Program-made: the position numbers and the translations under genes
DNA from: an uncultured Eubacteriales bacterium
Lineage (GTDB): Bacteria; Bacillota; Clostridia; Oscillospirales; CAG-272
Length of the DNA stretch: 64,000 bases
NCBI GenBank assembly: GCA_934474225.1
Contig: CAKSLU010000007.1
Coordinates: 5,755 to 69,754 of the forward strand
Reading direction: 5' to 3'
Part shown: positions 1 through 64,000 of the stretch, piece by piece
How positions within the stretch are numbered: position 1 is the first letter of the stretch
Layout of the letters: each line of letters opens with the position of its first letter
Notes under the pieces: generated by a model
What the model was told of the DNA's origin: nothing
The model's input: only the letters and a program-made list of their open reading frames with translations
The model's database searches: none

Positions 1-212
1 AATTTGTGGAGAAGCGACGAGAAAAGCACTAAAGTTTCATTTTTCGATGCAATTATAGCACGCGCCGAGATGCCTGTCAAGCGTTTTTGATACTTTTCAG
101 ACAAAGATTTTGACGAACTGTAAGGCGCAAAATAAACCTTTTTTTGTGCAAAACAGCGTGTGGCTTCCGACGGCGGACAGCGGAACTGTCTGCGCAAAGG
201 AATCGGTTTCCG

Positions 213-262
213 CAAAAAAGCCCCCGCGGCAGACAAAATGCGCATTTTGTCTGCCGCGGGGC
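213..262 (-). terminator. Rho-independent terminator downstream of thiI
   Basis: On the minus strand the hairpin GCCCCGCGGCAGACAAAATGCGCATTTTGTCTGCCGCGGGGGC is followed by T6. It lies about 37 nt after the thiI stop. Confidence 0.7.
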
Positions 263-298
263 ATGCCGCCGTGCGGGCGGCGGCTTTTTCTTGTGTAT

Positions 299-1498
299 TT
301 AAGCCTCTTCGTAGCGGTGAATCTCGTCGGGCGTGATTTTGTAGGTGTACATCGTGGCAAACGCCTCGTCGCAGAGCGCGTCGAAGTCCAGCTTTGCCGC
401 CTCGGCGGCGACCTTCTCCGGCTCGGGGCGGGTCTTGGGATGCCGCGGCGTGAACACGGTGCAGCAGTCCTCATACGGTTCGATCGAGGTGTCGTAGGTG
501 TCGATGCGCCGCGCTGTCTGCACAATTTCTTCCTTATCGAGTCCGATGCAGGGACGGAAGACCGGCATGTCCGCCATCGCGTCGGTCACGCGGATGGCTT
601 CGAGCGTCTGGCTGGCGACCTGCCCGAGGCTCTCGCCCGTGATGAGCGCGCCGCAGTGGCACTTTTCCGCCGTGCGCGCCGCCAGCTTCATCATAAAACG
701 GCGGAGCAGCAGCGTGAAATAGTCCTCACAGCACTTGTTTTTGATTTCCTCCTGCACATGCGTGAGCGAAATGACATGCACATACATGCAGTCGCTGTAG
801 GCGGTGACCTTCTGCGCCAGGGTCAGCACCTTGTCGCGTGCGCGCTCGCTGGTGTAGGGGAAGCTCTCAAAGTGCAGGGCGTCCACCGTCATGCCGCGCT
901 TGGCCATCATGAACCCGGCAACCGGGCTGTCGATGCCGCCCGAAAGCAGCAGGAGCCCGCGCCCGCTCGAACCGATGGGCATGCCGCCCGCGCCGCGCAG
1001 CTGGTCAAAGTGGATGTATGCGCCCGCCTCGCGGATCTCCACGCGCACGACCCGCTCGGGGTGATGCACATCTACGCGGATAGAGGGGATGCTCTCGAGG
1101 ATGAACGCGCCGACCTCGGCGGAAATCTCGGGTGAGCCGAACGGGAAGGTCTTGTCCGAGCGCTTTGCCTCCACCTTGAAGGTGCGGACGCCCGCCATGC
1201 GGCGCGGCAGATATTCCGCCACGCAGGCGCGCAGACTTTCCATATTCTTGTCACAGACGGCGGCAACCGTCACGCGGTTGAAGCCGAAGGTGCGCGTCAT
1301 GCTCTCGAGTGCGCCGTCGAGGTCGCAGCCGTCGTCCAACGGCTCGACGTACACGGTGCTCTGCACATTTCGCACCGAAAAATTGCCGCAGCGCGCGACG
1401 CGCGCCTTGACGCGGCGCACGAGCATGGATTCAAAATGCGCCTTGTTTGCGCCCTTGAGCACCAGCTCGCCGTATTTACAGAGGATAACTTCCTTCAT
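299..1498 (-). CDS. thiI: tRNA 4-thiouridine synthase / sulfurtransferase ThiI
   Basis: 399-aa ORF with PP-loop motif LLLLSGGIDSPVAG and a THUMP-like N-terminal half. It starts 19 nt after the proA stop. Confidence 0.9.
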   Translation of the reverse strand: MKEVILCKYGELVLKGANKAHFESMLVRRVKARVARCGNFSVRNVQSTVYVEPLDDGCDLDGALESMTRTFGFNRVTVAAVCDKNMESLRACVAEYLPRRMAGVRTFKVEAKRSDKTFPFGSPEISAEVGAFILESIPSIRVDVHHPERVVRVEIREAGAYIHFDQLRGAGGMPIGSSGRGLLLLSGGIDSPVAGFMMAKRGMTVDALHFESFPYTSERARDKVLTLAQKVTAYSDCMYVHVISLTHVQEEIKNKCCEDYFTLLLRRFMMKLAARTAEKCHCGALITGESLGQVASQTLEAIRVTDAMADMPVFRPCIGLDKEEIVQTARRIDTYDTSIEPYEDCCTVFTPRHPKTRPEPEKVAAEAAKLDFDALCDEAFATMYTYKITPDEIHRYEEA

Positions 1499-1517
1499 AT
1501 TTGTCTCTCTTTTCGAT

Positions 1518-2771
1518 TTATTTGCGCACCGCGCCGTTTGATGTGACGAGGTACTTGACGGTGGTCAGCGCCGACAGCCCCATCGGTCCTCTGGCGTGCA
1601 GCTTCTGCGTGGAGATGCCGATCTCCGCGCCGTAGCCGAATTCGCCGCCGTCGGTGAAGCGGGTGGAGGTGTTGACATAGACCGCCGCCGCATCGACGCC
1701 GCCGGTGAAATACCGCGCCGCCGCGTCGTCGCGCGTGACGATCGCCTCACTGTGCCTCGTGCCGTGGCGGTTGATGTGTTCGACCGCCTCGCGGACGTTT
1801 TCCACGGCCTTGACCGAGATGATGAGGTCGTTGTATTCGGTGTCGAAGTCCTCGGGCGCGGCGGGGACGGCGTGCTGAAAGCAGCCGATGCAGTTTGCAT
1901 CCGCACGGATCTCCACGCCGCAGCGCTGCATGTCCGCCTCAAAAAGGGGCAGAAATTCCGCCGCGATCGCCCGGTCACAGAGCAGGCATTCCGCCGCGTT
2001 GCAGACCGAGGGGCGCTGTGCCTTGGCATTTTCGATGATGCGGCGCGCCATGTCAAAGTCGGCGGTCTTCTCCACATAGATGTGGCAGTTGCCCGCGCCG
2101 GTCTCGATGACCGGCACCTTGGCGTTGTCCACCACATTGCGGATAAGGCCCTTGCCGCCGCGCGGAATCAGCACATCCACATAGCCGCGGATGCTCAGCA
2201 GTGCGTCTGCGCCCGCGCGCTCGGTGCGCTCCACAAGGCAGACGCAGTCGCGCGGCAGGCCGTGCGCCTCCAGCGCGTCGCCGACGACGCAGCAGATGGC
2301 GCGGCTGGAGGCGATGGCTTCCTTGCCGCCGCGCAGCACCGCCGCATTGCCGCTGCGGATGCAGAGCGCCGCCGCGTCGAGCGTGACATTCGGGCGCGCC
2401 TCAAAAATCATGGCGACCATGCCGAGCGGCACGCGGCGCTCGGCAATGTGCAGCCCCGCCGGGGTCGTCCAGGTCTTCTCGCCGCCGACCGGATCGTCGA
2501 GGCGTGCGAGCGCGCGCACCGCCTCCGCCATGCCGGAAAGGCGGGCGTCGGTCAGGCGCAGGCGGTCGAGCATCGGCGTGGGCACGCCGTTTTCCGCCGC
2601 CGATGCGAGGTCAAGCCGGTTTGCCGCGAGAATCTCGGGACGCGCCATCTCCACGCGGTCGGCGAGATCGAGCAGCACAGCGCGCCGCGTCTCGTCCGAT
2701 GCGGTGTTCAGGGCGGCGGACGCCGCCTTCGCGCGCTTTTCCAGTTCCAGTATGTAATCGTAGATCTCCAT
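1518..2771 (-). CDS. proA: gamma-glutamyl phosphate reductase
   Basis: 417-aa ORF of the aldehyde-dehydrogenase type, with catalytic-Cys segment PSVCNAAECLL typical of ProA. Confidence 0.92.
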   Translation of the reverse strand: MEIYDYILELEKRAKAASAALNTASDETRRAVLLDLADRVEMARPEILAANRLDLASAAENGVPTPMLDRLRLTDARLSGMAEAVRALARLDDPVGGEKTWTTPAGLHIAERRVPLGMVAMIFEARPNVTLDAAALCIRSGNAAVLRGGKEAIASSRAICCVVGDALEAHGLPRDCVCLVERTERAGADALLSIRGYVDVLIPRGGKGLIRNVVDNAKVPVIETGAGNCHIYVEKTADFDMARRIIENAKAQRPSVCNAAECLLCDRAIAAEFLPLFEADMQRCGVEIRADANCIGCFQHAVPAAPEDFDTEYNDLIISVKAVENVREAVEHINRHGTRHSEAIVTRDDAAARYFTGGVDAAAVYVNTSTRFTDGGEFGYGAEIGISTQKLHARGPMGLSALTTVKYLVTSNGAVRK

Positions 2772-2858
2772 GATATTTGTCCTTTGGTATGGTGTGATGG
2801 GGGAGGCTTCCCTTGGGGGAAGGCTATGTTAGAATGCGCACGGGCATGTGCACATCTT

Positions 2859-2968
2859 CAGCCCCCCTCGGTGAGGGGGCTGTCACCGATAGGTGACTGG
2901 GGGAGTTTTTGCTTTGTACAAAACTCCTTCCGGCGCCGTTCGGCGCCACCTCCCTCACCGAGGGAGGT
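2859..2968 (+). repeat. R1 five-hairpin element, subtype b
   Basis: CAGCCCCCCTCGGTGAGGGGGCTG / GTCACCGATAGGTGAC / GGAGTTTTT..AAAACTCC / GGCGCCGTTCGGCGCC / CCTCCCTCACCGAGGGAGG. An orphan GCTTCCC-TTGG-GGGAAGC hairpin lies at about 2803-2824. Confidence 0.85.
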
Positions 2969-2992
2969 AAAAAGATAGAATGCGTTTGGTTG

Positions 2993-3126
2993 CGGCGGGA
3001 GACAGACGGCGCCCTACGGTAGAAATCGTGTGCGATGAGCAAAATTACCGCTTTTCTGTAGGGGCGATTCACGAATCGCCCGCTTTGCCTCAGTGGGTGC
3101 GGACCGTCGAGGACGCCGGTCCCTAC
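2993..3126. repeat. REP/BIME-like cluster of GTAGGG-headed palindromic units
   Basis: GCGGCGGGAGACAGACGGCGCCCTAC (2993-3017), a 40-nt linker, GTAGGGGCGATTCACGAATCGCCCG (3058-3082), and the inverted unit GCGGACCGTCGAGGACGCCGGTCCCTAC (3099-3126). Confidence 0.85.
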
Positions 3127-3145
3127 AAAGTTGGTGCGTCGATTC

Positions 3146-3256
3146 GGCTCCCCTGTGCAAGGGGAGCTGGCGCGTAAGCGCCTGAGGGGTTGTTTCGTTG
3201 CTCTGTAACAATCCCTCCGTCGGCTCCGCCGACACCTCCCTTTACACAAGGGAGGC
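3146..3256 (+). repeat. R1 five-hairpin element, subtype a
   Basis: GGCTCCCCTGTGCAAGGGGAGC / GGCGCGTAAGCGCC / GAGGGGTTGT..ACAATCCCTC / GTCGGCTCCGCCGAC / CCTCCCTTTACACAAGGGAGG. Confidence 0.9.
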
Positions 3257-3275
3257 ATGGTTTGTGCGCCGCGCC

Positions 3276-4058
3276 TTACTTCCCCGCGGCGAAGAATGTG
3301 CCGATGGTCTTCCCGCGGAAGACATCGTACAGCTTCTCCGGGTCGGTGCCCGACATAATCAGCATCGGGATGCCCGCCGCCTCGGCAATCTGCGCGGCCA
3401 GCAGCTTTGCCTGCATGCCGCCGGTGCCCATCGCGGTGCCCGCGCCGCCCGCCGCCGCAACCATCTCGTCGGTCACGGTCTCCACGCGCGCAATCAGCTT
3501 GGCGTCCGGGTTCTTGCGGGGGTCGCTGTCATAATAGCCGTCAATATCGGTGAGGTTGATGATGAGGTCGGCGTGGACGACCATGCCGACATAGGCGGAA
3601 AGGCGGTCGTTGCCGCCGAACTCCAGCTCATAGCAGGAAATCGGGTCATTCTCGTTGATAATCGGCACGCAGCCCATCGAGAGCAGCTCCGAGAAGGTGT
3701 CCTCGGCGGCGGCGCGGCGGTCGGGATTGTCAATGACGTCGCGGGTGAGCAGCAGCTGCGCGACGGTGTAGCCGAACAGCGAAAAGAACTTGCCGTAAAT
3801 CTTCATGATCTCGTTCTGCCCGATGGCGGCAAGCGCCTGCTTCTCCCGCGTGCAGGTGGGGCGGTGGAAATTGATCTTCGCCGTGCCCGCCTGCACCGCG
3901 CCGGAGGAGACGAGGATGATCTCGCGCCCCTCGTTCTTGAGGTCGGACAGGACGCGCGCCAGCGTCTCGAGGCGGTACAGGTTCAGCTTGCCGGTGTCGT
4001 GCGTCATGGTGGAGGAACCGATCTTCACCACGATGCGCTTGTACTTTTGCGTATCCAT
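3276..4058 (-). CDS. proB: glutamate 5-kinase (short form, no PUA domain)
   Basis: 260-aa ORF with amino-acid-kinase motifs VVKIGSS and LVSSGAV. Same strand as proA but separated from it by 504 bp of repeats. Confidence 0.9.
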   Translation of the reverse strand: MDTQKYKRIVVKIGSSTMTHDTGKLNLYRLETLARVLSDLKNEGREIILVSSGAVQAGTAKINFHRPTCTREKQALAAIGQNEIMKIYGKFFSLFGYTVAQLLLTRDVIDNPDRRAAAEDTFSELLSMGCVPIINENDPISCYELEFGGNDRLSAYVGMVVHADLIINLTDIDGYYDSDPRKNPDAKLIARVETVTDEMVAAAGGAGTAMGTGGMQAKLLAAQIAEAAGIPMLIMSGTDPEKLYDVFRGKTIGTFFAAGK

Positions 4059-4172
4059 TCTTGTATTTTCTCCGATTTTTTAAGCAAAACTCTTTAATTG
4101 TGCTTAAATCTATAGTATAATATGATATTATAAAGCAACTCTGCGCAAATTGCAAGGGAAAAAGGATTTATC

Positions 4173-4496
4173 ATGAAACAGAAATATACCATCACCCTCC
4201 TCGACCTGCCGGTCAGCGTGGTCAGCGACGAGGACGAAGACACCGTAAACGCGCTGGCAGCCGAACTCAATGAAAAACTCCAGGCGGCGCTCTGGAAGTC
4301 GCGCCAGGTCTCCAAGACCGAGGCGGCGCTCTTCTGCGCGCTGGACGCCTTCTCGGAGGCGAAGACCCTCGCCGAGAAGCTGAACCGCGCCGAGGCGCAA
4401 CTGGAGCTGTACACCGCCAACCTCGCCCGCATGAAGGAAGAGAACGATAAACTCACCGCGCGCGTGGACGCGCTGGAAGCCCGCCGCCGCAAATGA
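4173..4496 (+). CDS. zapA: cell division protein ZapA
   Basis: 107-aa ORF with the ZapA pattern: an N-terminal beta region (YTITLLDLPVSVVSDEDE), then a helical region and a C-terminal coiled coil. Confidence 0.75.
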   Translation: MKQKYTITLLDLPVSVVSDEDEDTVNALAAELNEKLQAALWKSRQVSKTEAALFCALDAFSEAKTLAEKLNRAEAQLELYTANLARMKEENDKLTARVDALEARRRK

Positions 4497-6490
4497 GAGA
4501 CGGACTGCCCGAGCTGCTTGCACCCGCGGGCGGCTTTGACGCGCTGGAGGCGGCGATTGAGGCGGGCGCGGACGCGGTCTACTTCGGCGGCGAAAGTTTC
4601 GGTGCGCGTGCCTTTGCGAAAAATTTCAGCCGCGACGAGATTGCCGCGGCGGCAAAGCTCTGCCGCGCCTATGGCGTGAAGAGCTATGTCACGCTCAACA
4701 CGCTGGTGTTTGACCGCGAGATGCAGGACATGCTTGCCTACGCCGCCTTTCTTGAAGAGGCGGGCGTGGACGCGCTGATCATCGCCGACATGGGCGCGGC
4801 GGCGCTGATTCGGGAGAAGATTCCGACCATGCAGCTGCACGCCAGCACCCAATTTTCGGGGCACAACACCGACGCGGCGCGGTTTCTCGCGGCGCACGGC
4901 TTTTCCCGCATGGTTGCCGCGCGCGAACTGTCACGCGAGAACCTCACCGCGCTCTGCAAAGCGTCGCCTATCGAGATTGAGACCTTCATCCACGGCGCGC
5001 TCTGCGTCTGCCACAGCGGACAATGCCTCTTCAGCAGCATGGTGGGCGGGCGCAGCGGCAACCGCGGCATGTGCGCACAGCCCTGCCGCCTGCCCGACGC
5101 GCACGGGAATTACCCGCTCAGCCTAAAGGATTTGTCGATGGCAGCCCGCATCCCCGAGCTGCTCTCCACCGGCGCAGCCTCGCTCAAAATCGAGGGGCGC
5201 ATGAAAGCGCCGGAATATGTCTTCGGCGTGACGAAGATTTACCGCCGCCTGCTCGACGAGCGGCGGCGCGCGACGCCGGACGAGGAGCGCGAGCTTGCGG
5301 AGATTTTCTCGCGCAGCGGCTTCACCACCGGCTATTTCGACGGCAAAATCTCGTCGTCCATGCTCGGCGTGCGCCGCGCGGACGACAAGGAAAACAGCCG
5401 CGCGCAGACCCCCTTTGCGGGGCTGCAGAAGAAGCTGCCGCTCACGCTGTCGGCAACGCTGCGGCGGGACGAGCCGTTCACCCTGACGGTGACGGGCGCG
5501 CGCGGGCGCGTGACGGTGACAGGCGGCGTGCCCGAGGCGGCGCGCACCGCCCCGCTCGACGCGGCGGCACTGGAAAAGAACCTCGCAAAGCTCGGCGGCA
5601 CGTCCTACTTTGCCGAAAAAATCGACATCGACCTCGACGACGGGCTGATTCTGCGCGTGAGCGAAATCAACGCCCTGCGCCGTGCCGCGCTGGATACCTA
5701 CGCGGCGCTCGGCGAGCGGGAACATATCGCGCGCGCCGACTTTACGCCGAAAAAGTGCGCAAAGGAAGATACCGCCGCGCGCACGGCGCTCGTGATGCGC
5801 GCGGAGAACCTGCCCGCAGAGGATGCGTTCTACGACTTTTTTGACCTGGTGTTTCTGCCGCTTGCCGAGTACCTCGGCGGCGACTTTCCGCGCGTCCTCG
5901 GCGTGGCGCTGCCCGGCGTGATTCCGGACAGTGAACGCGAAAACGTGCTTGCCGATCTGAGGGACGCCTACGCCCGCGGCGCGCGGCACGCGCTCTGCGG
6001 CAACTACGGGCACCTCGACCTCTGCCGCGCGGCGGGGCTTGTGCCGCACGGCGACTTCCGCCTGAATGTGACAAACGGCGAGGCGGCGGCGTTCGCGCTG
6101 GCAAACGGTTTTGCAGACCTTATTCTCTCGCCCGAGCTGTCGGCGGCGCAGATCCGCGACATCGGCGGGCGCGTGCGCGCCGTGGTGTACGGCAGGGTGC
6201 CGCTGATGCTGCTGGAAAAGTGCGCGGCAAAAGAGACCTCCGGCTGCGCCGCCTGCGCGGACGACCACGCCGCGCTTGTTGACCGGCGGCACAAGCGGTT
6301 CCCGATTCTGCGGGAAGCGCCGCACCGCAACATTCTCTTCAATTGTGTGCCGACCTACGCGGCGGAGAATCCGCCGCCCGGCGGACAGCATTTCATCTTT
6401 TCCACCGAGCGCCCGGCGGAGATTTTGCGCGTGCTCGACGCCTACCGTCGCCGTCTTCCCCCCGCCGGGGAGATCCGAAGGTTGAAATAG
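4493..6490 (+). CDS. peptidase U32 family protein (collagenase-like / RNA hydroxylase family)
   Basis: 665-aa ORF with LLAPAGG..AGADAVYFGG and U32 signature ETFIHGALCVCHSGQCLFSS. ATGA overlap with zapA. Confidence 0.88.
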   Translation: MRDGLPELLAPAGGFDALEAAIEAGADAVYFGGESFGARAFAKNFSRDEIAAAAKLCRAYGVKSYVTLNTLVFDREMQDMLAYAAFLEEAGVDALIIADMGAAALIREKIPTMQLHASTQFSGHNTDAARFLAAHGFSRMVAARELSRENLTALCKASPIEIETFIHGALCVCHSGQCLFSSMVGGRSGNRGMCAQPCRLPDAHGNYPLSLKDLSMAARIPELLSTGAASLKIEGRMKAPEYVFGVTKIYRRLLDERRRATPDEERELAEIFSRSGFTTGYFDGKISSSMLGVRRADDKENSRAQTPFAGLQKKLPLTLSATLRRDEPFTLTVTGARGRVTVTGGVPEAARTAPLDAAALEKNLAKLGGTSYFAEKIDIDLDDGLILRVSEINALRRAALDTYAALGEREHIARADFTPKKCAKEDTAARTALVMRAENLPAEDAFYDFFDLVFLPLAEYLGGDFPRVLGVALPGVIPDSERENVLADLRDAYARGARHALCGNYGHLDLCRAAGLVPHGDFRLNVTNGEAAAFALANGFADLILSPELSAAQIRDIGGRVRAVVYGRVPLMLLEKCAAKETSGCAACADDHAALVDRRHKRFPILREAPHRNILFNCVPTYAAENPPPGGQHFIFSTERPAEILRVLDAYRRRLPPAGEIRRLK

Positions 6491-6495
6491 GGTGA

Positions 6496-6634
6496 GGCTT
6501 CCCTTGGGGGAAGCTGTCGCCGTAGGCGACTGATGAGGGATTGATGCAAGCAAAGCATCGCACTGTGCTGTGCCTGCTGCCTGCATGCCCTCATCCGTCA
6601 CGCTTCGCGTGCCACCTTCCCCAACGGGGAAGGC
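6496..6634 (+). repeat. R1 five-hairpin element, subtype c
   Basis: GGCTTCCCTTGGGGGAAGC / GTCGCCGTAGGCGAC / GATGAGGG..(50-nt loop)..CCCTCATC / CACGCTTCGCGTG / CCTTCCCCAACGGGGAAGG. Confidence 0.85.
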
Positions 6635-6664
6635 TTGAATCGACTGCGCACGAAAGGAGTCCAC

Positions 6665-7270
6665 ATGAAACTTTATCTTGCATCCGGCTCGCCGCGCAGG
6701 CGGGAGATTCTCGACCTCATGCGCCTTCCCTACGAAGTTTTCCCCGCCGACGCGGACGAAACGCTTGACGCAGGTATCGGCATGGAGGCGGCGGGACGCC
6801 TGCTTGCCACCCGCAAGGCGGAGGCTGCCGCCACGCGCCTTACCGCCGCGGGGCGCGCCGACGCGGACGCGCTGATTCTCGCGGCGGACACATTGGTCTA
6901 CCTCGACGGCGCACCGCTCGGCAAACCGCACACCGAGGACGAGGCAGCAGCCATGCTCCGCGCCCTCTCGGGCAGGCGGCACTATGTCTGCACCGGCGTC
7001 TGCCTGCTGGCAGGCGGCACTGCGCACGCCGCCGCGGATGTGACCGCCGTCACGATGCGCGCCTACGGCGAGGACGAGGTGCGCGCCTATGTCGCCACCG
7101 GCGAACCGCTGGACAAGGCGGGCGCCTACGGCATCCAGGGCATCGGCGCGGTGCTCGTGGAGAAAATCGACGGCGACTTTTTCACCGTCATGGGGCTGCC
7201 GCCGCGCATTGTATACAGTCTGCTCCGGGAGACCGGTTATCCTTACTTTGACCTGCTGAAAGGACACTGA
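6665..7270 (+). CDS. maf: Maf-like nucleoside triphosphate pyrophosphatase (septum formation protein)
   Basis: N-terminus MKLYLASGSPRRREIL is typical of Maf. The ORF-track start (6635) runs into a repeat, so ATG 6665 was chosen. Confidence 0.88.
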   Translation: MKLYLASGSPRRREILDLMRLPYEVFPADADETLDAGIGMEAAGRLLATRKAEAAATRLTAAGRADADALILAADTLVYLDGAPLGKPHTEDEAAAMLRALSGRRHYVCTGVCLLAGGTAHAAADVTAVTMRAYGEDEVRAYVATGEPLDKAGAYGIQGIGAVLVEKIDGDFFTVMGLPPRIVYSLLRETGYPYFDLLKGH

Positions 7271-7276
7271 ACCGCC

Positions 7277-8311
7277 ATGAATCTGAATCTCTCCAAAGTC
7301 AACATGTCGAAGAGCCTCGGCATTGACCTCGGTACTTCCAATACGCTCATTTACCTCGCGGGCAAGGGCATCGTGCTGCAGGAGCCGTCCGTGGCTGCCA
7401 TCAACAGCCGCTCGATGCAGGTGCTGGAGGTGGGCGACGCGGCGGGGCTGATGGTCGGCAAGACCGGCGGCGAACAGCTTGCCTTCCGCCCCATCAAGGA
7501 CGGCGTCATTGCCGACTTTGATGTCACTGTGGACATGCTCGGCAAGTTCATCCGCAAGGTGACCGGCCCCATCTTCCTCAACCGCCCGAAGGTGGCGGTC
7601 TGCGTGCCGCTGGGGCTGACCGGCGTGGAGCGCCGCGCCTTTGAGGATGCGGCGGGCGGCGCGGGCGCGCGCAGCGTCACGCTGATCGAAGCGCCGATTG
7701 CCGCCGCCATCGGCGCTGGCATCAAAATCGGCGCGCCGCGCGGCAGCTTTATCATCGACATCGGCGGCGGCACCACCGAGGTCGCCACGGTTTCGCTCGG
7801 CGGCATCGTCGCCTCCGCCTCGGTGCGCGCGGCGTCCGCCAAGATGGACGACGCCATCATGCTGTACATCAAGCGGCGCTACAATGTGGGCATCAGCCCG
7901 AAGACCGCCGAGGCGCTCAAACTGCGCATCGGCTCGGTGCACCCGCAGGCCGATTCGGGCGCGATGGAGGTGCGCGGCAAGAACCTCGCCAGCGGCCTCC
8001 CCGTCACGCTGAATGTGACCAGCGGCGATGTGCGCGACGCCGTGGGCGATGTGATGGAGCAGATTCTCGACTGCATCCGCGCGGTGCTCGAGAAGACCCC
8101 GCCCGAACTCTGCGCCGACATCTACGACCGCGGCATTCTGCTGACCGGCGGTGGCGCGTCGCTGCGCGGGCTGCCCGTGCTGCTCTCGCAGATCACCGGC
8201 ATCCGCGTCACGGTGGCGGAGCGCCCGCTGCAGACCTGCGCGCTCGGCCTCGGCCGCTTTGTCGAGCACCCCGAGCGATACCCGTACCTCACGCAGTATA
8301 AGACAAGGTAA
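7277..8311 (+). CDS. mreB: rod shape-determining protein MreB
   Basis: Actin-fold motifs GIDLGTSNT and DIGGGTTE; 344 aa. ATG 7304 is an alternative start. Confidence 0.93.
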   Translation: MNLNLSKVNMSKSLGIDLGTSNTLIYLAGKGIVLQEPSVAAINSRSMQVLEVGDAAGLMVGKTGGEQLAFRPIKDGVIADFDVTVDMLGKFIRKVTGPIFLNRPKVAVCVPLGLTGVERRAFEDAAGGAGARSVTLIEAPIAAAIGAGIKIGAPRGSFIIDIGGGTTEVATVSLGGIVASASVRAASAKMDDAIMLYIKRRYNVGISPKTAEALKLRIGSVHPQADSGAMEVRGKNLASGLPVTLNVTSGDVRDAVGDVMEQILDCIRAVLEKTPPELCADIYDRGILLTGGGASLRGLPVLLSQITGIRVTVAERPLQTCALGLGRFVEHPERYPYLTQYKTR

Positions 8312-8319
8312 AGCGGGAC

Positions 8320-8437
8320 GCGGCGGGAGCGAGCCCCCGCCCTACGGTACAATTTTTTGCAAACCGGTAGGGGTCGGCGCCCTCGACGACCCGTTTTACT
8401 GCGGCGGCGACGGACCGTCGGGGACGCCGGTCCCTAC
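8320..8437. repeat. REP/BIME-like cluster between mreB and mreC
   Basis: GCGGCGGGAGCGAGCCCCCGCCCTAC (8320-8345), a 21-nt linker, GTAGGGGTCGGCGCCCTCGACGACCCG (8367-8393), and the inverted unit CGGACCGTCGGGGACGCCGGTCCCTAC (8411-8437). Confidence 0.85.
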
Positions 8438-8495
8438 AGGTTTGTGCGCCTTTTGCACCAACCATCCTCTCAAATTTTCCCGAAAGGAGTCGCGC

Positions 8496-9380
8496 ATGAA
8501 CGGCTTTTTCAGAAGCAAAACCTTTATCGTCATTCTCACGCTGCTCGTGATCCTCGGCGGCGTGCCCGCCATCCTCGGCGCGATGGGACAGGGCGATGTC
8601 GTGCGCGACGCCGCCGTATCCCTGCTCACGCCGCTGCGGCGCGGCGCCTACGCCGTGGGCGACGCATTTCGCGGCTACGGCGAATATTTCACCGAATTTG
8701 ACCGGCTGAAAGCCGAAAACGAGGCGCTCGCCGACGCGCTTGCCGACGCCGAGAGCAAGCTCTCGGACGCGCGCCTGCTCGCCGACGAAAACGAGTGGAT
8801 GCGCGCCTACCTCGGCATCAAGCGCCTGCACACCGACTTCACCTTCTGCGACGCCAACCTCATCGGCAGAGAGGCGGGCACCTACATGACCGCCTTCACA
8901 CTGGACCGCGGGAGCGGCGCGCAGGTGACCGTCGGCATGCCCGTCGTCACGGCGGACGGCGTCTGCGGCAGAGTGACCGAGGTGGGGCGCACCTTCTGCC
9001 GCGTCTCCACCATTCTGTCCTACGACTCCTCCATCGGCGCTTATGTCGAGCGGAGCGGCGAGGTCGGCATCGTCTGCGGCGACTTTGCGCGCGGCAAAGA
9101 CGGCGAATGCCTTCTGCGCTACCTGCCGTTTGACGCCGATGTCGAAGTCGGCGACCGCATCATTTCCAGCGGGCTCGGCAGCGTGTACCCGCGCGGGCTG
9201 GTCATCGGCGAGGTCACCGAGGTCACGGGCGACGCCTACGACCATACGAAGACCGCCGTGGTGCGTCCCGCCGCCGACCTCGCAGGCCTCACGCGCGTGA
9301 TGATCCTCACGGGCTACGATGTCTACACGGAAAAGCCCGCCGAAACGGCGGAAACGGACGAGACAAAAGCGGCGGATTAA
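8496..9380 (+). CDS. mreC: rod shape-determining protein MreC
   Basis: ATG 8496 is preceded by AAAGGAG. N-terminal TM helix, coiled coil (LKAENEALADALADAESKL) and a C-terminal beta-rich region. The 5' part of ORF-track entry 8151 is repeat-derived. Confidence 0.85.
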   Translation: MNGFFRSKTFIVILTLLVILGGVPAILGAMGQGDVVRDAAVSLLTPLRRGAYAVGDAFRGYGEYFTEFDRLKAENEALADALADAESKLSDARLLADENEWMRAYLGIKRLHTDFTFCDANLIGREAGTYMTAFTLDRGSGAQVTVGMPVVTADGVCGRVTEVGRTFCRVSTILSYDSSIGAYVERSGEVGIVCGDFARGKDGECLLRYLPFDADVEVGDRIISSGLGSVYPRGLVIGEVTEVTGDAYDHTKTAVVRPAADLAGLTRVMILTGYDVYTEKPAETAETDETKAAD

Positions 9381-9393
9381 GGCGCGCCGTTTC

Positions 9394-9608
9394 GGCTCCC
9401 CTGTGCAAGGGGTGAGCTGTCCGAGACGCGCAGCGTCTCGCGGAGTTTTTCTTCGTCGGCTGAACACCGACGATTTCGCGATGCGAAACCGAAAAACATC
9501 CTGACCGTCAGCGCCTGAGGGGTTGTTTCGTGCTTTTACAATCTGCTTTGCTTTGTAACAATCCCTCCGGCATGCTCCGCATGCCACCTCCCTTTACACA
9601 AGGGAGGC
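9394..9608 (+). repeat. R1 element, long form (subtype a plus inserted hairpin and module X)
   Basis: H1 GGCTCCCCTGTGCAAGGGGTGAGC, then hairpin CGAGACGCGCAGCGTCTCG, then module X (9442-9501). The usual GAGGGGTTGT..ACAATCCCTC / GGCATGCTCCGCATGCC / CCTCCCTTTACACAAGGGAGG follow. Confidence 0.9.
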
Positions 9609-9635
9609 TTAATTTCCACCGAAAGGAGCGACGCC

Positions 9636-10163
9636 ATGCCGCGCAAGATTCACCTGCCGAAAACCGACCTTGTCAAAGCGGTCGTCTACGCCGCCGTCGG
9701 CATTCTGCTCCTGCTGTTTTCCACCGCCTTTCTCCCGGCAACGCGGTGGGCAGTCGTCACACCGAACCTGCTCGTCGCCATGATTTCGCTCCTCGCCTAC
9801 TATGAGGGCGCGGGCTATGCCGGGGTCTTCGGCGTGCTCCTCGGCGCGCTTGCCGCGGGCATCACCGGGCGCGGCGCACTGCTGTCCCCCTTCTTCTACG
9901 GCGCGTTTGCGCTGCTCTGCGCAAGGCTCTATGAGAGCTTTTTCGTGCGCAACTTCTTCGCCTGGCTCAGCTACACGGCGGCAGGCCTTGCCGTCACCGG
10001 GCTGTACGGGCTGTTTTACGCCGTCTCGGCATGGGACATGCCGCTCGACGCCGCGCTGCTCCGCGACGCGCTCGGCACCTTTCTCCTCTCCCTTGTGCTG
10101 TCCCTCCCGCTCTATCGCTTTTTCGGTTTCCTGCGCAGAAAAACCGACCTGAAACTCGGATAA
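9636..10163 (+). CDS. mreD: rod shape-determining protein MreD (by position and topology)
   Basis: 175-aa polytopic membrane protein lying between mreC and the PBP2 gene. Sequence-level recognition is weak. Confidence 0.65.
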   Translation: MPRKIHLPKTDLVKAVVYAAVGILLLLFSTAFLPATRWAVVTPNLLVAMISLLAYYEGAGYAGVFGVLLGALAAGITGRGALLSPFFYGAFALLCARLYESFFVRNFFAWLSYTAAGLAVTGLYGLFYAVSAWDMPLDAALLRDALGTFLLSLVLSLPLYRFFGFLRRKTDLKLG

Positions 10164-10193
10164 TCCCCCGCATTTTGCAGAAAGGAGCCAAAC

Positions 10194-12305
10194 ATGCGCA
10201 AACTGCATACCGCCGTCCGGATCGGCGCGCTCGGCGCGCTGTTTGTCCTCATCTGCGCGGTCTACCTCGTCGTCCTCGTCAACGTGCAGATCACGGGACA
10301 GGACTACTACGATATTATTAAGGAAGAAACCACCACCCGCTATGTCAAGATTGCCGCAAAGCGCGGCGAAATCTACGATACCAACGGCAAAGCGCTGGTC
10401 ATCAATACCCAAATCTACGACATCAGCCTGGAATACGGCGCGATGCCGAAGCAGGCAGCCGCCTTCAACGCGGTCATCCTCGATGTGCTTGCCGCGATTG
10501 AGGAGAGCGGCGGCGCGTACACGCCGGTTGAGGTCACCTTCCCGTTCACGGGCAGCTTTCCGAACTACGAAAAGGACGAAGAATTTTTCAAGTCCGCGAC
10601 AAACAAAACCAAATACGAAGCCCTGCTCCGCCGCCTGGAGCTGGACGAATACATGGCGCCCGAGGAGCTGTTTTCCTTTCTGCGCACGCGGTACGGGCTG
10701 TCGTCTTACTCGAAGAAGACCAAGACCTACACCGACGAATACGACGCGGAGACGCTGGAGACCCTCATGCGCATCCGCTTTGACATGGAATACCGCCAGT
10801 TCAGCCGCGTGGAGCCATATACGCTGGCGCGCGACGTGGACACAAAACTGCTGACCTATGTCAAGGAGCGCTCGATTTTGCAGGTGCTCGTCACCGAGGA
10901 GAATGCGCGCACCTATGTCTACGACGGCTATGCCTCGCACCTGCTCGGCACCATCGGCAAGATTCCCGCCGAGAAGCTGGAAGACTATATAGAAAAGGGC
11001 TACAGCGGCGACGCCTATGTCGGCATCTCGGGCGCGGAGGCGGCATACGAGGACGTGCTGCACGGCACGGACGGCACGCGCGCCATCGTCGAGGACAAGT
11101 ACGGCAACCTGATTTCCGAATCCGTGGTCAAGGAGCCGGTCGCAGGCAGCGATGTGCGGCTGACCATTGACATCGACCTGCAGATCACCGCCGAGGACGC
11201 CCTCGCCGACAACATCCGCCTGATTCGCGAGGAGGCTGACCCGAAGCCGGGCGAACACGACGGCGAGGACGCGCACAGCGGCGCGGTCGTCGCCACCGAC
11301 CCGAACACCGGGGCGCTGCTGGCGGCTGCGTCCTACCCGACCTACCGCCTCTCGGACTACACCGCAAACTACGCGGCGCTCGCCGCGAACGAAAACCGCC
11401 CGCTCTACAACCGCGCGCTGCTCGGCACCTACACGCCCGGCTCGACCTACAAGCCCGGCGTTGCCGCCGCCGCCCTCTCCGAGGGGGTCATCACGCGTAA
11501 CACCACGATTGTGGACAAGGGTGCCTACGACTTCGGTGACTACCACCCGCGCTGCTGGATTTACCTGCGGTTCGGGCGCACGCACGGCGCGCAAAATGTC
11601 GTCGAGGCGATTCAAAACTCCTGCAACTACTTCTTCTACGAGGTGGGCAACCGCCTCGGCATCGAAAAAATCGACGCATACAGCCGCATCTACGGCCTCG
11701 GCGAGGCGACCGGCATCGAGCTGCCCGAGTCCACCGGCATCCTCGCAGGTCCCGCCTACAGCGAGAGCACGGGCAACGTCTGGAACCCCGGCAACACCCT
11801 GCAGGCAGCCATCGGGCAGTCGGACAACATGTTCACGCCCCTGCAGCTGTCGGTCTACATCTCCACGCTGCTCTCGGGCGGCACGCGCTACCGCGCGCAC
11901 ATGCTCCGCAGCGTGCACGCCTACCCGTCCGGCGAGGTGCTGTCCGAGACCGCGCCCGAGGTGATGAGCGAAGTCGAGCTGGACGCAGGCATCGTCGCCA
12001 CGGTCAAGTCGGCGATGAAGGACGTGGTCGAGAGCGGCTCGGCGGCGCGCATTTTCCGCGGCTACGACATCACGGTCGGCGGCAAGACCGGTACCGCACA
12101 GGTCGGCGGCGACCGCTCGGACAACGCGCTGTTCGTGGGCTTTGCCCCCTACGACAGCCCGAAAATCGTCGTCACCGTCGCCATCGAGCAGGGCGCAAAC
12201 GGCACCGACGCCGCCTACACGGCAAAGGCGCTCTACGACACCTACCTCAAGGGGCAGAAATACGAAAAGCGGTATACCGACACCGAAACGGAGGCGGCGG
12301 AATGA
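10194..12305 (+). CDS. mrdA: penicillin-binding protein 2 (elongasome transpeptidase)
   Basis: 703 aa with an N-terminal membrane anchor and transpeptidase motifs STYK (PGSTYKP), SCN and KTGTA. Confidence 0.88.
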   Translation: MRKLHTAVRIGALGALFVLICAVYLVVLVNVQITGQDYYDIIKEETTTRYVKIAAKRGEIYDTNGKALVINTQIYDISLEYGAMPKQAAAFNAVILDVLAAIEESGGAYTPVEVTFPFTGSFPNYEKDEEFFKSATNKTKYEALLRRLELDEYMAPEELFSFLRTRYGLSSYSKKTKTYTDEYDAETLETLMRIRFDMEYRQFSRVEPYTLARDVDTKLLTYVKERSILQVLVTEENARTYVYDGYASHLLGTIGKIPAEKLEDYIEKGYSGDAYVGISGAEAAYEDVLHGTDGTRAIVEDKYGNLISESVVKEPVAGSDVRLTIDIDLQITAEDALADNIRLIREEADPKPGEHDGEDAHSGAVVATDPNTGALLAAASYPTYRLSDYTANYAALAANENRPLYNRALLGTYTPGSTYKPGVAAAALSEGVITRNTTIVDKGAYDFGDYHPRCWIYLRFGRTHGAQNVVEAIQNSCNYFFYEVGNRLGIEKIDAYSRIYGLGEATGIELPESTGILAGPAYSESTGNVWNPGNTLQAAIGQSDNMFTPLQLSVYISTLLSGGTRYRAHMLRSVHAYPSGEVLSETAPEVMSEVELDAGIVATVKSAMKDVVESGSAARIFRGYDITVGGKTGTAQVGGDRSDNALFVGFAPYDSPKIVVTVAIEQGANGTDAAYTAKALYDTYLKGQKYEKRYTDTETEAAE

Positions 12306-12958
12306 CGAAAAAGAACTTGGCAGCGAAGGTCGCCGCCGCGCTCGAAGCGCTCTACCCGGACGCGATCTGCTCACTGGAATATGAGAACGAACCCTGGAAG
12401 CTGCTGATTCTCGCGCGCCTGTCGGCGCAATGTACCGACGCGCGGGTCAACATCGTGGCAAAGACGCTGTTTGTGCGCTTCCCCACGCTTGAGAGCGTGG
12501 CGAACGGTGACCTCGCGGCACTGGAAGAGACCATCAAGCCCTGCGGGTTGTATAAAACCAAGGCGAAGAGCATCAAGGAGACCGCCGAGATTCTCGTGCG
12601 GGACTACGGCGGGCGCGTGCCCGACACGATGGACGAGCTGCTTGCCCTGCCCGGCGTGGGGCGCAAAATCGCCTGCCTCATGCTCGGCGATGTGTTCGGC
12701 AAACCGCACATCGTCACCGATACACACTGCATCCGCATCTGCGGGCGGCTCGGGTTCTACCCCGAAAGTGAGAAGAATCCCGCCAAGATCGAGAAGATTC
12801 TCGACGGCTGCGTAGAAAAGCCTGTGCAGTCGGATTTCTGCCATCGCATCGTGGATTTCGGGCGGGACGTCTGCACGGCGCGCGCGCCGAAGTGCACCGC
12901 CTGCCCGATGCAAACCTTCTGCCGCCACGCTGTTGACGCGCAAGCGTCACACCGTTGA
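12302..12958 (+). CDS. nth: endonuclease III (DNA glycosylase/AP lyase)
   Basis: HhH-GPD motif LPGVGRKIA and a C-terminal 4Fe-4S ligand pattern CTARAPKCTACPMQTFC. ATGA overlap with mrdA. Confidence 0.92.
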   Translation: MTKKNLAAKVAAALEALYPDAICSLEYENEPWKLLILARLSAQCTDARVNIVAKTLFVRFPTLESVANGDLAALEETIKPCGLYKTKAKSIKETAEILVRDYGGRVPDTMDELLALPGVGRKIACLMLGDVFGKPHIVTDTHCIRICGRLGFYPESEKNPAKIEKILDGCVEKPVQSDFCHRIVDFGRDVCTARAPKCTACPMQTFCRHAVDAQASHR

Positions 12959-13088
12959 TGCGCAGCATCACGCCGTTTGCGGCAGCGCCGCAACTTCATT
13001 TGCGCAAGCAACTCCCTCCCTTTTGCAAAAAAATGATTGCATTTGCCCCGCGCGTGGATTATAATATATTATTATGATGTTTTCTTTC

Positions 13089-13202
13089 GGCTCCCCTGTG
13101 CAAGGGGAGCTGTCACCGATAGGTGACTGAGGGGTTGTTCCTTGGCTATGTAACAATCCCTCCGCCGCCGTTCGGCGGCACCTCCCTTTGCACAAGGGAG
13201 GC
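13089..13202 (+). repeat. R1 five-hairpin element, subtype a
   Basis: GGCTCCCCTGTGCAAGGGGAGC / GTCACCGATAGGTGAC / GAGGGGTTGT..ACAATCCCTC / GCCGCCGTTCGGCGGC / CCTCCCTTTGCACAAGGGAGG. Confidence 0.9.
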
Positions 13203-13265
13203 TCCATTCCTCCCCCCCGTTCTAACCTTAAAAAATCTATCTATATATACAGTGAGGATTTCAAA

Positions 13266-14660
13266 ATGCAGCGGACACAAATCAAAAGCATTTATCTCGC
13301 CGAAAAAGACTACGACGGCAAGGCGCTCACCGTTTGCGGCTGGGCGCGCTCCATTCGCGCCAGCAACGCCTTCGGCTTTATCGAGCTGAACGACGGCAGC
13401 TGCTCGGGGAACCTGCAGGTCGTCTTTGAGGCCGACAAACTCCAAAACTACACCGAGATCGCCAAGCAGAACGTCGGCGCGGCGCTCGTCGTGCACGGCA
13501 CGCTGGTGCTGACCCCCGATGCCAAGCAGCCCTTTGAGCTGAAGGCGGACGCGGTCGAAGTGGAGGGCATTTCCACCCCCGAATACCCGCTTCAGAAGAA
13601 GAAGCACTCCTTCGAGTTCCTGCGCACCATCGCGCACCTGCGCCCGCGCGCCAACACCTTCAACGCGGTCTTCCGCGTCCGCAGTGAGTGCGCGTTCGCC
13701 ATCCATGAGTTCTTCAACTCCCGCGGCTTTGTCTATGTCAACACGCCTATTATCACCACCTCGGACTGTGAGGGCGCGGGCGAAATGTTCCGCGTGACCT
13801 CGCTCGACCTCGACAACCTGCCGAAGAACGAGGACGGCAGCGTCAACTACGCCGAGGACTTCTTCGGCAAGCCGACCAGCCTGACTGTCTCCGGTCAGCT
13901 CAACGCCGAGTGCTTTGCCCTCGCGTTCGGCAATGTCTACACCTTCGGGCCGACCTTCCGCGCCGAGCGCTCCAACACGCAGCGCCACGCCGCCGAGTTC
14001 TGGATGATGGAGCCCGAGATGGCGTTTGCCGACCTCGAGGACGACATGGAGATCGCCGAGGCGATGATCAAGCACGTCGTCCGCCATGTCATGGCAACCT
14101 GCAAGCAGGAGCTTGCGTTCTTCAACCAGTTCTTCGACAACACGCTGCTTGAAAGACTGCAAAACCTCGTGGACAACGACTTCGGCAGAGTTACCTACAC
14201 CGAGGCGATCCGTCTGCTCGAGGAGAGCGGCAACAAGTTTGACTACCCGGTCTCCTGGGGCATCGACCTGCAGACCGAGCATGAGCGCTACCTCACCGAG
14301 AAGATTTTCGGCAAGCCGGTGTTCGTCACCGACTACCCGCGCGAAATCAAGGCGTTCTACATGCGCCAGAACGAGGACGGCAAGACCGTCGCCGCGATGG
14401 ATATGCTCGTCCCCGGCGTCGGCGAACTGATCGGCGGTTCGCAGCGCGAGGAGCGCCTCGACATGCTGCTTGCCGCGATGAAGAACTTCGGCCTCAAGGA
14501 AGAAGACTACAGCTGGTATCTCGACCTGCGCCGCTTCGGCAGTGCGAAGCACGCGGGCTTCGGCCTCGGCTTTGAGCGCCTCGTGATGTACATCACCGGC
14601 GTCTCCAACATCCGCGACGTCGAGGCATTCCCGAGAACGACCGGCTCGGCTGATTTTTAA
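13266..14660 (+). CDS. asnS: asparagine--tRNA ligase
   Basis: Class IIb aaRS with an OB-fold N-terminus, [22 protein letters not shown] and GFGLGFERL motifs. ATG 13266 was chosen; the ORF-track start lies inside a repeat. Confidence 0.93.
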
Positions 14661-14693
14661 GCCGACCCCACCATCCGACCCCAAAGGAGCATT

Positions 14694-15974
14694 ATGAAAT
14701 ACGCAGATCTTTCCATTGAAGAAAAGAAAGAACAGCTGAAGCGCGCGCAGATTGAGTTTGACTGTCTCTGCAAGCTGAAGCTGTCGCTCGACCTCTCGCG
14801 CGGCAAGCCGATCGGCGAACAGCTCGACCTGTCGAATGAACTGTTCACCATCCTCACCGGCGAGCACGGCGACTACATCGGCGAGCGCGGGTTCGACTAC
14901 CGCAACTACGGCTGCCTCGACGGCATTCCCGAGGCGAAGGCGCTGTTTGCCGAGCTGCTCGAAGTCCCGGCGGAGCAGGTTTTCGTCGGCGGCAACTCGA
15001 GCCTGAATATGATTTACGACGCGCTCACGCGGCTCATGCTGCACGGCGCGCCCGGCGTGGAGGAGCCGTGGTGCAAGCTGGACAAAGTCAAGTTCATCTG
15101 CCCCGCCCCCGGCTATGACCGCCACTTCGGCATGCTGGAATCGCTCGGCATCGAGATGATCACGGTGGAGTATCTCGCAGACGGTCAGCCCGACATTGAG
15201 CGCATCGAGGAACTTGCGCGTGACCCCGCAGTCAAGGGCATCATCTGCGTGCCGAAATATTCCAACCCGACCGGCGCGACCTATTCGCGCGAAGTCGTGC
15301 GCCGTCTCGCCAAGATGGAGTGCGCCGCGCCCGACTTCCGCATCATCTGGGACAACGCCTACTGCGTGCACGACATCTACAGCGAGGAAAAGCTGGCGAA
15401 TATCTTTGAATTTGCACAGCGCTACGGCACCGAGGACCGCATCCTTGCCTTCACCTCGACCTCGAAGATGACCTTCCCCGGCAGCGGCGTCGCCGCGATG
15501 GCGCTTTCGCCCGCCAATATGGCGCAGGCGAAGAAGCTCATCGGCATCCAGACCATCAGCTTTGACAAGCTGAATCAGCTGCGCCATGTCCGCTATCTGC
15601 AAAACGCCGCGCATGTGCATGAGATTATGCAGCGCCATGCCGACATCATCCGCCCGAAGTTTGACATCGTGTTTGAGGCGCTCGAAGCAGAGCTCGGCGG
15701 GCTGGGCATCGCCTCCTGGACAAAGCCGAATGGCGGCTATTTCATCAGCCTGACGCTGATGAACGGCTGCGCCAAGCGCGTCTGGTCGCTGATGCGGCAG
15801 GCGGGCGTCGTCCTCACCGGCGCGGGCGCGACCTACCCCTACGGCAAGGACCCGCGCGACGCCAATCTGCGTCTCGCGCCCACCTATTCTCCCGCGCACG
15901 AACTGGAGGTCTGCATTCAGGCGCTCTCCGCCTGCGTCCGCCTCGCCTCGCTCGAAAAAATGCTTGCGGAGTAA
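14694..15974 (+). CDS. PLP-dependent aminotransferase (class I/II fold)
   Basis: 426-aa ORF with aminotransferase-like organisation (NPTG segment YSNPTGAT, SKMTFPGSG lysine region). Substrate unknown. Confidence 0.75.
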   Translation: MKYADLSIEEKKEQLKRAQIEFDCLCKLKLSLDLSRGKPIGEQLDLSNELFTILTGEHGDYIGERGFDYRNYGCLDGIPEAKALFAELLEVPAEQVFVGGNSSLNMIYDALTRLMLHGAPGVEEPWCKLDKVKFICPAPGYDRHFGMLESLGIEMITVEYLADGQPDIERIEELARDPAVKGIICVPKYSNPTGATYSREVVRRLAKMECAAPDFRIIWDNAYCVHDIYSEEKLANIFEFAQRYGTEDRILAFTSTSKMTFPGSGVAAMALSPANMAQAKKLIGIQTISFDKLNQLRHVRYLQNAAHVHEIMQRHADIIRPKFDIVFEALEAELGGLGIASWTKPNGGYFISLTLMNGCAKRVWSLMRQAGVVLTGAGATYPYGKDPRDANLRLAPTYSPAHELEVCIQALSACVRLASLEKMLAE

Positions 15975-15991
15975 GGATTTGTACATCAAAA

Positions 15992-16025
15992 AGCAGCTTC
16001 AACCTTGGTTGAAGCTGCTTTTTTA
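15992..16025 (+). terminator. Rho-independent terminator after the aminotransferase gene
   Basis: Hairpin AGCAGCTTCAACC-TTGG-TTGAAGCTGCT followed by T6. An A-run precedes it, so it may work in both directions. Confidence 0.8.
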
Positions 16026-16040
16026 CGATGTTGGCGGCGC

Positions 16041-16197
16041 GTAGTGGGCGAATCGCCGCAAAACGCGGCGGGAGACAAGCCCCCGCCCTACGGCAAAACG
16101 GTTTTCCATGCGCAAAACCCATACCAAACCTGTAGGGGCGACCATTGGTCGCCCGTTTTTGCTCTGTGCACAGCGGGCGACCGATGGTCGCCCCTAC
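16041..16197. repeat. REP/BIME-like cluster including a REPIN-like hairpin
   Basis: GTAGTGGGCGAATCGCC (16041-16057), GCGGCGGGAGACAAGCCCCCGCCCTAC (16065-16091), a 40-nt linker, and the inverted doublet GTAGGGGCGACCATTGGTCGCCCG..CGGGCGACCGATGGTCGCCCCTAC (16132-16197). Confidence 0.88.
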
Positions 16198-16236
16198 AAG
16201 TATGCAAAGAAATTGCTCTGCGGATCCGTCTCCACG

Positions 16237-16262
16237 CAAAAAAAGCCGCCCGGTGGGCGGCT
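16237..16262 (-). terminator. Rho-independent terminator of ackA
   Basis: On the minus strand AGCCGCCCACCGGGCGGCT is followed by T7. It lies about 17 nt after the ackA stop. Confidence 0.8.
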
Positions 16263-16278
16263 TTTTGTCTATCTTCTG

Positions 16279-17490
16279 TTACAGCGCCTTCACGATGTGC
16301 TCGGTATCCGATGCGATGACAAGCTCCTCGTTGGTGGGGATCATGAAGACCCTGACCTTTGAGGTCGGCTTGGAAATCTCGGTGGCGGTCAGCGGGCGGG
16401 GCAGGTTTGCATTGTGCTCCGCGTCAAACTCAACGCCGAAATAGCCCAGCTGCGAGCAGACGCTCTCGCGCATCTCCCAGTCGTTCTCGCCGATGCCTGC
16501 CGTGAAGACGATGGCATCGAGGCCGCCCATCGCTGCGGTGTACGCGCCGATGAACTTGCGGATCTGGTAGGAGACGATGTCCAGCGCGAGCTTGGCGCGC
16601 TTGTTGCCCGCCTTGGCTGCGGCGGAAACATCGCGGCAGTCGGACGAAATGCCGGACACGCCGAGGAAGCCGCACTTCTTGTTCATGTACTCGTTCATCT
16701 CATCGGCGTTCATGCCGGTCTTGTTCATGATGTAGGGGACGATAGCGGGGTCAATGTCGCCGCAGCGCGTGCCCATTTCAATGCCGGCGAGGGGCGTGAA
16801 GCCCATCGAGGTATCCAGCACCTTGCCGTCCTTGACAGCCGAGATGGACGAGCCGTTGCCGAGGTGGCAGGTGACGATCTTCGTGCCCTCTGCCTTGCCG
16901 CCGAGCAGCTTGATGCACTCGCCGGAGACATAGCGGTGGGACGTGCCGTGCGCACCGTAGCGGCGGACGGCATACTTCTCATACATATCGTAGCTGACGG
17001 GGTACACATAGGCATAGTCGGGCATGGACGCCGTGTGGAACGCGGTGTCAAACACGAGAACCTGGGGCGTCTTGGGCATTGCGGCGAGGCAGCCCTGGAT
17101 ACCCATGATGTGCGCGCCGGTGTGCAGGGGCGCGAGGTCGCGGCAGAGTTCGAGCTTTGCCAGCACTTCATCGGTGAGCAGCACCGACTCCGAGAAATAA
17201 GCGCCGCCGTGGACGATGCGGTGACCGACCGCCTCGATCTCGTCCATGCTCTTCACCGAGCCGTACTCGGCGCTGAGCAGCGCGTCGATGACGATTTTGG
17301 TGGCGACGGTGTGGTTGGGCATCGCGATTTCCTTCTCGTAGACCGCGCCGGTCTCGAGGTTCTGATGCTTGATTTTGCCGTCGATGCCGATACGCTCGCA
17401 GAGACCCTTCGCGCGGACAACGCCCGCGGTCGTGTCAAACAGCTGATACTTCAGCGAGCTGGAGCCTGCGTTTACAACGAGTACATTCAT
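16279..17490 (-). CDS. ackA: acetate kinase
   Basis: 403 aa with N-terminus MNVLVVNAGSSSLKYQLF and acetokinase-family signatures. Confidence 0.95.
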   Translation of the reverse strand: MNVLVVNAGSSSLKYQLFDTTAGVVRAKGLCERIGIDGKIKHQNLETGAVYEKEIAMPNHTVATKIVIDALLSAEYGSVKSMDEIEAVGHRIVHGGAYFSESVLLTDEVLAKLELCRDLAPLHTGAHIMGIQGCLAAMPKTPQVLVFDTAFHTASMPDYAYVYPVSYDMYEKYAVRRYGAHGTSHRYVSGECIKLLGGKAEGTKIVTCHLGNGSSISAVKDGKVLDTSMGFTPLAGIEMGTRCGDIDPAIVPYIMNKTGMNADEMNEYMNKKCGFLGVSGISSDCRDVSAAAKAGNKRAKLALDIVSYQIRKFIGAYTAAMGGLDAIVFTAGIGENDWEMRESVCSQLGYFGVEFDAEHNANLPRPLTATEISKPTSKVRVFMIPTNEELVIASDTEHIVKAL

Positions 17491-17529
17491 GAAAAGAATC
17501 CTCCGAAAATAATGTCGTTTAACTCTTCT

Positions 17530-17558
17530 ATTATACGCCCCATTTTCGACAAATTCAA
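17530..17558 (-). promoter_or_regulatory. SigA-type promoter of ackA
   Basis: Minus strand reads TTGAAT, a 17-nt spacer, then TATAAT. The -10 box lies about 40 nt upstream of the ackA ATG. Confidence 0.6.
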
Positions 17559-17697
17559 GAAGGCGCGCACATATTTTTGAAAGAAGGGTGAAAATTTTCC
17601 CGCCGCGCTTGCGACGCCGCCGGAAAAGTGGTAAAATGGGAGGGAGAGAAATGGAGTTTTGGCTTCCCTATCCTTGCACGGGGCACAGCGCGCTTTC

Positions 17698-17810
17698 GGC
17701 TCCCCTGTGCAAGGGGAGCTGCCGCCGAATGGCGGCTGAGGGGTTGTATCTTTGCTCTGTAACAATCCCTCCGTCGGCTACGCCGACACCTCCCTTTGCA
17801 CAAGGGAGGC
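17698..17810 (+). repeat. R1 five-hairpin element, subtype a
   Basis: H2 is GCCGCCGAATGGCGGC and H4 is GTCGGCTACGCCGAC; H1, H3 and H5 are as in the other a-type copies. Confidence 0.9.
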
Positions 17811-17815
17811 TTTAT

Positions 17816-17895
17816 GCGGCGGGAGGCAGACGGTGCCCTACGGTGTGTACACAGTACCCGCAAATCCGGTAGGGGTCGGCGCCCTCGACGACCCG
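17816..17895. repeat. REP-like head-to-head doublet
   Basis: GCGGCGGGAGGCAGACGGTGCCCTAC, a 27-nt linker (GGTGTGTACACAG..), then GTAGGGGTCGGCGCCCTCGACGACCCG. Confidence 0.85.
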
Positions 17896-17915
17896 ACCGT
17901 GCGCAATCTATTTAT

Positions 17916-17962
17916 GGCTCCTCCTGACGGGGGAGCTGTCGCCGAACGGCGACTGAGGGAGA
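17916..17962 (+). repeat. Truncated/degenerate R1 5' half
   Basis: GGCTCCTCCTGACGGGGGAGC / GTCGCCGAACGGCGAC / CTGAGGGAG.., then the similarity is lost. It lies about 55 nt upstream of tmcAL. Confidence 0.6.
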
Positions 17963-18016
17963 GATACCCGCTGAGCATAAATGTTCAGTCAACGATGAGG
18001 GAACAAGGAGGACGCC

Positions 18017-19189
18017 ATGCTGGCTGCGATCATCTGCGAATACAACCCGTTTCATGCGGGACACGCCTACATGGTGGGCGAGGTGCGGCGCGCACTCGGC
18101 GCGGACGTGACCGTCGCCGCCGTGATGGGCGGCATCTTCTCCCAGCGCGGCGAACCCTACATCGCGCCGCCGCACTACCGCGCGGCTGCCGCCGTCGCGG
18201 GCGGCTGCGACCTCGTTTTGGAGCTCCCCTACCCCTACTCGGCGGCGCGCGCCGCCGACTTTGCCCGCGCGGGCGTGGAAATCGCCGCCGCCATCGGCGC
18301 GGATGTGCTGGCGTTCGGCAGTGAAGTCGGCGACCTTGCCGCGCTTGAAGCGCGCCGCGCGCGCCTCGACAGTGCCGAACTGCGCGCCCGCGCGGCGGCG
18401 CTTGCCGCCGAAGACCGCGCGCTTGGGCTGACCCGCGCGACGGCGCTTGCCTATGCCGAACGCTACGGCGAAGACGACCTCGCCGCGCCGAACGACATTC
18501 TCGCCGTGGAATATCTGCGCGCGCTTGCGCGCCTCGAGCGCGAAATCGAACCGCTGGTGATTCCGCGCGTGGGCGCGTATCACGGCGGCACGGACGGCTA
18601 CCCCTCCGCGTCCGAACTGCGCCGCGGCTTTGCCACGCACGGCATCGCCGCTTTTGCGGGCAAAATGCCGGACGGCGCGCTTGCGGCGTTCCGCGCCGCC
18701 GCCGATGCGGGGCTCTGCCCGGCGGACGCCGAGCGACTGGCGCCCGCCGTCCTGCTGCGCCTTGCGGTGCTTGCGGACGACCGCGCCGCACAGGAAAACC
18801 TCGCGGGCGACCGCGCGGCGCTTGAGCGGCTGCTTGCCGCCGCACCGGGGGCGCGCACGCTGTCCGAACTCTTCTGCACAGCGGCATCCAAGCGCACGAC
18901 CGACGCATCGCTCCGCCGTGCGGCGCTCTACGCGCTGCTCGGCACGACGGCGGACGAAATCGCCGCGCCTGCCGCCTACACCCGCCTGCTTGCCGCCAAC
19001 GCACGCGGCTGTGCCGCACTCGGCGGCGCGCGGAACGGCTTTGTGCTGACGAAGCCCGCCGATGCGGGGAAACTCCGGGACGGCGGCGCGCAGTTTGCCA
19101 AAACCGCGACGGCGGAGCGCGCGTTTGCGCTCTGTTTTGCCGGGAAGTACGACTATCTGCGCACATCGCCGACGATTGTGAGGGACTGA
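18017..19189 (+). CDS. tmcAL: tRNA(Met) cytidine acetate ligase (YlbM/TmcAL family nucleotidyltransferase)
   Basis: 390 aa with N-terminal motif EYNPFHAGH characteristic of the family. Confidence 0.8.
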   Translation: MLAAIICEYNPFHAGHAYMVGEVRRALGADVTVAAVMGGIFSQRGEPYIAPPHYRAAAAVAGGCDLVLELPYPYSAARAADFARAGVEIAAAIGADVLAFGSEVGDLAALEARRARLDSAELRARAAALAAEDRALGLTRATALAYAERYGEDDLAAPNDILAVEYLRALARLEREIEPLVIPRVGAYHGGTDGYPSASELRRGFATHGIAAFAGKMPDGALAAFRAAADAGLCPADAERLAPAVLLRLAVLADDRAAQENLAGDRAALERLLAAAPGARTLSELFCTAASKRTTDASLRRAALYALLGTTADEIAAPAAYTRLLAANARGCAALGGARNGFVLTKPADAGKLRDGGAQFAKTATAERAFALCFAGKYDYLRTSPTIVRD

Positions 19190-19191
19190 CC

Positions 19192-19524
19192 ATGGAATTC
19201 TGGCAAACCGTCCGTCCCTTCGCGCGGATGCTGCCGCTTGTCTGGTTTGCGGCAGTCAATCTCATCGCCGCCGTCACAGTCGCCTACGACAAACACATCA
19301 GCCGCCTGCCGCGCGGCAGCATCCGCCGCGTGCCGGAGCGCCGCTTTGTGCGCTTTGCCTGGCTCGGCGGCGGGCTCGGCACGCTGCTTTTCATGCTGCT
19401 CTGCCACCACAAAACCAAATCGCACGATGCGCTGCTGCTGCGCATTCTGCTGCCGACGCTCCTCTGGGTCTGCGCATGGCTTTTTGCTCTGTCGCGCATG
19501 AATCCGGGCAGTCTCGGGATATAA
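19192..19524 (+). CDS. DUF1294 family membrane protein
   Basis: 110 aa with the pattern YDKHISRLPRGSIRRVPERRF...GGGLG...HHKTK typical of DUF1294. Confidence 0.75.
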   Translation: MEFWQTVRPFARMLPLVWFAAVNLIAAVTVAYDKHISRLPRGSIRRVPERRFVRFAWLGGGLGTLLFMLLCHHKTKSHDALLLRILLPTLLWVCAWLFALSRMNPGSLGI

Positions 19525-19547
19525 TCATACAAACGGAGGATGGAATC

Positions 19548-20255
19548 ATGACCTATGTAATGTCGGATATACACGGTGACTACGAGCGCTATATGAAGAT
19601 GCTGGAGGCAATCAACCTCGACGAGGACCGCGACACGCTCTATATCCTCGGCGATGTCATTGACTTCGGCGAGGGAGGCATGAAGATTCTCGACGACATG
19701 TCGTCCCGCCCGAATGTCTACCCCATCATCGGCGAGCATGAGTACACCGCCCTGCCGCTGCTCAGCCGCCTCTGCGGCGACGCGGAGGAGAGCGCCGTCG
19801 CCGTCGCCGCGCTCGGCAAAGAAGCGCTTGCCGCCTTTGCCGCCTGGGGCAAAAACGGCGGCGAGGCGACCGCACGCGAATTTTTTGCACTCTCGCCGGA
19901 CGACCGCGCATGGCTTGTGGACTACCTCGGCGAATTTGCGCCCTACGAGGAGGTCGAGGTGGGCGGCAAAACCTATCTGCTCGTGCACGCGGGGCTGCAA
20001 AACTTCTCGAAAGACCGCGACATCGACGACTACGGCATCGAGGAGCTGATCTCGGAGTCACCCGACTATGAAAAGGTGTATTTCGAGGACAAAATCCTCG
20101 TCACGGGGCACAAGCCCACCGTGGAAATCAACCCCGGCTATAAGGGGAAAATCTTCATGCTGAACGGGCATATCGCCATCGACTGCGGCGCGGCATACGG
20201 TCTGCCGCTCGGCTGCCTGCGCCTCGACGATAGGAAAGAATTTTATGTGGAGTGA
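19548..20255 (+). CDS. metallophosphoesterase (Ser/Thr phosphatase-like)
   Basis: ATG 19548 follows GGAGGA. Motifs DIHGD, GDVID and a GH motif are present. The ORF-track start 19476 has no RBS. Confidence 0.8.
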   Translation: MTYVMSDIHGDYERYMKMLEAINLDEDRDTLYILGDVIDFGEGGMKILDDMSSRPNVYPIIGEHEYTALPLLSRLCGDAEESAVAVAALGKEALAAFAAWGKNGGEATAREFFALSPDDRAWLVDYLGEFAPYEEVEVGGKTYLLVHAGLQNFSKDRDIDDYGIEELISESPDYEKVYFEDKILVTGHKPTVEINPGYKGKIFMLNGHIAIDCGAAYGLPLGCLRLDDRKEFYVE

Positions 20256-20268
20256 GATGTCTGCCTTT

Positions 20269-20428
20269 GGCTCCCCTGTGTAAGGGGTGAGCTGTACGAG
20301 ACGCGATGCGTTTAGGCTCCCCTGTGCAAGGGGAGCTGTCACCGTCAGGTGACTGAGGGGTTGTATCTGTGCCATGTAACAATCCCTCCGCCGCCGTTCG
20401 GCGGCACCTCCCTTTACACAAGGGAGGC
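20269..20428 (+). repeat. Partial long-form 5' segment (20269-20314) fused to a full R1 subtype a (20315-20428)
   Basis: GGCTCCCCTGTGTAAGGGGTGAGCTGTACGAGACGCGATGCGTTTA, then a complete element with H2 GTCACCGTCAGGTGAC and H4 GCCGCCGTTCGGCGGC. Confidence 0.88.
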
Positions 20429-20448
20429 GAAGATAGCCCAGCACGATT

Positions 20449-20525
20449 GCGGCGGGAGCGAGCCCCCGCCCTACGGTGTGCACATAGTTCCCGCTGTTCC
20501 GTAGGGGCGATTCATGAATCGCCCG
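20449..20525. repeat. REP-like head-to-head doublet
   Basis: GCGGCGGGAGCGAGCCCCCGCCCTAC, a 26-nt linker (GGTGTGCACATAG..), then GTAGGGGCGATTCATGAATCGCCCG. Confidence 0.85.
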
Positions 20526-20745
20526 TTTTTGCTTTTGGCGCGGGGTCGTCGGTCAATCCGACAAGAAAATCTGCCGATGTGTGCAGCGATGTCGCCAACT
20601 GCGCAATCACGCTTGCGCGCGGTTCCGCATGAAAATAGAGAATCAGGTAAAGATTCGTGTCGGAAATGCCGGTCACCTCTGCCAGTGCGGGCAAAGACAA
20701 ATCATATTTCTGCATCAAAAAATGCAATCGCTCTGCAATAGACAA
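20512..20745 (-). CDS. XRE-family helix-turn-helix transcriptional regulator
   Basis: HTH_XRE pattern (L)SIAERLHFLMQKYDLSLPALAEVTGISDTNLYLIL...SADFLVGL. TTG 20745 lies 10 nt after GGGGGAGG. The ORF-track TTG at 20850 is the alternative start. Confidence 0.7.
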   Translation of the reverse strand: MSIAERLHFLMQKYDLSLPALAEVTGISDTNLYLILYFHAEPRASVIAQLATSLHTSADFLVGLTDDPAPKAKTGDS

Positions 20746-20767
20746 TCCATTTTTCCTCCCCCCCGTT

Positions 20768-20783
20768 TGTCTGCATGTAGACA
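20768..20783. promoter_or_regulatory. Operator-like palindrome TGTCTGCATGTAGACA upstream of the XRE gene
   Basis: Shares the 12-nt core TCTGCATGTAGA with the palindrome inside the RHH promoter (21039-21056). Confidence 0.45.
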
Positions 20784-20809
20784 GCCGATGATTAACGGCA
20801 ATGCTGCCG

Positions 20810-21001
20810 TTAATCCTTGCCCGCCAAATCAAGTCCGGTGTATTGTTCAAGCGCCGCCGTAATCAGTGCGGACATGCTCAGCCCATGCTGCTCGGCATAG
20901 GCTCTGAGGTTCTCGCGCTTTTCCAGCGGGATGAACGCCTGAACGGAATAATACCGTTCGCGCCTGAACTGTGATTTGTAGGCATTCCGCTTTTCTGACA
21001 T
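20810..21001 (-). CDS. ribbon-helix-helix (CopG/MobC-like) DNA-binding protein
   Basis: 63 aa. A basic N-terminus and beta-strand segment (YYSVQAFIP) are followed by two helices (RENLRAYAEQHGLSMSALITAALEQY). GGAGG RBS. Confidence 0.7.
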   Translation of the reverse strand: MSEKRNAYKSQFRRERYYSVQAFIPLEKRENLRAYAEQHGLSMSALITAALEQYTGLDLAGKD

Positions 21002-21030
21002 GCGTTCTGCCTCCGTATGTTCATAGCAGT

Positions 21031-21059
21031 ATTATAGCACATCTACATGCAGATGTCAA
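21031..21059 (-). promoter_or_regulatory. Consensus SigA promoter with embedded palindromic operator
   Basis: Minus strand reads TTGACA, 17 nt, then TATAAT. The spacer contains the palindrome ACATCTGCATGTAGATGT. It lies upstream of the RHH gene. Confidence 0.75.
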
Positions 21060-21075
21060 GTGCGAATGCATTTTA

Positions 21076-21211
21076 GGCTTCCCCGTTGGGGAAGCTGGCG
21101 CGTAGCGCCTGATGAGGGATTGCACAAAGCAAAACATCGCGCCATGCTGTGCCGGCTGCCTGCATGCCCTCATCCCCCGCCTACGGCGGTACCTTCCCCA
21201 CCGGGGAAGGC
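21076..21211 (+). repeat. R1 five-hairpin element, subtype c
   Basis: GGCTTCCCCGTTGGGGAAGC / GGCGCGTAGCGCC / GATGAGGG..CCCTCATC / CCGCCTACGGCGG / CCTTCCCCACCGGGGAAGG. Confidence 0.88.
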
Positions 21212-21231
21212 TTGGTTAGATGCGCAAGGTG

Positions 21232-21255
21232 CGGGCGACCGATGGTCGCCCCTAC
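21232..21255 (-). repeat. Single REP-like unit
   Basis: The plus strand reads CGGGCGACCGATGGTCGCCCCTAC, which is GTAGGGGCGACCATCGGTCGCCCG on the minus strand. Confidence 0.8.
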
Positions 21256-21296
21256 AGTTTGCGGGGGATTTTTCACCCCCTTCTGCACACCCAAAG

Positions 21297-21325
21297 CAAA
21301 AAAACACGAACCTTGCGGTTCGTGT
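21297..21325 (-). terminator. Rho-independent terminator of the GH43/SLH gene
   Basis: Hairpin ACACGAACC-GCAA-GGTTCGTGT followed by T7 on the minus strand, immediately after the stop codon. Confidence 0.8.
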
Positions 21326-21333
21326 TTTTTTGC

Positions 21334-24300
21334 TTACTTGATACGGTATTCGGCGGCGGCGATGCGCGTGAAGATGACGCACGCCTCCGAGCGGCGGATG
21401 CCGTCGTTCGGGCGGTACTTGCCCGTGCCGGCGTCGCCGCCGACGATGCCTGCGGCAAAGAGTTTCTTCACCGCGGCGGCGCACGCCATGCCGTCCGTCA
21501 CATCGGCGGGCGAACCCGTTCGCGTGGCGGCGTATTCGCCGTCCGGCAGGATTGCCGCAAAGACGACCGCCATCTCCCCGCGCGTGATGGCGCGGTCGTA
21601 GCTGTCAAACTGCCCGTCCTTAATGATGCCGTTTGCCACGCAGTAGGCAACATAAGGTTCGTACCAGGTCTTCGCGCCTGCGGTGTTCACCGCGCCGCCG
21701 GAGTAGGCGGTGCGGATGTTGGCGGCGGCGGTCAGCGCCTGTGCCACCGTGAAACTGCCGTCGGGTGAGAACTTATCCGCGGCGGTGCCGTTTGCCAGCG
21801 CGTACTCATATGCCGCCGCCACATAGGGATGGAACCACGCGGTCTGCGGCACATCCGCAAAGTTTTCCGCATAGGTGCGCGTGCGGCGGAAGGGTGAAGT
21901 TGCATCGCCCGCCGAGGTCTTATCAAATCCGGTGATACGGGCGGCGAGCGGCAGCGGGTTCAGCGCCATGGTGTAGGTCGTTGACACCGGCTGCACGGCG
22001 GTCATCGTGGGCGTGCCGTCCGCCGCGAAGTCGATCTTCTGCATATACATGCGGCGCATGGTGTAGGCAGAATAATGGTACTCCTTCGCGTGGAACACGC
22101 CGTAGAAATCCTTTCCATCCGGCGAAGTGGTGACGATCATCGCGCCGGGGGAATACACGCCGGTTGCATAATCCGTAAACTGCAGCGGCGTCTCATACTT
22201 TTTCCAGAGCGACGCATCGGTGAGCGGGTCATTCTCCCCGCCCGTGAAGCGCAGCATGCCGGTGCAGTACTCGTCGGTGCGGGTATGCCCCGCCGCGAAG
22301 AGCAGATACAGCGTGCCGTCCGGCGCATAGAACGGGAACGGTCCCTCCATGATGCCCTTTTCGTAGTTGTACTGCGGCGAGGAAATGACGACCTGTCCGT
22401 CCGCCATCTTCGTGGGCGACTCAAGTTTCACCACGCGCATACGCTGGATGTGCGTGCCGTTCGACCCGTCCGCCGCGCGCCAGAAGCCGCTGAAGAACAT
22501 GTAGGTATTGCCGTCATGCTCGATGACGCGGGGCGACAGATAGGTGAACGCCTCCTTATCGAGGTTCTCCATGCAGCCGAAGAAGCGGTAGCCGCCGATG
22601 GGATCATCGGTCTCGGCGACCCAGACATAGGGGTAACGCTTGAGCATATTGACGCCCGGATCCTGATCGTTCGGGAACTGGCAGGAGGCGTAAACATACC
22701 ACTTGCCGTCGAGCTTGTAGAGCTGGGGCGCCCAGATGGCCTGCATATCCTTCGCCTGACCCGAGAGCGCCTGGCTCCAGATGAGCACGGGCGTGACCTT
22801 GCCGATGTCAAAGAGGTTGGCCGCCTTCGCCATGTAGATTGCGGGCTTGCCCGCGTATTCCTTGGCGTAGGTGTAGTAATACCAGCCGTCGACATAGACG
22901 ACCGAGGGATCGGCAAAGCCCGCAATGGGATTCTGATAGGTTGCATCGCCGCTGACGGCGGCCGTAAGGTTCATATTTTCGGGGACAGTGACAGCGGAAG
23001 TGTGCGTGCCGCCCATCCCCGCCGTGCCGGACACCGTGCTGACGCGGCGGATGTCCGAGGTGGTGACGGTGAGGTTGTATGCGCCGTCGAGTTTTGCCGT
23101 ATTGTCCTCGCCCGCGCGGATGTCGCCCTCAAAGGCTGCGCCCGCCGCGTTGACTGCGACATTGCCGTACACCTGCGCGCCTGCCGCCACGCCGATGACC
23201 GGGCAGGCGACCCTGCCGCCATAGGCGTTGAAGACGGCGTTGCCGCGAAGGCCGTTCACCCCGGCGACATAAACGCCGTCCGTGATGCTGCCGCCGTAGA
23301 GGTTCAGCGTGAGGCTGCCGGTCGCCTGCCGCGCAGACGCACCGGCAGCGGTGGAATACTGCCCGGGCGTGACAACGCCCCAAGTGCCGCTGTAAATGTC
23401 CAGCGTGACATCGGTGCGCAGCGCCTCCGCAAGCGACACCGAGCCGCCGACCAGCGCCGGATAGTGCTCGATGCGCGCGTCGGGCAGCAGGCTGCATGCG
23501 ACGCCCGCGCCGATGGTGAGATGCTTGCCCGCCGCGGCGATGTAGGCGTCGTTTGCCGCCGTCTCAATAGAAAGTTCGGTGAAAGTCGTTTCCATGCCGA
23601 GCGTGACCGAGCCGGCGAGCACCAGCTTTGCCCCGTCGGTGAGGCGGTAGTCCATGCCGCCGTAGAGCGAGGTCACCGTGAGCTTGCCGGTCGCCGCCGC
23701 GAGCGTCTTTGCGCCCGAGACCGTGAGACTGCCGCAGACGACCACCGTGCCGCCCGCAGGGAGCGCCGCCGTCGCCGCGACGAGATCGCCCATCGGCGAA
23801 GTCGGCAGCGTGCCGTCGCCCTCTCCGCCGTCCTTCACATAAAGGACGGTTTTTTCAGCTTTGACGGGGGTGTAACCCTTGTCCGCGCTGCCGCCGCGCA
23901 CCAAGGCGAAGCCCTCTCCGGCGCTGTTCGCGCGCTTGCCGAGAAGCGTGCCGACATGCCCGCCGAGGAGCAGCACATAGGTGCGCGCGCCCGCGACGGT
24001 ACTGCCGCCCGAGACGGTGGCAAAACTGCCGGAACGGACGGTGACGCCGTGCGATGCCGCACCCGTGCCGCCGTCCAGCGTGAGGCTGCCGCCCGAGACG
24101 CCGTCGCCGACGGTGAGGGCGTGCCCTGCCGCGTCAATTTTGCCGCTGCCGCCGAGGCGGAGATTTTCAATGCGCGTCTCACTGCCCAGCGTCAGCGTGC
24201 CCGAAACGGTCAGCACGCCGCCGTAACTTTTGCCGCCCGAGGCACCGACGATGTGCAGCGCCTTTTCGGTGGCGGCAAGCGTTTCGCTGCCGACCGTGAG

Positions 24301-26445
24301 GTTGCCGCTGACGACGACCGTGCCGCCCGCAGGCATGGCGGCGACCGCCGCCTTCAGCGTTTTCTTCGCGGTGGCTGCCGTCCTGCCGTCCGCTGCGTCA
24401 TTGCCGCTGTCCGCGACGAAGAGCACCGCGTCAAAGCCGACGGCGGGCATCGAAATGCCGTCCGCGAGGTCGAGCGCGGAGACGCCGCGCACATTCTCGC
24501 CGTTTGCACCCGCAAAGCCGCCCGCGAAATTGCCGCCCGTGACTTTCAGCGTGAAGTCGCCGTCCACATAGCCCGCCACGCGGTCGTGCACGGCGGCGAT
24601 TTCGGTGCCTGCGCGGAAGGTGCCGCCGGAGATCTCAATGGTGACATTGCCGCGCACATAGGCGTTGCCGCTTGAGGTTGCGTTGGTGCCGGGGCGCCCG
24701 ACGCCGCAAATCGAGCTGTTAAATGTGCCGCCCGTGATGCGGATCGTTGCATCGCCGTCCAGCGCGTCAAAGCCGCTGACCGCGATGATGCCGTTTTTGT
24801 TCGGCTCGGTGGTGACCGAGGTGAAGGTGCCGCCGTTTATCTCGATGGTGACATTGCCGATGGTGCCGACCGGCTGGTATTCGCCGGTGCGAATCGAGCC
24901 GCCGCGGACATACCACCAGGTGCCGCTGTTGATTTCAATCTTATAGCCGAAGAAGCTCGCCGTCTTTGCCGTGGTGCCTGCTATGGCGCAGTCCGTGCCG
25001 CCCCAGACGGCAATGGGATTGCCCTCATAGGCGCAGGTGACGCCCTCGCCGACGGTGAAGCTGTTGCCGCGGCAGAAGATGTCCACGCCGTTTTTGGAAT
25101 TGACGCGCAGATGCTCAAACCGCACGGGTGAGCCGAGGAAAACATCCGCCTCCAGCATCAGCGCGCCGCTGTAAATCTCGCCGCCGTAGCTGTTTGTGAA
25201 GGTGATCTCCCCCGCCCGCTCCGGGAAGGTTGCCGACGCGGCGGTGACGGTGACTCTGCCGCAGACGACAATGGTGCCGCCCGCCGCATCCAGCCGCTTG
25301 AAGGCGCGGCCGAGCGTCTGCACCGCGCTGTCCGCGCTCGTGCCGTCCGCCGCGTCGTCGCCGAAGTCGCTGAGGAAGACGACCGACGCATCCGTGAGCA
25401 CGGGCGTGTCGCTGCCGCCGCCGACGACCTTGTCAAAGGACGCCTTGTTGACGCAGGCGTCCATCCATGCGTCGGTGACCTTGGTTTTGTCCGCGCGGGT
25501 GATGTCCAGCGTGGTCTTGCCGTAGTTGGCGGCGACCTGCCCGAAGGCGGGACCGCCCGTCAGCCCGTGCCACACGCCGGTGGTGGACCAGCCGGTCTCG
25601 TTGACGCCCTTGAAATAGGCGGCGGGGTCAAAATTCTCTGTGAGCGTGACCGTCGCGTCCACCGTGTAGGTCATTTTTTCACTGCCGCAGGCGGTGATGA
25701 AGTTGGTGACCGCGCCGCCGTCCAGCGTGATGTACACCCGCGCGGTGTTCTGCGCCTTGCCGCCCCAGCGGAACGCGCCGAAGACCTTGTCCACGACGGC
25801 GTCGCCGCCCACCGTGATGTAAGCCGCGCCGGTGTAGCTCGGGTTGAACGACGCCTTGCCCGTGTTGCGCCCGAGGCCCGTGACCTCGGCATAGCGTCCG
25901 CTCTCAAGCGTGATGTGCGCATCGCGGCTGTAGTCGTCGTCCGGCACGGTGACCGTCGCGTTGGTATGCTCCATACCGCCGACGACATGCACCTCGATGT
26001 TGTCCATGGTGACACCCTTGCCGAAGGTGAGCGCGAAGAAGCGCCCCGCCACGACCAGCGTCTTTTTGTGCGCGTTGTAGAATGTGATATTCTCAAAAGT
26101 CGTATCCCCGGTGCAGAAGAAGCGGCCGCCGTCCGGGAAGACGAGGCGCGCGCCGCCCTCCGCCGAAAGCGTCAGCGTGCCGCCCGTGGCAGGCGCGGTA
26201 AACGCGCCTACAGAGGCGTCATACCCCGCCGATTTTGCCACCGAGGTGTCGCCGACGAGGACGACTTTGCCGCCGCCGGACACGGCGCGGATCGCGTCCG
26301 CAAGGTCGCCGAGCGGGCTCAAAGCGCTCGTGCCGTCGCCCGTGCCGCCGTCCTTCACATAGACCGTGTCCGCCGCCGATGCGGCGAGCGTGCCGAGCGC
26401 CATGGCAAGGCAGAGCACAAGCATCCATCTGCAAATTTTTTTCAT
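21334..26445 (-). CDS. Giant secreted, SLH-anchored glycoside hydrolase family 43 protein with four N-terminal beta-helix-like modules
   Basis: ATG 26445 follows AAGGAGG, with signal peptide MKKICRWMLVLCLAMALGTLAASA. Four modules each open with a YVKDGG.GDG...GG.VVV.G-like segment. GH43 motifs are FADPSVVYVDGWYYY, WAPQLYKLDGKWYVY and EGPF. Three C-terminal SLH repeats lie at about 21337-21862. Confidence 0.85.
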   Translation of the reverse strand: MKKICRWMLVLCLAMALGTLAASAADTVYVKDGGTGDGTSALSPLGDLADAIRAVSGGGKVVLVGDTSVAKSAGYDASVGAFTAPATGGTLTLSAEGGARLVFPDGGRFFCTGDTTFENITFYNAHKKTLVVAGRFFALTFGKGVTMDNIEVHVVGGMEHTNATVTVPDDDYSRDAHITLESGRYAEVTGLGRNTGKASFNPSYTGAAYITVGGDAVVDKVFGAFRWGGKAQNTARVYITLDGGAVTNFITACGSEKMTYTVDATVTLTENFDPAAYFKGVNETGWSTTGVWHGLTGGPAFGQVAANYGKTTLDITRADKTKVTDAWMDACVNKASFDKVVGGGSDTPVLTDASVVFLSDFGDDAADGTSADSAVQTLGRAFKRLDAAGGTIVVCGRVTVTAASATFPERAGEITFTNSYGGEIYSGALMLEADVFLGSPVRFEHLRVNSKNGVDIFCRGNSFTVGEGVTCAYEGNPIAVWGGTDCAIAGTTAKTASFFGYKIEINSGTWWYVRGGSIRTGEYQPVGTIGNVTIEINGGTFTSVTTEPNKNGIIAVSGFDALDGDATIRITGGTFNSSICGVGRPGTNATSSGNAYVRGNVTIEISGGTFRAGTEIAAVHDRVAGYVDGDFTLKVTGGNFAGGFAGANGENVRGVSALDLADGISMPAVGFDAVLFVADSGNDAADGRTAATAKKTLKAAVAAMPAGGTVVVSGNLTVGSETLAATEKALHIVGASGGKSYGGVLTVSGTLTLGSETRIENLRLGGSGKIDAAGHALTVGDGVSGGSLTLDGGTGAASHGVTVRSGSFATVSGGSTVAGARTYVLLLGGHVGTLLGKRANSAGEGFALVRGGSADKGYTPVKAEKTVLYVKDGGEGDGTLPTSPMGDLVAATAALPAGGTVVVCGSLTVSGAKTLAAATGKLTVTSLYGGMDYRLTDGAKLVLAGSVTLGMETTFTELSIETAANDAYIAAAGKHLTIGAGVACSLLPDARIEHYPALVGGSVSLAEALRTDVTLDIYSGTWGVVTPGQYSTAAGASARQATGSLTLNLYGGSITDGVYVAGVNGLRGNAVFNAYGGRVACPVIGVAAGAQVYGNVAVNAAGAAFEGDIRAGEDNTAKLDGAYNLTVTTSDIRRVSTVSGTAGMGGTHTSAVTVPENMNLTAAVSGDATYQNPIAGFADPSVVYVDGWYYYTYAKEYAGKPAIYMAKAANLFDIGKVTPVLIWSQALSGQAKDMQAIWAPQLYKLDGKWYVYASCQFPNDQDPGVNMLKRYPYVWVAETDDPIGGYRFFGCMENLDKEAFTYLSPRVIEHDGNTYMFFSGFWRAADGSNGTHIQRMRVVKLESPTKMADGQVVISSPQYNYEKGIMEGPFPFYAPDGTLYLLFAAGHTRTDEYCTGMLRFTGGENDPLTDASLWKKYETPLQFTDYATGVYSPGAMIVTTSPDGKDFYGVFHAKEYHYSAYTMRRMYMQKIDFAADGTPTMTAVQPVSTTYTMALNPLPLAARITGFDKTSAGDATSPFRRTRTYAENFADVPQTAWFHPYVAAAYEYALANGTAADKFSPDGSFTVAQALTAAANIRTAYSGGAVNTAGAKTWYEPYVAYCVANGIIKDGQFDSYDRAITRGEMAVVFAAILPDGEYAATRTGSPADVTDGMACAAAVKKLFAAGIVGGDAGTGKYRPNDGIRRSEACVIFTRIAAAEYRIK

Positions 26446-26455
26446 CGCTTCCTCC

Positions 26456-27928
26456 TTAATGTTTCCAGGTCTCTGCCGCGAGGCTGAACGCCGCGTCGGT
26501 CTGCGCAAGTGCGGCGCTTGCCGCATCCGCATAGCCCGCAAAGGTGGAGGCAAAGTCCTTCGACCCCTCGCGGAACATGTAGATCAACTGCTTGTTGATG
26601 TTGGCGGGCTGAATGTACAGCCCGAGGTCGTAGGCGCGGGTCGCCGCCATGCGCTCCAGCGTTGCCAGGCTGTCCTCGTCGCGGAAATACTGCCCCGTGA
26701 GCGTCTTGTCGTAGTACGCGCCGGTCAGGAGTTCCTTTCCGTAGTAAGCCAGCGCATCCAGCACCGCGCCCGAGCGCTCGGCATCCGCCGCCGTGAGCGG
26801 CACGGTGAAGAGCGTCATATGCCAGGGAGACGCCACCGTGTGGTACTCCGCCTGCGCCTCATCATACTTCGGATAGGGCAGAATGCCGTAGTCGGTCTCC
26901 ATATCGCGGTAAGCGTCCAGCGACTGCAGTCTGCCTGCAAGGAAGAGCGCGCGGTTGCCCGAGAACATGTCCATCGCTTCCTTCGAGGCGTAGCGCTGGT
27001 AATTGATGGCGTCGCCGCCGAAGCAGAAATCGGTGTACTTCGTGAGCACATCGACCACGCGCTCGCTGCCGGTGAGCGTCAGCGCAAGCGCGCCATCGGC
27101 GCCGACCGTCACCACGCGCTCGCCGCTGCCCTCGAACACGGCATAGACCGAGTCATCCCAGGTGATGAGCCCGAACTTGTCGGACATGTCGTACACGCCG
27201 TCGCTGTTCAGGTCCTCGGTGGCAAGTTTTGCATAGGACGCAAGCGCGTCCAGCGTCCACTTCCCGTCCTCGACAAGCGCATAGAAGTCTTCCTCGATGT
27301 TGAGGTCGGCCTTGACCTGCTTGTTGAACGCGATGACATTCTGCATCATGTCGTCCCAGAAGTCGATGTCGCCGGTGGTGGCAAAGAGCAGCCCGTGCAT
27401 CGTGAGGTCACGCGCCGCGCGCGCATCCCACCGGTCCTTTTCGAGTTTCAGATTTCCGATGCTGCCGAGCTCATAGAGCGCGCCGCCCATGGCAAGCGGC
27501 ACGGCGTCGTAGGCGGCAACTACTGCCGCGTCGTAGTCGTCATCGCCCGCCGTAGCGGCGACAAGCAGCTTGGTCTTTGCCGAGCCGTTCGTCCCGTAAT
27601 CCTCAATAAACCTGAACTTGATGCCGTACAGTTCCTCCACCGTTTTCATCCGGCGATACACCGCCTCGTCAAGCGGCGTGCGATCGGTCATGTCGGTGTC
27701 CTCAAAGGTCTTGAACGCCACATTGGCGTCGCAGTTGCCCGAAAGGAGCATGGTAAACTCGCCGGAATAGTCGGCGTCCACCGGGGTAAATTCGGGCGCT
27801 TCGGTGGTCACCTCGGCAGACGCCGTGGTGGTTTCACTTGTCGCGGGCGCGGGCTTCTCGCCGCAGGCGGCAAGGCTTGCCGCAAAGCATGCGGCGGCAA
27901 GAAGCAGTGCAATCTTTCTCTTTGACAT
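26456..27928 (-). CDS. ABC transporter extracellular solute-binding lipoprotein (family 1, LplA-like size)
   Basis: ATG 27928 follows GGGAGGAAAC, with lipobox LAAC in MSKRKIALLLAAACFAASLAACG; 490 aa. The longer ORF-track version (to 28726) overlaps araC and is rejected. Confidence 0.85.
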   Translation of the reverse strand: MSKRKIALLLAAACFAASLAACGEKPAPATSETTTASAEVTTEAPEFTPVDADYSGEFTMLLSGNCDANVAFKTFEDTDMTDRTPLDEAVYRRMKTVEELYGIKFRFIEDYGTNGSAKTKLLVAATAGDDDYDAAVVAAYDAVPLAMGGALYELGSIGNLKLEKDRWDARAARDLTMHGLLFATTGDIDFWDDMMQNVIAFNKQVKADLNIEEDFYALVEDGKWTLDALASYAKLATEDLNSDGVYDMSDKFGLITWDDSVYAVFEGSGERVVTVGADGALALTLTGSERVVDVLTKYTDFCFGGDAINYQRYASKEAMDMFSGNRALFLAGRLQSLDAYRDMETDYGILPYPKYDEAQAEYHTVASPWHMTLFTVPLTAADAERSGAVLDALAYYGKELLTGAYYDKTLTGQYFRDEDSLATLERMAATRAYDLGLYIQPANINKQLIYMFREGSKDFASTFAGYADAASAALAQTDAAFSLAAETWKH

Positions 27929-27987
27929 GGCGGTTTCCTCCCGTATTCGTTTATGTAGATTTTTTGATTTCTTCGTTTCCCGTGCGG

Positions 27988-28800
27988 CTATTCCCGCGGG
28001 AACGTGCCGTCCTTTTCGCAGTCGGCAATCAGCGCGCGGTACTTGCTCGGCGACACGCCGAAATGCGCCTTGAAGCGCCGCGAAAAGTTCATGCAGTCGC
28101 CGTAACCCGCGCGGCTTGCCGCCGCGGCGACGCTCTCGCCGTCCACCGAGAGCAGATGCGCGGCGTGCTCCATGCGCACCCCGGCGAGATACTGCTTCGG
28201 CGAGGTGCCGGTCTCGCGGCGGAACACCGTGCTGAAATAGCTGCGCTCCAGATTCAGCGCCCGCGCGATGTCCGAGACGCGAATCGGCTTTGCGTAATTC
28301 TCCTCGATATAGCGCTTGGCGGCGGTGACATAGGGATTCTGCCGCGTGCCGTGCGCCGCCTGCATGCGGATGAGCGCCGCAAAGAGCGCCCACAGCAAGG
28401 ATGTGACCGCCTCGCGCGCACCGGGCTCCTCCCTGGCGGCGTCCAGGCAGTCGGCAAACAGACTGCCGAGCGACGGCGCGGTGAGCACATCGGCATCCAG
28501 CAGCGCGGGCAGCTCCAGGTCGCAGTGGAAGTTGATCCAGATATAGTGCCACGGCTCGGTCTTGTCGGCGGTGTAGACATGCGGGCGGTGCGGCCGCACC
28601 ACAAAAATCTGGGACGGCAGCACATCGTAGGTCACGCCGCCGGTGGAAAAGCTGCCCTTGCCCGACACAACGAAATGCAGCATCCAGTACGGGCGCGTGC
28701 ACCCGACCGAAAAGCCGGGCGCGCACTGCTCCGTGCCGCAGCAGACCGGGCTGAGCCCGGGCAGACGCTTATCGTCAAAGCGGTAATTTTCGCAAAGCAT
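27988..28800 (-). CDS. AraC family transcriptional regulator
   Basis: 270 aa with an N-terminal cupin-like sensor and a C-terminal double HTH (SYFSTVFRRETGTSPKQYL...). Confidence 0.9.
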   Translation of the reverse strand: MLCENYRFDDKRLPGLSPVCCGTEQCAPGFSVGCTRPYWMLHFVVSGKGSFSTGGVTYDVLPSQIFVVRPHRPHVYTADKTEPWHYIWINFHCDLELPALLDADVLTAPSLGSLFADCLDAAREEPGAREAVTSLLWALFAALIRMQAAHGTRQNPYVTAAKRYIEENYAKPIRVSDIARALNLERSYFSTVFRRETGTSPKQYLAGVRMEHAAHLLSVDGESVAAAASRAGYGDCMNFSRRFKAHFGVSPSKYRALIADCEKDGTFPRE

Positions 28801-28905
28801 GGCGTTCTCCTTTATTTCTATTGTAACAGCAAAGCGGACATTTTCGGCTATCGCCGCCGGTCGGCGTTTTGCACAACCGGGGCGGCGAAATTTCAGCAGT
28901 CTGCC

Positions 28906-32127
<3,222 letters not shown>

Positions 32128-32128
32128 T

Positions 32129-32235
32129 CAGCCCCCTCGGTGAGGGGGCTGTCACCGATAGGTGACTAGGGGAGTTTTGCAGAGAGCAAGACTCCTTCCG
32201 TCGGCTTCGCCGACACCTCCCTCAACGAGGGAGGT
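32129..32235 (+). repeat. R1 five-hairpin element, subtype b
   Basis: CAGCCCCCTCGGTGAGGGGGCTG / GTCACCGATAGGTGAC / GGAGTTTTGC..AGACTCC / GTCGGCTTCGCCGAC / CCTCCCTCAACGAGGGAGG. Confidence 0.88.
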
Positions 32236-32259
32236 AAAAGGAGTAGTCTGCGCACGGTT

Positions 32260-32458
32260 GCGGCGGGAGCAAGCCCCCGCCCTACGGTGGAGTGGGGACA
32301 GAGTTCGCCTTCCCCGGCGGGGGAAGGTGGCGAGCTTGCCTCGTCGGATGAGGCGTTGCCGCATCTCATGCGGCGAACACGGCGGGAGCGAGCCCCTGCC
32401 CTACGGCATGTAGAAAATCTTTGCTAACCTGTAGGGACCGGCGTCCGGGGCGGTCCGG
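32260..32458. repeat. REP-like units plus a degenerate c-type R1 fragment
   Basis: GCGGCGGGAGCAAGCCCCCGCCCTAC (32260-32285). Degenerate fragment CCTTCCCCGGCGGGGGAAGG..GATGAGG.. (about 32304-32372). ACGGCGGGAGCGAGCCCCTGCCCTAC (32379-32404), a 26-nt linker, then GTAGGGACCGGCGTCCGGGGCGGTCCGG (32431-32458). Confidence 0.75.
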
Positions 32459-32464
32459 TTTAGC

Positions 32465-34516
32465 TTACTTCTCCTCTACCTTAAACAGCGCGTGGTCGAA
32501 GCCGAGGGTGTGGATGGCATAGAGCCGATAGGCATTGACCCAGGAAATGAGCCAGTTGTTGAAATGCCCGCGCTCCTCCACCGGGCGGTAGCGCGTCCAG
32601 CGGCAGCCGAAGAACGCCTCGTTCTGCCCGCCGCGCGGGCGCAGCGTGCCGTTTATCACCGTGTTGTCGTCGAGCGCGATGCAGAGCGTGGCATTGTGCC
32701 AGAGCGCGCGGGCGCGGGCAAACCAGCGGTCGTCGCCCGTGATTTGCCCAAGGCGGACAAATTCGGGCGCGGCGAGCGAGCCCCAGGAATCAATGGCGTG
32801 ATGCTGCACCGAGACCGCCGTGCCGCCCCGCGTGTGGTAGCCGTAGCGCGCAAAATCCGAGGCGGCGGGGTAGAGCGCGTCGTACCGGTACGCCCAAGAA
32901 TCAAAATAGTACCCGCACATCTCGGCGCGCGTGCGGTAGACCGGGTCGCCGGTCTCGTCATAGAGGTCGAGCGCGGCGCGCAGCAGCGGCCAGACCGTCT
33001 CCTTGTCCACCGAGGCGCAGTCGATGGCGCCTGCCGTCAGCGAAAAGGCGTCGAGATCGCGGCGCGCGTAGAAATCAAACCCGCGCACGGCGCCGTCGAG
33101 GTATTTTTTCTCCCCGGTCGCGCGGTAGACTTCGACAAGTGCAGGCAGCGCAAACGCGCCGATGGTGCCGGTCGCGTCAAAGCTCGAACCGTCAAAGCGA
33201 TACGCCTTGCCGAAACCGTTTTCTTCGTCAAAGTGGTCGAGGAAGAAGTCGCAGGTGCGGCGCGCAAAGGCGAGATAATCCGGGCGGTCGATGCCCGCGC
33301 CGCGCAGCAGCATATAGCAGCGCGCGAAGGACGCCGCGCCCCAGCCGAGGTTGCAGAGTTCGGGATACCACCCCTTGCCGCCCTTGTTCGTGCCGCCGGG
33401 AATGTGGAAGTTGGCTAAAATCTTCGTGTCCGACACGGCGGGACGCCATGCGGGTTCGCCGGGCGCGGGGTACCACTCGTAGTGCGCGAGGAACAGCCCG
33501 TTTTCCGCCTGTTTTTCGACCCAGGCATCGAGGTTTTCGAGCGCGGCGTCGAGGAACGACCGTTCCCCCGTGCGCAGATATTCGCAGATGTAAAGCTGAC
33601 TGTTCAGCGCGCCCTGCCCTGCCCAGCCGATCTCAAACGAGGCAGCAGGCGGCGCAAAAGCGGGTGCGCCGAAGTCGGCGCGGCGCGCCGATGCAAAGAG
33701 GTTGTGCCCGCGGTATTCGCGCCGCAGGCTGCCGATGTAGGCAATGCCCGCATCCCACAGCGTGCGCGCGTCGGCGACGGGCGGCATGTCGGGACTGCGT
33801 AGTGCATCCAGGCGGTCGATGAGGCTTGCCATGCCGAAGTTCTTCCACTTCGGCGCGCCGACAAAGATATAAAAGGTAAAGATTTTTTCTTCGCCCGGGG
33901 CAAATTCGAGATAAGTCTCAAGCGGCGCGGTCAGCGTGTCGGTATTCGTATAGGAATACGGCGACTCGATGTAGGGATAATACAGGTGATGGTCGAGGCT
34001 GCCGTCCGCATTTTCGGTGAGCGAAACCGAGGAGACCAGCGAGGTCTCGTCCGTGTCTGCGGCAAACAGCGCGGCGACGCGGGACGCATCCTCGGTGAGC
34101 GAGCAGGACGGAATGCCGGTGCGGTCGTAGGCGAAGATCCAGGGCTTGCCGTCCTTCTCAAAGCCGTGCGGGTAATTGCCGCCGCCGGGATTGCCGTTGT
34201 AGTTGACGCAGGGAATGACGAAATGGTCGCGGGTAAAGCAGTCGCGCAGGGTGGTCACCAGCTGCACGCGGCGGGTTTCATCCGCCGTGCTTTGCACCAG
34301 GCGGCGCAGGCGGCAGAGCCCGCCGCCGAGGTCGTGTGCCTCGTCCCGCACGGCAAAGCCGTGCCCCGCATATGTACCGTCCGCCGCCACGGCAAGCGGC
34401 AGCGTCTCGCCCGCCTCTGTGCGCACGGCGGGCGGCAGCAGCACGGCAAAGGCGTCGCCCGCACCGTCCGACGCAAGCAGTCCGCAGTCCGCACCCTGCC
34501 TTCCGAAAACAAACAT
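32465..34516 (-). CDS. Hypothetical 683-aa protein, possibly a six-hairpin (alpha/alpha)6 glycosidase-like enzyme
   Basis: ATG 34516 follows GGAGGC. No signal peptide and no motif I can assign to a named family. The C-terminal half is rich in W/Y/helix repeats, and the gene lies in the glycan locus. Confidence 0.6.
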   Translation of the reverse strand: MFVFGRQGADCGLLASDGAGDAFAVLLPPAVRTEAGETLPLAVAADGTYAGHGFAVRDEAHDLGGGLCRLRRLVQSTADETRRVQLVTTLRDCFTRDHFVIPCVNYNGNPGGGNYPHGFEKDGKPWIFAYDRTGIPSCSLTEDASRVAALFAADTDETSLVSSVSLTENADGSLDHHLYYPYIESPYSYTNTDTLTAPLETYLEFAPGEEKIFTFYIFVGAPKWKNFGMASLIDRLDALRSPDMPPVADARTLWDAGIAYIGSLRREYRGHNLFASARRADFGAPAFAPPAASFEIGWAGQGALNSQLYICEYLRTGERSFLDAALENLDAWVEKQAENGLFLAHYEWYPAPGEPAWRPAVSDTKILANFHIPGGTNKGGKGWYPELCNLGWGAASFARCYMLLRGAGIDRPDYLAFARRTCDFFLDHFDEENGFGKAYRFDGSSFDATGTIGAFALPALVEVYRATGEKKYLDGAVRGFDFYARRDLDAFSLTAGAIDCASVDKETVWPLLRAALDLYDETGDPVYRTRAEMCGYYFDSWAYRYDALYPAASDFARYGYHTRGGTAVSVQHHAIDSWGSLAAPEFVRLGQITGDDRWFARARALWHNATLCIALDDNTVINGTLRPRGGQNEAFFGCRWTRYRPVEERGHFNNWLISWVNAYRLYAIHTLGFDHALFKVEEK

Positions 34517-34586
34517 TTGTGCCTCCAGTCCGTCTCGGCACAAAATCGTCGTATGTACCAAAACAATCCGCATAAATTCTGTTTTC

Positions 34587-34615
34587 ATTATGCGTTTTTG
34601 CACACGAAAAGTCAA
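34587..34615 (-). promoter_or_regulatory. Candidate SigA promoter of the 683-aa gene
   Basis: Minus strand reads TTGACT, 17 nt, then CATAAT, about 70 nt upstream of the ATG. Confidence 0.45.
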
Positions 34616-34777
34616 CCGCTATCCCATTATACCACAGATACGAGCAGAACGACACAACAAACAGACAGATATATATCGCCGTTTTGTGTGCATTTTCCCT
34701 TATTTTCCACGCAAAAAGGCGGGTATCCCTTTGCCGCGCACAGATTTGCCCGAATTTGCGCTTTTGTGTGGTGACGT

Positions 34778-34931
34778 GGCGTCCCTTGGGGGAAGGCTAA
34801 GACGCGGCGGGAGCAAGCCCCCGCCCTACGGTGTGTAGAAACGCTTTGCAAACTCGGTAGGGGTCGGCGCCTCGACGACCCGCAATCGTGCGCAATCCAA
34901 TTTCGGCTCCCCTGTAGGCGAAGATAGATTC
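34778..34931. repeat. REP-like doublet flanked by an orphan c-type hairpin and an internally deleted R1
   Basis: GGCGTCCCTTGGGGGAAGGC (34778-34797). GCGGCGGGAGCAAGCCCCCGCCCTAC (34804-34829), a 27-nt linker, then GTAGGGGTCGGCGCCTCGACGACCCG (34857-34882). TTCGGCTCCCCTGTAGGCGAAGATAG (about 34905-34930) joins the left arm of H1 directly to the usual 3' flank of H5. Confidence 0.75.
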
Positions 34932-34943
34932 CGCGGCGCACTC

Positions 34944-34972
34944 TTGCTTTTTTCGACAGCATATGCTATACT
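34944..34972 (+). promoter_or_regulatory. Candidate SigA promoter (extended -10) of the lipid kinase gene
   Basis: TTGCTT, 17 nt, then TG-C-TATACT, about 55 nt upstream of ATG 35028. Confidence 0.5.
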
Positions 34973-35027
34973 GTAGGTTGGATATTTGGCGAATGCTTGT
35001 CAAACGCACGCGAAAGGAAAACGCGCG

Positions 35028-35978
35028 ATGAAACATGTGTTTATTCTCAACCCGAAAGCCGGCAGCGGCGCGCATCTCGACGAAGCGCGCGACGCCATCC
35101 GCCGCCTCGGCGGCGATGTGACCGTCTACGAGACCAAGGCACCGAAGGACGCGACGCGGTACATACGCGCATGGTGCGAAAGCCATACTGAAGATGTGCG
35201 GTTCTACGCCTGCGGCGGGGACGGCACCATCAAGGAGGTTGCCGAGGGCATCCTCGGCTTTCCGCACGCCAGCATGTCCTGCTTTCCCATCGGCAGCGGC
35301 AACGACTTTGTGAAATACTACGGCGGGCGCGAACGCTTTGCCGACCTCGCGGCACTGACCGCCGCGGACGCCCTGCCCGTGGACATGATTACCCTCGGGA
35401 ACGAATATTCTGTAAATGTCTGCAACTTCGGCTTTGACGCCGCCGTTGCCGAAACGATGAACCGCGTGCGCCGCGTGCCGCTTCTCGGCGGCAGGCACGC
35501 CTACACCACCGGTATTTTGCGCGCGCTCGTCACCGCACGGCGCAATCACTGCGACATCTACGCCGGCGGCGAAAAGCTGACGGGCAAAGCCTTTCTGCTC
35601 TGCACCATTGCCAACGGCGCGTATGTCGGCGGCGCTTTTCGCTGTGCGCCCCGCGCGAAAAACGACGACGGCAGGCTGGAGGTCTGCGTGATGAAGCCGA
35701 TGTCGCTCTTCACCTTTCTCTCCCTGATGGGTCCCTATCGGCGGGGCGAACACCTGGACGACCCCCGCTTTGCCAAGTACATGACCTACCGGCGCGCCGC
35801 GCGCGTGGAGGTCGTGTCGAAAAAGCCCTTCCCGGTCTCGCTGGACGGCGAGATCATCAAGACCGAACGCTTCACCTGCACGGTGCTGCCCGGCGCACTG
35901 CGCTTTGCCGTGCCGAAAACCGCCGTGCCGGAGACAACCGCGGCGGAGCCGAGCGACGCGCCCGTGCCCGCGCTCTGA
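35028..35978 (+). CDS. diacylglycerol/lipid kinase (DagK/YegS family)
   Basis: N-terminus MKHVFILNPKAGSG and a GGDGT motif (ACGGDGTIKEV). ATG 35028 was chosen. Confidence 0.88.
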   Translation: MKHVFILNPKAGSGAHLDEARDAIRRLGGDVTVYETKAPKDATRYIRAWCESHTEDVRFYACGGDGTIKEVAEGILGFPHASMSCFPIGSGNDFVKYYGGRERFADLAALTAADALPVDMITLGNEYSVNVCNFGFDAAVAETMNRVRRVPLLGGRHAYTTGILRALVTARRNHCDIYAGGEKLTGKAFLLCTIANGAYVGGAFRCAPRAKNDDGRLEVCVMKPMSLFTFLSLMGPYRRGEHLDDPRFAKYMTYRRAARVEVVSKKPFPVSLDGEIIKTERFTCTVLPGALRFAVPKTAVPETTAAEPSDAPVPAL

Positions 35979-36023
35979 TTTTTTCTGAAATTTCGGAAAG
36001 TCCAATGTAAAGGAGACTGAACT

Positions 36024-36533
36024 ATGGAGCTGCTCTACACGCTGCTGCTGGCGGTGTTTCTCGCCGTGGCATCGCATTATATCGGGCAGGCGCTGCCGCG
36101 CGAATCCTTCTTTGTCGACCGCTTTCCCTACCGCTCCTTTGCCTTTGAGAAAAACGGCAGCATCTACCGCCGCATCGGCGTGCACAAATGGATGGACATG
36201 GTTCCGGACATGAGCCGCGTGATGGGCGACATGGTGCCGAAGAAACTGCACGCCGGCATGACCGCCGAGGACGTGCGCGTGCTGATTCGCGAGACCTGCG
36301 TCGCCGAGCATGTGCACTTCATGCTGTGTGTGGTCTTTCTCTTTGTGTCCCGCTTCTGGGTGGATAACACCTGGATTTTCTTCTGGCTGATCTATGCCGT
36401 CTGCAACCTGCCGTTCATCATCATCCAGCGCTACAACCGACCGATGCTGGTCCGCCTGCTCCGCCGCATGGAGGCGCGGGAGAGCCGCCTTGCCGCCGCC
36501 GGCGAGCAGGAAGAGGCCACCGCAGAACCGTAA
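36024..36533 (+). CDS. CrtO-family membrane acyltransferase (glycosyl-4,4'-diaponeurosporenoate acyltransferase family)
   Basis: 169 aa. Segments FAFEKNGSIY..HKW, IRETCVAEHVH and NLPFIIIQRYNRPMLVRLL match, from memory, the S. aureus CrtO pattern (FNFEKHGKFW, IIETKRAELIH, NVPIIIVQRYNRPRL). Confidence 0.7.
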   Translation: MELLYTLLLAVFLAVASHYIGQALPRESFFVDRFPYRSFAFEKNGSIYRRIGVHKWMDMVPDMSRVMGDMVPKKLHAGMTAEDVRVLIRETCVAEHVHFMLCVVFLFVSRFWVDNTWIFFWLIYAVCNLPFIIIQRYNRPMLVRLLRRMEARESRLAAAGEQEEATAEP

Positions 36534-36554
36534 CGAAAGGAACCCCTTTTCCCC

Positions 36555-37217
36555 ATGATAGATTATCGTAAATTCCGCTTTTCCAAGCTGAACACCCCGC
36601 AGTTTGCACACCTGAAGCTGCTGCTTTTCTGGCCGATTTACGGTCTCGCCTTTTTCTTTGTGGAGCGCGTCTCCACCGACCGCGTCTGGCGCGTGATGCA
36701 CTGCGCCCTCGACGACCTGATCCCCTTTTGCGAATACTTTGTCATCCCGTACATGTTCTGGTTTGTCTATCTTATCGGCATGCTGCTCTACACGCTGCTC
36801 TGCGACATTCCCGCCTTCAAGCGGCTGATGTGGTTCATCATTTTTACATACTCGGTGACCATCTTTATCTACCTCGTCTATCCCACCTGCCAGAACCTGC
36901 GCCCGACTTCGTTTGAACGCGACAATATTTTCACGCGGTTTCTGACATACTTTTATCAGTTTGACACGAACACCAATGTCAACCCGTCCATCCATGTCAT
37001 CGGCTCGCTCGGCGTGATGTTCACATCCTGGCACACGAAGCGGTTTGAAAAATCGCTGCCGTGGAAGATTCTGTTCACCGTGGTGGGTGTGCTCATCAGC
37101 ATCTCCACCGTGTTCATCAAGCAGCACTCGGCGATCGACATCGCCTGTGCCGTCTTGCTGTGCGGCATCTTCTACCCGGTCATGCAGATCGACTACAAGG
37201 ATGCGGCGCCGCTGTAA
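36555..37217 (+). CDS. PAP2 superfamily membrane phosphatase/phosphotransferase
   Basis: 220 aa, polytopic, with PAP2 C2/C3-like motifs NPSIHV and KQHSAIDI. Confidence 0.75.
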   Translation: MIDYRKFRFSKLNTPQFAHLKLLLFWPIYGLAFFFVERVSTDRVWRVMHCALDDLIPFCEYFVIPYMFWFVYLIGMLLYTLLCDIPAFKRLMWFIIFTYSVTIFIYLVYPTCQNLRPTSFERDNIFTRFLTYFYQFDTNTNVNPSIHVIGSLGVMFTSWHTKRFEKSLPWKILFTVVGVLISISTVFIKQHSAIDIACAVLLCGIFYPVMQIDYKDAAPL

Positions 37218-37245
37218 ATCCATTTGCCAAAGAAGGAGTATACCC

Positions 37246-38661
37246 ATGAGAAAAACCAAAATTGTCTGCACCATCGGTCCCGCCTGCTCGGATGAAAATA
37301 CACTCACCGAAATGTGCCGCGCCGGCATGAATGTCGCGCGCCTCAACTTCTCGCACGGCACGCACGAGGACCATCTCGCCCACATTGAAAAGCTGAAGCG
37401 CATTCGCGAGAAGCTGAAGCTGCCGATTGCGATTCTGCTTGACACCAAGGGGCCGGAATACCGCATCCGCACCTTCAAGGACGGCAAGGTCACCCTCGCC
37501 GAGGGCGACACCTTCACCTTCACCACCGACGAGAGCGTCATCGGCGACGAGACCTGCGTTGCCGTCAGCTATGCCGGGCTTGCCGACGACCTCGAACCGG
37601 GCGACATCATCCTGCTCAACAACGGGCTTCTCGCCTTCCGCGTGACGGAAATCCGCGGCGGCGAGGTCGTCACCACCGTGACGACGGGCGGCGAACTCTC
37701 CGACCGCAAGAGCATGAGTTTCCCCGGCAAGGTGTTAAACCAGGTCTACCTCAGCGAGCAGGACAAGGACGACATCCGCTTCGGCCTCGAAAACGGCGTT
37801 GATTTCATCGCCTGCTCCTTCGTCTCCTGCCGCCAGGACCTCATCGACGTGAAGAACTTCCTGCGCGAATGCGGGGACGACTCTACCGAGCTGATTGCCA
37901 AAATCGAGAACCGCGCGGGCATTGAAAATATCGAAGAAATCTGCGAAGAATGCTCCGGCATCATGATTGGCCGCGGCGACATGGGCGTGGAAATTCCGTT
38001 TGAGGAGCTGCCCTCGATTCAGAAGCAGCTGATCACCAACTGCCGCCTGCTTGGCAAGCGGGTAATCACCGCCACCGAGATGCTGGAATCCATGATTCAC
38101 AACATCCGCCCGACCCGCGCCGAGATCTCGGATGTGGCAAACGCCGTCTACGACGGCACCAGCGCCGTGATGCTCTCGGGCGAGACCGCCGCGGGCAAGT
38201 ACCCGGTGGAGACCGTCGCCACGATGGCGCGCATCGCCGCCGCGGCGGAGGAAGGCATCGAATACGACCGCCGCTACCGCACCTATGAATTCAAAATCAA
38301 GAACACGGTGGATGCGATTTCGCACGCCACCTGCGGCATGGCAATCGACATCGGCGCAAAGGCGATTGCGGTCTGCTCGCTCTCGGGCATGACGGCGCGC
38401 ATGGTCTCGCGCTTCCGCTCGCCGGTGGACATCCTCGGCGTGACGACCAGCGAGAAGACCTTCCGCAAGCTCGCCCTCTCCTGGGGTGTGACGCCGGTGC
38501 TCTGCGAGCCGCTGAACTCGACCGATGTGCTCTTCTACCGTGCAAAGCAGCTTGCCAAAGAGGCGTTTGACCTGCGCTGCGGCGACCTTATCGTGATTAC
38601 CGGCGGCATCACCAACGGCCATTCCGGCAACACGGATTTGATTAAGGTAGAGAAGATATAA
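37246..38661 (+). CDS. pyk: pyruvate kinase
   Basis: ATG 37246 follows GAAGGAG. N-terminus MRKTKIVCTIGPA...MNVARLNFSHG; 471 aa. Confidence 0.95.
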   Translation: MRKTKIVCTIGPACSDENTLTEMCRAGMNVARLNFSHGTHEDHLAHIEKLKRIREKLKLPIAILLDTKGPEYRIRTFKDGKVTLAEGDTFTFTTDESVIGDETCVAVSYAGLADDLEPGDIILLNNGLLAFRVTEIRGGEVVTTVTTGGELSDRKSMSFPGKVLNQVYLSEQDKDDIRFGLENGVDFIACSFVSCRQDLIDVKNFLRECGDDSTELIAKIENRAGIENIEEICEECSGIMIGRGDMGVEIPFEELPSIQKQLITNCRLLGKRVITATEMLESMIHNIRPTRAEISDVANAVYDGTSAVMLSGETAAGKYPVETVATMARIAAAAEEGIEYDRRYRTYEFKIKNTVDAISHATCGMAIDIGAKAIAVCSLSGMTARMVSRFRSPVDILGVTTSEKTFRKLALSWGVTPVLCEPLNSTDVLFYRAKQLAKEAFDLRCGDLIVITGGITNGHSGNTDLIKVEKI

Positions 38662-38699
38662 AGGGAAACGAACCGATACCTGCATGTTTCCGCTATTCC

Positions 38700-38807
38700 G
38701 TAGGGGCGACCATCGGTCGCCCGCCTGCACGATGGCAAAAGCGGGCGACCAATGGTCGCCCCTACGGTTTGTGCGGAGGTTTATGCATACCTGTAGGGAC
38801 CGGCGTC
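38700..38807. repeat. REPIN-like hairpin plus a truncated REP unit
   Basis: GTAGGGGCGACCATCGGTCGCCCG..CGGGCGACCAATGGTCGCCCCTAC (38700-38765). GTAGGGACCGGCGTC (38793-38807) is cut off where the R1 5' flank ATTTTCGG begins. Confidence 0.85.
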
Positions 38808-38813
38808 ATTTTC

Positions 38814-38927
38814 GGCTCCCCTGTGTAAGGGGAGCAGTCACCGTCAGGTGACTGAGGGGTTGTATCTTTACTCTGTAACAATCCCTCCGCCGTCATTCGA
38901 CGGCACCTCCCTTTACACAAGGGAGGC
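38814..38927 (+). repeat. R1 five-hairpin element, subtype a
   Basis: H1 is GGCTCCCCTGTGTAAGGGGAGC, H2 is GTCACCGTCAGGTGAC and H4 is GCCGTCATTCGACGGC; H3 and H5 are canonical. Confidence 0.9.
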
Positions 38928-38967
38928 TTTTCCCCCCCCACATTTTCTACGAAAGGACGGTGCCCCC

Positions 38968-40038
38968 ATGAAACGGTTTCTGCGCGCGGCGGCGCTGCTC
39001 CTTGCCGCGCTGTGCTGCCTGCTGCCGCTGGCGGCGGCGGAACGCGCCTCGCTCTATGTCGGCGACGACGCCTACCGCGGCGACTCACTCTCCCCCTTTA
39101 TCGAATCGGATGGCAAACAACTCGTGTCCCTCGCCGCCTTCGGCGAATTTGACGCACTTACACTCACCGTGTCCGAATCGCTCGGCGCGGCGCTGCTCGA
39201 GGGCGCGGACGGCGTGTACCTCTCCGTGAGCCTCAGTCGTGGGGAATGCCTCGACGAGGCGGGCGAAATCCGCGAAATCGCGCTCTACCGCTACGACGGC
39301 GAACTCTATGTCGAGCCTAACGTCCTCTGCGAAAAATTCGGCATCACTTTTGAGACCGCCTACGCCGCCGACGGCTATCTGCGCGCGCGGCTGACCGACG
39401 GCAGCGAAAGCATGACCTTTCCCGAGCTGCTTGCCGCCTATGACGCGGGCGGCGGCGACGCCAAGGTCAACCTGACCCGCATCACGGGGCGCACGATGGA
39501 CGGCACTTTTCTGCACCCCATTTTCTTAAACCCGCGCGCCGCCATTGTGCCGGGGCTCATCCGCCTGCTGGGCGGACACAGCGCGACCTTTGCGCTCGAC
39601 CCCGCCGACATCGGCGCCTACCGCGAGGTGCTGCCGCTGATTTACGCATCGGGGCACACTGTCGCCTACTATGCGGACGATGCGGCGCTCCGCGCACCCG
39701 CCGCCTTTGCGGCGGAAATGGACAGCGCCAACGACACGCTGTTTGCCCTGCTCGGCAAGACGACGCGCATCTTTGTCTCCACCGAACTGGCAAGCACGCT
39801 GCCGCACATCGACGGCTACTTCGGCAAGGCGTGCCGCATGAACCTCGTCGCGGACGACCTTTCGAGTGAGCGCATGACGAACATGGCGCTTGCCGAGTCG
39901 CCGAGCAACGGCATCTTCAACTTCTCGCTCTCGACCGACGCGGACACCCGTGCGCTCTACAGCGGCTTTTTCAAAAAATTCGACACTTACAAGGCGCTGC
40001 GCTCCATGCCCCTGCATGAAGCCGGTGCGGCGCAGTAA
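38968..40038 (+). CDS. Secreted hypothetical protein (possible divergent polysaccharide-deacetylase-like C-terminal half)
   Basis: ATG 38968 with signal peptide MKRFLRAAALLLAALCCLLPLAAA; 356 aa. The function assignment is weak. Confidence 0.55.
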   Translation: MKRFLRAAALLLAALCCLLPLAAAERASLYVGDDAYRGDSLSPFIESDGKQLVSLAAFGEFDALTLTVSESLGAALLEGADGVYLSVSLSRGECLDEAGEIREIALYRYDGELYVEPNVLCEKFGITFETAYAADGYLRARLTDGSESMTFPELLAAYDAGGGDAKVNLTRITGRTMDGTFLHPIFLNPRAAIVPGLIRLLGGHSATFALDPADIGAYREVLPLIYASGHTVAYYADDAALRAPAAFAAEMDSANDTLFALLGKTTRIFVSTELASTLPHIDGYFGKACRMNLVADDLSSERMTNMALAESPSNGIFNFSLSTDADTRALYSGFFKKFDTYKALRSMPLHEAGAAQ

Positions 40039-40061
40039 CCTCTGCCGGAAAGGACAAACGA

Positions 40062-40763
40062 ATGGGACTCGAAAAAAGACGCATCCTCATCGTGGAGGAC
40101 GAAAAAAACATCGCGATGCTGCTCTCCTTCAACCTCGGGCGCGCCGGCTTTGACACCGATGTTGCCGAGGACGGCGAAGTCGGACTGCGCAAGGCGCTCT
40201 CCGACAAATTTGACATCGTGCTGCTCGACATCATGCTGCCGAAACTGGACGGCTTCAAGGTGCTGGAAGGCATCCGCACACGCAGCGATGTGCCGGTGAT
40301 TATGGTGACGGCGCGCGACGACGAAAAGGACAAGATTCTCGGGCTTGAGAACGGCGCGGACGACTACATCACCAAGCCCTTCTCGATGAACGAGGTCATT
40401 GCGCGCATCCGCGCCAACATCCGCCGCCACAAGGACGAGGTGGTCGGCGGCGCGGCGGACGACGGTGTGCTGTCGGTGCGCGGGCTGTCGATCGACAAGA
40501 GCCGCTATGCGGCGCGGCGCGGCGATGTGGAGCTGGAACTGTCGAAAAAGGAATACGAGCTCCTGCTCTTTTTGATGCAGAACCCCGGCGTGCCCTTCTC
40601 GCGCGAAGATTTACTTGAAAAGGTGTGGGGCTACGGCGACTTCCTCGGCGATGTCAACACGGTGGATGTGACGGTCTCCCGCCTGCGCAAGAAGCTGGAG
40701 CGCGACCCGTCAAACCCCGAATACCTCATCACCAAGCGCGGCGTCGGCTACTACATCCAGTAA
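40062..40763 (+). CDS. OmpR/PhoB-family response regulator (WalR/VicR-like)
   Basis: Receiver domain (ILIVEDE, LLDIMLP, KPF) plus a winged-helix output domain; 233 aa. Confidence 0.9.
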   Translation: MGLEKRRILIVEDEKNIAMLLSFNLGRAGFDTDVAEDGEVGLRKALSDKFDIVLLDIMLPKLDGFKVLEGIRTRSDVPVIMVTARDDEKDKILGLENGADDYITKPFSMNEVIARIRANIRRHKDEVVGGAADDGVLSVRGLSIDKSRYAARRGDVELELSKKEYELLLFLMQNPGVPFSREDLLEKVWGYGDFLGDVNTVDVTVSRLRKKLERDPSNPEYLITKRGVGYYIQ

Positions 40764-40775
40764 GGCGGGGCGGCT

Positions 40776-42554
40776 ATGTACAGAGGTCTGTATTTCAAGA
40801 TCATCCTGATCCTCGTCATCTTCATTCTGATCGTCATGAGCGTGGTGGGCGCGGTGCTCATCAGCAGCGTGCTGGGCTATTACAACGACCAGTTTTCGTC
40901 CTGCATGGCGCAAAACCTTGAGGGCGACGCACAGCTGCGGCAATATCTTGAGGCCGCGATGGCCGACGGGGACGCGGACTTTGCCGCGAAGCAGAAGTCC
41001 ATCCTCGCCTCCTACGCCTCGCGCCTCGGCATCGACGACTACCGCAACTATTACATCCTCGATGCGGACGGCGGCTTTCTCGACGGCAGCGACACGGCGG
41101 GCGGCGAAGCCCTCGCCGAGACGCCCAACCTCGTCGCCGCGATAAACGGCCGCCTCGGCAGCGAGAACACCGCCGGCAGCGACTACGCGGACTATGCGCT
41201 CCCGCTCACGGTCGGCGACACCTCCTGCATCATCTATCTGCGTGACACGCAGGACGAGCTGCACGAGATCAACTGGATGCTGTTCTCCATCATTTTGCAG
41301 GCGCTGTTTGTCGGCCTGCTCATCGCGATTCTGCTCTCCTTCTTCCTCGCCCGCGCAATCTCCATGCCGCTGTCCCGCCTGACCGAGGGCGTGCAGCGCG
41401 TGGCAAAGGGCGACTTCAAGGACAAGATCAGCGTGCATTCCAATGATGAAATCGGCGTGCTGACCGAAAACTTCAACACGATGAGCCGCATGCTGGAAGA
41501 AAACCTCGACGAAATCAACGGCGAGCGCGAAAAGCTGGAGACCGTGCTGTCCTGCCTCAAGGACGCGGTCATCACCTTCGGGCAAGACGGCAAACCGCTG
41601 CAAATCAACCGCGCGGCGACGGATCTGTTTGCCGACGCAAAGCGCGAAGAGCTGACGCTGGACTACATCTTCAGCCTCTTGCACTATGAGAGCGGCGGCA
41701 TCGATATTTCGCTGGACGACGGCGGCGATGTGCCCGCCGTGCGCTACAAGGGCAAGGTCTACGAGCTGTATTTCGGCAACATCCGCTATCGCGACGCGAC
41801 CAGCATGCGCGAGGGCGTGATTCTCGTCATCCACGATGTCACGCAGAGCTATGAGCTGGACCGCAGCCGCCGCGAATTTGTCGCCAACGCCTCGCACGAA
41901 CTGCGCACGCCGCTGACCACCATCAAGATGGTCATCGAGGCGCTGTCCGCCGACGAGGGCGTGACGAAAAACGAGATGAACAAGAGCTTCCTCGACATGG
42001 CGGAGACCGAGAGCACGCGCATGGAGCTGCTCATCAAAAACCTGCTCACGCTCTCCCAGCTCGACAGCAAGACCATGAACTTCAATGTGCGCGAATTTGA
42101 CCTCGAAGAGTCGCTTGCCTACCTTGCAAAGTCGCTGGCGGTCAACGCCTCGGCGCATGGGCACAAGCTGACCTTTGACGGCGCGTATGACCCCGTGGTG
42201 ATTCGCGGCGACAAGATTCGCATCGAGCAGATTCTCATCAACATCACCTCCAACGCCATCAAGTACACGCCGGACGGCGGCAGAATCAGTCTGCGCCTGC
42301 GTGACATTGGCGACGCCGCCGAAGTCAGCATCACGGACAACGGCGTGGGCATCCCCGAGGAGGACATTCCGCACCTGTTTGAGCGGTTCTACCGCGTAGA
42401 AAAGGCGCGGTCGAGCGACAAGGGCGGCACCGGCCTCGGGCTTGCGATTGCGAAGGAATTTGCCGCCGCGCACGGCGGCGACATCCGCGTTTCCAGCATC
42501 GTCAGCAAGGGGACAACCTTTACCGTGACCTTGCCGAAGCAGGGGAAGCTGTAA
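40776..42554 (+). CDS. Sensor histidine kinase (WalK/VicK-like architecture)
   Basis: Two TM helices flank an extracytoplasmic domain, followed by HAMP and PAS domains. H-box FVANASHELRTPLT, N box NAIKYT, G boxes DNGVGIP and GGTGLGLAI. Confidence 0.9.
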   Translation: MYRGLYFKIILILVIFILIVMSVVGAVLISSVLGYYNDQFSSCMAQNLEGDAQLRQYLEAAMADGDADFAAKQKSILASYASRLGIDDYRNYYILDADGGFLDGSDTAGGEALAETPNLVAAINGRLGSENTAGSDYADYALPLTVGDTSCIIYLRDTQDELHEINWMLFSIILQALFVGLLIAILLSFFLARAISMPLSRLTEGVQRVAKGDFKDKISVHSNDEIGVLTENFNTMSRMLEENLDEINGEREKLETVLSCLKDAVITFGQDGKPLQINRAATDLFADAKREELTLDYIFSLLHYESGGIDISLDDGGDVPAVRYKGKVYELYFGNIRYRDATSMREGVILVIHDVTQSYELDRSRREFVANASHELRTPLTTIKMVIEALSADEGVTKNEMNKSFLDMAETESTRMELLIKNLLTLSQLDSKTMNFNVREFDLEESLAYLAKSLAVNASAHGHKLTFDGAYDPVVIRGDKIRIEQILINITSNAIKYTPDGGRISLRLRDIGDAAEVSITDNGVGIPEEDIPHLFERFYRVEKARSSDKGGTGLGLAIAKEFAAAHGGDIRVSSIVSKGTTFTVTLPKQGKL

Positions 42555-42571
42555 AAAATCAATGTATACCG

Positions 42572-42740
42572 GTAGGGGTCGGCGCCTCGACGACCCGCAC
42601 CAACCAAAGCAAAAACGGACCGTCGAGGACGCCGGTCCCTACAAAAGTTACATCGGTACGGTTGCGGGCGACGGGTGGTCGCCCCTACGGTAATGTGGGG
42701 ACTGTGTACACACCGTAGGGCGGGGGCTTGCTCCCGCCGC
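42572..42740. repeat. REP/BIME-like cluster (inverted relative to all other clusters)
   Basis: GTAGGGGTCGGCGCCTCGACGACCCG (42572-42597), CGGACCGTCGAGGACGCCGGTCCCTAC (42616-42642), CGGGCGACGGGTGGTCGCCCCTAC (42665-42688), a 26-nt linker, then GTAGGGCGGGGGCTTGCTCCCGCCGC (42715-42740). Confidence 0.88.
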
Positions 42741-42749
42741 TCTATCTGA

Positions 42750-42947
42750 GCCTCCCCCCCGGCAAAGGGAGGTGTCATGCGAAGCATGACGGAGGGATTG
42801 TTGCATGGCAAAGAAACAACCCCTCAGTCACCTATCGCCAGGATGTTTTTCGGTTTCGCTCGCGAAATCGTCGGTGTTCAGCCGACGAAGAAAAACTCCG
42901 CGAGACGCATCGCGTCTCGTACAGCTCACCCCTTGCACAGGGGAGCC
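42750..42947 (-). repeat. R1 long form in reverse orientation (module X at 42841-42899)
   Basis: The plus strand reads the reverse complement: GCCTCCC..GGGAGGT / ..GGAGGGATTGT..ACAACCCCTCAG / GTCACCTATCGCC / module X rc / CGAGACGCATCGCGTCTCG / GCTCACCCCTTGCACAGGGGAGCC. Confidence 0.88.
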
Positions 42948-42981
42948 GAAATCCCCCACAACATCTGAAAGGAGAACGGCC

Positions 42982-44367
42982 ATGGAAAAATTCAAGACCA
43001 TCCTGCTTGCATGCCTGACCGTTCTCATGCTGACGGCGGCGGGCATCTACATCGGCGGCTCCCAGTTCACGCACACCGGCGCGGCGGCAAGCCGCACGGC
43101 GCTGCCGGACGGCGCGGTGCGTGCCGGGGCGGACGCCCCCGATATGCGCACGCTTGCCGATGCGGGGCTGCTCGCCCCCACCGCCGTGGTTGTTTCCGCT
43201 GCGGGGACGACGGCGGGCGCCTTTGCAGGCGACATCCCGGATACGGTGACGGCGCTTGCCTACCCGCTGATTCACCAGGCGCTTGCCGCCGACGCGACGC
43301 TGACGGCAACCGATTTTGCCGCCGTGACCGCTGCCGCAGCGGGCGACTGCATCTATCTGCAATTTGCGGGCGCACTGCCCTACCAGCTGCTCTATGCGCT
43401 GACCGGCGACATCGAAAAGGCGGCGGCAGCCGACCGCGCGCTAAGCGCCGACACCCTGCTCCTCGCCTTTGACGAGGACGGCACGGGCAGGCTCTATCTC
43501 ACGGACGGCACGAACTGCGCCGCATCGGACAAGCCCGTATCGGTGCGCGCAGGCGCACTCGCGGCGCTGACCGGCAGCGACGCGCTGACCGCGGCATATT
43601 TTGCGGACAACCTTGTCCCCGTCGGGGAAACCGCCGTGACCGCCGCGCCCATCGCCGTCGCGGACGGCACTTCTCACCCCCTGTCTGCCGACGCGGGGCG
43701 TGCGCTGCTCTCGCTCTTCGCCTTCAATCCCGACCGCCACCGGCTGTCTGCGCAGGCCATCGTAGAGCCGCACGGCAGCCTCTCCGTCACCACTGCACGC
43801 ATCGGCTTTGCGGCTTCGCGGGACGGCGGCATCCCGATTGCATCCTTTCTCGAGGGCAAAAAGGACGCGCGCGACATCGGCATCTACGATATTCTCACGG
43901 CAGCAGCGGCGTTTGCCGACCGGCTGCGCGAAATTGACGGCGCGAGTTTCGGCGGCGCAGCAGCGCCGTTTTTGCAGCATTTTTACAAGGACGGCGACGG
44001 CTACACCGTCGCATTCGGTCTGCTCTATGACGGCATTCCGCTCGGCGGCGACGCCGTGCCGGCCTTTCTTTCGCTGACGGCGTCCGGCGGCATGTTCACC
44101 GCCGCAGAGGTCCGTCGCCTCAGCGTCTCGCGCGCCGGGGCGGGGCTGACGCTCTTCCCCGCCGCCTGGCAGTATGCGACCGCGGCGCAAAACGCGGGCG
44201 AAGGCGGGCTGCACAGCCTGCGGCTGCTCTACGCCCCGGACGCGCTCCCGACCGCCGCATGCGATGCGGCATGGTACTGCGACCGCGCTCCCTACACGGC
44301 GGCAAAGGCAGCCGTGCAGATGACCTATGCTATACCGGCAGAGACGGAAAGCGGGGCGGAAAAGTGA
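42982..44367 (+). CDS. Membrane-anchored hypothetical protein (positional analogue of YycH)
   Basis: ATG 42982 follows AAAGGAGAA. One N-terminal TM helix, Ala-rich, 461 aa. It lies downstream of the WalK-like kinase. Confidence 0.6.
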   Translation: MEKFKTILLACLTVLMLTAAGIYIGGSQFTHTGAAASRTALPDGAVRAGADAPDMRTLADAGLLAPTAVVVSAAGTTAGAFAGDIPDTVTALAYPLIHQALAADATLTATDFAAVTAAAAGDCIYLQFAGALPYQLLYALTGDIEKAAAADRALSADTLLLAFDEDGTGRLYLTDGTNCAASDKPVSVRAGALAALTGSDALTAAYFADNLVPVGETAVTAAPIAVADGTSHPLSADAGRALLSLFAFNPDRHRLSAQAIVEPHGSLSVTTARIGFAASRDGGIPIASFLEGKKDARDIGIYDILTAAAAFADRLREIDGASFGGAAAPFLQHFYKDGDGYTVAFGLLYDGIPLGGDAVPAFLSLTASGGMFTAAEVRRLSVSRAGAGLTLFPAAWQYATAAQNAGEGGLHSLRLLYAPDALPTAACDAAWYCDRAPYTAAKAAVQMTYAIPAETESGAEK

Positions 44368-45221
44368 ACTGGAAGTACATCAAGAGTTTTCTCATCCTGC
44401 TTGTCGTCCTTGTAGATATCCTGCTCGTCAAATTCTGCTACGACTACTACATGGCGCGCGAGTTTACCGCGCGCGAGACGGCGGAGGACGCCGTCGCCGT
44501 GCTGCAAGCCGGCGGCATCGAAGTCTCCGCCGACCTGCTTGCCGTGCGGGCGGACAGCGCGCCCGCGCGCCGCTGCGCCTACACGCGCGAGGACTATGCG
44601 CGCCTCGTGTTCGGGATTCTCTGCGGCAAGGACGCGGACGGTTTCTTTCTCCTGCCGGACGGCATCCGCGCCGTGACGGCGGACGGCGATGTCGCCCGCC
44701 TCGGCTACGACTTCTCGCTCGAATTTGTCGCCGCCGGGCGTGACGCCGCCGTTGTCGAGGCGGCGTATGCCAAAGGCTATGCCGCAACATCGGACACCGG
44801 GGCGGTGCGCCACGCGCTGGAGGGGCTTCTCGGGCTGCCCGAGGGCGCGGCAAAGAACTTCCCGGCGACCACCGCCGACGGCTATGTTTTCTTCACGCGC
44901 ACCGCGGCGGCGGACGGTATTCCGCTCGCGCTCGACGACTGCGTGTTCGCCTTTCTCGGCACCGAACTGGTCTACGCGCGCGGCAGTTACCTCTTCCTCG
45001 CCACCGAGGCGGAGGACGCCGAACCTCTTTTGACCCGCATCAATATACTGCTTAGTGAGCGGCGGCGCGGCGCAGTGGGCACTGTGCGCGAAATTTCGCT
45101 CTGCTATGCGCCCTATGAGGACGCCGTGGAGGGAACGCTCTGGCTGTTCCCCGCCTACCGCGTGACCTATGCGGACGGCAGCGTCTCGGTCGTGCAGGCG
45201 CAAAGCGGCGAAAAATATTGA
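44364..45221 (+). CDS. Membrane-anchored hypothetical protein (positional analogue of YycI)
   Basis: GTG 44364 overlaps the preceding stop (GTGA). N-terminal TM helix SFLILLVVLVDILLV; about 285 aa. Confidence 0.55.
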   Translation: MNWKYIKSFLILLVVLVDILLVKFCYDYYMAREFTARETAEDAVAVLQAGGIEVSADLLAVRADSAPARRCAYTREDYARLVFGILCGKDADGFFLLPDGIRAVTADGDVARLGYDFSLEFVAAGRDAAVVEAAYAKGYAATSDTGAVRHALEGLLGLPEGAAKNFPATTADGYVFFTRTAAADGIPLALDDCVFAFLGTELVYARGSYLFLATEAEDAEPLLTRINILLSERRRGAVGTVREISLCYAPYEDAVEGTLWLFPAYRVTYADGSVSVVQAQSGEKY

Positions 45222-45304
45222 CGATGCCCCTGCATTATGGTATACTGAATTGTTGGGCGGAAGCCCTTGTTTGCCCCACCGAATTTTCGAGAGGAATCTG
45301 AGCT

Positions 45305-46558
45305 ATGGACAAAATCATCATCAACGGCGGAACCCCGCTTGTCGGCACAGTCGAGATCAGCGGCGCGAAAAATGCGGCGCTGCCGGTGCTCGTCGGCACG
45401 GTGCTCGTCGGCGACCGCTGCGTCATTGAAAATGTACCCGAGATTCTCGATGTGGACCTGACGCTGGAGATCCTCGAAAAGATGGGCGCCAAGGTCAAGC
45501 GTGACCACACCACGGTGGAAATTGACACGCGCTATGTACAGCCGGGGCGTTCGCCCTACGAGCTGGTCAGCCGCATGCGCGGCTCGACCTACCTCATCGG
45601 CGCGGAACTCGGCAGATTCAATTACGCGCGCGTCGGCTCGCCCGGCGGCTGCGACTTCGGCGTGCGCCCCATCGATCAGCACATCAAGAGTTTTGAGGCG
45701 CTCGGCGCCACGGTTTCGGTGCGGGGCGGCTATGTCGAGGCAAAGGCAGACGCGCTGGTCGCCGCCGAGGTCTATTTTGACATGGTTTCGGTCGGTGCAA
45801 CGGTCAACGCCATCTTAGCATCGGTCTTTGCCGAAGGCACCACCGTGCTTGAAAACGCGGCGCGCGAGCCGCACATCGTCGACCTTGCCAACTTCCTCAA
45901 CACCTGCGGCGCGCGCATTGTCGGCGCGGGCACGGACACCATCAAAATCAAGGGCGTGGAAAAGCTGCACGGCTCGACCTACGCCATCATTCCCGACATG
46001 ATTGAGGCAGGCACTTTCATGTGCGCCGCGGCGGCAACCGGCGGCAATGTCAAAATCAACAATGTCATTCCGAAGCATTTGGATTCCATTTCGGCAAAGC
46101 TCACCGAGATGGGCGTTTTCGTCGAAGAACTGGACGATGCCGTGATCGTGCGCCGCGACGGCGTGATGAAGGGCATCAATGTCAAGACGCAGCCTTACCC
46201 CGGCTTCCCCACGGATATGCAGCCGCAGATGACCGCGCTGCTCTGCTTTGCAGACGGCACAGGCCGCGTGACCGAGGGCGTGTGGGACAACCGCTTCCGC
46301 TATGTGGAGGAGCTGCGCAAGACCGGCGCCGTCATCGACATCGCAGGCAAAACGGCAACCGTCCGCGGCAGCACCGCGCTTGTCGGCGCGCCGATGCGCT
46401 CGGTCGATTTGCGTGCGGGCGCGGCGATGGTCATCATGGGGCTTGCCGCCAGCGGCAGAACCGAGATCACCGACATCCACACCATCGAGCGCGGCTATGA
46501 CAACATCGTCCGCAAGCTCCGCGACCTCGGCGCGGATATCCGCAAAGTATCATACTGA
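45305..46558 (+). CDS. murA: UDP-N-acetylglucosamine 1-carboxyvinyltransferase
   Basis: 417 aa with N-terminus MDKIIINGG..L.G.V.ISGAKNAALP and catalytic loop SPGGCDFGVRPIDQH. Confidence 0.95.
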   Translation: MDKIIINGGTPLVGTVEISGAKNAALPVLVGTVLVGDRCVIENVPEILDVDLTLEILEKMGAKVKRDHTTVEIDTRYVQPGRSPYELVSRMRGSTYLIGAELGRFNYARVGSPGGCDFGVRPIDQHIKSFEALGATVSVRGGYVEAKADALVAAEVYFDMVSVGATVNAILASVFAEGTTVLENAAREPHIVDLANFLNTCGARIVGAGTDTIKIKGVEKLHGSTYAIIPDMIEAGTFMCAAAATGGNVKINNVIPKHLDSISAKLTEMGVFVEELDDAVIVRRDGVMKGINVKTQPYPGFPTDMQPQMTALLCFADGTGRVTEGVWDNRFRYVEELRKTGAVIDIAGKTATVRGSTALVGAPMRSVDLRAGAAMVIMGLAASGRTEITDIHTIERGYDNIVRKLRDLGADIRKVSY

Positions 46559-46573
46559 ATCAGTCGAAAAGAA

Positions 46574-46602
46574 AAAACCGCCGTTCGGCGGTTTTCTTTT
46601 TT
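46574..46602 (+). terminator. Rho-independent terminator of murA
   Basis: Hairpin AAAACCGCC-GTTC-GGCGGTTTT followed by CTTTTTT. Confidence 0.8.
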
Positions 46603-46615
46603 GTATCGGTCATTT

Positions 46616-46787
46616 GCGGCGGGAGACAGACGGCGCCCTACGGTATGTACACGGTTACGGCTATTCCGTAGGGGCGACCATTGGTCGCCCGCTTAACGGG
46701 GTGCGAAAACGGGCGACCAATGGTCGCCCCTACAGGTGTGTGCGCCTTTTGTGCCATCCGGTAGGGGTCGGCGCCCTCGACGACCCG
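46616..46787. repeat. REP/BIME-like cluster with REPIN-like hairpin
   Basis: GCGGCGGGAGACAGACGGCGCCCTAC (46616-46641), a 26-nt linker, GTAGGGGCGACCATTGGTCGCCCG..CGGGCGACCAATGGTCGCCCCTAC (46668-46733), then GTAGGGGTCGGCGCCCTCGACGACCCG (46761-46787). Confidence 0.88.
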
Positions 46788-46836
46788 CCCCAACCAAAGC
46801 AAAACACGGTGTGTGCGTGCCATTCGACTGCCCTGC

Positions 46837-47034
46837 CTAATCCCGCTTATCGGTGCGTTCCAGCAGATAGTCCACGGTCACACCGAAATAATCCGCGATG
46901 CGGCAAAGCTCGGCATAACCAGCCTCATGCGCGCCGGTCTCGTACCGCGAAATCGTATTCTGGCTCATATTCAAATCCAGTCCCAGTTTCAACTGGGTGA
47001 TGCCCCGCTCCCGACGAAGTTCCCGTAAACGCAT
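46837..47034 (-). CDS. XRE-family HTH transcriptional regulator
   Basis: 65 aa: MRLRELRRERGITQLKLGLDLNMSQNTISRYETG...VTVDYLLERTD. ATG 47034 was chosen. Confidence 0.85.
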   Translation of the reverse strand: MRLRELRRERGITQLKLGLDLNMSQNTISRYETGAHEAGYAELCRIADYFGVTVDYLLERTDKRD

Positions 47035-47093
47035 AATCCTTCCTCTCCGCCGCCGCAAGCCACAGCAATTCAAAAATAGTTCTTGACTTTAGT

Positions 47094-47371
47094 GTACCAT
47101 AAGCGATACGAACGCGCAAGCCTGCGGGCGGATATTTTGCGCGCTTTTCGCATTGTCCGCCTCGGAATATCGGTATATTCCGTCGTTGTCCGCAGCAAAA
47201 ATCATCACAAAATCTCTCGCCCGCAGGTGCTACACAGTTTTGACCGAGCGGATTTTTGCCCGGGCGAGAAAAAAGACGCAGGGAATACGCCGGTATTCCG
47301 GGGGTCTTTTGACGATGCACGGACGGAAAGACGCCGGTCAAAACCTTGTGTGTTCGCATCGCTTATGGTAC
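47094..47371. repeat. 27-bp inverted repeat pair flanking an AT-richer non-coding segment
   Basis: GTACCATAAGCGATACGAACGCGCAAG (47094-47120) against the reverse complement of 47345-47371: 24 of 27 positions match. Two GGAATA..TATTCC hairpins lie in the interior (47163-47182 and about 47282-47299). Confidence 0.7.
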
Positions 47372-47483
47372 TCAATTTGGTATACTAAACATATCCCGAA
47401 ATGGTATATATCGCTCGGGGTGCGGATGCCGAACGCTTTTCGATGTTTTGCTTACGGTGATTCCGCACAATTTCCATGCAAAA

Positions 47484-47510
47484 AGGAAGTGCCGCGGCAC
47501 TTCCTTTTTG
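47484..47510. terminator. Bidirectional Rho-independent terminator
   Basis: Hairpin AGGAAGTGCC-GC-GGCACTTCCT flanked by A5 and T5. Confidence 0.7.
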
Positions 47511-47529
47511 CCTTTCCGACGCTGCCCCC

Positions 47530-47558
47530 TTTACAGGATGCCCGAAATGTGATATAAT
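47530..47558 (+). promoter_or_regulatory. SigA promoter (extended -10) of the MBL-fold hydrolase gene
   Basis: TTTACA, 17 nt, then TG-A-TATAAT. Confidence 0.65.
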
Positions 47559-47627
47559 ACTATATTCAGTGAAAATCAACTTTTTTCTATGGAACTTCTG
47601 CGGCAGCTTTTGGACGGGGAGGATAAA

Positions 47628-48504
47628 ATGACCGATTATTACCGCTTCGGCGACGCACAAATCTACCGACTCGTCGAGACGCACGACGCCGGCGACATCA
47701 TCCGGCGCATTGTCCCCGCTATGACGGCGGCGGCGATCCGCCCCTATGCGGCGCGCTTCCCCGCCTGCGCCGACAGCGACGGGCATGTGCTCGCCCCGGT
47801 GCAGAGTTTTCTGCTGCTTGCCGATGGGCGGCGCATCCTCATTGACACCGGCATCGGCAACGGCAAGCCGCTCTGCGGCGACTGGGGCGGTCTTGACACC
47901 GACTGGCTCGACCGTCTGACGGCAGTGGCGCCGCCCGAGACGATTGACACCGTGATCTGCACGCATCTGCACGCCGACCATGTCGGCTGGAACACGCGGC
48001 TGCAAAACGGCGCATGGACGCCGACCTTCCCGCATGCGGCATACGATTTGCCCGCCGGAGACCTTGCCGACCTGCGTGCCCGCCTGCCGGAACTTTCCCC
48101 GGACGATGTCTGCGTGCTGCGCGATTCGATCGCGCCCGTGCTGACAGCCGGAGCGGCAGTCCCCGTGCCGGACGGCGAACGGGCAATTACCGACACGGTG
48201 TCCCTCGTCCCGACGCCGGGACACACGCCGCACCACCTCGCCGTGCGCGTCACGGCGGGCGGGCGCGCCCTGCTGTTCTGCGGCGATCTTTTCTACCATG
48301 TCTGTCAGGCGGAACACCCCGCGTGGGGTGCGGAAGAAAACCCGCTGCTGCTGGCCACGCGCCTGCGCGTGCTGGACGAGGCGGCGGCGCACGGCAGCCT
48401 GCTTTTCTTCGGTCACATGCCCTATCCGCTGCGCATCACGGCGGATGCGGACGGATACACGGCACATCCCGTGTGCAAAACGAACCTCTTGAAAGGAGAC
48501 AACG

Positions 48505-48515
<11 letters not shown>
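47628..48515 (+). CDS. MBL-fold metallo-hydrolase
   Basis: HxHxDH motif ([11 protein letters not shown]). ATG 47628 follows GGGGAGG. ATG 47589 in the ORF track lacks an RBS. Confidence 0.85.
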
Positions 48516-50471
<1,956 letters not shown>

Positions 50472-50472
<1 letters not shown>

Positions 50473-50694
50473 TTTTCGGCTCCCCTGTGCAAATTTTCGG
50501 CTCCCCTGTGCAAGGGGTGAGCTGTACGAGACGCGATGCGTCTCGCGGAGTTTTTCTTCGTCGGCTGAACACCGACGATTTCGCGAGCGAAACCGAAAAA
50601 CATCCTGGCGATAGCCGTCTGAGGGGTTGTTCCGTGGCTCTGTAACAATCCCTCCGTCGCCGTTCGGCGACACCTCCCTTTGCACAAGGGAGGC
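50472..50694 (+). repeat. R1 long form (50499-50694, module X 50547-50605) preceded by a perfect 21-nt tandem duplication of its 5' end
   Basis: ATTTTCGGCTCCCCTGTGCAA occurs at 50472-50492 and again at 50493-50513. The first copy starts within the uvrB stop codon. Confidence 0.9.
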
Positions 50695-50703
50695 TCAGAT
50701 AGA

Positions 50704-50819
50704 GCGGCGGGAGCAGACGGCGCCCTACGGTGTGTGCACAGTTCCCCTCATTTCGTAGGGGCGACCATTGGTCGCCCGCCTATACAAAGCGGAAACGGGC
50801 GACCAATGGTCGCCCCTAC
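50704..50819. repeat. REP-like doublet plus REPIN-like hairpin
   Basis: GCGGCGGGAGCAGACGGCGCCCTAC (50704-50728), a 26-nt linker, then GTAGGGGCGACCATTGGTCGCCCG..CGGGCGACCAATGGTCGCCCCTAC (50755-50819). Confidence 0.88.
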
Positions 50820-50889
50820 AGTTTTGCAATTCATTCATTTTCGCATCCCATTTCACTCCCCCTACTTTTTCACATGAAAGGGTATTACC

Positions 50890-53724
50890 ATGGCAAAGGA
50901 TATCATCATCAAAGGCGCGCGGGTCAACAACCTCAAGAACATTGACCTCACGATTCCGCGCGACAAACTGACCGTGCTGACCGGCCTCTCGGGCAGCGGC
51001 AAATCCTCACTGGCGTTTGACACGCTCTACGCCGAGGGTCACCGCCGCTTTGTCGAGTCGCTGTCCTCCTACGCGCGGCAGTTCCTCGGGCAGATGGACA
51101 AGCCCGACGTCGACTCGATTGAGGGGCTGTCCCCCGCAATCGCCATCGACCAGAAGACCACCTCGAAAAACCCGCGCTCAACTGTGGGCACGGTCACCGA
51201 AATCTACGACTACCTGCGCCTCTTATACGCGCGCTGCGGCGTACCGCACTGCCCGGTCTGCGGCAAGGAAATCAAGCAGCAGACCGTGGACTCCATCATC
51301 GACAGCATCCTTGCGATGCCGGAAGGCACGCGCTTTATGGTGCTCGCCCCCATCGTGCGAAACGCCAAGGGCACGCACGAAAAGGTGCTTGCCGACGCGC
51401 GGCGCAGCGGCTATGCCCGCGTGCGCGTGGACGGCAGCCTCTACGACCTCACGGAGACCATTTCGCTTGACAAAAACCTCAAGCACACGGTCGAAATCGT
51501 GGTGGACCGCCTCATTTGCCGCCCCGACGCGCACACCCGCATCGGCGACTCGGTGGAGACCGCCGTCGCCCTGACCGACGGGCTTGTGCGCATCGTGACC
51601 GTGCCGCGCGAGGAAGGCACCGCCGAGGAGGAGCGCGACTATTCGCTCAAATACGCCTGCGAGGAACACGGCATCAGCTTCGGCGAGCTGGAACCCCGCA
51701 TGTTCTCGTTCAACGCGCCGGACGGCGCCTGCCCGCGCTGCGCGGGACTGGGCGCGCTGACCCGCGTCTCCGAGAAAAAGCTCATGCCCGACAAGAGCCT
51801 GTCCCTGCGCGAGGGCGGCATCGCCTGCAACGGGTTCAAGACGCTCGAGGAGGAGAGCTGGAACGGCCCGCTGATTGAAGCCGTGGGCAAAAAATTCGGC
51901 TTCACGATGGATTTGCCGCTGGAAAAATACACCCGCACTGCGATGAGCGCGCTGCTCTACGGCACGGGCAGGGAAACCTACACGATTACGCGCTATTTCG
52001 GCGGCACGGCGCACCACCAGACCACGACCTTTGAGGGCATCATCCCGATGATTGACCGCCGCCGCGAATCCTACGGGCAGGAATACTACGACAGCCTGCT
52101 TGAGGAGCAGGTCTGCCCCGAATGCGGCGGCGGCCGTCTGAACAAAATGATGCTGGCGGTCACGGTGGGCGGCAAGAACATCTACGAGCTTTGCCTGATG
52201 CCGATTGACAAGATGCTCGACTTTGTCACAAAACTGGAACTGGACAACGAGCACCGCCAGATTGCCGCCGAAATCGTCAAGGAGATCCGCGCGCGCCTCG
52301 GCTTTCTCGTCAGCGTGGGCCTCGAATACCTGAACCTCGCGCGCCGCGCGGGCACGCTCTCGGGCGGCGAGGCGCAGCGCATCCGCCTGGCGACGCAGAT
52401 TGGCTCGTCGCTCGTCGGCGTGCTCTACATCCTCGACGAGCCGAGCATCGGTCTGCACCAGCGCGACAACGACAAGCTGATTGCCACGCTGAAAAAGCTG
52501 CGCGACCTCGGCAACACGGTGGTCGTCGTCGAGCACGACGAGGACACCATGCGCGCCGCGGATTATCTCGTGGACATCGGCCCCGGCGCGGGCATCCACG
52601 GCGGCTACATCTGCGCGGCGGGCACGCCCGCCGAGGTGGCGAAGAACAAGAAGTCCATCACCGGCGACTACCTTGCCGGACGGCGGAAAATCGAAGTCCC
52701 CGCCGCCCGCAGACCGGGCAACGGCGCGTTTCTGACCGTGCACGGCGCGCGGGAGCACAACCTCAAAAACATTGATGTCACCTTCCCGCTCGGCAAGTTC
52801 ATCGCCGTCACCGGCGTCTCGGGCAGCGGCAAGTCCTCGCTTATCAATTCGGTGCTCTATGAGAGCCTCGCCGCCACGCTGAACCGCGCGGTCACCTTCC
52901 CCGGCGAGCACGACAGCATCGAAGGCGTCGGCGCGCTGGACAAGGTCATCGCCATCGACCAGAGCCCCATCGGGCGCACGCCGCGCTCCAACCCCGCGAC
53001 TTACACCGGCGTGTTCTCCGAGATTCGCGAGTTGTTTGCCAAGACCCGCGAGGCGAAGGCGCGCGGCTACAAGGCGGGGCGCTTCTCGTTCAACACCAAG
53101 GGCGGCAGATGCGAAGCCTGCGAGGGCGACGGCGTGAAGTGCATCGAGATGCACTTTCTGCCCGATGTGTATGTCAAGTGCGACGTCTGCGGCGGCAGAC
53201 GGTACAACCGCGAGACGCTCGAGGTGCACTACAAGGAAAAGAACATCTACGAGGTGCTGGAGATGACCGTGGAGGAGGGCGTCGAGTTCTTCTCGGGTGT
53301 CCCCTCGGTCAAGCGCAAGCTGCAGACGCTCTGCGATGTCGGGCTCGGCTATGTCAAAATCGGGCAGTCCTCCACCACGCTCTCGGGCGGCGAAGCGCAG
53401 CGCGTGAAGCTGGCGACCGAGCTTGCCCGCCGCTCCACCGGGCGCACGGTCTACATCCTCGATGAGCCGACCACGGGTCTGCACAGTGAGGATGTGGCAA
53501 AGCTGATTGCGGTGCTCAACCGCCTCGTGGACGCGGGCAACACCGTCATTGTCATCGAGCACAACCTCGACATGATCAAGGTTGCCGACCACATCATCGA
53601 CCTCGGCCCGGAGGGCGGCGAAGGCGGTGGCAGAATCGTCGCCGAAGGCACGCCCGAGGAAGTCGCCGAAGTCGAGGGGTCTTATACGGGGCAATATCTG
53701 CGGAGCAAGCTTGCAGAGAAGTGA
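50890..53724 (+). CDS. uvrA: excinuclease ABC subunit A
   Basis: 944 aa with two ABC modules (GLSGSGKSS and GVSGSGKSS), LSGGE signatures and CxxC zinc modules. Confidence 0.96.
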
Positions 53725-53747
53725 GGGAAGAAGAGGCAGTCCGCCTG

Positions 53748-53824
53748 CCGCTATTCCGTAGGGGCGACCATTGGTCGCCCGTCCGTACCTAAGCGTTAAG
53801 CGGGCGATGGGTGGTCGCCCCTAC
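53748..53824. repeat. REPIN-like hairpin; copy 1 of a 77-nt perfect direct repeat
   Basis: CCGCTATTCCGTAGGGGCGACCATTGGTCGCCCGTCCGTACCTAAGCGTTAAGCGGGCGATGGGTGGTCGCCCCTAC is identical to 54078-54154. Confidence 0.92.
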
Positions 53825-53843
53825 AAAGTCAGTGCGTGCTTTC

Positions 53844-54029
53844 GGCTCCCCTGTGTAAGGGGAGCTGTACGAGACGCAAAGCGTTTCTTAGGCTTCCCCA
53901 ATGGGGAAGCTGTCGCCGTAGGCGACTGATGAGGGATTGATGAAAGCCAAACACCGCGCCATGCTGTGCCGGCTGCCTGCATGCCCTCATCCACCGCTAA
54001 CGCGGTCCCCCTTCCCCACCGGGGAAGGC
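53844..54029 (+). repeat. Partial long-form 5' segment (53844-53890) fused to a full R1 subtype c (53891-54029)
   Basis: GGCTCCCCTGTGTAAGGGGAGCTGTACGAGACGCAAAGCGTTTCTTA, then GGCTTCCCCAATGGGGAAGC / GTCGCCGTAGGCGAC / GATGAGGG..CCCTCATC / CCGCTAACGCGG / CCTTCCCCACCGGGGAAGG. Confidence 0.88.
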
Positions 54030-54035
54030 TTGGTT

Positions 54036-54154
54036 GCGGCGGGAGCAAGCCCCCGCCCTACGGTGTGTACACATTTTCCGCTATTCCGTAGGGGCGACCA
54101 TTGGTCGCCCGTCCGTACCTAAGCGTTAAGCGGGCGATGGGTGGTCGCCCCTAC
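54036..54154. repeat. REP-like doublet; contains copy 2 of the 77-nt direct repeat
   Basis: GCGGCGGGAGCAAGCCCCCGCCCTAC (54036-54061), a 26-nt linker, then the REPIN-like hairpin at 54088-54154. Confidence 0.9.
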
Positions 54155-54181
54155 GGGTTTGTTCGACTTTTATGCAATCCG

Positions 54182-54289
54182 GTAGGGGGCATGGCGACCG
54201 GAACGCAAGCGTTCCTCAGGAGTTTTTCTTCGTCGGCTGAACACCGACGATTTCGCTACGCGAAACCGAAAAACATCCTCGACGACCCG
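54182..54289. repeat. REP unit interrupted by inserted hairpin plus module X
   Basis: GTAGGGG | GCATGGCGACC GGAACGCAAGCGTTCC .. module X (54219-54278) | TCGACGACCCG. The two outer parts equal the ends of the intact unit GTAGGGGTCGGCGCCCTCGACGACCCG. Confidence 0.8.
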
Positions 54290-54346
54290 TTTTGCCTTGG
54301 TGGATGCTGGGTTTGTGCGCGTTCCTGCCACATCCCCCATTCCACG

Positions 54347-54382
54347 CAAAAAGCCGCGCGCCAGCAGGCGCGCGGCTTTTTT
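54347..54382 (-). terminator. Rho-independent (bidirectional) terminator after the THUMP methyltransferase gene
   Basis: Hairpin AGCCGCGCGCC-(AGC)-GGCGCGCGGCT flanked by A5 and T6, adjacent to the stop codon at 54384. Confidence 0.8.
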
Positions 54383-54383
54383 C

Positions 54384-55514
54384 TCACCCCTCGGGGCGGT
54401 CAAACTTGAAATACTGGTAGAGATAGCACGGAATCATGCCGTTGTAGAGCTTGCGCACCTTGTCGGCGCGTCTGCCGTACAGCCGCTCAAACCGCTCACT
54501 GGAAGTCAGAATATAGACCTGCCAGGGTTCGAGCGAACGGAAATGCTGCCCCATGCGGGCATAGAGCCGCTCCACCTCGTCGGCGCTGCCCATGCGCTCG
54601 CCATACGGCGGGTTGCAGACGATCGTGCCGCGCCGCCCGCCCGTGCGGATGGTGCAGGCGTCGGCAACGAAGGTCTTGACCACATCCGAGACGCCCGCGC
54701 GCGCCGCATTGTCGGCGGCAAGTTGCACCATCTCGGGGTCGATGTCCGACGCATACGCCTCAAAAGCGGTCGGGCGGATCGCCGCCTTCGCCTCGGCGCG
54801 CGCCTCTGCCCAAAGCTCGGGCGGGGCGACGGCAAATTCCTCCGCGGCAAAGCGGCGGAACAGCCCGGGCGCCTGATTTTTCATAATCATCGCCGCCTCG
54901 ATGGCAATCGTGCCGCTGCCGCAGAACGGGTCCCACAGCAGCACATTCTCGCGCGGGCGGGAATTGAGCGCCAGCGCCGCCGCCAGCGTCTCGCGCAGGG
55001 GCGCAGCCCCCGCAATGGCGCGGTACCCGCGCTTGTGCAGCGGCACGCCCGATGTGTCAATCATCAGCGTGGCGACATCCTTCAGAATAAAGAATTCAAT
55101 CTGATATTTCGTCTTGCTCTCGGGGAACCAGCACATGCCGTACTCGTTGTCCAGCCGCTTGGCGACCGCCTTTTTCACGATGCTTTGGCAGTCGGGAATC
55201 GAGAACAGCTTGCTCTTCACCGCGTGCCCCTTGACCGGGAAGGCGTCCTCCCGCCCGATGAAGCGCTCCCATTCGATGGCTTTTGTCCCCTCAAACAGCT
55301 CGCCGAAGGTGCGCGCGCGAAAACTCCCCATCTTGATATACAGCCGCTCGGCGCAGCGCAGATTGATGTTGCAGCGGGCTATCGCCGCCTCGTCGCCGAT
55401 AAAGCTGACTCTGCCGTCAATCGTCTCGGTGCGGCGATAGCCGAGGCGGTCGATTTCCTCGCCGAGGAAATGCTCAAGCCCGAACAGGCAGGTTGCTACA
55501 AATTCGATAACCAT
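54384..55514 (-). CDS. THUMP-domain class I SAM-dependent RNA methyltransferase (RlmL/YpsC-like)
   Basis: 376 aa with an N-terminal THUMP region and methyltransferase motifs DPFCGSGT and NPPYG. Confidence 0.85.
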   Translation of the reverse strand: MVIEFVATCLFGLEHFLGEEIDRLGYRRTETIDGRVSFIGDEAAIARCNINLRCAERLYIKMGSFRARTFGELFEGTKAIEWERFIGREDAFPVKGHAVKSKLFSIPDCQSIVKKAVAKRLDNEYGMCWFPESKTKYQIEFFILKDVATLMIDTSGVPLHKRGYRAIAGAAPLRETLAAALALNSRPRENVLLWDPFCGSGTIAIEAAMIMKNQAPGLFRRFAAEEFAVAPPELWAEARAEAKAAIRPTAFEAYASDIDPEMVQLAADNAARAGVSDVVKTFVADACTIRTGGRRGTIVCNPPYGERMGSADEVERLYARMGQHFRSLEPWQVYILTSSERFERLYGRRADKVRKLYNGMIPCYLYQYFKFDRPEG

Positions 55515-55589
55515 TGTTTATGACGCCGCTCCGGCTTTCCGCATCTGCCGGCGACGGCGCACCCTCCAAACTTCCTCTTTTTTGCGGCA

Positions 55590-56036
55590 TTACGGCTTCT
55601 TGTTCAGCCGCTCCAACTCTTCCATAAAGGTCGCCACATCCTTAAACTCGCGGTACACCGAGGCGAAGCGCACATAGGAGACCGCGTCCAGCGCCTTGAG
55701 CTTGTCCATGATGATTTCGCCGATTTCGGTGGTCGTGATTTCGGCGCGCAGAGAGTTTTGCAGCTCGCTCTCGATCTCGCGGGCCAGTGCGGCGGTGTCC
55801 ACCGGGCGCTTCTGGCACGCCTTCATCAGCCCGCTCTCCAACTTCATGCGGTCGAAAAACTCCTTTGAGCCGTCCTTTTTGATGACGACAAGCTGCACCG
55901 AATCAATCACCTCATAGGTTGTGAAACGGCGGCGGCAGGACAGGCATTCGCGGCGACGGCGGATGCTCGTGTTGTCGCCGACGGGGCGGGAATCAATGAC
56001 CTTGCTCTCCGCAAAGCCGCAGTTGGGACATTTCAT
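55590..56036 (-). CDS. nrdR: transcriptional repressor NrdR
   Basis: Zinc ribbon MKCPNCG...[12 protein letters not shown] followed by an ATP-cone. ATG 56036 follows GGAG. Confidence 0.95.
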
Positions 56037-56054
56037 GGAGTTTCTCCTATAAAA

Positions 56055-56070
56055 ACACAATATATAGTGT
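56055..56070. promoter_or_regulatory. NrdR box (16-bp palindrome) in the nrdR leader
   Basis: Minus strand reads ACACTATATATTGTGT, matching the NrdR-box consensus acaCwAtATaTwGtgt. A degenerate second box (56086-56101) starts 31 bp away, the canonical spacing. Confidence 0.7.
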
Positions 56071-56074
56071 TTTT

Positions 56075-56104
56075 ATTATAGCATAGTCCCTATATCCTTG
56101 TAAA
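56075..56104 (-). promoter_or_regulatory. Candidate SigA promoter of nrdR
   Basis: Minus strand reads TTTACA, 18 nt, then TG-C-TATAAT. The NrdR box lies just downstream of the -10 box. Confidence 0.55.
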
Positions 56105-56124
56105 TAGGAAATGCAAAAAAACTG

Positions 56125-56153
56125 TTGACAAATGCGCGCATCTGTGTTATAAT
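56125..56153 (+). promoter_or_regulatory. Consensus SigA promoter of tRNA-Pro
   Basis: TTGACA, 17 nt, then TG-T-TATAAT. The -10 box ends about 26 nt upstream of the tRNA 5' end. Confidence 0.8.
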
Positions 56154-56179
56154 AATCAGCGCTGAAAAGAAATCAGCAT

Positions 56180-56256
56180 CGGGATGTAGCACAGCTTGGT
56201 AGTGCGCTTGGTTCGGGACCAAGAGGTCGGGTGTTCGAATCACCTCATTCCGACCA
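56180..56256 (+). tRNA. tRNA-Pro (anticodon CGG), CCA encoded
   Basis: Manual cloverleaf: acceptor CGGGATG/CATTCCG, D arm GCAC/GTGC, anticodon stem CTTGG/CCAAG with loop TTCGGGA, T arm GGGTG-TTCGAAT-CACCT, discriminator A, then CCA. Confidence 0.9.
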
Positions 56257-56260
56257 AAAA

Positions 56261-56291
56261 AAGAAGACGCCGTGTGCGTCTTCTTTTTTTT
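56261..56291 (+). terminator. Rho-independent terminator after tRNA-Pro
   Basis: Hairpin GAAGACGC-CGTGT-GCGTCTTC followed by T8. Confidence 0.85.
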
Positions 56292-56308
56292 GCGTTCGGG
56301 GTGCTATG

Positions 56309-56439
56309 TGCTCCCCTGTGTAAGGGGAGCTGTCACCGTAGGTGACTGAGGGGTTGTTTTTTGCCTTTCAATCATCTTTTACCATGCAACAATCCCTCCG
56401 GCATGCTTTGCATGCCACCTCCCTTTACACAAGGGAGGC
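56309..56439 (+). repeat. R1 five-hairpin element, subtype a (enlarged H3 loop)
   Basis: TGCTCCCCTGTGTAAGGGGAGC / GTCACCGTAGGTGAC / GAGGGGTTGT..(about 38 nt)..ACAATCCCTC / GGCATGCTTTGCATGCC / CCTCCCTTTACACAAGGGAGG. Confidence 0.88.
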
Positions 56440-56443
56440 GAAT

Positions 56444-56469
56444 GCGGCGGGAGCGAGCCCCCGCCCTAC
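56444..56469 (-). repeat. Single REP-like unit
   Basis: The plus strand reads GCGGCGGGAGCGAGCCCCCGCCCTAC, followed by the usual GGTGTGTGCGC linker start. Confidence 0.85.
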
Positions 56470-56501
56470 GGTGTGTGCGCGAATTTTTGCCTCCCCGCAC
56501 G

Positions 56502-56529
56502 CAAAAACCGCCCTGCTGTGCAGGACGGT
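56502..56529 (-). terminator. Rho-independent terminator of the SLH surface protein gene
   Basis: Minus strand reads ACCGTCCTG-CACAG-CAGGGCGGT followed by T5, about 20 nt after the stop. Confidence 0.65.
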
Positions 56530-56548
56530 TTTTATCTTTACATTGCGG

Positions 56549-58879
56549 TCAGTTGCGGATGGGAACCAGGTCGCGGGCGACGATGTACTGCTTCTGTCCC
56601 GTGTAGTAGTTGATAACGGGGCAATAGGTGTACGGCATATTGTTGTTGATCTCCGGCTCGTCCATGTAGACGCCCAGACGCTTGCCGAGTGCCCAGATGA
56701 TGGTGCCCTCACGCGGCGTTGCGCCGACATTGGTGCCCATGACGGGCAGCGTCAGGAAGTCCGTTATATCATTGCCCTTCGCATCATCGAAATCAACCTG
56801 GCACCAGCCGATCTGATGCGCGTAAACACTGCGTTCCGCCACGGCAATCGCCTGCTCGATGGTGCACTTGTTGTTCGGCGAGAGCGTGGTGTCCGATGTG
56901 CCCTTGATGAGGTCAAGCGCGTTCATAAACGCCATGGATTCCTCTGCCCAACTTGCGAGCTGCCCCTTGTCCGTGTAATTGGACAGCTTCGAGGTGTAGC
57001 TCGTGTAGCTGTAGTCGGAGTTCTTCTCGATGTAGCGCAGGGTGCGGTAGAGGAAGGTCGCCATCTGCTGGCGGTTGAGCGTGGCATCGGGGGAGAAGGT
57101 GGTCGCCGATGTGCCGGAGGTGAGACCCGCGGCATACGCCTTGAGGACATAGGAATTGCTTGTGTCCGTGAAGGTATTCGCGGCGGCGGGAGTAATGCTC
57201 TTGCCGGTCATCTCCTCGGCGAGGCGCACCACCACGGAGCAGAACTGCAGGCGTGAGATGTTCTTCGTGTAGTCATTGCCGAGCAAATCAAGGTCCAGCA
57301 GGTTGTCGTTGAGCGCGAAGTTGACATCGCTCTGCGCCCAGGTGCTGGTCTTGGCGGTATTGCGGAGGCGAAGCGTGAACATGCCCGCCTGATCCTCGGT
57401 GCTGCTGAGCGCAAGCGTCTCCCGCATCTGCAGCGCGGCGTTGACCTCTGCCTGATAGTGTTCCAGTGTGCTGTCGTTGCCGCTGAGTTTGAGATCCTTC
57501 TCGGTCAGATGCTGCTGCAAATAGCGGTCGGATCTGCCGCAGACATCGCAGCTGAGCCAGTAGACATGCATACCCGCCGCATTGACGCCGACATACGCCT
57601 GATCGGTGGCAAGTTCGTCGTACAGCGTGGCGTGGGTAAACTCCATCAGCTTCTCAATCGGCTTTGCCTTGAAGTTTGCGGAGACATGATTCGGATTATA
57701 CTCGCATTTGCCGCAGATGCTGCAGGAGTAATACCACCGCGGAGCGGTCTGGCAGTTCGCAAAGGTGTAGACGCGGTCGGCAGACCGGATCTGATGAGTG
57801 TAGACATGCCCGGGGCACCAGTCCTTTGTGGCGGCAGCGCCGCCTGCCTTCTGTGCGGCATAGACATCATTGCCCGAATACACCTTGATGCTATAGGGAA
57901 TGGAATAACCGCGCCCCTCCGTCATTTTTTTCGCAAATTCAGCCACGGAGGACTCGGGGATGTACAAAGTCGCATCGGTCGTGCAGAACTGGAGGTCGCT
58001 GCGGCTTTCCCAAAGCGGCGAATGAAACACCGGGTCGTGCAGCTCACCGTCCATGCGACCGACGAAGGTGTAGACATCCACCTTGTCGCTCAGCCAGATC
58101 TCATTCAGATAGGGCTTCCACACAATGACCCAGGCAAAGCCGTTTGCGCATTCGTGGTTGTAGAAGTCGCTGTCGTCCACATCCATGATGAGCGTGCCGA
58201 CGTCGTCATATGCGTCGAGCGTGGCGAAGTTATAGCCCTCGCCGCGGTGTTCTCTGTCCATAACAACCACGGTTTTGCCCTTGTTTTCAGGATTTTTCGC
58301 ATCCGCCTCTGCCTGCGTGCGTGCCGGATAGACGGCGCGGCGCGCCTTAGCCAACGCGGCGGCGGTCTTCGCCTGCTCGGCGGCAAGCTCGGCGCGTTCT
58401 GTGTCGGTCATGCGCTCGCCCTCGATGGTCAGGCTGACCTGCAGGGTGGGAAAATACGGCGCGCTGGTGCGCACCGTGGCAGGTTTGCCGTTGACCGTGG
58501 CAGTGAAGGTTTCCGCCGTCACGACCGTGTCGCCCATGAGTGTCTTGTAGTTGGCGCAATAGCCCTTCGTCGTGTCAAAGGCGAGTTTGACATTGACGAG
58601 ATAGGTCGTGCCGGCGCGGAAGAGGAAGTCGTCCTCGGTCTCCACATCGTCGCCCGCCCACTCGGTGTACATAATGGTAGCACCGGCAGCCATCAAATCA
58701 ATGTCGCCGCTCTTGATGGAGCGGACAGTGACTTCGGTCTCCATTTCGCGGGAGTCGCCCGCCTTCGGCAAATCGAAGACAATATCGACATGCTTGAGCG
58801 GCGTTGCGGCAAACGCCGCCACGGACAAAAGGGCGGCAACAATCGCCGCGCAAAACAGGAAGGATAAGCGTTTCTTCAT
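56549..58879 (-). CDS. Secreted SLH-domain surface protein of unknown function
   Basis: 776 aa with signal peptide MKKRLSFLFCAAIVAALLSVAAFA and a central Cys-rich region (CQTAPRWYYSCSICGKCEYNPNH; SCDVCGRS). SLH-like repeats lie near the C-terminus (FTDTSNSYVLKAYAAGLTSG..F.P, YTDKGQLASWAEESMAFMNALDLIKG). Confidence 0.8.
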   Translation of the reverse strand: MKKRLSFLFCAAIVAALLSVAAFAATPLKHVDIVFDLPKAGDSREMETEVTVRSIKSGDIDLMAAGATIMYTEWAGDDVETEDDFLFRAGTTYLVNVKLAFDTTKGYCANYKTLMGDTVVTAETFTATVNGKPATVRTSAPYFPTLQVSLTIEGERMTDTERAELAAEQAKTAAALAKARRAVYPARTQAEADAKNPENKGKTVVVMDREHRGEGYNFATLDAYDDVGTLIMDVDDSDFYNHECANGFAWVIVWKPYLNEIWLSDKVDVYTFVGRMDGELHDPVFHSPLWESRSDLQFCTTDATLYIPESSVAEFAKKMTEGRGYSIPYSIKVYSGNDVYAAQKAGGAAATKDWCPGHVYTHQIRSADRVYTFANCQTAPRWYYSCSICGKCEYNPNHVSANFKAKPIEKLMEFTHATLYDELATDQAYVGVNAAGMHVYWLSCDVCGRSDRYLQQHLTEKDLKLSGNDSTLEHYQAEVNAALQMRETLALSSTEDQAGMFTLRLRNTAKTSTWAQSDVNFALNDNLLDLDLLGNDYTKNISRLQFCSVVVRLAEEMTGKSITPAAANTFTDTSNSYVLKAYAAGLTSGTSATTFSPDATLNRQQMATFLYRTLRYIEKNSDYSYTSYTSKLSNYTDKGQLASWAEESMAFMNALDLIKGTSDTTLSPNNKCTIEQAIAVAERSVYAHQIGWCQVDFDDAKGNDITDFLTLPVMGTNVGATPREGTIIWALGKRLGVYMDEPEINNNMPYTYCPVINYYTGQKQYIVARDLVPIRN

Positions 58880-58933
58880 GGCGTTTCCTCTTTTCTATGG
58901 TGCGCGCCCTCGATGAAGGGCATTTCTACCGTT

Positions 58934-58963
58934 ATTATACCGCCGATTCCCCGGGCGGCACAA
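58934..58963 (-). promoter_or_regulatory. Candidate SigA promoter of the SLH protein gene
   Basis: Minus strand reads TTGTGC, 18 nt, then TATAAT, about 55 nt upstream of the ATG. Confidence 0.4.
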
Positions 58964-59015
58964 GCCTTTTTGGGAAATTTTCTGCAAAAAGTGTGATGGG
59001 GTGGTTTCATCCGAT

Positions 59016-59165
59016 GTCTATTTTAGGCTTCCCCATTGGGGGAAGGCTTGGATGCGGGGGAGACAGACGGCGCCCTACGGTGTGTGCGCATCTTTCGCCA
59101 TTCTGTAGGGACCGGCGTCCCCGACGGTCCGATTTGCTTTGATGGGTGCGGACCGCCCCAGACGC
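59016..59165. repeat. Orphan c-type hairpin plus REP-like doublet with REPIN-like hairpin
   Basis: GGCTTCCCCATTGGGGGAAGGC (about 59016-59039). GCGGGGGAGACAGACGGCGCCCTAC (59044-59068), a 26-nt linker, then GTAGGGACCGGCGTCCCCGACGGTCCG..GCGGACCGCCCCAGACGCCGGTCCCTAC (59095-59165). Confidence 0.85.
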
Positions 59166-59193
59166 CGGTCCCTACAAAGTTTGTGCGTGATTT

Positions 59194-59427
59194 GGCTCCC
59201 CTGTGCAAGGGGTGAGCTGTACGAGACGCGATGCGTCTCGCGGAGTTTTTCTTCGTCGGCTGAACACCGACGATTTCGCGAGCGAAACCGAAAAACATCC
59301 CGGCGGTGACTGAGGGGTTGTTCCGTGCTTTTGTAACAATCCCTCCGGCGCGCGTGATGTTTCCCGCAAGGGAAACTCATTAGGAACGCTTGCGTTCCGG
59401 GCCACACTCCCTTTACACAAGGGAGGC
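59194..59427 (+). repeat. R1 long form (module X 59242-59300) with expanded H4 region
   Basis: The H1 / CGAGACGCGATGCGTCTCG / module X / H3 parts are canonical. H4 is replaced by GTTTCCCGCAAGGGAAAC plus GGAACGCTTGCGTTCC hairpins. H5 is CTCCCTTTACACAAGGGAGG. Confidence 0.88.
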
Positions 59428-59441
59428 TTATTACAACACAC

Positions 59442-59471
59442 AAAAAACAGCCGCAGGGGCGGCTGTTTTTT
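59442..59471 (-). terminator. Rho-independent terminator of the BMP-type ABC operon
   Basis: Hairpin ACAGCCGC-(4 nt)-GCGGCTGT flanked by A6 and T6, immediately after the last permease gene. Confidence 0.8.
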
Positions 59472-59475
59472 GGCT

Positions 59476-60465
59476 TTATCGTTCTTCGCGGAAATAGGAA
59501 AGCCCGAGGTGTGCCGGGGGCTGACTCTCGCGCTTCTCGCGCATGCTGGTGATAACCAGCACGACGATGGTGACGACATAGGGGAGCATCTTAAACAGCT
59601 CCTGGTCGCTCATGCCGAGATTCTGAATGTAGTTGTGCACGATATAAAGCCCGCCGAACAGGAAGGAGCCGAGGATGCCGAAGTCCGGCTTCCACACGGC
59701 GAAAATAACCAGCGCAATCGCCAGCCAGCCGCGGTCGCCGAACGCATCGTTCGACCACACGCCGCAGGCGTAGTCCATGACATAGTAAAGCCCGCCAAGC
59801 CCGGCAATCATGCTGCCGATGCAGGTGGCGACATACTTATACCGCTCAACATTGATGCCTGCCGCATCCGCCGTGGCGGGATTCTCGCCGACGGCGCGCA
59901 GATGCAGCCCGGTGCGCGTGCGGCGCAGCACATAGGCGGCGATAAGCGCGATAATAACGGCGACATAGGCCAGAAAGCTGTGCGACAGGAAGATGGTGCC
60001 AAACCAGCCGAGCTTGTCCGCAAACGGCAGCTCCGTGCGGAAGCAGTTGCTGGTGGCGGTGAGGCTGATGGAGGACGCGCCGCTGCCCGTGAGTTTGGCG
60101 AGCGAGCCGCCGAAGAAGTTGCCCACACCGACGCCGAAGGTGGTCAGCGCAAGGCCGGTGACGTTCTGATTGGCGCGGAGCGTGACCGTGAGGAAGCAGT
60201 AGATCAGCCCCATCACAAGCGAGCCGAGGAGCGAGCAGCCGAGCGGAATGAGCACCGCGAGCGCGGGGTTCAGCGCCTCGGGCGCGGGGAGCGAATTTTC
60301 ATACAAAAACGAGCCGATGACGCCCGAGATGCCGCCGACATACATGATGCCGGGGATGCCGAGGTTGAGGTGACCGGATTTTTCGGTGAGGATCTCGCCG
60401 GTGGAGCCGAACAGCAGCGGAATGCCCTGCATGATGGCGCGGCGGATAAATTCTGCAAAAATCAT
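59476..60465 (-). CDS. ABC transporter permease (BMP/nucleoside-type, YufQ/NupQ-like)
   Basis: 329-aa polytopic membrane protein. 4-nt overlap with the upstream permease gene. Confidence 0.85.
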   Translation of the reverse strand: MIFAEFIRRAIMQGIPLLFGSTGEILTEKSGHLNLGIPGIMYVGGISGVIGSFLYENSLPAPEALNPALAVLIPLGCSLLGSLVMGLIYCFLTVTLRANQNVTGLALTTFGVGVGNFFGGSLAKLTGSGASSISLTATSNCFRTELPFADKLGWFGTIFLSHSFLAYVAVIIALIAAYVLRRTRTGLHLRAVGENPATADAAGINVERYKYVATCIGSMIAGLGGLYYVMDYACGVWSNDAFGDRGWLAIALVIFAVWKPDFGILGSFLFGGLYIVHNYIQNLGMSDQELFKMLPYVVTIVVLVITSMREKRESQPPAHLGLSYFREER

Positions 60466-61570
60466 TTCGTCGCCTCCTTGTGTCCGCGGAACTTCAGCGT
60501 ATAGTTGATGAAGAACTCACTGCCGATGATGAAGAAAATGATGATGCCCGTGAGAATCTCCGAGAACGAGTTGTTGAGATTGAGCTTGGTGGTGATCTCG
60601 GACGCACCCTTTTGCAGGAACACGATGAGGAACGAGGTGAGAATCATCATCAGCGGATTGAACTTGGCAAGCCAGGAGACCATAATAGCGGTGAAGCCGC
60701 GGCCGGCCACCGTGTTGCGCGTGATGGTGTGGTCGGTGCCCGAGACGAGCAGCATACCCGCGATGCCGCAGACCGCGCCCGAGAGGAGCATGGTGCGGAT
60801 GATGACCTTCGGCACGTTGATGCCGATGTAGCGCGCGGTGTTCTCGCTCTCGCCGACGACGGTCAGCTCATAGCCGTGCTTGCTGTACTTGAGGTAGATG
60901 AACATGAAGACGGTGAGCGCCAGCACGATGAGGATGTTTAAGAGGTACTTCTGCCCGCCGACCTGCGGCAGCCAGCCCGCCATCGTCTTGCTGTTGATGA
61001 CGCCGATCTGCCCAGAGCCCTTCGGCACGGACCAGACGTAGCAGAAGTAGGCCACGATCTGCGTGGCGATGTAGTTCATCATCAGGGTGAACAGCGTCTC
61101 GTTCGTCCCCCACTTCGCCTTGAAGAAGGCGGGGATGACCGCCCAGATCGCGCCCGCGGCGATGCTGCTGACCACGATGACCAAAAGCAGCAGCGCGGTG
61201 GGCAGCTTGTCGCCGAGCAGGATCATGCAGGCCGCCGACGCAAGACCGCCGACCAGCGCCTGCCCCTCGGCGCCCGTGTTCCAGAAGCGCATACGGAAGG
61301 CCGGCGTGACTGCCAGCGACAGGCAGAGCAGGATCGCGATGTTCTGGCAAAGCCCCCAGATGCGGCGGGTCGTGCCGAACGCGCCGTCCCACATCGTCTT
61401 GTAGATTTCGATCGGGTTCTGCTTCGTGAGCAGGTAGGAAAGCACGCCGCAGAAGAGCAGCGCAAGGAGGACGGCGACCGCGCGGATCAGCCAGGCGCGC
61501 CACCAGGGCAGCGCGCCGCGCTTCACGATGTGAAACAGCGGTTCACGCGGTGCTTTTTCATGCGTGTTTG

Positions 61571-61574
<4 letters not shown>
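60462..61574 (-). CDS. ABC transporter permease (BMP/nucleoside-type, YufP/NupP-like)
   Basis: 370-aa polytopic membrane protein. 4-nt overlap with the ATPase gene. Confidence 0.85.
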
Positions 61575-63136
<1,562 letters not shown>

Positions 63137-63448
63137 ATTTGTTTCCTCCGTGGCTGGACTTGAAAAAGCACAGGGGGTTGCAAAAAACAGCGTTTTTTAC
63201 AACCCCTATTCAGCTTCTCGGGGCTCGGGAAAAAAGATGCAGAATCGTCGAAAGGCACTTCGTCGCCGTACTTTGTACGGCAGGAGTGGCTTTCGGCGAG
63301 AGAAAAAGGGGAATTGAACCTGTTTTTGAGGGAATCCCAAAGGGATTCCGACCGCAGAGGGTCGATGCTCCGCGGTCGAAGTCACCTTTGCGTTCCCCTT
63401 TTTCGGTCTGCGCTTTTTTCACAGCCCTATATTTGTGCTTTTTGGAAC

Positions 63449-64000
63449 TTAATATGCAGCGTTCAGCTTCGTGATGCCGTCGATGTCCACATCGAAGTAA
63501 GGAGCGGAGCGCTTTTCGGACTCGTGGAAGTAGCCGTCTGCAACAACCTCGGTGTCCTTCTCGTAGTTGGCGTCGGTGTCAACGTCTGCAAGGTAGGAGG
63601 TGATCGTCTCGCCGCCGACCGTGAAGACAGCGGTGTCAAAGACATGCAGCTCGCCGCTCTCCAGCTTTGCCACAGCAGCGTCGATCGCAGCCTGCGTGCC
63701 TTCCGCAGCAGCCTTCGCGTTGATCTCGGAGAGCTCAACCGAGCCGGTTGCCAGCGTGCCGGTCCAGTCAGCAGCGATTGCTTCGCCGGACTTTGCGCAG
63801 TTTACGATGTACTCAAAGTAAGGAGCCCAGTTGATACGGGAGGATACGATGAAGGTGTTCGGGCAAGCGGCAACCGTGCTGCCGTTGTAGGAAACATTCG
63901 GAACACCGGCGGTCTCGCATGCGGTAGGAGCGCCCATGGAGTCAGCGTGCTGGCTGATGAGCTTGCAGCCGCGGCTGATCAGCGTGGTTGCAGCTTCCTT
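63449..64000 (-). CDS. BMP family (PnrA/Med-like) ABC substrate-binding protein, C-terminal part; continues beyond the window
   Basis: The frame stays open to position 64000 (..LISQHADSMGAPTACE..). It sits in an operon with BMP-type permeases and an ATPase. Confidence 0.8.
   Translation of the reverse strand, partial: KEAATTLISRGCKLISQHADSMGAPTACETAGVPNVSYNGSTVAACPNTFIVSSRINWAPYFEYIVNCAKSGEAIAADWTGTLATGSVELSEINAKAAAEGTQAAIDAAVAKLESGELHVFDTAVFTVGGETITSYLADVDTDANYEKDTEVVADGYFHESEKRSAPYFDVDIDGITKLNAAY

Follow-up and report, generated by a model that had tools for sequence, protein, structure and literature searches.

Five-hairpin intergenic repeats in Clostridia share their ends with a small unit encoding a DUF559 nuclease

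The stretch of DNA analysed here, 64 kb in length and referred to as the window, carries between its genes a recurring element of five hairpins, H1 to H5, which we call R1. A sequence-only reading had presented it as an orphan repeat, with the implication that it acts as a structured RNA. The question is what kind of element would hold such an architecture in so many intergenic regions while much of its sequence is free to change.

Anatomy and copies of the R1 element

The copy that we take as focal is located in the 5′ UTR of asnS, approximately 20 nt 3′ of a TTGCAT-17-TATAAT promoter read from the sequence. This promoter is also kept in a related species that carries no R1 there, and the asnS leader lacks R1 in a species whose AsnS protein is 90% identical. 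The sequence of the focal copy is exactly as first reported, and its parts are as follows.

13089 to 13202, plus strand: focal R1 copy, subtype a (covariance model, 126 bits; DNA fold, z = -7.6)
13090 to 13110, plus strand: terminal hairpin T of the alpha type (H1), GCTCCCCT-GTGCA-AGGGGAGC, invariant in the seed alignment
13112 to 13127, plus strand: variable hairpin V1 (H2), GTCACC-GATA-GGTGAC, in which four of six pairs change on both sides
13129 to 13138, plus strand: inner box of the alpha type (5′ arm of H3), GAGGGGTTGT, invariant in the seed
13153 to 13162, plus strand: inner box of the beta type (3′ arm of H3), ACAATCCCTC; in the seed, its G.T facing the alpha box does not vary
13164 to 13179, plus strand: variable hairpin V2 (H4), GCCGCC-GTTC-GGCGGC, in which five of six pairs change on both sides
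13181 to 13201, plus strand: terminal hairpin T of the beta type (H5), CCTCCCTT-TGCAC-AAGGGAGG

Read from the outside inwards, each end of R1 comprises a conserved terminal hairpin or palindrome (T), then a hairpin (V), and then a conserved inner box (I). The T modules are 21-bp pseudopalindromes, and V is free in sequence and length while its pairing and a G..A (often GNA) loop are kept. Several earlier proposals about this layout proved accurate. H5 approximates the reverse complement of H1 (about 20 of 24 positions identical, loop included), and the two form palindromic terminal inverted repeats; within a copy, H2 and H4 do not complement each other, such that the hairpins are local and do not make one long palindrome; and subtypes a, b and c exchange H1, H3 and H5 together. 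The five-hairpin architecture itself stands in part. When folded as single-stranded DNA, it is the minimum-energy structure of the focal copy on either strand (-39.0 and -38.3 kcal/mol versus about -18.6 for shuffled sequences; z = -7.6 and -7.9; 0 of 200 shuffles as good). However, H3 exhibits no compensatory change in the 15-sequence seed, and it is not a selected hairpin but what results when the inner boxes of both inverted repeats lie side by side.

A covariance model built from 15 copies and run with no filters returns 15 full copies in the window, 14 on the plus strand and one on the minus strand (38-127 bits; E = 1e-7 to 6e-29). Their lengths range from 106 to 234 nt, and by summing the model coordinates R1 occupies about 3.4% of the window. 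The earlier count of at least 11 full copies is borne out, as all 11 are present, and the additional four are long variants that had not been counted as full, wherein H2 is swapped for a multi-hairpin module of about 100 nt. Fragments and “solo” hairpins are also present. The copies other than the focal one are listed below, with full copies first.

2859 to 2967, plus strand: full copy, subtype b (75 bits; sequence)
3146 to 3256, plus strand: full copy, subtype a (114 bits)
6496 to 6634, plus strand: full copy, subtype c (57 bits), with other alleles at this intergenic site in other strains
9394 to 9608, plus strand: long subtype-a copy, with V1 replaced by the multi-hairpin module of about 100 nt (covariance model; sequence)
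17698 to 17810, plus strand: full copy, subtype a (124 bits); the copy in the strains differs in V1, V2 and the loop
20315 to 20428, plus strand: full copy, subtype a (127 bits)
21076 to 21211, plus strand: full copy, subtype c (47 bits), between a terminator and a minus-strand promoter (context)
32129 to 32234, plus strand: full copy, subtype b (67 bits)
38814 to 38927, plus strand: full copy, subtype a (126 bits)
42750 to 42947, minus strand: long subtype-a copy, the sole minus-strand copy (50.8 bits on the minus versus 36.1 on the plus strand; sequence)
50499 to 50694, plus strand: long subtype-a copy, with a duplicated half-T before it at 50478-50492 (covariance model; sequence)
53891 to 54029, plus strand: full copy, subtype c (43 bits), preceded by a truncated left end at 53839-53884 (sequence)
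56309 to 56439, plus strand: full copy, subtype a (110 bits), starting TGCTCCCC, with a central (H3) loop of 31 nt
59194 to 59427, plus strand: long subtype-a copy, with extra hairpins at its right side (covariance model; sequence)
17916 to 17993, plus strand: partial or degenerate copy in which diverged sequence comes after T-V-inner box (28 bits; sequence)
20266 to 20311, plus strand: truncated long-type left end (T and half of V), directly 5′ of the 20315 copy (sequence)
31971 to 32128, plus strand: partial long-type copy abutting the 32129 copy (sequence)
2805 to 2824, plus strand: solo T hairpin with an alpha 5′ arm and a beta 3′ arm, GGCTTCCC-TTGG-GGGAAGGC (sequence)
34778 to 34797, plus strand: solo T hairpin beside REP-C (sequence)
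34905 to 34927, plus strand: fusion of a T 5′ arm and loop to a beta T end plus an AAGATAG flank, a deletion remnant (sequence)
59026 to 59047, plus strand: solo T hairpin beside REP-C (sequence)

The copy at 56309 had been called correctly as a full subtype-a element, but its starting sequence and H3 loop needed correction to those listed. The truncation seen at 20266-20311 recurs at 53839-53884, and the copy at 42750-42947 is inverted jointly with an adjoining REP-C. The hybrid arms and imperfect palindrome of the solo T at 2805-2824 are what would be expected if the interior of an element were lost.

The elements encode nothing and no transposase lies near them, as had been noted. Only spurious ORFs were found across the 15 full copies, and a conserved peptide is excluded because the length variation of H2 shifts the reading frame. 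Neither Pfam searches of the genes in the window nor the strain annotation reveals a transposase gene, and the window holds no Y1 (RAYT) transposase gene. GTAG-headed repeats of types REP-A, REP-B and REP-C, which are separate from R1, lie nearby; eight of the 15 R1 copies abut a REP, and ordered arrays of the form REP(reversed) - R1 - REP-C occur in the window.

The impression that R1 does not belong to a described family also holds. No family in Rfam 15 matches R1 at the gathering threshold or at a permissive E-value, with only a tRNA passing gathering, and the best overlap (Clostridiales-2) scores 20.9 bits versus a gathering score of 58.6. Sub-threshold matches to ar7 and MicX were dismissed, as they fall on REP sequences. 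A prior description of the element was not found in the searchable literature.

Pairing, symmetry and strain variation

In the 15-sequence seed, both sides of the pair change at the H2 and H4 positions given above and one-sided changes number zero, which agrees with the paired substitutions first described for these stems. Pairing is preserved in 96.5% of cells, versus 44-58% when the partners are slid. An alignment of 150 matches extends this pattern, with both-side changes in 35 of 38 pairs and 93.9% of cells paired versus 48-55% with slid partners; here the T hairpins (H1 and H5) also covary, the alpha one for example by UA/CG and CG/UA swaps. Among distinct left-end V sequences, 83 of 92 contain at least four consecutive Watson–Crick pairs, versus about 6% of their shuffled versions. 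H4 often carries one mismatch near its base. Judged from these alignments, V and T are shown to be under selection for pairing.

The loops of V are asymmetric. Read inwards, G..A outnumbers T..C by 61 to 1 at alpha ends and by 25 to 0 at beta ends, and GCGNAGC occurs 30 times versus once for its complement. One-sided G.T changes are rare in V stems, and the commonest internal mismatch at both ends is G.A; this wobble test was run on oriented sets of V sequences, not on the 150-match alignment (A3), which holds both strands of most copies. R1 is two-fold symmetric at the DNA level, loop asymmetry included. The plus-strand bias of the copies (14 of 15; binomial p of about 0.001) is confounded with that of the equally biased neighbouring REP-C repeats. 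GC skew in the window is dominated by gene orientation and is of no use for reading the direction of replication.

Comparison of orthologous intergenic regions yields empty, filled and other-subtype alleles, and presence/absence and subtype polymorphism of R1 between conspecific strains is shown by their aligned sequences. At the 20315 site, L128 and L130 have no element, and L131, L132, L134 and L135 have one of another, c-like subtype; the subtype-a and c-like elements are separate insertions within 1-2 nt of each other. At the 9394 site, L131 and L135 carry a short form with the same V2, and other strains carry a solo hairpin only. Beyond the 20315 site, orthologous sites in conspecific strains thus show solo, short and long alleles. 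The focal locus varies as well, with V1 of strains L001-L008 reading GCCGCC-GAAT-GGCGGC and V2 of the strains reading GTCACGC-TTC-GCGTGAC. The interpretation of the H2 and H4 differences as compensatory change must be adjusted accordingly: pairing is kept, but part of the differences comes from whole elements being replaced or re-inserted, including between strains at a single locus.

No consistent direct repeat indicative of a target-site duplication was found at five polymorphic sites or around several DUF559 units, described below. Junctions between empty and filled alleles are ambiguous by 1-2 nt, and outside the T hairpins the inserts carry additional bases that vary. Some of the polymorphism could stem from recombination among intergenic alleles rich in repeats. 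The idea that a solo T palindrome must already be in place wherever R1 inserts was rejected as a general rule, as the empty 20315 site lacks one.

R1-type ends around a DUF559 nuclease gene

The left module of R1 occurs in more than 117 stretches from about 65 Clostridia genome assemblies, no two of the same GTDB species, among which the T and I boxes are identical. It is also found on 12 viral contigs, and Gemmiger formicilis An812 carries at least one R1 copy (L049). R1 is not an orphan, since its ends are those of a DUF559-nuclease unit in many genomes. In these units, R1-type ends flank a gene for a 122-aa DUF559 nuclease, with no other gene inside, to make a unit of about 450 bp (L016, L101, L122, L138, L150, L156 and L163). 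Genes of this family are the only recurrent neighbour of unpaired R1 halves and are carried by eight of 117 loci selected by R1, mostly less than 500 nt away. When loci were instead picked by DUF559 protein similarity alone, 45 of 79 had flanking inverted repeats far above shuffled controls, and 34 had no clear inverted repeats. Most close DUF559 homologues are on contigs of 0.5-3 kb.

Gene and ends are interlocked. The left inner box, CGGAGGGATTGT, is the ribosome-binding site of the parent unit, a role played there by the complement of the beta inner box of the focal copy, GGAGGGATTGT. The last residues of the protein, QSLSQLR, and the stop codon are encoded by the right inner box and V, and the alpha inner box of the focal copy matches the box preceding the stop region of the units. 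If the gene was lost and both ends were kept, the inner boxes would adjoin and look like a hairpin, as they do in H3.

Further features tie the repeats to the units. R1 copies of the L025 type share both V hairpins with DUF559 units, and the 45 DUF559 loci with flanking inverted repeats include lineages that resemble subtypes of the window (b-type in L195, c-type in L218). The V hairpins of the units carry paired substitutions of their own (GCATGGC/GCCATGA, GCACGGC/GCCGTGA and GCGCGGC/GCCGCGA). The DUF559 genes have dN/dS values of 0.04-0.14 at dS values of 0.4-1.8, and over this divergence the T and I boxes stay identical. By these sequence comparisons, a relationship between R1 and the DUF559 unit is shown.

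Units that are 85-90% identical to each other lie in different gene neighbourhoods, and one is missing in the syntenic genome L290, whose flanking genes are 98% identical; between the two alleles about 640 nt replace a terminator, with imprecise boundaries. No clean empty site for a unit was found among three relatives compared, synteny being broken in two of them. No intron or intein context of the gene was seen at the loci examined.

The encoded protein belongs to Pfam family PF04480 (E = 1e-29 to 6e-29 for four proteins; about 100 bits versus a cut-off of 20.6). A Foldseek search with a predicted model (pLDDT 82) recovers 3R3P (E = 4e-4), which is the catalytic domain of the Vsr-like homing endonuclease I-Bth0305I, as well as the DUF559 protein 3HRL (E = 9e-4) and, weakly, 1VSR; phmmer finds 3HRL at 1.5e-10. 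Residues D51, E62, D64 and H68 are invariant in the DUF559 proteins. According to the predicted model, then, the protein has a Vsr-like PD-(D/E)XK nuclease fold. A nuclease of about 120 aa by itself is not known to serve as a transposase.

Because the same ends flank the DUF559 gene, R1 is probably a MITE-like derivative of this unit, that is, a non-autonomous mobile DNA element and the gene-less form of a unit of about 450 bp with a single gene for a Vsr-like, PD-(D/E)XK DUF559 protein of about 120 aa. R1 has the marks of a MITE: it is non-coding, shorter than about 300 bp and repeated in many copies, has terminal inverted repeats in common with a protein-coding element, and exhibits insertion polymorphism. 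We infer that the DUF559 nuclease would mobilise R1 copies in trans by acting on folded ends, either cruciform or single-stranded. The T palindrome would be the likely binding or cutting site, and V, when looped out, may bring T and I together whatever its length. Insertion would make no target duplication and may prefer sites beside REP-like hairpins. The window has no DUF559 gene, nor do about 21 kb from ten related strains, and so a trans-acting source in the host species is only assumed.

Competing explanations, known systems and implications

We consider it unlikely, though still worth weighing, that R1 is a pre-existing MITE/REP-like repeat moved by another enzyme, either of the Y1/RAYT type or an unknown transposase, and that DUF559 is a selfish, homing-endonuclease-like passenger that repeatedly invades the R1 centre, a multi-copy repeat being an easy one to hit. 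The DUF559 protein does have a homing endonuclease as its closest characterised relative in structure, its gene is always central, between the inner boxes, and no such gene lies near the window. GTAG-headed REPs, a hallmark of RAYT activity, also crowd the same intergenic regions. However, R1 itself is without the defining GTAG head of REPs, DUF559 alone among gene families recurs beside R1 halves, and the gene is integrated with the ends through its ribosome-binding site, last codons and stop. Moreover, each subtype-like lineage (b-like L195, c-like L218 and the a-type units) has its own DUF559 gene with matching ends, which fits a nuclease co-evolving with its ends.

An explanation to which we assign still less weight is that R1 copies are mostly immobile now and that the host retains them for an architectural or REP/BIME-like role, such as that of gyrase or nucleoid-protein cruciform sites, insulators or stabilisers of mRNA 3′ ends, with homologous recombination producing the differences between strains. 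The ordered arrays with REP-like palindromes, the imprecise junctions and the very high density in the window would all be at home in this explanation. It does not readily account for two subtypes inserted separately at a single site where other strains have no element, for identical T and I boxes across so many species and also on viral contigs, or for the link to a nuclease gene under purifying selection, and a host function would in any case be compatible with mobility.

That R1 is a structured non-coding or cis-regulatory RNA, its stems kept for transcript stabilisation, processing or translation control, is very improbable: several copies do lie in transcribed leaders or between co-transcribed genes (the focal one, for example, 20 nt after the asnS promoter), stem covariation is strong, and a GGGAGG motif is sequestered by H5, but this reading, implied at first, meets a two-fold symmetric DNA whose loop G..A is on the top strand at the left end and the bottom strand at the right end, as an RNA from one strand would not yield, along with the absence of an Rfam match, five sense versus six antisense copies between co-directional genes, some copies outside transcription units (with at least one between terminator and promoter), G.U not favoured over other mismatches, gain and loss between strains with flanking genes unchanged, and ends that are those of a protein-coding mobile unit.

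As a probable MITE-like derivative of the DUF559 unit, R1 invites comparison with several known systems. Bacterial MITEs and modular intergenic repeats include Correia/NEMIS in Neisseria, RUP and BOX in pneumococcus, and ERIC. Like R1, these are non-coding elements of 100-230 bp with terminal inverted repeats, are present in dozens to hundreds of intergenic copies with modular and long variants, differ in insertion between strains and are frequently co-transcribed with neighbouring genes. R1 departs from them in that its parent, unlike a DDE-transposase insertion sequence, is a DUF559-only unit of about 450 bp, no consistent target-site duplication was found, and each inverted repeat holds a hairpin of free sequence and length whose pairing is conserved. 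Such bacterial elements have been reviewed (PMC3184786).

REP/REPIN-RAYT systems and BIMEs (PMC3116915, PMC3333891, PMC2817692, PMC3733652) likewise consist of GC-rich intergenic palindromes with compensatory stem changes, in which two inverted units form a larger hairpin-prone element, in clustered mosaic arrays, and R1 is physically interleaved with true GTAG-headed REPs in the window. These systems make no target duplication, and no consistent one was found for R1. R1 nevertheless has neither a GTAG nor a CGTC head, its modules starting with GGCTCCCC or GCCTCCC, and its ends have three parts whereas REPs are single palindromes of 20-40 nt. The gene associated with R1 encodes a PD-(D/E)XK nuclease and is located within the element, whereas a RAYT is a Y1 (HUH) transposase whose gene is present once and has REPs on both sides. 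IS200/IS605 elements and their miniature derivatives (PMC6006769, PMC3333891) resemble R1 in their very small size, DNA hairpin ends and strand-biased insertion; their ends are recognised as hairpins, and they too make no target duplication, none having been consistently found for R1. Their ends are asymmetric and read on one strand, in contrast to the true inverted repeats of R1 with loop asymmetry on opposite strands, and their enzyme is an HUH Y1 protein versus the predicted Vsr-like nuclease of the R1 parent.

The parent-unit protein is predicted to have the same fold as I-Bth0305I (EDxHD) and the Vsr/DUF559 nucleases (PMC3239194, PMC3424549, PMC12907096). I-Bth0305I is a selfish-gene nuclease whose homodimer cuts a pseudopalindromic site (PMC3239194, PMC3424549, PMC12907096), and the T modules of R1 are 21-bp pseudopalindromes. 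Unlike I-Bth0305I, the DUF559 protein of the units is encoded outside any intron or intein and, at 122 aa in total, has no extra DNA-binding domain. Unlike classical homing endonuclease genes, its gene is bounded by inverted repeats of its own and has spawned gene-less copies. Integron attC sites conserve structure rather than sequence and are recognised in the form of folded single-stranded DNA. R1 also conserves structure in place of sequence, but it is dispersed among core genes instead of being part of cassette arrays, and it has conserved flanking modules, with no integrase and no R/L boxes. Interpretations of R1 as attC-like or CRISPR-like were rejected on context.

A bolder claim, which we advance tentatively, is that R1 and its DUF559 parents may represent an unrecognised class of prokaryotic mobile element. 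Its sole protein would be the Vsr-like PD-(D/E)XK nuclease of about 120 aa, and its ends, each with a palindrome, a hairpin of free sequence and an inner box, would be recognised as folded DNA. The nuclease would cut or nick the terminal palindromes, host replication and repair would finish the process, and thousands of miniature copies would have been seeded across gut Clostridia. If this claim is true, few known autonomous mobile units would be as small as these, and a large part of the DUF559 family would gain a biological role.

R1-type repeats break metagenome assemblies and create spurious “hypothetical proteins.” The hairpin of free sequence and conserved pairing within each inverted repeat offers a clean natural case of selection on DNA secondary structure. 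Copies lie in the promoters and leaders of core genes, asnS among them, and differ between strains, and by differing they are useful strain markers and possible modulators of expression. The miniature copies take up several percent of the intergenic DNA in many abundant, mostly uncultured gut Clostridia, and if the inferred link holds, the very common DUF559 nuclease would drive a novel kind of tiny mobile element.

R1 copies and the hairpins under constraint

The focal copy of R1, a five-hairpin (H1 to H5) intergenic repeat at 13089-13202 on the + strand, reads exactly as the sequence-only reading gave it, and all 11 copies listed there are present. A seed alignment (A2) of 15 copies, drawn partly from the window and partly from other genomes, was annotated with the five-hairpin structure and used to build a covariance model; an unfiltered scan with this model returned 15 full matches in the window, with scores of 38-127 bits and E values of 1e-7 to 6e-29. 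Together, the full copies occupy about 2.2 kb (3.4% of the window).

R1 copies, fragments and associated module in the window
Starts 3146, 13089, 17698, 20315, 38814, 56309: full copies, subtype a (covariance model)
Starts 2859, 32129: full copies, subtype b (covariance model)
Starts 6496, 21076, 53891: full copies, subtype c (covariance model)
9394-9608, 50499-50694, 59194-59427: 'long' a-type copies, H2 replaced by a multi-hairpin module of about 100 nt
42750-42947, minus strand: 'long' a-type copy, same replacement
20266-20311, 31971-32128, 53839-53884: truncated left ends
17916-17993: degenerate copy
2805-2824, 34778-34797, 59026-59047: 'solo' hairpins (H1 5′ arm plus H5 3′ arm)
50478-50492: duplication of half a terminal hairpin (T)
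34905-34927: fusion junction in a T loop
9420-9505, 31997-32085, 42840-42925 (minus strand), 50525-50610, 54219-54279, 59220-59305: module of about 100 nt

The compensatory changes previously noticed in H2 and H4, here called the variable hairpins V1 and V2, are borne out by the seed alignment, wherein 4 of 6 pairs in V1 and 5 of 6 in V2 are altered on both sides and none on one side only; as the covariation alignments include related copies, such counts are not independent events. In the same alignment, H1, H3 and H5 are invariant. Among 150 matches at 100 loci of other genomes, an alignment fitted to the model that contains both strands of most copies and is used only qualitatively, the terminal hairpins H1 and H5 (T) covary (e.g., U-A/C-G and C-G/U-A). 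H3 had also been taken for a conserved hairpin, a view abandoned here, as these matches exhibit only one-sided changes and mismatches in it. Thus, T and V are the hairpins under constraint, and H3 is two inner boxes (I) of inverted repeats that lie side by side. In a count made independently of the model, at least four consecutive Watson–Crick pairs from the base are present in 83 of 92 distinct left-end V sequences, versus about 6% of shuffled versions.

The module at the V1 position of the long copies is itself conserved, with two inner hairpins in addition to a V-like hairpin (CGAGACGC/GCGTCTCG) and a stem (GGAGTTTTTC/GAAAAACATCC). One example lies outside R1, at 54219-54279, and the module may be a nested second element.

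The AsnS of the window, which belongs to an uncultured gut Clostridia species, shares 98% identity with proteins labelled 'MAG: Clostridiales bacterium'. When one genome per species was scanned for exact matches to the left-module pattern (GGGGAGCTG, 12-18 free bases, CTGAGGGGTTGT), at least 117 stretches were recovered from at least about 65 assemblies, counted by accession prefix. Nearly all carriers among the matches listed are uncultured gut bacteria of humans, chickens, rabbits and ruminants, assigned to Clostridia, Oscillospiraceae or Eubacteriales; Gemmiger formicilis An812 is a further carrier. T and I are near-identical among these matches, and V and the central loop are wholly different. 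The module is also present in 12 IMG/VR viral contigs.

R1 and the DUF559 unit

Some loci recovered solely by the R1 pattern have a left half without a right half, and their sole recurrent neighboring ORF encodes a protein of about 120 aa that belongs to DUF559 (PF04480, E about 1e-29). This gene lies between R1-type ends, which are both alpha (left in the focal copy) at locus L016, both beta (right in the focal copy) at L101, and beta on the left with alpha on the right at L122. The limits of the unit are identical in three different gene contexts, and its layout is AAAGCCTCCCTTGTGTAAAGGGAGGTG - V - CGGAGGGATTGT - ATG ... DUF559 ... ACAATCCCTCAG - V - CAGCTCCCTTTACACAAGGGAGCCTT. The Shine-Dalgarno sequence of the gene is the inner box on the left, and the inner box and V on the right encode QSLSQLR and the stop. 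Homologs are very abundant, and this C terminus is found in nearly all of the best 120 of 8000 candidates, which are 82-100% identical and mostly on contigs of 0.5-3 kb. The right V of the unit (TCAGC-GAA-GCTGA, inward strand) is the one seen most often at R1 left ends as well, and for R1 copies such as that at L025 the missing ORF is essentially the only difference from the unit. From the protein side, 45 of 79 metagenomic loci picked by DUF559 similarity alone (47-84% identity) have flanking inverted repeats far above shuffles, and these loci include a b-type-like unit (L195) and a c-type-like unit (L218).

The shared ends and the protein-side test together indicate that R1 is a MITE-like derivative, very probably the MITE of the DUF559 unit, and that subtypes a, b and c, in which H1, H3 and H5 are swapped together, match distinct lineages of DUF559. 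A genome with 98%-identical flanking genes lacks one of the units, and the junctions in it are not clean. As a kind, R1 is a MITE/REP-like intergenic repeat and already known. It departs from families described in Rfam 15 and the open-access literature in its three-part end with a sequence-free hairpin, its apparent lack of a consistent target duplication and a DUF559 nuclease as sole parent gene, and no described family with its features was found in these sources. A conserved terminator-like hairpin (AAAATCCTCCCT..AGGGAGGATTT or AAAATCCGACCTATGA..ATAGGTCGGATTT) occurs 40-70 nt past the right end of several units (L122, L150; L138, L163), and may either belong to the mobile unit or be a favored target.

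Pairwise comparisons of the units give dN/dS values of 0.04-0.14 at dS 0.4-1.8. Across the same divergence, V is altered by paired substitutions and T and I are identical, which indicates that the ends are more constrained than synonymous sites. Residues D51, E62, D64 and H68 are invariant in the proteins. A phmmer search matched structure 3HRL, itself DUF559, and the AlphaFold model (pLDDT 82) best matches the catalytic domain of homing endonuclease I-Bth0305I (3R3P), with 3HRL second and PvuRts1I/AbaSI and Vsr as weaker matches. I-Bth0305I cleaves its pseudopalindromic target as a homodimer (PMC3239194), and DUF559 groups with Vsr and 3R3P in a single PD-(D/E)XK cluster (PMC3424549). Caulobacter VsrA is the sole member of DUF559 to have been examined in vivo and is able to induce breaks in DNA (PMC12907096).

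We lean toward the view that DUF559 mobilizes R1. On a rival account that we consider unlikely, DUF559 would be a homing-type passenger of a MITE that another agent mobilizes.

Strain differences and REP neighbors

The window was compared with 10 conspecific contigs, whose AsnS is 98% identical, and with two contigs from a related species, at 90%, and this examination of orthologous sites, proposed in the sequence-only reading, revealed presence/absence polymorphism between strains. On the downstream side of the Metallophos gene, two strains have an empty site, four have a c-like element and the window has an a-type element; the junctions are no more than 1-2 nt apart and directly 5′ to a REP-like hairpin. 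In the spacer that separates mreC from the gene after it, the strains have either a solo hairpin or a short a-type element; the window has the same element with the 100-nt module instead of V1 and a V2 identical to that of the short form. The U32-maf spacer has four alleles. At two further sites, the asnS leader and the spacer of ackA, the element found in the strains differs from that of the window in V1 and V2 and has the same T and I. The sigma-70-type asnS promoter of the window (TTGCAT-17-TATAAT, 13030-13066) is conserved in the related species (AsnS 90%), whose shorter asnS leader lacks R1, and R1 therefore lengthens the leader in the window by at least 114 nt plus some flanking bases missing from the related species. 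Inserts bear a few variable bases outside T, and no consistent target duplication was found at the polymorphic sites compared.

Other differences were also observed. The whole ackA-NTase spacer is mosaic among strains. Upstream of the HIGH_NTase1 gene (L128-L137, ~14350-14450), the strains have AGTGAAG/AGTGAAA heptamers in a variable run that is missing from the orthologous window region 17600-17690. Some strains (L129 12813-16650, also L006/L008) also have an insert of about 4 kb that separates the aminotransferase gene from ackA and contains unknown ORFs and a fragment of a resolvase; the window lacks this insert (15975-16278).

REP repeats in the window
2992-3017, 8320-8345, 16065-16091, 20449-20474, 32260-32285, 34804-34829: REP-C
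42715-42740 (minus strand), 46616-46641, 50704-50728, 54036-54061, 56444-56469: REP-C
38700-38765, 46668-46733, 50755-50820, 53758-53824, 54088-54154, 16132-16197: REP-A, REPIN-like inverted pairs of GTAGGGGCGACCATTGGTCGCCCG
8367, 17869, 32431, 34857, 38793, 42572, 46761, 59105: REP-B, GTAGGG(G/A)(T/C)CGGCG..

REP-C (GCGGCGGGAG-n4-9-CCCGCCCTAC) is found no more than 25 nt from eight of the 15 R1 copies and from two solo hairpins. It is the reverse complement of a GTAG-headed palindrome and is often head-to-head with another REP. The window contains no RAYT/Y1 gene. REPs are known insertion targets of several insertion sequences (PMC1525189). Whatever the gene direction, REP-C favors the + strand (10 strict copies, 13 with variants, versus 1 on the minus strand), a bias that may reflect replication-coupled spread. 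Because REP-C is itself biased, the orientation of R1 (14 of 15 copies on the + strand) is tied to that of its preferred neighbor.

Several junctions fall in T loops, namely those of the solo hybrid hairpins, of the half-T duplication at 50478-50492 and of the fusion at 34905-34927. Breakage at T would be consistent with these junctions, and replication slippage between the two T hairpins could account for them equally well. That R1 copies are mainly architectural repeats maintained by the host and reshuffled by recombination, a reading compatible with mobility, seems to us improbable.

Loop symmetry and a possible route of mobilization

Read outside-in, V loops are G..A rather than T..C at both alpha (61 versus 1) and beta ends (25 versus 0), and GCGNAGC occurs 30 times versus once for its complement. 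The strand that bears the favored loop thus switches between the ends, from top at one to bottom at the other. The T loops are also mirror images of one another, and the favored V mismatch at both ends is G.A near the stem base, G.T not being favored. GNA triloops of the d(GCGAAGC) type form exceptionally stable DNA mini-hairpins. This loop pattern is that of a two-fold symmetric DNA element, which a transcript would not give. Folded as single-stranded DNA, the focal copy forms five hairpins from either strand (z = -7.6 and -7.9 versus dinucleotide shuffles). Between co-directional genes, R1 is sense in five cases and antisense in six according to the gene map of the window, and the copy at 21076 sits between a terminator and a promoter. 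No Rfam 15 covariance model matches R1 in the window, in keeping with the earlier failure to recognize a described RNA family. The evidence points to R1 acting as DNA, and a structured RNA is very hard to credit.

Sub-threshold matches to ar7, MicX and Atu_L6 at 15988-16270 fall on REP-like palindromes and are probably artifacts of REP content in those models. A tRNA-Pro(CGG) gene at 56180-56256 is followed by a terminator and, 53 nt downstream, an R1 copy.

V ranges from 11 to 27 nt, which is hard to reconcile with a duplex site of fixed spacing and would be harmless if V were looped out and T and I adjoined. The mechanism we propose starts from what the sequences show: a selfish unit of about 450 bp encodes a Vsr-like nuclease, gene-less copies retain all that is needed in cis, and V keeps its pairing and loop asymmetry. 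V would require just pairing and a stable loop, and the ends would have to fold, with folded V uniting the T palindrome with the I box. The nuclease, probably a dimer on the 21-bp T pseudopalindrome, would cut or nick at the ends, host replication and repair would finish copying without target duplication, and insertion would favor the foot of other hairpins (REP-C).

ORFs across R1 copies (e.g., 20349-20504) are spurious, running through R1 and REPs and yielding peptides such as ...GGTSLYTREA... and ...PPPYGV.... Repeats of the R1/REP type are a likely origin of many 'hypothetical proteins' in databases.

Follow-up and report, generated by a model that had tools for sequence, protein, structure and literature searches.

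The intergenic DNA of a 64-kb stretch (64,000 nucleotides, hereafter the window) from an uncultured Clostridia gut bacterium of the order Oscillospirales carries arrays of short hairpin repeats, nearly all of which point in one direction regardless of the direction of the neighbouring genes. We regard these arrays as a Clostridia variant of the REP/BIME-RAYT system in which further hairpin modules have been added, polarity is strong and independent of transcription, and turnover is fast. The one-way orientation of the arrays in the window is real and was confirmed here; replication-coupled exposure of single-stranded DNA is the best available explanation of it, as yet unproven.

The window has a GC content of 62%, and the repeats crowd about 8.5 kb of its intergenic DNA. 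Every REP-like unit in the window started with GTAGGG followed by a hairpin, and four types were distinguished: REPc (GTAGGGCGGGGGCTYGCTCCCGCCGC), REPg (GTAGGGGCGACCATTGGTCGCCCG), REPt (GTAGGGGTCGGCGCCCTCGACGACCCG) and REPa (GTAGGGACCGGCGTCCTCGACGGTCCG). REPc is the reverse complement of the unit that an earlier reading of this DNA, made from the letters and their open reading frames (hereafter the sequence-only reading), had described as GCGGCGGGAG..CCCTAC. REPt and REPa are distinguished by compensatory changes in the stem (GGGTCG/CGACCC versus GGACCG/CGGTCC). All four types are short imperfect palindromes with a 5' GTAG foot, and about 45 GTAGGG-hairpin units lie within the 8.5 kb of intergenic DNA, in agreement with the high copy number and extragenic location by which REPs are defined. 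Inverted pairs of the BIME/REPIN kind were formed by REPg with REPg and by REPt with REPa. Moreover, REPc was joined head-to-head with REPg, REPt or REPa through a linker of conserved, GGTGTGTACACAGTTCCCGCTATTCC-like sequence, which measured 26-27 nt at 9 out of the 12 REPc-REP junctions. The REPc pattern matched the window 11 times at no more than two mismatches, compared with 0.11 matches expected from shuffles, and three more copies with indels were found at 16065, 50702 and 59053. The arrays are non-coding and 100-500 nt long, and do not have the structure of an IS200/IS605 element, in which two hairpin ends enclose the element's own TnpA. A search with the Rfam 15 covariance models, at gathering and E-value thresholds, returned no match for R1, R2 (both described below) or the REPs, tRNA-Pro alone reaching threshold; sub-threshold matches to MicX and ar7 fell on REP hairpins.

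Two larger modules accompany the REPs. R1 is a module of about 115 nt with five hairpins (H1-H5), which occurs as three subtypes (a, b and c) and is pseudo-palindromic, H5 approximating the reverse complement of H1; an nhmmer model of R1 matched both strands, with a score about twice as high on the true strand. R2 is a unit of about 90 nt with three hairpins, nested in R1 between H1 and H2 (9390-9609, 50473-50695, 59190-59428 and, on the minus strand, 42838-42924) and present once inside the loop of a REPt (54182-54290). Neither module contains GTAG in its sequence, so nothing shows that a RAYT acts on either of them. Among 45 diverse R1a copies from elsewhere, H1, H3 and H5 were near-invariant in sequence. 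By contrast, H2 and H4 were hypervariable yet still paired, both sides having changed in 17-22 out of the 45 sequences at each of six pairs, which indicates either that the hairpins themselves matter or that they are regenerated. The G-T pair that H3 of subtype a had been said always to contain was indeed present in all copies of the window, and in 44 of the 45 copies elsewhere. Pneumococcal BOX elements (boxA-boxB-boxC) and bacterial MITEs are modular hairpin repeats, and R1 resembles them in its modularity, its pseudo-palindromic layout, its conserved end modules, its variable inner hairpins and its nested inserts; it differs from them in being physically coupled to GTAG REPs.

Table 1. Repeat arrays of the window and the parts of the inverted array (positions within the window).
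Position	Strand	Composition
42572..42597	+	REPt (GTAGGGGTCGGCGCCTCGACGACCCG) at the outer edge of the inverted array
42616..42642	-	REPa, forming an inverted pair with the REPt at 42572..42597
42665..42688	-	REPg (GTAGGGGCGACCACCCGTCGCCCG) in the inverted array
42689..42714	-	26-nt head-to-head linker (GGTGTGTACACAGTCCCCACATTACC on the minus strand)
42715..42740	+	REPc, plus-strand GTAGGG in this copy alone of 14
42745..42951	-	R1 subtype a, R2 inserted between H1 and H2; the sole minus-strand R1 of 17
2856..3257	+	R1b, inverted REPc (2992-3017), REPg variant (3058-3082), REPa on minus (3100-3126), R1a (3142-3257)
6494..6637	+	R1 subtype c, solitary
8320..8437	+	inverted REPc, REPt, REPa on minus; without R1
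9390..9609	+	R1a with R2 insert (orthologous L158 site without R2)
13085..13203	+	R1a, solitary
16065..16197	+	inverted REPc, then inverted REPg pair
17694..17895	+	composite: R1a, inverted REPc, 27-nt linker, REPt
20266..20525	+	partial R1/R2 head, R1a, inverted REPc, 26-nt linker, REPg variant
21075..21255	+	R1c, then REPg on minus
31971..32457	+	R2/R1a fragment, R1b, inverted REPc (32260-32285), R1c-like fragment, inverted REPc (32379-32404), REPa
34778..34882	+	truncated composite: R1c H5 stub, inverted REPc, 27-nt linker, REPt
38700..38928	+	inverted REPg pair, truncated REPa, R1a
46616..46787	+	inverted REPc, 26-nt linker, inverted REPg pair, REPt
50473..50819	+	composite: R1a with R2 insert, inverted REPc, 26-nt linker, inverted REPg pair; among direct arrays the nearest match to the inverted block
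53758..54290	+	REPg pair, R1 head stub, R1c, inverted REPc, linker, REPg pair, REPt with R2-interrupted loop (54182-54290)
56305..56469	+	R1a, then inverted REPc; tRNA-Pro (56180-56253, plus strand) lies just upstream
59030..59428	+	R1c H5 stub, inverted REPc variant, linker, inverted REPa pair, R1a with R2 insert and a further H4 insert

The co-orientation claimed by the sequence-only reading was borne out for both components. GTAGGG of REPc lay on the minus strand in 13 out of the 14 copies, the exception being the plus-strand copy at 42715 (binomial p = 0.0018), and the R1-type units, counted at 20 bits or more, comprised 16 on the plus strand and 1 on the minus strand (p = 2.7e-4). The order R1, inverted REPc, 26-27 nt linker and forward REP was found in full at four of the sites at which it had been said to recur (17694-17895, 20311-20525, 50473-50819 and 53890-54154) and in truncated form at two others (34778-34882 and 59030-59175); at the remaining two (32125-32285 and 56305-56469) R1 and REPc were present and the last GTAGGG unit was missing. 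As had been proposed, the block at 42572-42947 is a whole array in mirror image: when 42560-42960 was reverse-complemented, its alignment with 50480-50780 extended across R1 and the nested R2, the junction CTCAGATAGAGC, REPc, the linker and REPg.

Transcription does not set this orientation. Of the 13 co-oriented REPc copies, four were found between minus/minus genes, two between plus/plus genes, five between convergent genes and two between divergent genes; the inverted copy lies between plus/plus genes. In a larger sample of about 120 R1-bearing related metagenome loci, R1 pointed the same way as unidirectional flanking genes in 25 cases and the opposite way in 25; for single REPc units, the corresponding numbers were 20 and 15. 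The independence from gene strand noted by the sequence-only reading therefore extends beyond the window. In addition, orientation was shown to be coherent over tens of kilobases: after dereplication by the intervals between R1 copies, 27 out of the 34 distinct pairs of neighbouring R1 copies outside the window agreed in direction (p = 8e-4), as did 21 out of the 28 pairs separated by at least 500 nt (p = 0.013).

Two metagenome loci from the human gut (L158 and L191), the only syntenic relatives among the loci fetched, were collinear with positions 19-10952 and 44796-56133 of the window at 91-96% identity, and their arrays differed in composition. Where the window has an R1c (6494-6637), L158 has an R1a; the REPc-REPt-REPa array at 8320-8437 is matched by an R1a in the relative, and the REPc/REPg/REPt array with a small gene at 46616-47480 by a lone R1a. 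The R2 units inside R1 at 9390-9609 and 50473-50695 are absent from the relative, and at 2856-3017 R1b of the window corresponds to an R1c-like module, upstream of a conserved REPc. All R1 copies of both relatives ran in the same direction as those of the window. These comparisons showed a quick turnover of array content at fixed intergenic sites. Since the modules differ at orthologous sites of a genome that is about 94% identical, the proposal that R1 and the REP-like units form one composite unit could not be maintained; the arrays are better described as combinatorial mosaics with fixed order and polarity, similar to BIMEs, than as a single mobile unit.

Several markers were used to relate the orientation to replication. 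Splitting the GC and AT skew into a replication part and a coding part gave values for the window that were unstable and close to zero. When 77 loci oriented by R1 were pooled, the replicative part of the GC3 skew was -0.003 ± 0.003, and the positive control, in which loci were oriented by their majority gene strand, was also about 0; because the control was equally null, the test had no power, and its result is no evidence against the replication hypothesis. Gene-strand bias was weak, with a mean majority fraction of 0.67-0.71 per locus and a ratio of 53:47 in the window. The few tRNA genes, taken as leading-strand markers, ran in the same direction as R1 in two cases and in the opposite direction in five, the window being on the minority side, and probes for ribosomal, RNA polymerase and elongation-factor genes matched almost no R1-bearing locus.

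Contigs spanning dnaA were located by means of DnaA homologues. On one of the contigs with dnaA-dnaN-recF-gyrB-gyrA (L165), all four R1 copies ran against the fork, as did the only copy on another (L005). Given the grammar of the composite, the R1 direction on L165 would mean that the lagging-strand template carries the GTAGGG strand of REPc, as it does the active strand of IS200/IS605. The polarity of L165 was contradicted by L238, with one minus R1 to the left of dnaA and, to the right, two REPc with GTAGGG on the minus strand. On L243, both copies to the left of dnaA were minus, and of the four to the right the first three were plus and the last minus; on L239 the order was minus, plus, minus. 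None of the spanning contigs, which were R1-poor and came from distant species with divergent copies and low-margin strand calls, exhibited a clean flip at dnaA. The contigs of R1-rich genomes were seen to break just upstream of dnaA, and one further contig (L249) looked chimeric.

The argument from folding energy for a single preferred strand is weak. Folded as DNA, R1 adopted an identical set of five hairpins on both strands (z from -7 to -8.7), the plus strand being more stable than the minus strand by only 0.7-1.8 kcal/mol of about 38, a gap due to the G-T versus A-C pair in H3. In the common REPc variant, the GTAGGG strand folded better (-7.5 versus -6.8 kcal/mol), which, within the composite, is the strand opposite to the better one of R1; in the ACAGACGG variant (46615), the preference was reversed. 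The sequence-only statement that the fold is better on one strand thus holds for R1, by about 1-2 kcal/mol, and fails for the common REPc variant, which favours the other strand.

To place the REP units among known elements, we scanned GTDB species genomes with the REPc pattern and obtained at least 117 blocks. Among the blocks listed, nearly all came from Oscillospiraceae, Faecousia, Acutalibacteraceae or 'Eubacteriales' gut MAGs, and the REPc 28-mer GCGGCGGGAGCAAGCCCCCGCCCTACGG was identical across many genera, in genomes of 41-62% GC, often in the form of tail-to-tail doublets. REPs are usually lineage-specific. Three of the 8-kb blocks listed (L017, L092 and L053) carried a homologue of the REP-associated tyrosine transposase (RAYT), recognised by NF047646 (E = 4.8e-18), PF01797 and the motifs MPNHVHAII (HUH) and SYYDHIIRN (Y). 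The gene adjoined five tandem REPc copies in L017, and a REPc was located about 100 nt upstream of it in L092. A CRISPR reading of the 42-nt tandem REPc array of L017 was ruled out, its 'spacers' being near-identical (four out of five the same). GTAG hairpins, inverted pairs and fixed linkers in the window, together with the physical association of RAYT homologues with REPc and REPt in relatives, give good support for assigning the REP units to the REP/RAYT system, and the comparison with RAYT-type elements drawn by the sequence-only reading stands.

In the third of these genes (L053), the REP sequences were found within the open reading frame: a forward REPc-like sequence, encoding VVGQGLAPAV, and an exact inverted 28-mer, encoding AAGASPRPT, bracket the HUH-coding segment in frame. 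The RAYT gene of an R1-bearing metagenome contig (L210) has an inverted REPt pair at the same two positions, encoding PVGVGAYDDP and DGSSRAPTPT. Two further genes (L251 and L252) also contain an inverted REPt pair at these positions in the ORF, with no flanking REPs, and their inner REPt copy is identical to the REPt of the window. A search for homologues returned 1192 relatives, some of them named RayT by JGI. The REPt-encoded peptides VGVGA[LHF]DDP and GSS[RK]APTPT were almost invariant among the 60 proteins listed out of the best 120 of these 1192 (one had VGVGT), the former being sometimes duplicated or triplicated. We found no account of REPs within RAYT genes in PMC6006769 or PMC3733652.

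Taken with the polarity, these observations suggest an account in which the arrays are non-autonomous mosaics of the REP/BIME type, remodelled by a RAYT on single-stranded DNA and oriented by one template strand of the fork; we place about as much belief as doubt in it. The GTAGGG hairpins of all four REP types would be the predicted substrates of a Y1 (HUH) RAYT (TnpA-REP) encoded elsewhere in the genome. REPs would be joined head-to-head through the fixed 26-27 nt linker and, on the REPc side, to GTAG-free multi-hairpin modules (R1 a, b or c, with R2 nested in R1 or in a REP loop), and it is this fixed grammar of joining that gives the arrays a polarity. By cutting and rejoining single-stranded DNA, the enzyme would build and remodel the arrays, and if it did so on one template strand at the replication fork, a common orientation would result, as for IS200/IS605. 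Counted against this account are the absence of a RAYT gene from the 64-kb window, the lack of GTAG in R1 and R2, the mixed orientation across dnaA, the tRNA count with the window on its minority side, the small difference in folding energy between the strands and the opposite strand preferences of R1 and the common REPc variant. A bolder version, possible but in our view doubtful, is that a Clostridia-wide RAYT with an in-frame REP pair bracketing its HUH segment builds the polar R1-REPc-linker-REP arrays, fork direction writing their orientation. If so, the arrays would constitute a dense, readable record of replication direction in genomes whose GC skew proved unusable here and whose gene-strand bias was small, and the enzyme would be a domesticated transposase able to act on, or be regulated through, substrate hairpins in its own coding sequence.

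The replacement of modules at one site could also be templated conversion that merely preserves orientation. Extended to all arrays, this gives an explanation by descent and templated copying, which we consider unlikely: arrays would recombine or undergo gene conversion with one another through shared H1/H5, REP or flank homology, copies would inherit the orientation of the site, and occasional DNA inversions would produce exceptions such as 42572-42947. Replacement in place fits the orthologous sites of L158 and L191, where different modules share one orientation, and the invariant H1, H3 and H5 could serve as homology arms around the variable H2 and H4. The completeness of the inverted block, a mirror of the 50480-50780 array down to the junction, fits inversion, and neither the imperfect coherence outside the window (27/34) nor the lack of a clean flip on origin-spanning contigs is surprising under descent. 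What this explanation leaves unaccounted for is the initial shared orientation of about 30 separate intergenic sites over 64 kb, regardless of gene direction. Moreover, recombination between co-oriented repeats would delete genes and that between inverted repeats would invert them, so that more mixing is predicted than was seen.

Selection for polarity itself, through a direction-dependent function of the chromosome such as sequences read by a translocase or recombinase, or polar fork or cruciform barriers, seems to us quite improbable. KOPS, SRS and Chi sites are co-oriented with replication, and the strong regional polarity seen here, independent of transcription, fits such a function. The near-perfect retention of H1, H3 and H5, including the G-T pair (44-45 out of 45 copies), together with a REPc 28-mer that many genera of 41-62% GC share unchanged, suggests that a conserved protein recognises these sequences. 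Known polar motifs, however, are short oligomers and not mosaics of 120-400 nt, and array content changes fast from one close relative to another, which is not what a conserved functional site would do; in addition, neither the skew analysis, whose control was also null, nor the dnaA contigs revealed a link to replication direction. Finally, the idea that the arrays act as RNA (terminators, stabilisers of mRNA 3' ends, small RNAs or cis-regulatory structures) and that their orientation reflects transcription, to which the five stable R1 hairpins (z about -7 to -8.7), the double compensatory changes in H2 and H4 (17-22 out of 45 per pair), the G-U-type wobble in H3 and the stabilisation of mRNA 3' ends by REPs elsewhere in bacteria (PMC3733652) lend some appeal, was rejected on the orientation statistics (25/25 for R1 and 20/15 for REPc, with a single orientation in all four gene contexts of the window) and is very improbable, the more so as no Rfam family matched, both strands fold almost equally and aligned copies showed, on inspection, no evident conserved promoter-like sequence 5' of R1.

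The RAYT account sets the arrays beside three known systems. They share with the REP/BIME and TnpA-REP (RAYT) system of E. coli, the 'REPtron' (PMC3333891, PMC8266576), imperfect palindromes with a common 5' GTAG (about 25-27 nt here, 30-40 nt in E. coli; PMC3333891), several REP types per genome, head-to-head or tail-to-tail pairs of a REP and an inverted REP with linkers of fixed length, an extragenic location in high copy number and an associated Y1 HUH transposase homologue, found here in relatives. They differ in their host, a Clostridia (Oscillospirales) gut bacterium, in the large GTAG-free hairpin modules R1 and R2, in the strong and uniform polarity of the composites, in RAYT homologues that carry the REP pair inside the ORF instead of flanking it, and in the identity of the REPc 28-mer across many genera. 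For REP/BIME, the lagging-strand template has been proposed as one possible source of single-stranded DNA, and PMC3333891 and PMC8266576 report no orientation analysis. The IS200/IS605 elements (IS608, ISDra2), which move by single-stranded 'peel and paste' on the lagging-strand template (PMC3971601, PMC6006769), have subterminal hairpins that a Y1 HUH enzyme recognises as single-stranded DNA, as is predicted for the arrays, and resemble them in a transcription-independent orientation bias of the kind observed here and in the proposed cause of that polarity, whereas the elements described here are non-autonomous and mosaic. The IS200/IS605 bias through lagging-strand single-stranded DNA is established (PMC3971601), and PMC3333891 cites Ton-Hoang 2010 for it. 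The REPINs of Pseudomonas fluorescens SBW25 are inverted doublets (PMC3116915), and our REPg pairs, t/a pairs and the REPc doublets of other MAGs look REPIN-like. In that strain, Bertels and Rainey noted ordered GI/GIII REP arrays that run forward at about 2 Mb and in reverse at about 4 Mb, on opposite sides of the chromosome (PMC3116915), which recalls the polar arrays of the window. Unlike symmetric doublets, the polar units here are mostly heterodimers (REPc with g, t or a) combined with R1.

To our knowledge, REP/BIME and RAYT have been studied almost only in Proteobacteria, and the mechanism by which REPs spread is unsettled. Symmetric REPINs cannot show orientation, whereas the polar arrays allow it to be scored, and the fast exchange of modules between genomes of about 94% identity amounts to a natural experiment on mobility. 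The lineage also offers RAYT genes with their own REP pair and a REP sequence that is conserved in many genera. A flip of the polarity at both origin and terminus of a closed genome would be direct genomic evidence of the replication-coupled, RAYT-driven dissemination of REPs that has so far been proposed; without such a flip, a one-way, transcription-independent orientation of 95% still needs another explanation.

Single REPc units were rarer in divergent than in convergent intergenic regions (6 and 21, respectively), and published REPs likewise avoid divergent intergenic regions (PMC3733652).

Repeat modules were found to differ between the window and an approximately 94%-identical genome, represented by the human-gut metagenome contigs L158 and L191, at five orthologous intergenic sites (see the table), so that turnover takes place at fixed sites. 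In addition, a small HTH-like ORF (window 46837-47073) was missing from L191, together with about 700 nt around it.

The modules were also observed nested within one another. At window 54182-54290, a REPt hairpin was interrupted in its loop by R2, the three-hairpin module, and the same arrangement was detected in L020 (~420-500). Since R2 was likewise nested within R1, the five-hairpin module, between hairpins H1 and H2, modules insert into each other's loops or junctions. Moreover, the 5' end of R1, TTTTCGGCTCCCCTGTGCAA, was duplicated in tandem at window 50473-50520, the first head being truncated and the second complete, and an orphan head resembling it was observed at 34897-34915; both could be traces left by joining that was aborted or only partial.

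The REPc 28-mer, GCGGCGGGAGCAAGCCCCCGCCCTACGG, was present as identical copies in at least dozens of Oscillospirales MAG species (L001-L117, among the matches listed), whose genomes ranged from 41 to 62% GC and whose flanks were unrelated; between-genus conservation of REPs in general is usually far lower. One contig, L017, carried five REPc copies head-to-tail with a 42-nt period (5254-5449), separated by near-identical 14-nt spacers (4/5 the same) and located ~140 nt from a gene for a REP-associated tyrosine transposase (RAYT; 5592-6077, minus strand), which looks like local REP amplification beside this gene. Rfam matches to MicX and ar7 on REPg/REPc hairpins and terminators (window 16121-16270 and 15988-16103) scored below threshold and are probably spurious, driven by the hairpins.

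Some RAYT homologue ORFs contained an internal inverted REP pair, in frame, on either side of the segment encoding the HUH motif. Across 60 sequences from the 120 best homologues, the REPt-encoded peptides showed almost no variation; some homologues (P0121-P0124, P0179) carried the first of the two peptides two or three times. No description of such an in-frame pair was found in the RAYT papers covered by our search.

Sites with differing modules and RAYT homologues with internal REP pairs
Feature	Location	Encoded peptides
Differing modules, window vs L158/L191	6494-6637	
Same	8320-8437	
Same	9390-9609	
Same	46616-47480	
Same	50473-50819	
REPc pair	L053 5342-5836	VVGQGLAPAV / AAGASPRPT
REPt pair	L210 1007-1567	VGVGA.DDP / GSSRAPTPT
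REPt pair	L251 4154-4744	VGVGA.DDP / GSSRAPTPT
REPt pair	L252 2979-3569	VGVGA.DDP / GSSRAPTPT

For both the whole window and the R1 loci, the coding-strand component of GC3 skew was strongly negative (b about -0.2) and the replication component was close to zero, as was the positive control oriented by majority gene strand. In both, gene-strand bias was low by the standards of the Bacillota, with window genes split 53:47 by strand. Finally, contigs of R1-rich genomes repeatedly ended just upstream of dnaA, which lay at the contig start (L239, L240, L242, L250), suggesting that repeats are present in the oriC region.

Follow-up and report, generated by a model that had tools for sequence, protein, structure and literature searches.

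The GTAGGG-headed repeats of the window (the whole stretch of DNA analysed here, 64 kb long) are largely supported as a genuine REP/REPIN/BIME system, whose cognate RAYT clade is demonstrated in related genomes and indirectly indicated for this one. The units are probably REPs, organised in REPIN-like doublets and BIME-like mosaics and belonging to a superfamily that extends across gut Clostridia together with a cognate RAYT (TnpA_REP) clade of Y1/HUH enzymes closest to subclass 2.4. The most unusual feature lies outside the window and is a conserved, class-matching pair of in-frame REPs that brackets the HuH motif of the RAYT gene. The housekeeping proteins encoded in the window (G+C ~62%) point to an uncultured and prevalent gut Oscillospiraceae or 'Clostridiales bacterium' MAG species, which agrees with the Clostridia-type host suggested by the first-pass annotation.

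On both strands of the 64-kb window GTAGGG is found at 59 sites, against 11.3 expected and a maximum of 18 in 100 dinucleotide-preserving shuffles. Class units account for 42 of them (A 16, B 5, C 7, D 9 and D' 5); these are 24-27 nt long, all 42 are intergenic and many are perfect copies, giving a density of 0.66 units per kb. The remaining 17 sites, a number close to chance, lie mostly within genes and have no class hairpin. When full units are sought with up to three mismatches, class A is recovered 12 times, D 8 times and B/C 8 times, with 0.00 expected for each; the GTAGGG-headed repeat classes described in the first-pass annotation are therefore real, with 42 units where chance gives 0. 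Class A has the sequence GTAGGGGCGACCATTGGTCGCCCG and includes the variant GCGATTCAYGAATCGC, while class B reads GTAGGGGTCGGCGCCCTCGACGACCCG, class C GTAGGGACCGGCGTCCYCGACGGTCCG and class D GTAGGGCGGGGGCTYGCTCCCGCCGC. The fourth class of that annotation shares the recurring GTAGGG head but is heterogeneous, since it mixes foldable D units with the non-palindromic variant D' (GTAGGGCGCCGTCTG(T)CTCCCGCCGC), which as ssDNA forms no hairpin (z=0.06) and nonetheless recurs in 5 copies.

The site at 50704-50819 stands with the coordinates first given for it, as D'(-), linker, A(+), spacer and A(-) (Table 1). Its doublet at 50755-50819 folds as one long hairpin, both as RNA (dG -53.1 kcal/mol, z=-11.0) and as DNA (dG -33, z=-10.7).

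Table 1. GTAGGG-headed units and clusters of the window, with the site at 50704-50819 resolved into its parts
Feature	Coordinates	Strand	Remarks
D'(-) 2992-3017, 40-nt linker, A'(+) 3058-3081, C(-) 3100-3126	2992-3126		
D(-) 8320-8345, 21-nt linker, B(+) 8367-8393, C(-) 8411-8437	8320-8437		B/C wobble doublet
D(-) 16065-16091, 40-nt linker, A(+) 16132-16155, A(-) 16174-16197	16065-16197		
D'(-) 17816-17841, 27-nt linker, B(+) 17869-17895	17816-17895		
D(-) 20449-20474, 26-nt linker, A'(+) 20501-20524	20449-20524		A' is the GCGATTCATGAATCGC variant
Solitary A unit	21232-21255	-	
D(-) 32260-32285, D(-) 32379-32404, 26-nt linker, C(+) 32431-32457	32260-32457		
D(-) 34804-34829, 27-nt linker, B(+) 34857-34882	34804-34882		sole cluster between divergent genes
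A(+) 38700-38723, A(-) 38742-38765, 27-nt linker, C(+) from 38793	38700-38808		C cut by another repeat module
B(+) 42572-42597, C(-) 42616-42642, A(-) 42665-42688, 26-nt linker, D(+) 42715-42740	42572-42740		inverted order
D'(-) 46616-46641, 26 nt, A(+) 46668-46691, A(-) 46710-46733, 27 nt, B(+) 46761-46787	46616-46787		
D' unit GTAGGGCGCCGTCTGCTCCCGCCGC, non-folding class D variant	50704-50728	-	5' flank TGCACACACC
Head-to-head linker, 26 nt, GGTGTGTGCACAGTTCCCCTCATTTC	50729-50754		two 5' flanks face to face
A unit GTAGGGGCGACCATTGGTCGCCCG: GTAG, 8-bp stem, 3-nt loop	50755-50778	+	ssDNA fold z=-6.0
Variable spacer, 17 nt	50779-50795		loop of REPIN-like doublet
A unit, inverted partner	50796-50819	-	completes doublet 50755-50819
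A(+)A(-) 53758-53824, D(-) 54036-54061, 26 nt, A(+)A(-) 54088-54154, 27 nt, truncated head 54182	53758-54190		
Solitary D unit	56444-56469	-	3' of tRNA-Pro
D'(-) 59053-59078, 26 nt, C(+) 59105-59131, C(-) 59149-59175	59053-59175		C/C doublet, DNA fold z=-6.7

The units are combined in a restricted number of ways. Tail-to-tail doublets number ten and measure 65-71 nt; six are A/A, one is C/C and three are mixed, namely A'/C at 3058-3126 and B/C at 8367-8437 and 42572-42642. Seven same-class hairpins had been listed beforehand, six of them exactly, and the seventh lies at 59105-59175 rather than 59095-59165. Head-to-head pairs number 14, with linkers of 26-27 nt in 11, 40 nt in two and 21 nt in one, so that the spacing pattern first described holds while its totals change from 9 of 12 to 11 of 14. 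The linker start GGTGTGYRCAC, which had been put forward as common to these pairs, is exact in only four linkers and present with one mismatch in three more. It is the reverse complement of the conserved 5' flank of D and D' (TGYRCACACC-GTAGGG), and the other units have ~10-nt 5' flanks of their own, CCGCTATTCC- or YGCAMAMCY-. Since each unit type thus has a conserved ~10-nt 5' flank, the 'linkers' are two such flanks facing each other.

The recurring order is D(-), linker, A(+)A(-), linker and B or C(+), with or without C(-), and it is inverted once (42572-42740). BIMEs are characterised by several unit types that alternate in orientation and are joined by linkers of set length and sequence, and REPINs by inverted doublets at short spacing that fold as a single long hairpin; both patterns are present in the window. 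Within the 64 kb the units also share with REPs a high copy number and an extragenic position, mostly in tandem or convergent gene gaps: on GC3-based gene calls, the genes around 14 clusters are tandem in eight cases, convergent in five and divergent in one, and 13 of the 14 clusters lie downstream of at least one gene. All the structural hallmarks that the first-pass annotation had invoked (5' GTAG, palindrome, inverted doublets and fixed-linker mosaics) are therefore present. The A doublets at 53758-53824 and 54088-54154, 330 nt apart, do not differ at any position, spacer and 10-nt 5' flank included. CRISPR-like or tandem arrays were ruled out, the units being inverted and not direct and the spacers being the 17-27-nt linkers. 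Longer repeated mosaics are also seen, ~290 nt being common to 42664-42951 and 50495-50779 at 88.6% in inverted orientation.

As ssDNA, single units of classes A (z=-6.0), B (z=-3.1) and C (z=-3.4) leave GTAG unpaired and then form an 8-9-bp stem; the fold of D is weaker (z=-1.6), with the stem still starting at position 5 and GTAG free. Doublets fold with z of about -10. Classes B and C have a common architecture, including a conserved G.A mismatch, and are two compensatory pairs apart, and the arms of B(+) and C(-) pair with each other via G.T wobbles. In a set of 28 different unit types of 24 nt, drawn from the window and from related loci, 97.8% of stem cells pair, a percentage inflated by the part of the set that was chosen by hairpin detection, as against 78% when shuffled and 35-50% when register-shifted. 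Compensatory changes are found in five of the eight stem pairs, the non-Watson-Crick stem cells are G.T on the GTAG strand, and the GTAGGG head is invariant in all 28 types. The unpaired 5' GTAG, the G+C-rich stem and its GG..CC foot are those of REPs, and a short imperfect palindrome is maintained in every class except D'.

The exact 24-mer of unit A occurs in 8 viral contigs and at least 120 metagenome stretches, mostly from human gut, on contigs that range from 35 to 65% G+C, and it is therefore not species-specific. Neighbouring copies at these loci form a superfamily in which the head (GTAGGGGC) and the tail (CCCG) are fixed and the stems co-vary. At 46 of the 128 listed loci, about a third, the match is due to a distinct element of ~190 nt, bounded by inverted repeats, that carries a unit pair and recurs at unrelated sites. 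It was considered as a RAYT deletion derivative and set aside as such, its flanks and spacer being without obvious homology by eye.

The repeats vary among close relatives. Exact look-ups gave no record for the UvrA and UvrB of the window; those for its response regulator and for a 65-aa HTH protein were successful. A contig of the same species (L211, equivalent to L215) is 99.5% identical to the window over positions 30062-50472 (~20 kb), yet its uvrB-uvrA spacer measures 88 nt versus 417 nt in the window; the mosaic 50473-50859, which includes 50704-50819, is absent as a whole, its position being taken by a 38-nt segment that contains a simple hairpin. Past the uvrB|uvrA junction the identity drops from 99.5% to 95.7%. 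Among ten syntenic loci with a CDS identity of 93.5-97.6%, four orthologous spacers are empty or differently filled. With d denoting D' and x an unclassified GTAGGG site, the spacer between HK and the next gene is empty (65 nt) or filled with B+ C- A- D+, B+ C- A- or x+ A+; that of murA/HTH is empty (191 nt) or holds d- A+ A- B+, d- A+ A- or A+ A- x+ A-; that of uvrB/uvrA is empty (88-105 nt) or holds d- A+ A-, D- A+ A-, B+ A- or A+ A-; and that of uvrA/rlmL is empty (287 nt) or holds A+ A- A- or A+ A- D- A+ A-. The cluster at 42572-42740 is missing in five relatives, which have the 65-nt spacer there, and that at 46616-46787 in four.

Strictly vertical conservation of copies at orthologous sites had been named in the first-pass annotation as an argument against mobilisation. 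It is not what is seen here, as the sites are polymorphic among relatives of 93.5-99.5% identity and the units are thus not strictly vertically conserved. Filled alleles are not clean insertions, since they lack 28-41 nt that the empty allele has, its terminator-like hairpin among them. In view of the identity drop at uvrB|uvrA, the polymorphism could also stem from sequence imported by homologous recombination, and exchange between strains may have a part in the turnover.

Candidate enzymes were found through the repeats themselves. Screening the six-frame ORFs of loci selected on unit A alone with E. coli RayT (NC_000913) yielded six homologous ORFs (phmmer E down to 1e-10). The clostridial proteins are 160-180 aa long, have no tail and are ~22% identical to E. 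coli RayT, with the motifs NH[IV]H, WQ and YIxxNP invariant or nearly so. They score 58-75 bits with the NCBIfam model REP_Tyr_transpos (NF047646), under its 80-bit cut-off, and 17-22 bits with the IS200 model, and their match to Pfam Y1_Tnp is borderline. Against PDB sequences the family profile has a sole match (E=5.7e-9), 4ER8, the structure of E. coli TnpA_REP in complex with a REP hairpin. The AlphaFold (AF2) model of a clostridial protein (pLDDT 75.5, pTM 0.72) retrieves Y1/HUH transposases exclusively among its top 30 Foldseek matches, including 2xma and 2vic, and its best superposition is again with 4ER8 (TM 0.56, rmsd 2.0 A over 143 columns). Several lines of sequence and predicted-structure evidence thus place these proteins with RAYTs rather than with IS200 transposases, and their motifs, length and lack of a tail fit TnpA_REP subclass 2.4 (Bertels group 4).

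The family is large. Relatives sharing words with it in the protein collection number 1456-2635, some of them named 'REP element-mobilizing transposase RayT' or 'transposase [Oscillospiraceae bacterium]', and at least 590 species-level genomes, mostly clostridial, have a confirmed member among 600 listed pattern matches. The best 80 of these at least 590 are nearly all from Clostridia, with Gemmiger formicilis, Faecousia, Acutalibacteraceae, Oscillospiraceae, Ruminococcaceae and Christensenellales among the taxa represented. When the 80 RAYT proteins were compared with the 64-kb window by tblastn, the REP-encoded peptides alone matched and no RAYT gene or remnant was detected. With RAYTs of the Gemmiger, B/C and A/A types as queries, homology searches returned no RAYT assignable to the species of the window, and no match contained exactly the peptides that the window's units of class B, C or D would encode.

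All six RayT-homologous ORFs contain unit A as an in-frame part of their coding sequence. Its reverse complement encodes GRPMVAPT directly after the HuH motif (MPNHVHLL), and the peptide ahead of the motif, VGASIARP, is encoded by a second, oppositely oriented unit; both peptides fall in low-confidence loops of the AF2 model, and E. coli RayT is gapped at both places. Among the best 80 of at least 590 RAYT genes, ~70 contain exactly two in-frame GTAGGG hairpins, and the two in-gene units agree in 59 of 69 genes (permutation mean 8, maximum 18). A unit lies within 1 kb of the gene at 37 of the 80 loci and, allowing at most one mismatch in 14 nt, is of the in-gene type at 26 of these 37 (null mean 3.0, maximum 9). 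The search for Y1/RAYT genes flanked by and co-occurring with the units, which the first-pass annotation had recommended and which was run here on relatives, was accordingly positive.

REPtron-like flanking of a RAYT gene by its own REP family is seen in relatives such as L171, L147, L210 and L208, and RAYT genes can be matched to the window's classes. Those of class A are many (for example, L133, L140, L155 and L199). Class D is represented by L187, whose in-gene unit is identical to the window's D, and by a close variant in L192 and L210, and B/C-like genes occur in L208, L180, L193 and L185; in L208 a B unit identical to that of the window lies 330 nt downstream of the RAYT gene. In the unit heads Val is encoded by GTA in 44 of 44 genes (24% elsewhere in the same genes), Gly by GGG in 43 of 44 (17% elsewhere) and Pro by CCT in 44 of 44 (24% elsewhere). 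Since the head codons are fixed at synonymous sites, the in-gene segments are constrained as DNA and not as peptide alone.

It is possible, albeit somewhat doubtful, that the RAYT gene carries its own substrates, with two cognate inverted REPs that flank the HuH motif, keep their positions across 37-97% protein identity and change class together, in step with the dispersed units. The gene might then be a master copy and source of new classes, or a self-targeted autoregulatory substrate, and the classes of the window might correspond to three or four RAYT paralogues. If true, this would be a self-referential REPIN-RAYT system of very high density in abundant human gut Firmicutes.

A mechanism can be proposed on the model of E. 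coli TnpA_REP (4ER8) and of IS200/IS605 (PMC6006769). The strand with GTAG would fold once single-stranded, and RAYT would recognise GTAG together with the stem, cleave nearby via a 5'-phosphotyrosine intermediate and rejoin the DNA. Doublets with their ~10-nt 5' flanks would be copied or exchanged into intergenic DNA, the target sites being mostly downstream of genes, at or beside terminator hairpins.

It is rather unlikely that the units are instead relict or domesticated REPs, spread by an ancestral RAYT that has since been lost and now retained for a structural or regulatory role at the DNA or RNA level (stabilising mRNA 3' ends, replacing terminators or binding proteins), with strain differences arising through recombination and deletion. 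Such an origin would suit the failure to find a RAYT for the species of the window, the location of nearly all clusters downstream of genes, the replacement of a terminator-like hairpin in filled alleles and the recombination-like identity break at the polymorphic uvrB|uvrA site; moreover, genomes with REPs but no tnpA_REP have been noted by Quentin 2018 (PMC6006769). However, the non-detection of a RAYT is weak evidence, covering as it does the top 80 among at least 590 matching genomes, and the reading is at odds with the different unit combinations at one site in relatives only 2-6% diverged, the identical A doublets 330 nt apart and the very high density with many perfect copies.

The class-specific match between in-gene and flanking units and the fixed GTA, GGG and CCT codons tie the units to RAYT, which makes it improbable that the hairpins are component parts of larger, composite MITEs mobilised by some other enzyme, such as an IS200/IS605 TnpA or a DDE transposase with terminal inverted repeats as its substrate, and that the RAYT link is incidental. 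Units do lie within longer mosaics such as the ~290-nt repeat, and the ~190-nt TIR-bounded element with its unit pair recurs at unrelated sites, but units are also found alone (21232-21255 and 56444-56469) or as bare doublets (B+/A- in L212), and no other transposase genes were noticed in passing beside them. The notion that they act at the RNA level alone, as intrinsic terminators, attenuators or sRNAs, and have spread by selection and not by mobility is hardly credible: it accords with their intergenic position downstream of genes and their very stable RNA hairpins, but the units occur in both orientations relative to transcription and, in RAYT genes, in frame. An Rfam search of the window and six related loci at the gathering threshold returned tRNA-Pro only and no family for the units. 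A scan of 38000-57000 for hairpins with loops of 3-8 nt, a range that doublets themselves exceed, called 28 terminator-like sites, none of them a unit or doublet, and separate canonical terminator-like hairpins adjoin the units (for example, at 46574-46595).

A REP system with cognate RAYTs therefore remains the preferred reading, although the mobilisation by RAYT proposed in the first-pass annotation is supported in part: Y1/RAYT genes of relatives carry and adjoin the same unit classes, whereas the 64-kb window contains no such gene and none is assigned to its species. We infer, by analogy, that a RAYT catalyses the mobilisation of these units and where it would cleave, and likewise that a RAYT is active in this particular genome.

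REP/REPIN-RAYT systems have been characterised almost solely in Proteobacteria, to which common gut Firmicutes are now added. The survey of GTAG-REPs covers Proteobacteria, Cyanobacteria, Chloroflexi and the PVC group, and no Firmicutes (PMC3733652), and in RAYT surveys Clostridia appear with group 1 (Quentin subclass 2.1) only, without associated REPs (PMC5581495, PMC6006769); a full-text search of the literature returned no description of a REPIN-RAYT system in gut Clostridia. The present analysis shows a dense, multi-class REP/BIME landscape in one prevalent uncultured member of the gut Oscillospiraceae, and a cognate RAYT clade in at least 590 species, mostly clostridial. Such repeats break metagenome assemblies, most RAYT contigs being 1-3 kb, and give rise to spurious 'hypothetical proteins'. 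Because units differ between strains that are 99.5% identical, they could serve as strain markers, and a RAYT gene that reports its class offers a Gram-positive model for the co-evolution of REPIN populations and their enzymes.

Compared with the REP/BIME elements and RAYT of E. coli (TnpA_REP, YafM; 4ER8), the clostridial units are alike in their unpaired 5' GTAG, imperfect G+C-rich hairpin and several unit types, in their alternating orientation, fixed-length linkers and extragenic position downstream of genes, and in having wobble-related partner arms (B/C here, Y/Z in E. coli). The enzyme is likewise predicted to be a monomer-type Y1/HUH protein, the modelled fold of which matches 4ER8 best. 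They differ in their host, a Gram-positive gut Oscillospiraceae, in the extension of the head to GTAGGG, in the conserved ~10-nt 5' flank, in the higher density within the window and in the lack of a REPtron there, and the clostridial RAYT has two extra loops encoded by REP units. The REPIN-RAYT systems of Pseudomonas and Enterobacteria (Bertels and Rainey) share the ~65-71-nt inverted doublets that form one hairpin, the near-identical copies, the presence/absence variation at orthologous sites and the class-specific RAYT; theirs, however, belong to RAYT groups 2 and 3 and to Proteobacteria, whereas the clostridial classes are interleaved in ordered mosaics and include mixed-class doublets. 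With IS200/IS605 and its PATE/MITE derivatives the common ground would be Y1/HUH chemistry on ssDNA hairpins, as suggested by the Foldseek matches of the model to 2xma and 2vic. In contrast to these, no tnpA/tnpB-bounded element with LE/RE hairpins is present, and the clostridial protein scores higher with the RAYT than with the IS200 model and matches 4ER8 alone among PDB sequences.

[quoted passage not shown] Shared features are the motifs NH[IFV]H, WQ and YIxNNP without a C-terminal tail, an 8-aa insert and an insert between beta3 (HuH) and the next helix, and 'long' REPs with three G-C pairs at the foot of the stem that also lie in frame in the gene. The in-gene insertions of subclass 2.4 have been described as 'highly variable in length and sequence' (PMC6006769). 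In the clostridial clade, by contrast, which spans at least 590 species, they occupy two fixed sites with one inverted unit each, bracketing the HuH motif, and match the class of the units that flank the gene.

Two cognate REP units lie in frame within the clostridial genes for the RAYT nuclease (Y1/HUH, TnpA_REP), where they are mutually inverted and bracket the HuH motif, as seen in about 70 of the 80 best (L131–L210) of at least 590 loci carrying the gene. Both units of a single gene are of the same type in 59/69 genes, and the in-gene type is also that of the flanking units at 26/37 RAYT loci. Synonymous sites in these in-gene units are fixed, with Val encoded by GTA (44/44), Gly by GGG (43/44) and Pro by CCT (44/44). 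Both insertion sites are retained, yet the class changes in concert. One RAYT locus, L159 (Bacillota bacterium S31_Bin1), carries GTAGGG hairpins at an extreme density across its whole 20 kb, 18.6 per 10 kb; these fall into at least 10 stem classes, some form same-orientation tandem runs with a period of ∼70 nt (19327–20050), and none in the whole 20-kb locus is of the local RAYT's in-gene type.

D' is a variant of D whose stem no longer has its 5' arm; it is unable to fold (z = 0.06). Despite this, it occurs five times in the window, keeping both the D 5' flank and the place of D in the mosaic (the ordered cluster of units and linkers). At the uvrB|uvrA spacer, D' is allelic with a head-mutated D of L216, a syntenic locus of a relative.

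Positions of repeat features, a tRNA gene and a strain junction
Feature	Sequence	Positions or loci	Remark
Composite multi-hairpin repeats	window	50473-50703, 42741-42951 (inverted), 9390-9610, 59181-59347, 31966-32108, 54190-54283	
In-gene REP units	L131	10136-10159, 10309-10332	
In-gene REP units	L210	10109, 10296	
D' copies	window	2992-3017, 17816-17841, 46616-46641, 50704-50728, 59053-59078	n = 5
tRNA-Pro(CGG)	window	56180-56256	sigma-70-like promoter directly upstream
Identity-drop junction	window vs L211	50472/50860 vs 20411/20470	
∼190-nt MITE-like element	unit-A loci	L001, L005, L007, L011, L015, L017, L019, L020 and others	

Identical 77-nt segments, each comprising a 10-nt flank and an inverted A/A doublet with its spacer, lie 330 nt apart (window 53748–53824 and 54078–54154); such identity is a sign that duplication or transposition took place very recently. 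Identity to a conspecific strain (L211) falls from 99.5% upstream of a polymorphic REP mosaic to 95.7% downstream, as if there were a recombination breakpoint at the REP cluster. Outside the window, unit A is part of a MITE-like element of ∼190 nt that ends in inverted repeats (CAGACYGTCRAAAAA...TTTTTCGACAGTCTG); within it, the unit is followed by a spacer of ∼56 nt and an inverted GCGAGC-type unit. This element is present in about a third (46/128) of the loci retrieved by the exact unit-A 24-mer, at unrelated sites and on contigs that all have 48–65% G+C; in L019 and L020 host sequence is duplicated at both ends.

A second, composite multi-hairpin repeat family adjoins REP clusters in the window. 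Its modules include ggctcccctgtgcaaggggagc, gtcggctgaacaccgacgatttcgc and cctccctttgcacaagggagg, as well as the terminator-like cgagacgcgatgcgtctcg, which is followed by a T-run; window 42664–42951 and 50495–50779 have ∼290 nt in common at 88.6% identity, in inverted orientation. Separately, the 56125–56256 region holds a perfect sigma-70-like promoter (TTGACA, 17 nt, TATAAT, with TG upstream).

REP units are themselves interrupted. In the HK|g461 spacer of two relatives (L213 and L217), a ∼100-nt repeat (..ggcgaccggaacgcaagcgttcctcagg..gtcggctgaacaccgacgatttcgc..) lies between the 5' and 3' arms of a B unit and splits it. That module also cuts short a unit head at window 54182 (54182–54190); a different module, ggctcccctgtgtaaggggagc, cuts short the C unit at 38793 (38793–38808). 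Taken together, the split B unit and the two truncations suggest that insertions are targeted at REP hairpins, similar to the BIMEs of E. coli, where some IS elements insert into REP hairpins.

Follow-up and report, generated by a model that had tools for sequence, protein, structure and literature searches.

What kind of sequence can recur almost unchanged in the intergenic spacers of a bacterial genome while the hairpins on either side of it vary freely? The question is raised by a 64-kb stretch of DNA (the window, analyzed here in its entirety; G+C ~62%) whose spacers are packed with hairpin repeats. A preliminary description had singled out one component of these repeats, module X, as a three-way junction of about 60 nt in six nearly identical copies inserted in a subset of elements, and had read its conservation as a sign either of a functional RNA or single-stranded DNA structure or of a very recent spread.

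All six copies, each of 59-60 nt, are present at the positions given there (Table 1), against a chance expectation of 0. A 59-nt pattern with a 3-nt loop recovers four of them (starting at 32022, 42841 on the minus strand, 50547 and 59242) with 0-1 mismatch and has 0 matches in 100 shuffles, and direct reading shows the loop of the second hairpin (hairpin B) to be one base longer in the copies at 9442 (GATG) and 54219 (TACG). The core of the first hairpin (hairpin A), GTCGGCTGAACACCGAC, is exact in all six, and the variation among them lies, as had been noted, in the hairpin-B loop, the sole other change being A3>C in the 32022 copy.

Table 1. Positions of the X copies in the window, of a neighboring REP, and of the parts of the element 59194-59428
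Feature	Position	Strand	Remarks
h0 + X	9422-9440 + 9442-9501	+	long-form R1 between mreC and the next gene
Imperfect h0 + X	32002-32020 + 32022-32080	+	variant element; left hairpin CTTCCCTTGGGGGAG, h0 CGAGACGC/GCGTCACG
X + h0	42899-42841 + 42919-42901	-	sole minus-strand R1 of the window
h0 + X	50527-50545 + 50547-50605	+	long-form R1 between uvrB and the 944-aa ORF 50890-53724
GTAG-tagged REP	54088-54111		genuine REP beside X-bearing elements; GTAG+GGGCGACC-ATT-GGTCGCCC
h0' + X	54200-54215 + 54219-54278	+	h0' GGAACGC-AAG-GCGTTCC; after GTAG-tagged REP-like unit (GTAG at 54182)
Left terminal hairpin / inverted-repeat arm of R1	59194-59217	+	GGCTCCCCTGTGCAAGGGGTGAGC; pairs with 59406-59428 in whole-element fold
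h0 hairpin	59222-59240	+	CGAGACGC-GAT-GCGTCTCG; first half of inserted cassette; direct reading
Module X	59242-59300	+	three-way junction, branched variant of h1
R1 core hairpin	59310-59347	+	CTGAGGGGTTGTT...AACAATCCCTCCG; conserved G-T wobble on plus strand
Simple h1 hairpin (module Y)	59359-59376	-	GTTTCCC-TTGC-GGGAAAC; inverted in right arm, unbranched counterpart of X
h0' hairpin	59383-59398	-	GGAACGC-AA-GCGTTCC; right arm; type that precedes X at 54219
Right terminal hairpin / inverted-repeat arm of R1	59406-59428	+	

X is hosted by R1 and its relatives. The window contains 11 R1-type elements, six short and five long; 10 of them are on the plus strand irrespective of the direction of neighboring genes. 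R1 is an imperfect palindrome: its ends, GGCTCCCCTGTGCAAGGGG... and ...CCTCCCTTTGCACAAGGGAGGCT, base-pair, and between them lie three hairpins, an 11-bp core hairpin with a variable one on each side. Whole elements are predicted to fold with the ends paired around these inner hairpins, and the left-arm terminal sequence is matched five times in the window but never in shuffles. Long forms differ by ~82 extra bases, situated between the left terminal hairpin with its TGTA and the first variable hairpin, which consist of a hairpin h0 (CGAGACGC-nnn-GCGTCTCG), one base and X. In the element 59194-59428 there is also a second, inverted cassette in the right arm, made up of GGAACGC-nn-GCGTTCC and GTTTCCC-TTGC-GGGAAAC. 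That only some elements carry X is correct, as five of the 11 R1-type elements in the window do so. The placement of five copies in long-form R1 elements holds for those at 9442, 42841, 50547 and 59242, which follow CGAGACGC-nnn-GCGTCTCG, whereas the copy at 32022 belongs to a variant element. The sixth, at 54219, had been placed inside a REP unit; it does follow a GTAG-tagged REP-like unit, but the hairpin is a different one and no strong outer REP stem is predicted around this copy.

X extends well beyond the strain of the window, with 78 further copies in public data and 84 in all. These derive from four MAG species of Oscillospiraceae/Clostridia and from 33 contigs of human-gut metagenomes, and from nothing else in the collections scanned. 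The genome scan, the pattern for which left the hairpin-A stem free, gave 40 matches in four species-level MAGs only (uncultured Eubacteriales from Hadza samples, Oscillospiraceae CIM:MAG 1170_1, Clostridia HGM12662 and Clostridiales W2P9.058), with the free positions as in the window except at a single locus, L035 (CTGAC for CCGAC). The metagenome scan, with a pattern anchored on the closing stem only and 10-40 free bases inside, returned the 33 human-gut contigs, every one with the full canonical interior. Thus, neither scan recovered a diverged relative from its free interior positions, and a profile search of 634 kb of related DNA found 84 copies at 45 bits or more and, below this, three hits of 19.7, 15.8 and 8.9 bits; the only intermediate relative in these 634 kb is X', discussed below. 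Viral contigs, phages and plasmids gave no match. Loci syntenic with the window in three of the MAGs show 81-94% identity to it, so that these represent different species of one genus-level group, and the genes of the X-bearing species, at least five in number, differ by 7-24%. The X consensus, in contrast, is identical in five species and shows no species-specific substitutions. Among 81 complete copies there are 32 differences from it in 4617 positions outside the hairpin-B loop (0.7%), while that loop comes in ten variants; the hairpin-A loop CTGAACA is kept in ~90% of copies, whereas those of hairpin B and h0 are freely variable. The earlier impression that X is better conserved than the hairpins around it is therefore well founded, and the repeat family does not extend beyond a single genus-level group of uncultured Oscillospiraceae from the human gut.

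The view of X as an inserted module captured its restriction to a subset of elements, but the inserted unit is larger, and on the evidence of sequence comparison X is the branched second hairpin (h1) of an ~82-nt cassette of two hairpins, h0 and h1. X is always preceded by an h0 hairpin, which belongs to one of three unrelated sequence types, namely CGAGACGC (61 copies, with a hypervariable loop), GGAACRC (19) and GCGAACC (2). In other copies the same slot after the same h0 hairpins is occupied by a simple hairpin in place of X, such as GGAG-TTTTCCC-GATG-GGGAAAA-CATCC, GGAG-TTTTTCC-GATG-GGAAAAA-CATCC or GAG-TTTCCC-TTGC-GGGAAAC-ATCA. The stems of these simple hairpins covary (GTTTCCC/GGGAAAC, GTTTTCCC/GGGAAAAC, GTTTTTCC/GGAAAAAC), T-to-C changes in the 5' arm being matched by A-to-G changes in the 3' arm. 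X keeps their flanks, GGAG...CATCC, and has a like stem, GTTTTTC/GAAAAAC; given that X and the simple hairpins have the same h0, the same flanks and the same kind of stem, X can be understood as a branched variant of h1. Hairpin B (TTTCGC/GCGAAA) is itself h1-like, as is the closing stem, and hairpin A has CGTCGGCT in common with the variable hairpin of R1, so that X looks to have been assembled from the bricks of its own repeat family. Its sole diverged relative, X' (locus L064, 749-805, minus strand, detected with nhmmer), follows an h0 of the GCGAACC type and combines a closing stem GCGTTTTTG/CAAAAACGC, which departs from that of X by two compensatory changes, a hairpin A (CCGCC-GAAA-GGCGG) whose stem is wholly unlike that of X, and the same hairpin B as X. 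The alignment of X' to X is ambiguous, and X' provides the only informative row for a covariance model.

The three-way junction that had been proposed for X is predicted for RNA and DNA alike and on both strands, being in each case the minimum free energy structure as well as the centroid. The closing stem GGAGUUUUUC/GAAAAAC(A)UCC encloses hairpin A, of 7 bp with the loop CUGAACA, and hairpin B, of 5-6 bp, leaving just three bases unpaired at the junction (U11 and C47-C48); all 22-23 predicted pairs are Watson-Crick, and folding Z-scores are about -3 to -3.7. Covariation, which had been suggested as a check on these helices, gives a divided answer. Within canonical X none of 23 pairs covaries among 26 distinct variants, because the copies hardly vary, and the structure of X itself is unproven, since nothing covaries inside it. 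In the wider h1 family, on the other hand, the closing stem does covary across X, X' with its compensatory changes, and the simple hairpins, a pattern equally compatible with hairpins in DNA.

Cassettes occupy the left arm of R1 and also that of related elements whose terminal or core hairpins differ, and at two loci (L005, L025) a cassette lies inverted in the right arm of R1 with the order terminal hairpin-TGTA-h0-X preserved; in either arm the slot is fixed, directly after the terminal hairpin and TGTA. X also stands behind a GTAG-tagged REP-like unit, at 54219 in the window and in 18 other copies, while at L003 the cassette is nested in the loop of a REP hairpin, GGCGGG...CCCGCC-CTAC, and at L037 in the loop of a bidirectional terminator consisting of an A-run, a stem and a T-run. 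No empty site was found for this last copy, the only relative compared (L070) having a different terminator, and no clean pair of empty and filled sites that would define the cassette ends was found.

With respect to genes, three of the window copies are sense and three antisense. By crude gene calls, 21 of 44 placements are convergent, an enrichment, 21 are tandem (16 antisense, 5 sense) and 2 divergent; three copies (L005, L063, L067) overlap an ORF according to crude composition-based calls, the ORF at L005 spanning a repeat-filled spacer. The genes beside the six window copies encode, by Pfam, MreC, a beta-galactosidase, a GH127-like protein, a histidine kinase, UvrB, an RlmL-type methyltransferase, an SLH protein and an ABC permease, and two further flanking proteins have no Pfam match; of 17 flanking proteins overall, 13 belong to housekeeping families and four are without a match. 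The ORF 50890-53724, which lay outside the Pfam scan, is probably uvrA. Orientation is far from random for the host elements: R1 cores are co-oriented within contigs in 36 of 39 cases (simulation P = 5e-5) regardless of gene strand, and in the window by 9:1, as expected for strand-specific insertion of single-stranded DNA. These orientation statistics use crude gene calls and assume that contig orientation is kept, loci of one contig may overlap, and orthologous contigs are counted separately. The GC skew of the window is weak.

Comparison of orthologous sites reveals a rapid turnover. The spacer corresponding to window 38665-38904 exists in four states in four genomes, with a REP and a short R1 in the window, a long R1 with X at L015, a REP-like X with other repeats at L009, and 54 nt only at L030. 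In the spacer downstream of ORF 50890-53724, X is present in the window (54219) and at L055 in the same orientation, within entirely different elements. Four strains with 93-97% identical flanks have one R1 with X in common and diverge from one another in the loop of h0, in the hairpin behind X and in a 47-nt cassette of the right arm; whole modules differ between strains with 97% identical flanks, and in another pair of strains a whole arm has been replaced. Such combinations of modules fit no single tree and therefore imply recombination between modules. Several MAG contigs end inside X.

Among known systems the closest likeness is to the REP/BIME/REPIN sequences, which are short, very abundant, extragenic hairpins that form mosaics with other repeats in the spacers of convergent and tandem genes, fold into larger structures as inverted doublets and keep a stable consensus over long times (PMC3733652; PMC3116915). 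X is likewise high in copy number (84), extragenic and, by our crude gene calls, mainly in convergent or tandem spacers, and there is documented precedent for REPs nested inside other palindromes (PMC3733652). However, a REP is defined as a palindrome of 20-40 bp with a GTAG or GTGG tag 0-2 nt 5' of the stem (PMC6006769, PMC3733652), whereas X starts with GGAG, lacks a GTAG or CGTC tag, is a branched junction of ~59 nt, forms a sub-module present or absent within larger elements, and resides in Clostridia. The REP survey PMC3733652 makes no mention of Firmicutes or Clostridia, and in our literature search neither the X sequence nor REP-like repeats in Oscillospiraceae or Ruminococcaceae found a match.

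With regard to the terminal inverted repeats of MITEs, R1 has imperfect inverted ends that pair in the fold and the h0+X cassette itself has none; unlike in MITEs, there is no target-site duplication (none was seen at cassette or R1 borders), no repeated transposase-like ORF nearby and no similarity to plasmids or phages. Paralogue clustering across all loci revealed, as multi-copy ORFs near X copies, only two tandem pairs of adjacent ORFs. Modular non-autonomous elements are also known in the pneumococcal BOX (boxA-boxB(n)-boxC) and in the Correia and mosaic intergenic repeats of Neisseria. With these the X system has in common interchangeable modules, one of which is optional or varies in number, as well as ends formed by inverted repeats, dispersal between genes and a strong predicted structure, but there is no sequence similarity, and X is itself nested and branched and occurs also outside R1, in REP and terminator loops.

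Transposition of the IS200/IS605 type is coupled to replication, proceeds through single-stranded DNA and leaves copies co-oriented regardless of gene strand. The within-contig co-orientation of R1 recalls this, and so does the cassette, which has a hairpin at each end (h0; h1 or X), no terminal inverted repeats and no target duplication. In contrast to these elements, the cassette has no conserved tetra- or pentanucleotide 5' of the insertion, its flanks being CTGTA, GACC, CCCC, GCTT and CACC with no common motif; no TnpA or TnpB was found in the 634 kb, where tblastn with approximate RAYT and IS200 query sequences gave no Y1 transposase hit; and no empty site marks the ends of the cassette. 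Because X departs from REPs in tag and size, from MITEs in repeats and duplication, and from IS200/IS605 in the fixed target, we classify it as an undescribed variant within the known hairpin-based non-autonomous intergenic repeats, with an unusual branched and nested module.

The anatomy of X, its turnover, the lack of a gene- or strand-specific association and the lack of a match to any described RNA family point to a module of a repeat family rather than to an RNA gene. We accordingly prefer, at a little better than even probability, the interpretation that X is a non-autonomous, interchangeable brick of a hairpin-built intergenic family resembling REP, BIME, REPIN and MITE sequences, and no independent gene. 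In the mechanism that seems most likely, the elements, folded as single-stranded DNA, would enter hairpins or the DNA next to them, the mobilizing enzyme would be supplied in trans, an HUH/Y1-type transposase being the obvious candidate, and the copies would then be reshuffled through recombination or gene conversion. The near-invariance of X might in that case stem from a single origin, homogenization of copies and selection, at the level of the element or of the host, for the exact sequence including the hairpin-A loop. The conservation of X exceeds what simple selfish spread would lead one to expect, and there is real room for selection, be it on a recognition site of the mobilizing protein or on a motif used by the host.

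The latter possibility is the least improbable of the alternatives, but unlikely. Under it X would be a structured motif beneficial to the host and under purifying selection in every copy, as UTR RNA or folded DNA; for example, it could be a platform for a protein that reads the hairpin-A loop and affects mRNA 3'-end stability, termination or nucleoid organization. A divergence of 0.7% over 81 copies in at least five species with genes 7-24% different, one consensus in every species, and a hairpin-A loop kept in ~90% of copies while the B and h0 loops vary are all in its favor, as are the covarying closing stem of X, X' and the simple hairpins and the enrichment of copies at gene 3' ends and in convergent spacers. 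The scan also flagged h0 with GGAGTTTTTCTT as terminator-like, and h0 with its U-run does resemble a weak terminator, yet the U-run begins 5 nt past the stem and gene orientation is mixed. Against such a motif, and against the functional RNA envisaged in the preliminary description in particular, speak the absence of covariation inside X, the exclusively Watson-Crick pairs and equal fold on both strands, the three sense and three antisense copies in the window, the unrelated housekeeping neighbors, the rapid gain and loss at orthologous sites, and the short R1 elements without X, which are about as common in the window as the long ones. Rfam, which had been suggested as a check, contains in release 15 no family that matches X: at the gathering threshold the whole 64-kb window gave nothing but a tRNA, and at E<=10 the sole overlap with X in 59150-59470 was CyVA-1 (59264-59309, minus strand), at the chance level of 13.5 bits (gathering threshold 41.4) and E = 3.8. 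At permissive E-values the R1 element and the X' locus gave nothing beyond tRNAs and noise, and no promoter-like site was found in the region scanned around the 59242 copy. The functional-RNA claim is thus left without positive support.

As to the single-stranded DNA half of the same suggestion, X may have a role in this form. The T-shaped terminal hairpins of parvoviruses (AAV ITR) are read by an HUH Rep protein, and X offers a structural analogy, and only that, in its closing palindrome around two small hairpins, the tip of one being invariant and that of the other variable, and in its exclusively Watson-Crick pairs, as expected for a DNA structure. Unlike an ITR, X is chromosomal, internal and multi-copy rather than a genome terminus, and no Rep-binding repeats or nick site have been identified in it. 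A more specific proposal, which we regard as quite unlikely, is that h0+X constitutes a T-shaped single-stranded DNA recognition site for an enzyme acting in trans, HUH or other, that inserts cassettes into hairpin loops, with the hairpin-A loop as the site of contact or nicking. An IS91-like target motif in the hairpin-A loop (GAAC; CAAG in one variant) was considered and rejected, as other loop variants lose it.

It is also rather improbable that the near-identity of X results from recent spread only, with a young variant having swept through these genomes and crossed species by transfer or recombination in the absence of selection. The bimodal distribution of similarities, with no old decayed copies, the lack of species-specific substitutions, and the presence of X at many non-orthologous sites or in different contexts of the same spacer (54219 and L055; 38665-38904 with L015 and L009) would all be accounted for. 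However, where sites are shared, X is the same or differs by one base in the same context despite flanks only 89-95% identical (L023/L041, L042/L056, L018/L049), and with flanks 76-80% identical (L006/L017) it is unchanged save that its hairpin-B loop differs in length by one base, whereas the flanking modules of the same elements are far more diverged than X. X is moreover absent from the collections of phages, plasmids and viruses, the possible vectors. The occupation of the same sites despite 76-95% flank identity, together with the one consensus in five species, is at odds with the very recent spread that had been put forward.

Finally, membership of X in a known RNA class (hammerhead, twister-sister, riboswitch, or transposon-associated guide or bridge RNA) would agree with the three-way-junction topology, the size of ~60 nt, the many copies and the association with mobile-looking repeats, but is largely refuted and very improbable, as no Rfam 15 family matches X above chance level even at E<=10, the junction with its three unpaired bases lacks the hammerhead core CUGANGA...GAAA...UH, and no copy has a TnpB, IscB, IS110 or other repeated transposase-like ORF beside it; the hairpin-B loop, the length of which varies by 1 nt between copies, likewise rules out a coding sequence.

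As a mere passenger brick, X would belong to ordinary repeat biology. If instead h0+X is a recognition site in single-stranded DNA, it would reveal a nested-hairpin mode of DNA mobility that gives rise to branched junctions and would explain the whole set of modular, "Lego-like" repeats of this clade. The 59-nt X, near-invariant in species with genes 10-20% different, offers a good probe for any protein that may read it, and the system provides natural data on the way simpler hairpins are built up into branched DNA or RNA structures. In practical terms, repeats of the X family break short-read assemblies and serve as strain-variable markers. REP-like repeats and their enzymes have been characterized mainly in Proteobacteria, and modular, hairpin-nested repeats in abundant uncultured Oscillospiraceae of the gut would extend REP biology to the Clostridia.

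Ten of the 11 elements of R1, the intergenic imperfect palindrome with paired ends and a core hairpin, lie on the plus strand of the window, and 36 of 39 overall share a common orientation within their contigs. This co-orientation persists even where both adjoining genes are on the opposite strand. It is a hint that R1 inserts in a strand-specific manner linked to replication.

The long form of R1 carries a cassette of a hairpin, h0, followed by module X, the near-invariant three-way-junction repeat of about 59 nt. In two different species the left arm is cut off at an identical point inside h0 (...CGAGACGCGATGCGTTT), and a complete new element with the start (T)AGGCT follows immediately, which suggests that this fixed point is a site of recurrent insertion or recombination. 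Elsewhere in the window, immediately 3' of the uvrB stop codon, stands a tandem duplication of R1's left end (21 nt, ATTTTCGGCTCCCCTGTGCAA). Several MAG contigs (L019, L020, L028, L036) terminate or have N gaps inside or immediately beside module X; X-bearing repeats therefore break short-read assemblies, and the copy numbers obtained from MAGs are underestimates.

Coordinates of repeat elements and associated features (window positions unless a related locus is named)
Feature	Location	Remarks
R1 cores (n = 11)	3182, 9515, 13127, 17736, 20353, 32096, 38852, 42815(-), 50619, 56346, 59310	
Left arm truncated inside h0	20269-20430; L037 5345-5290	L037 on minus strand
Duplicated R1 left end	50472-50513	
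R1 variable-hairpin slots (examples)	3220-3234, 13165-13180, 42770-42786, 50657-50672	
R1 variable-hairpin stems		CCGCCG/CGGCGG, TCATGC/GCATGA, TCGGC/GCCGA, TCGCCG/CGGCGA
R2	32125-32235; L029; L005 3640-3745	L029 reverse
GTAG REP inverted pairs	54088-54154, 50757-50820, 38700-38790	
REP type 2 (examples)	42735, 50703, 56443	immediately 3' of R1
tRNA-adjacent segment	L064 600-745; L010 ~200-338	
Bidirectional terminators	59441-59472, 54350-54385	
tRNA gene	56180-56253	62.6 bits; then terminator, then short-form R1 (without h0 and X) at 56346

Other repeats accompany R1. A second composite family, R2 (TTTTTCAGCCCCCTCGGTGAGGGGGCTG-TCACCGATAGGTGA-CTAGGGGAGTTTTGC...GCAAGACTCCTTCC-hairpin-CCTCCCTCAACGAGGGAGG), has different stems but the same hairpin-brick architecture. 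Classical GTAG-tagged REP hairpins form REPIN-like inverted pairs, for example GTAGGGGCGACC-ATT-GGTCGCCCG ... GCGGGCGATGGGTGGTCGCCCCTAC, and REP type 2 (GCGGCGGGAGCAAGCCCCCGCCCTACGG) often stands immediately 3' of R1. The occurrence of GTAG REPs in a Clostridia genome suggests that a gene resembling RAYT, the Y1 transposase that mobilises REPs, is present elsewhere in it.

Just past the X-bearing elements, with convergent or tandem genes on either side, are bidirectional terminators of the intrinsic type, each with an A-run and a T-run around a GC stem. Two genomes share, at approximately 95% conservation, some 130 nt of non-coding sequence that adjoins a tRNA gene and includes the tRNA-like pieces GGGGTTCGAATC and CAGGGATTCAGAACCC; in one of these (L064) it abuts X', the single diverged relative of X. 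No Rfam family scored above threshold against this segment, the best being PrrB/RsmZ at 24.8 bits against 44.

R1 has a variable slot with the core on one side and the right terminal hairpin on the other; its occupant is always a perfect GC-rich hairpin, with a stem of completely different sequence from copy to copy. Either pairing in this slot is strongly selected for, or some mechanism exists that makes perfect palindromes.
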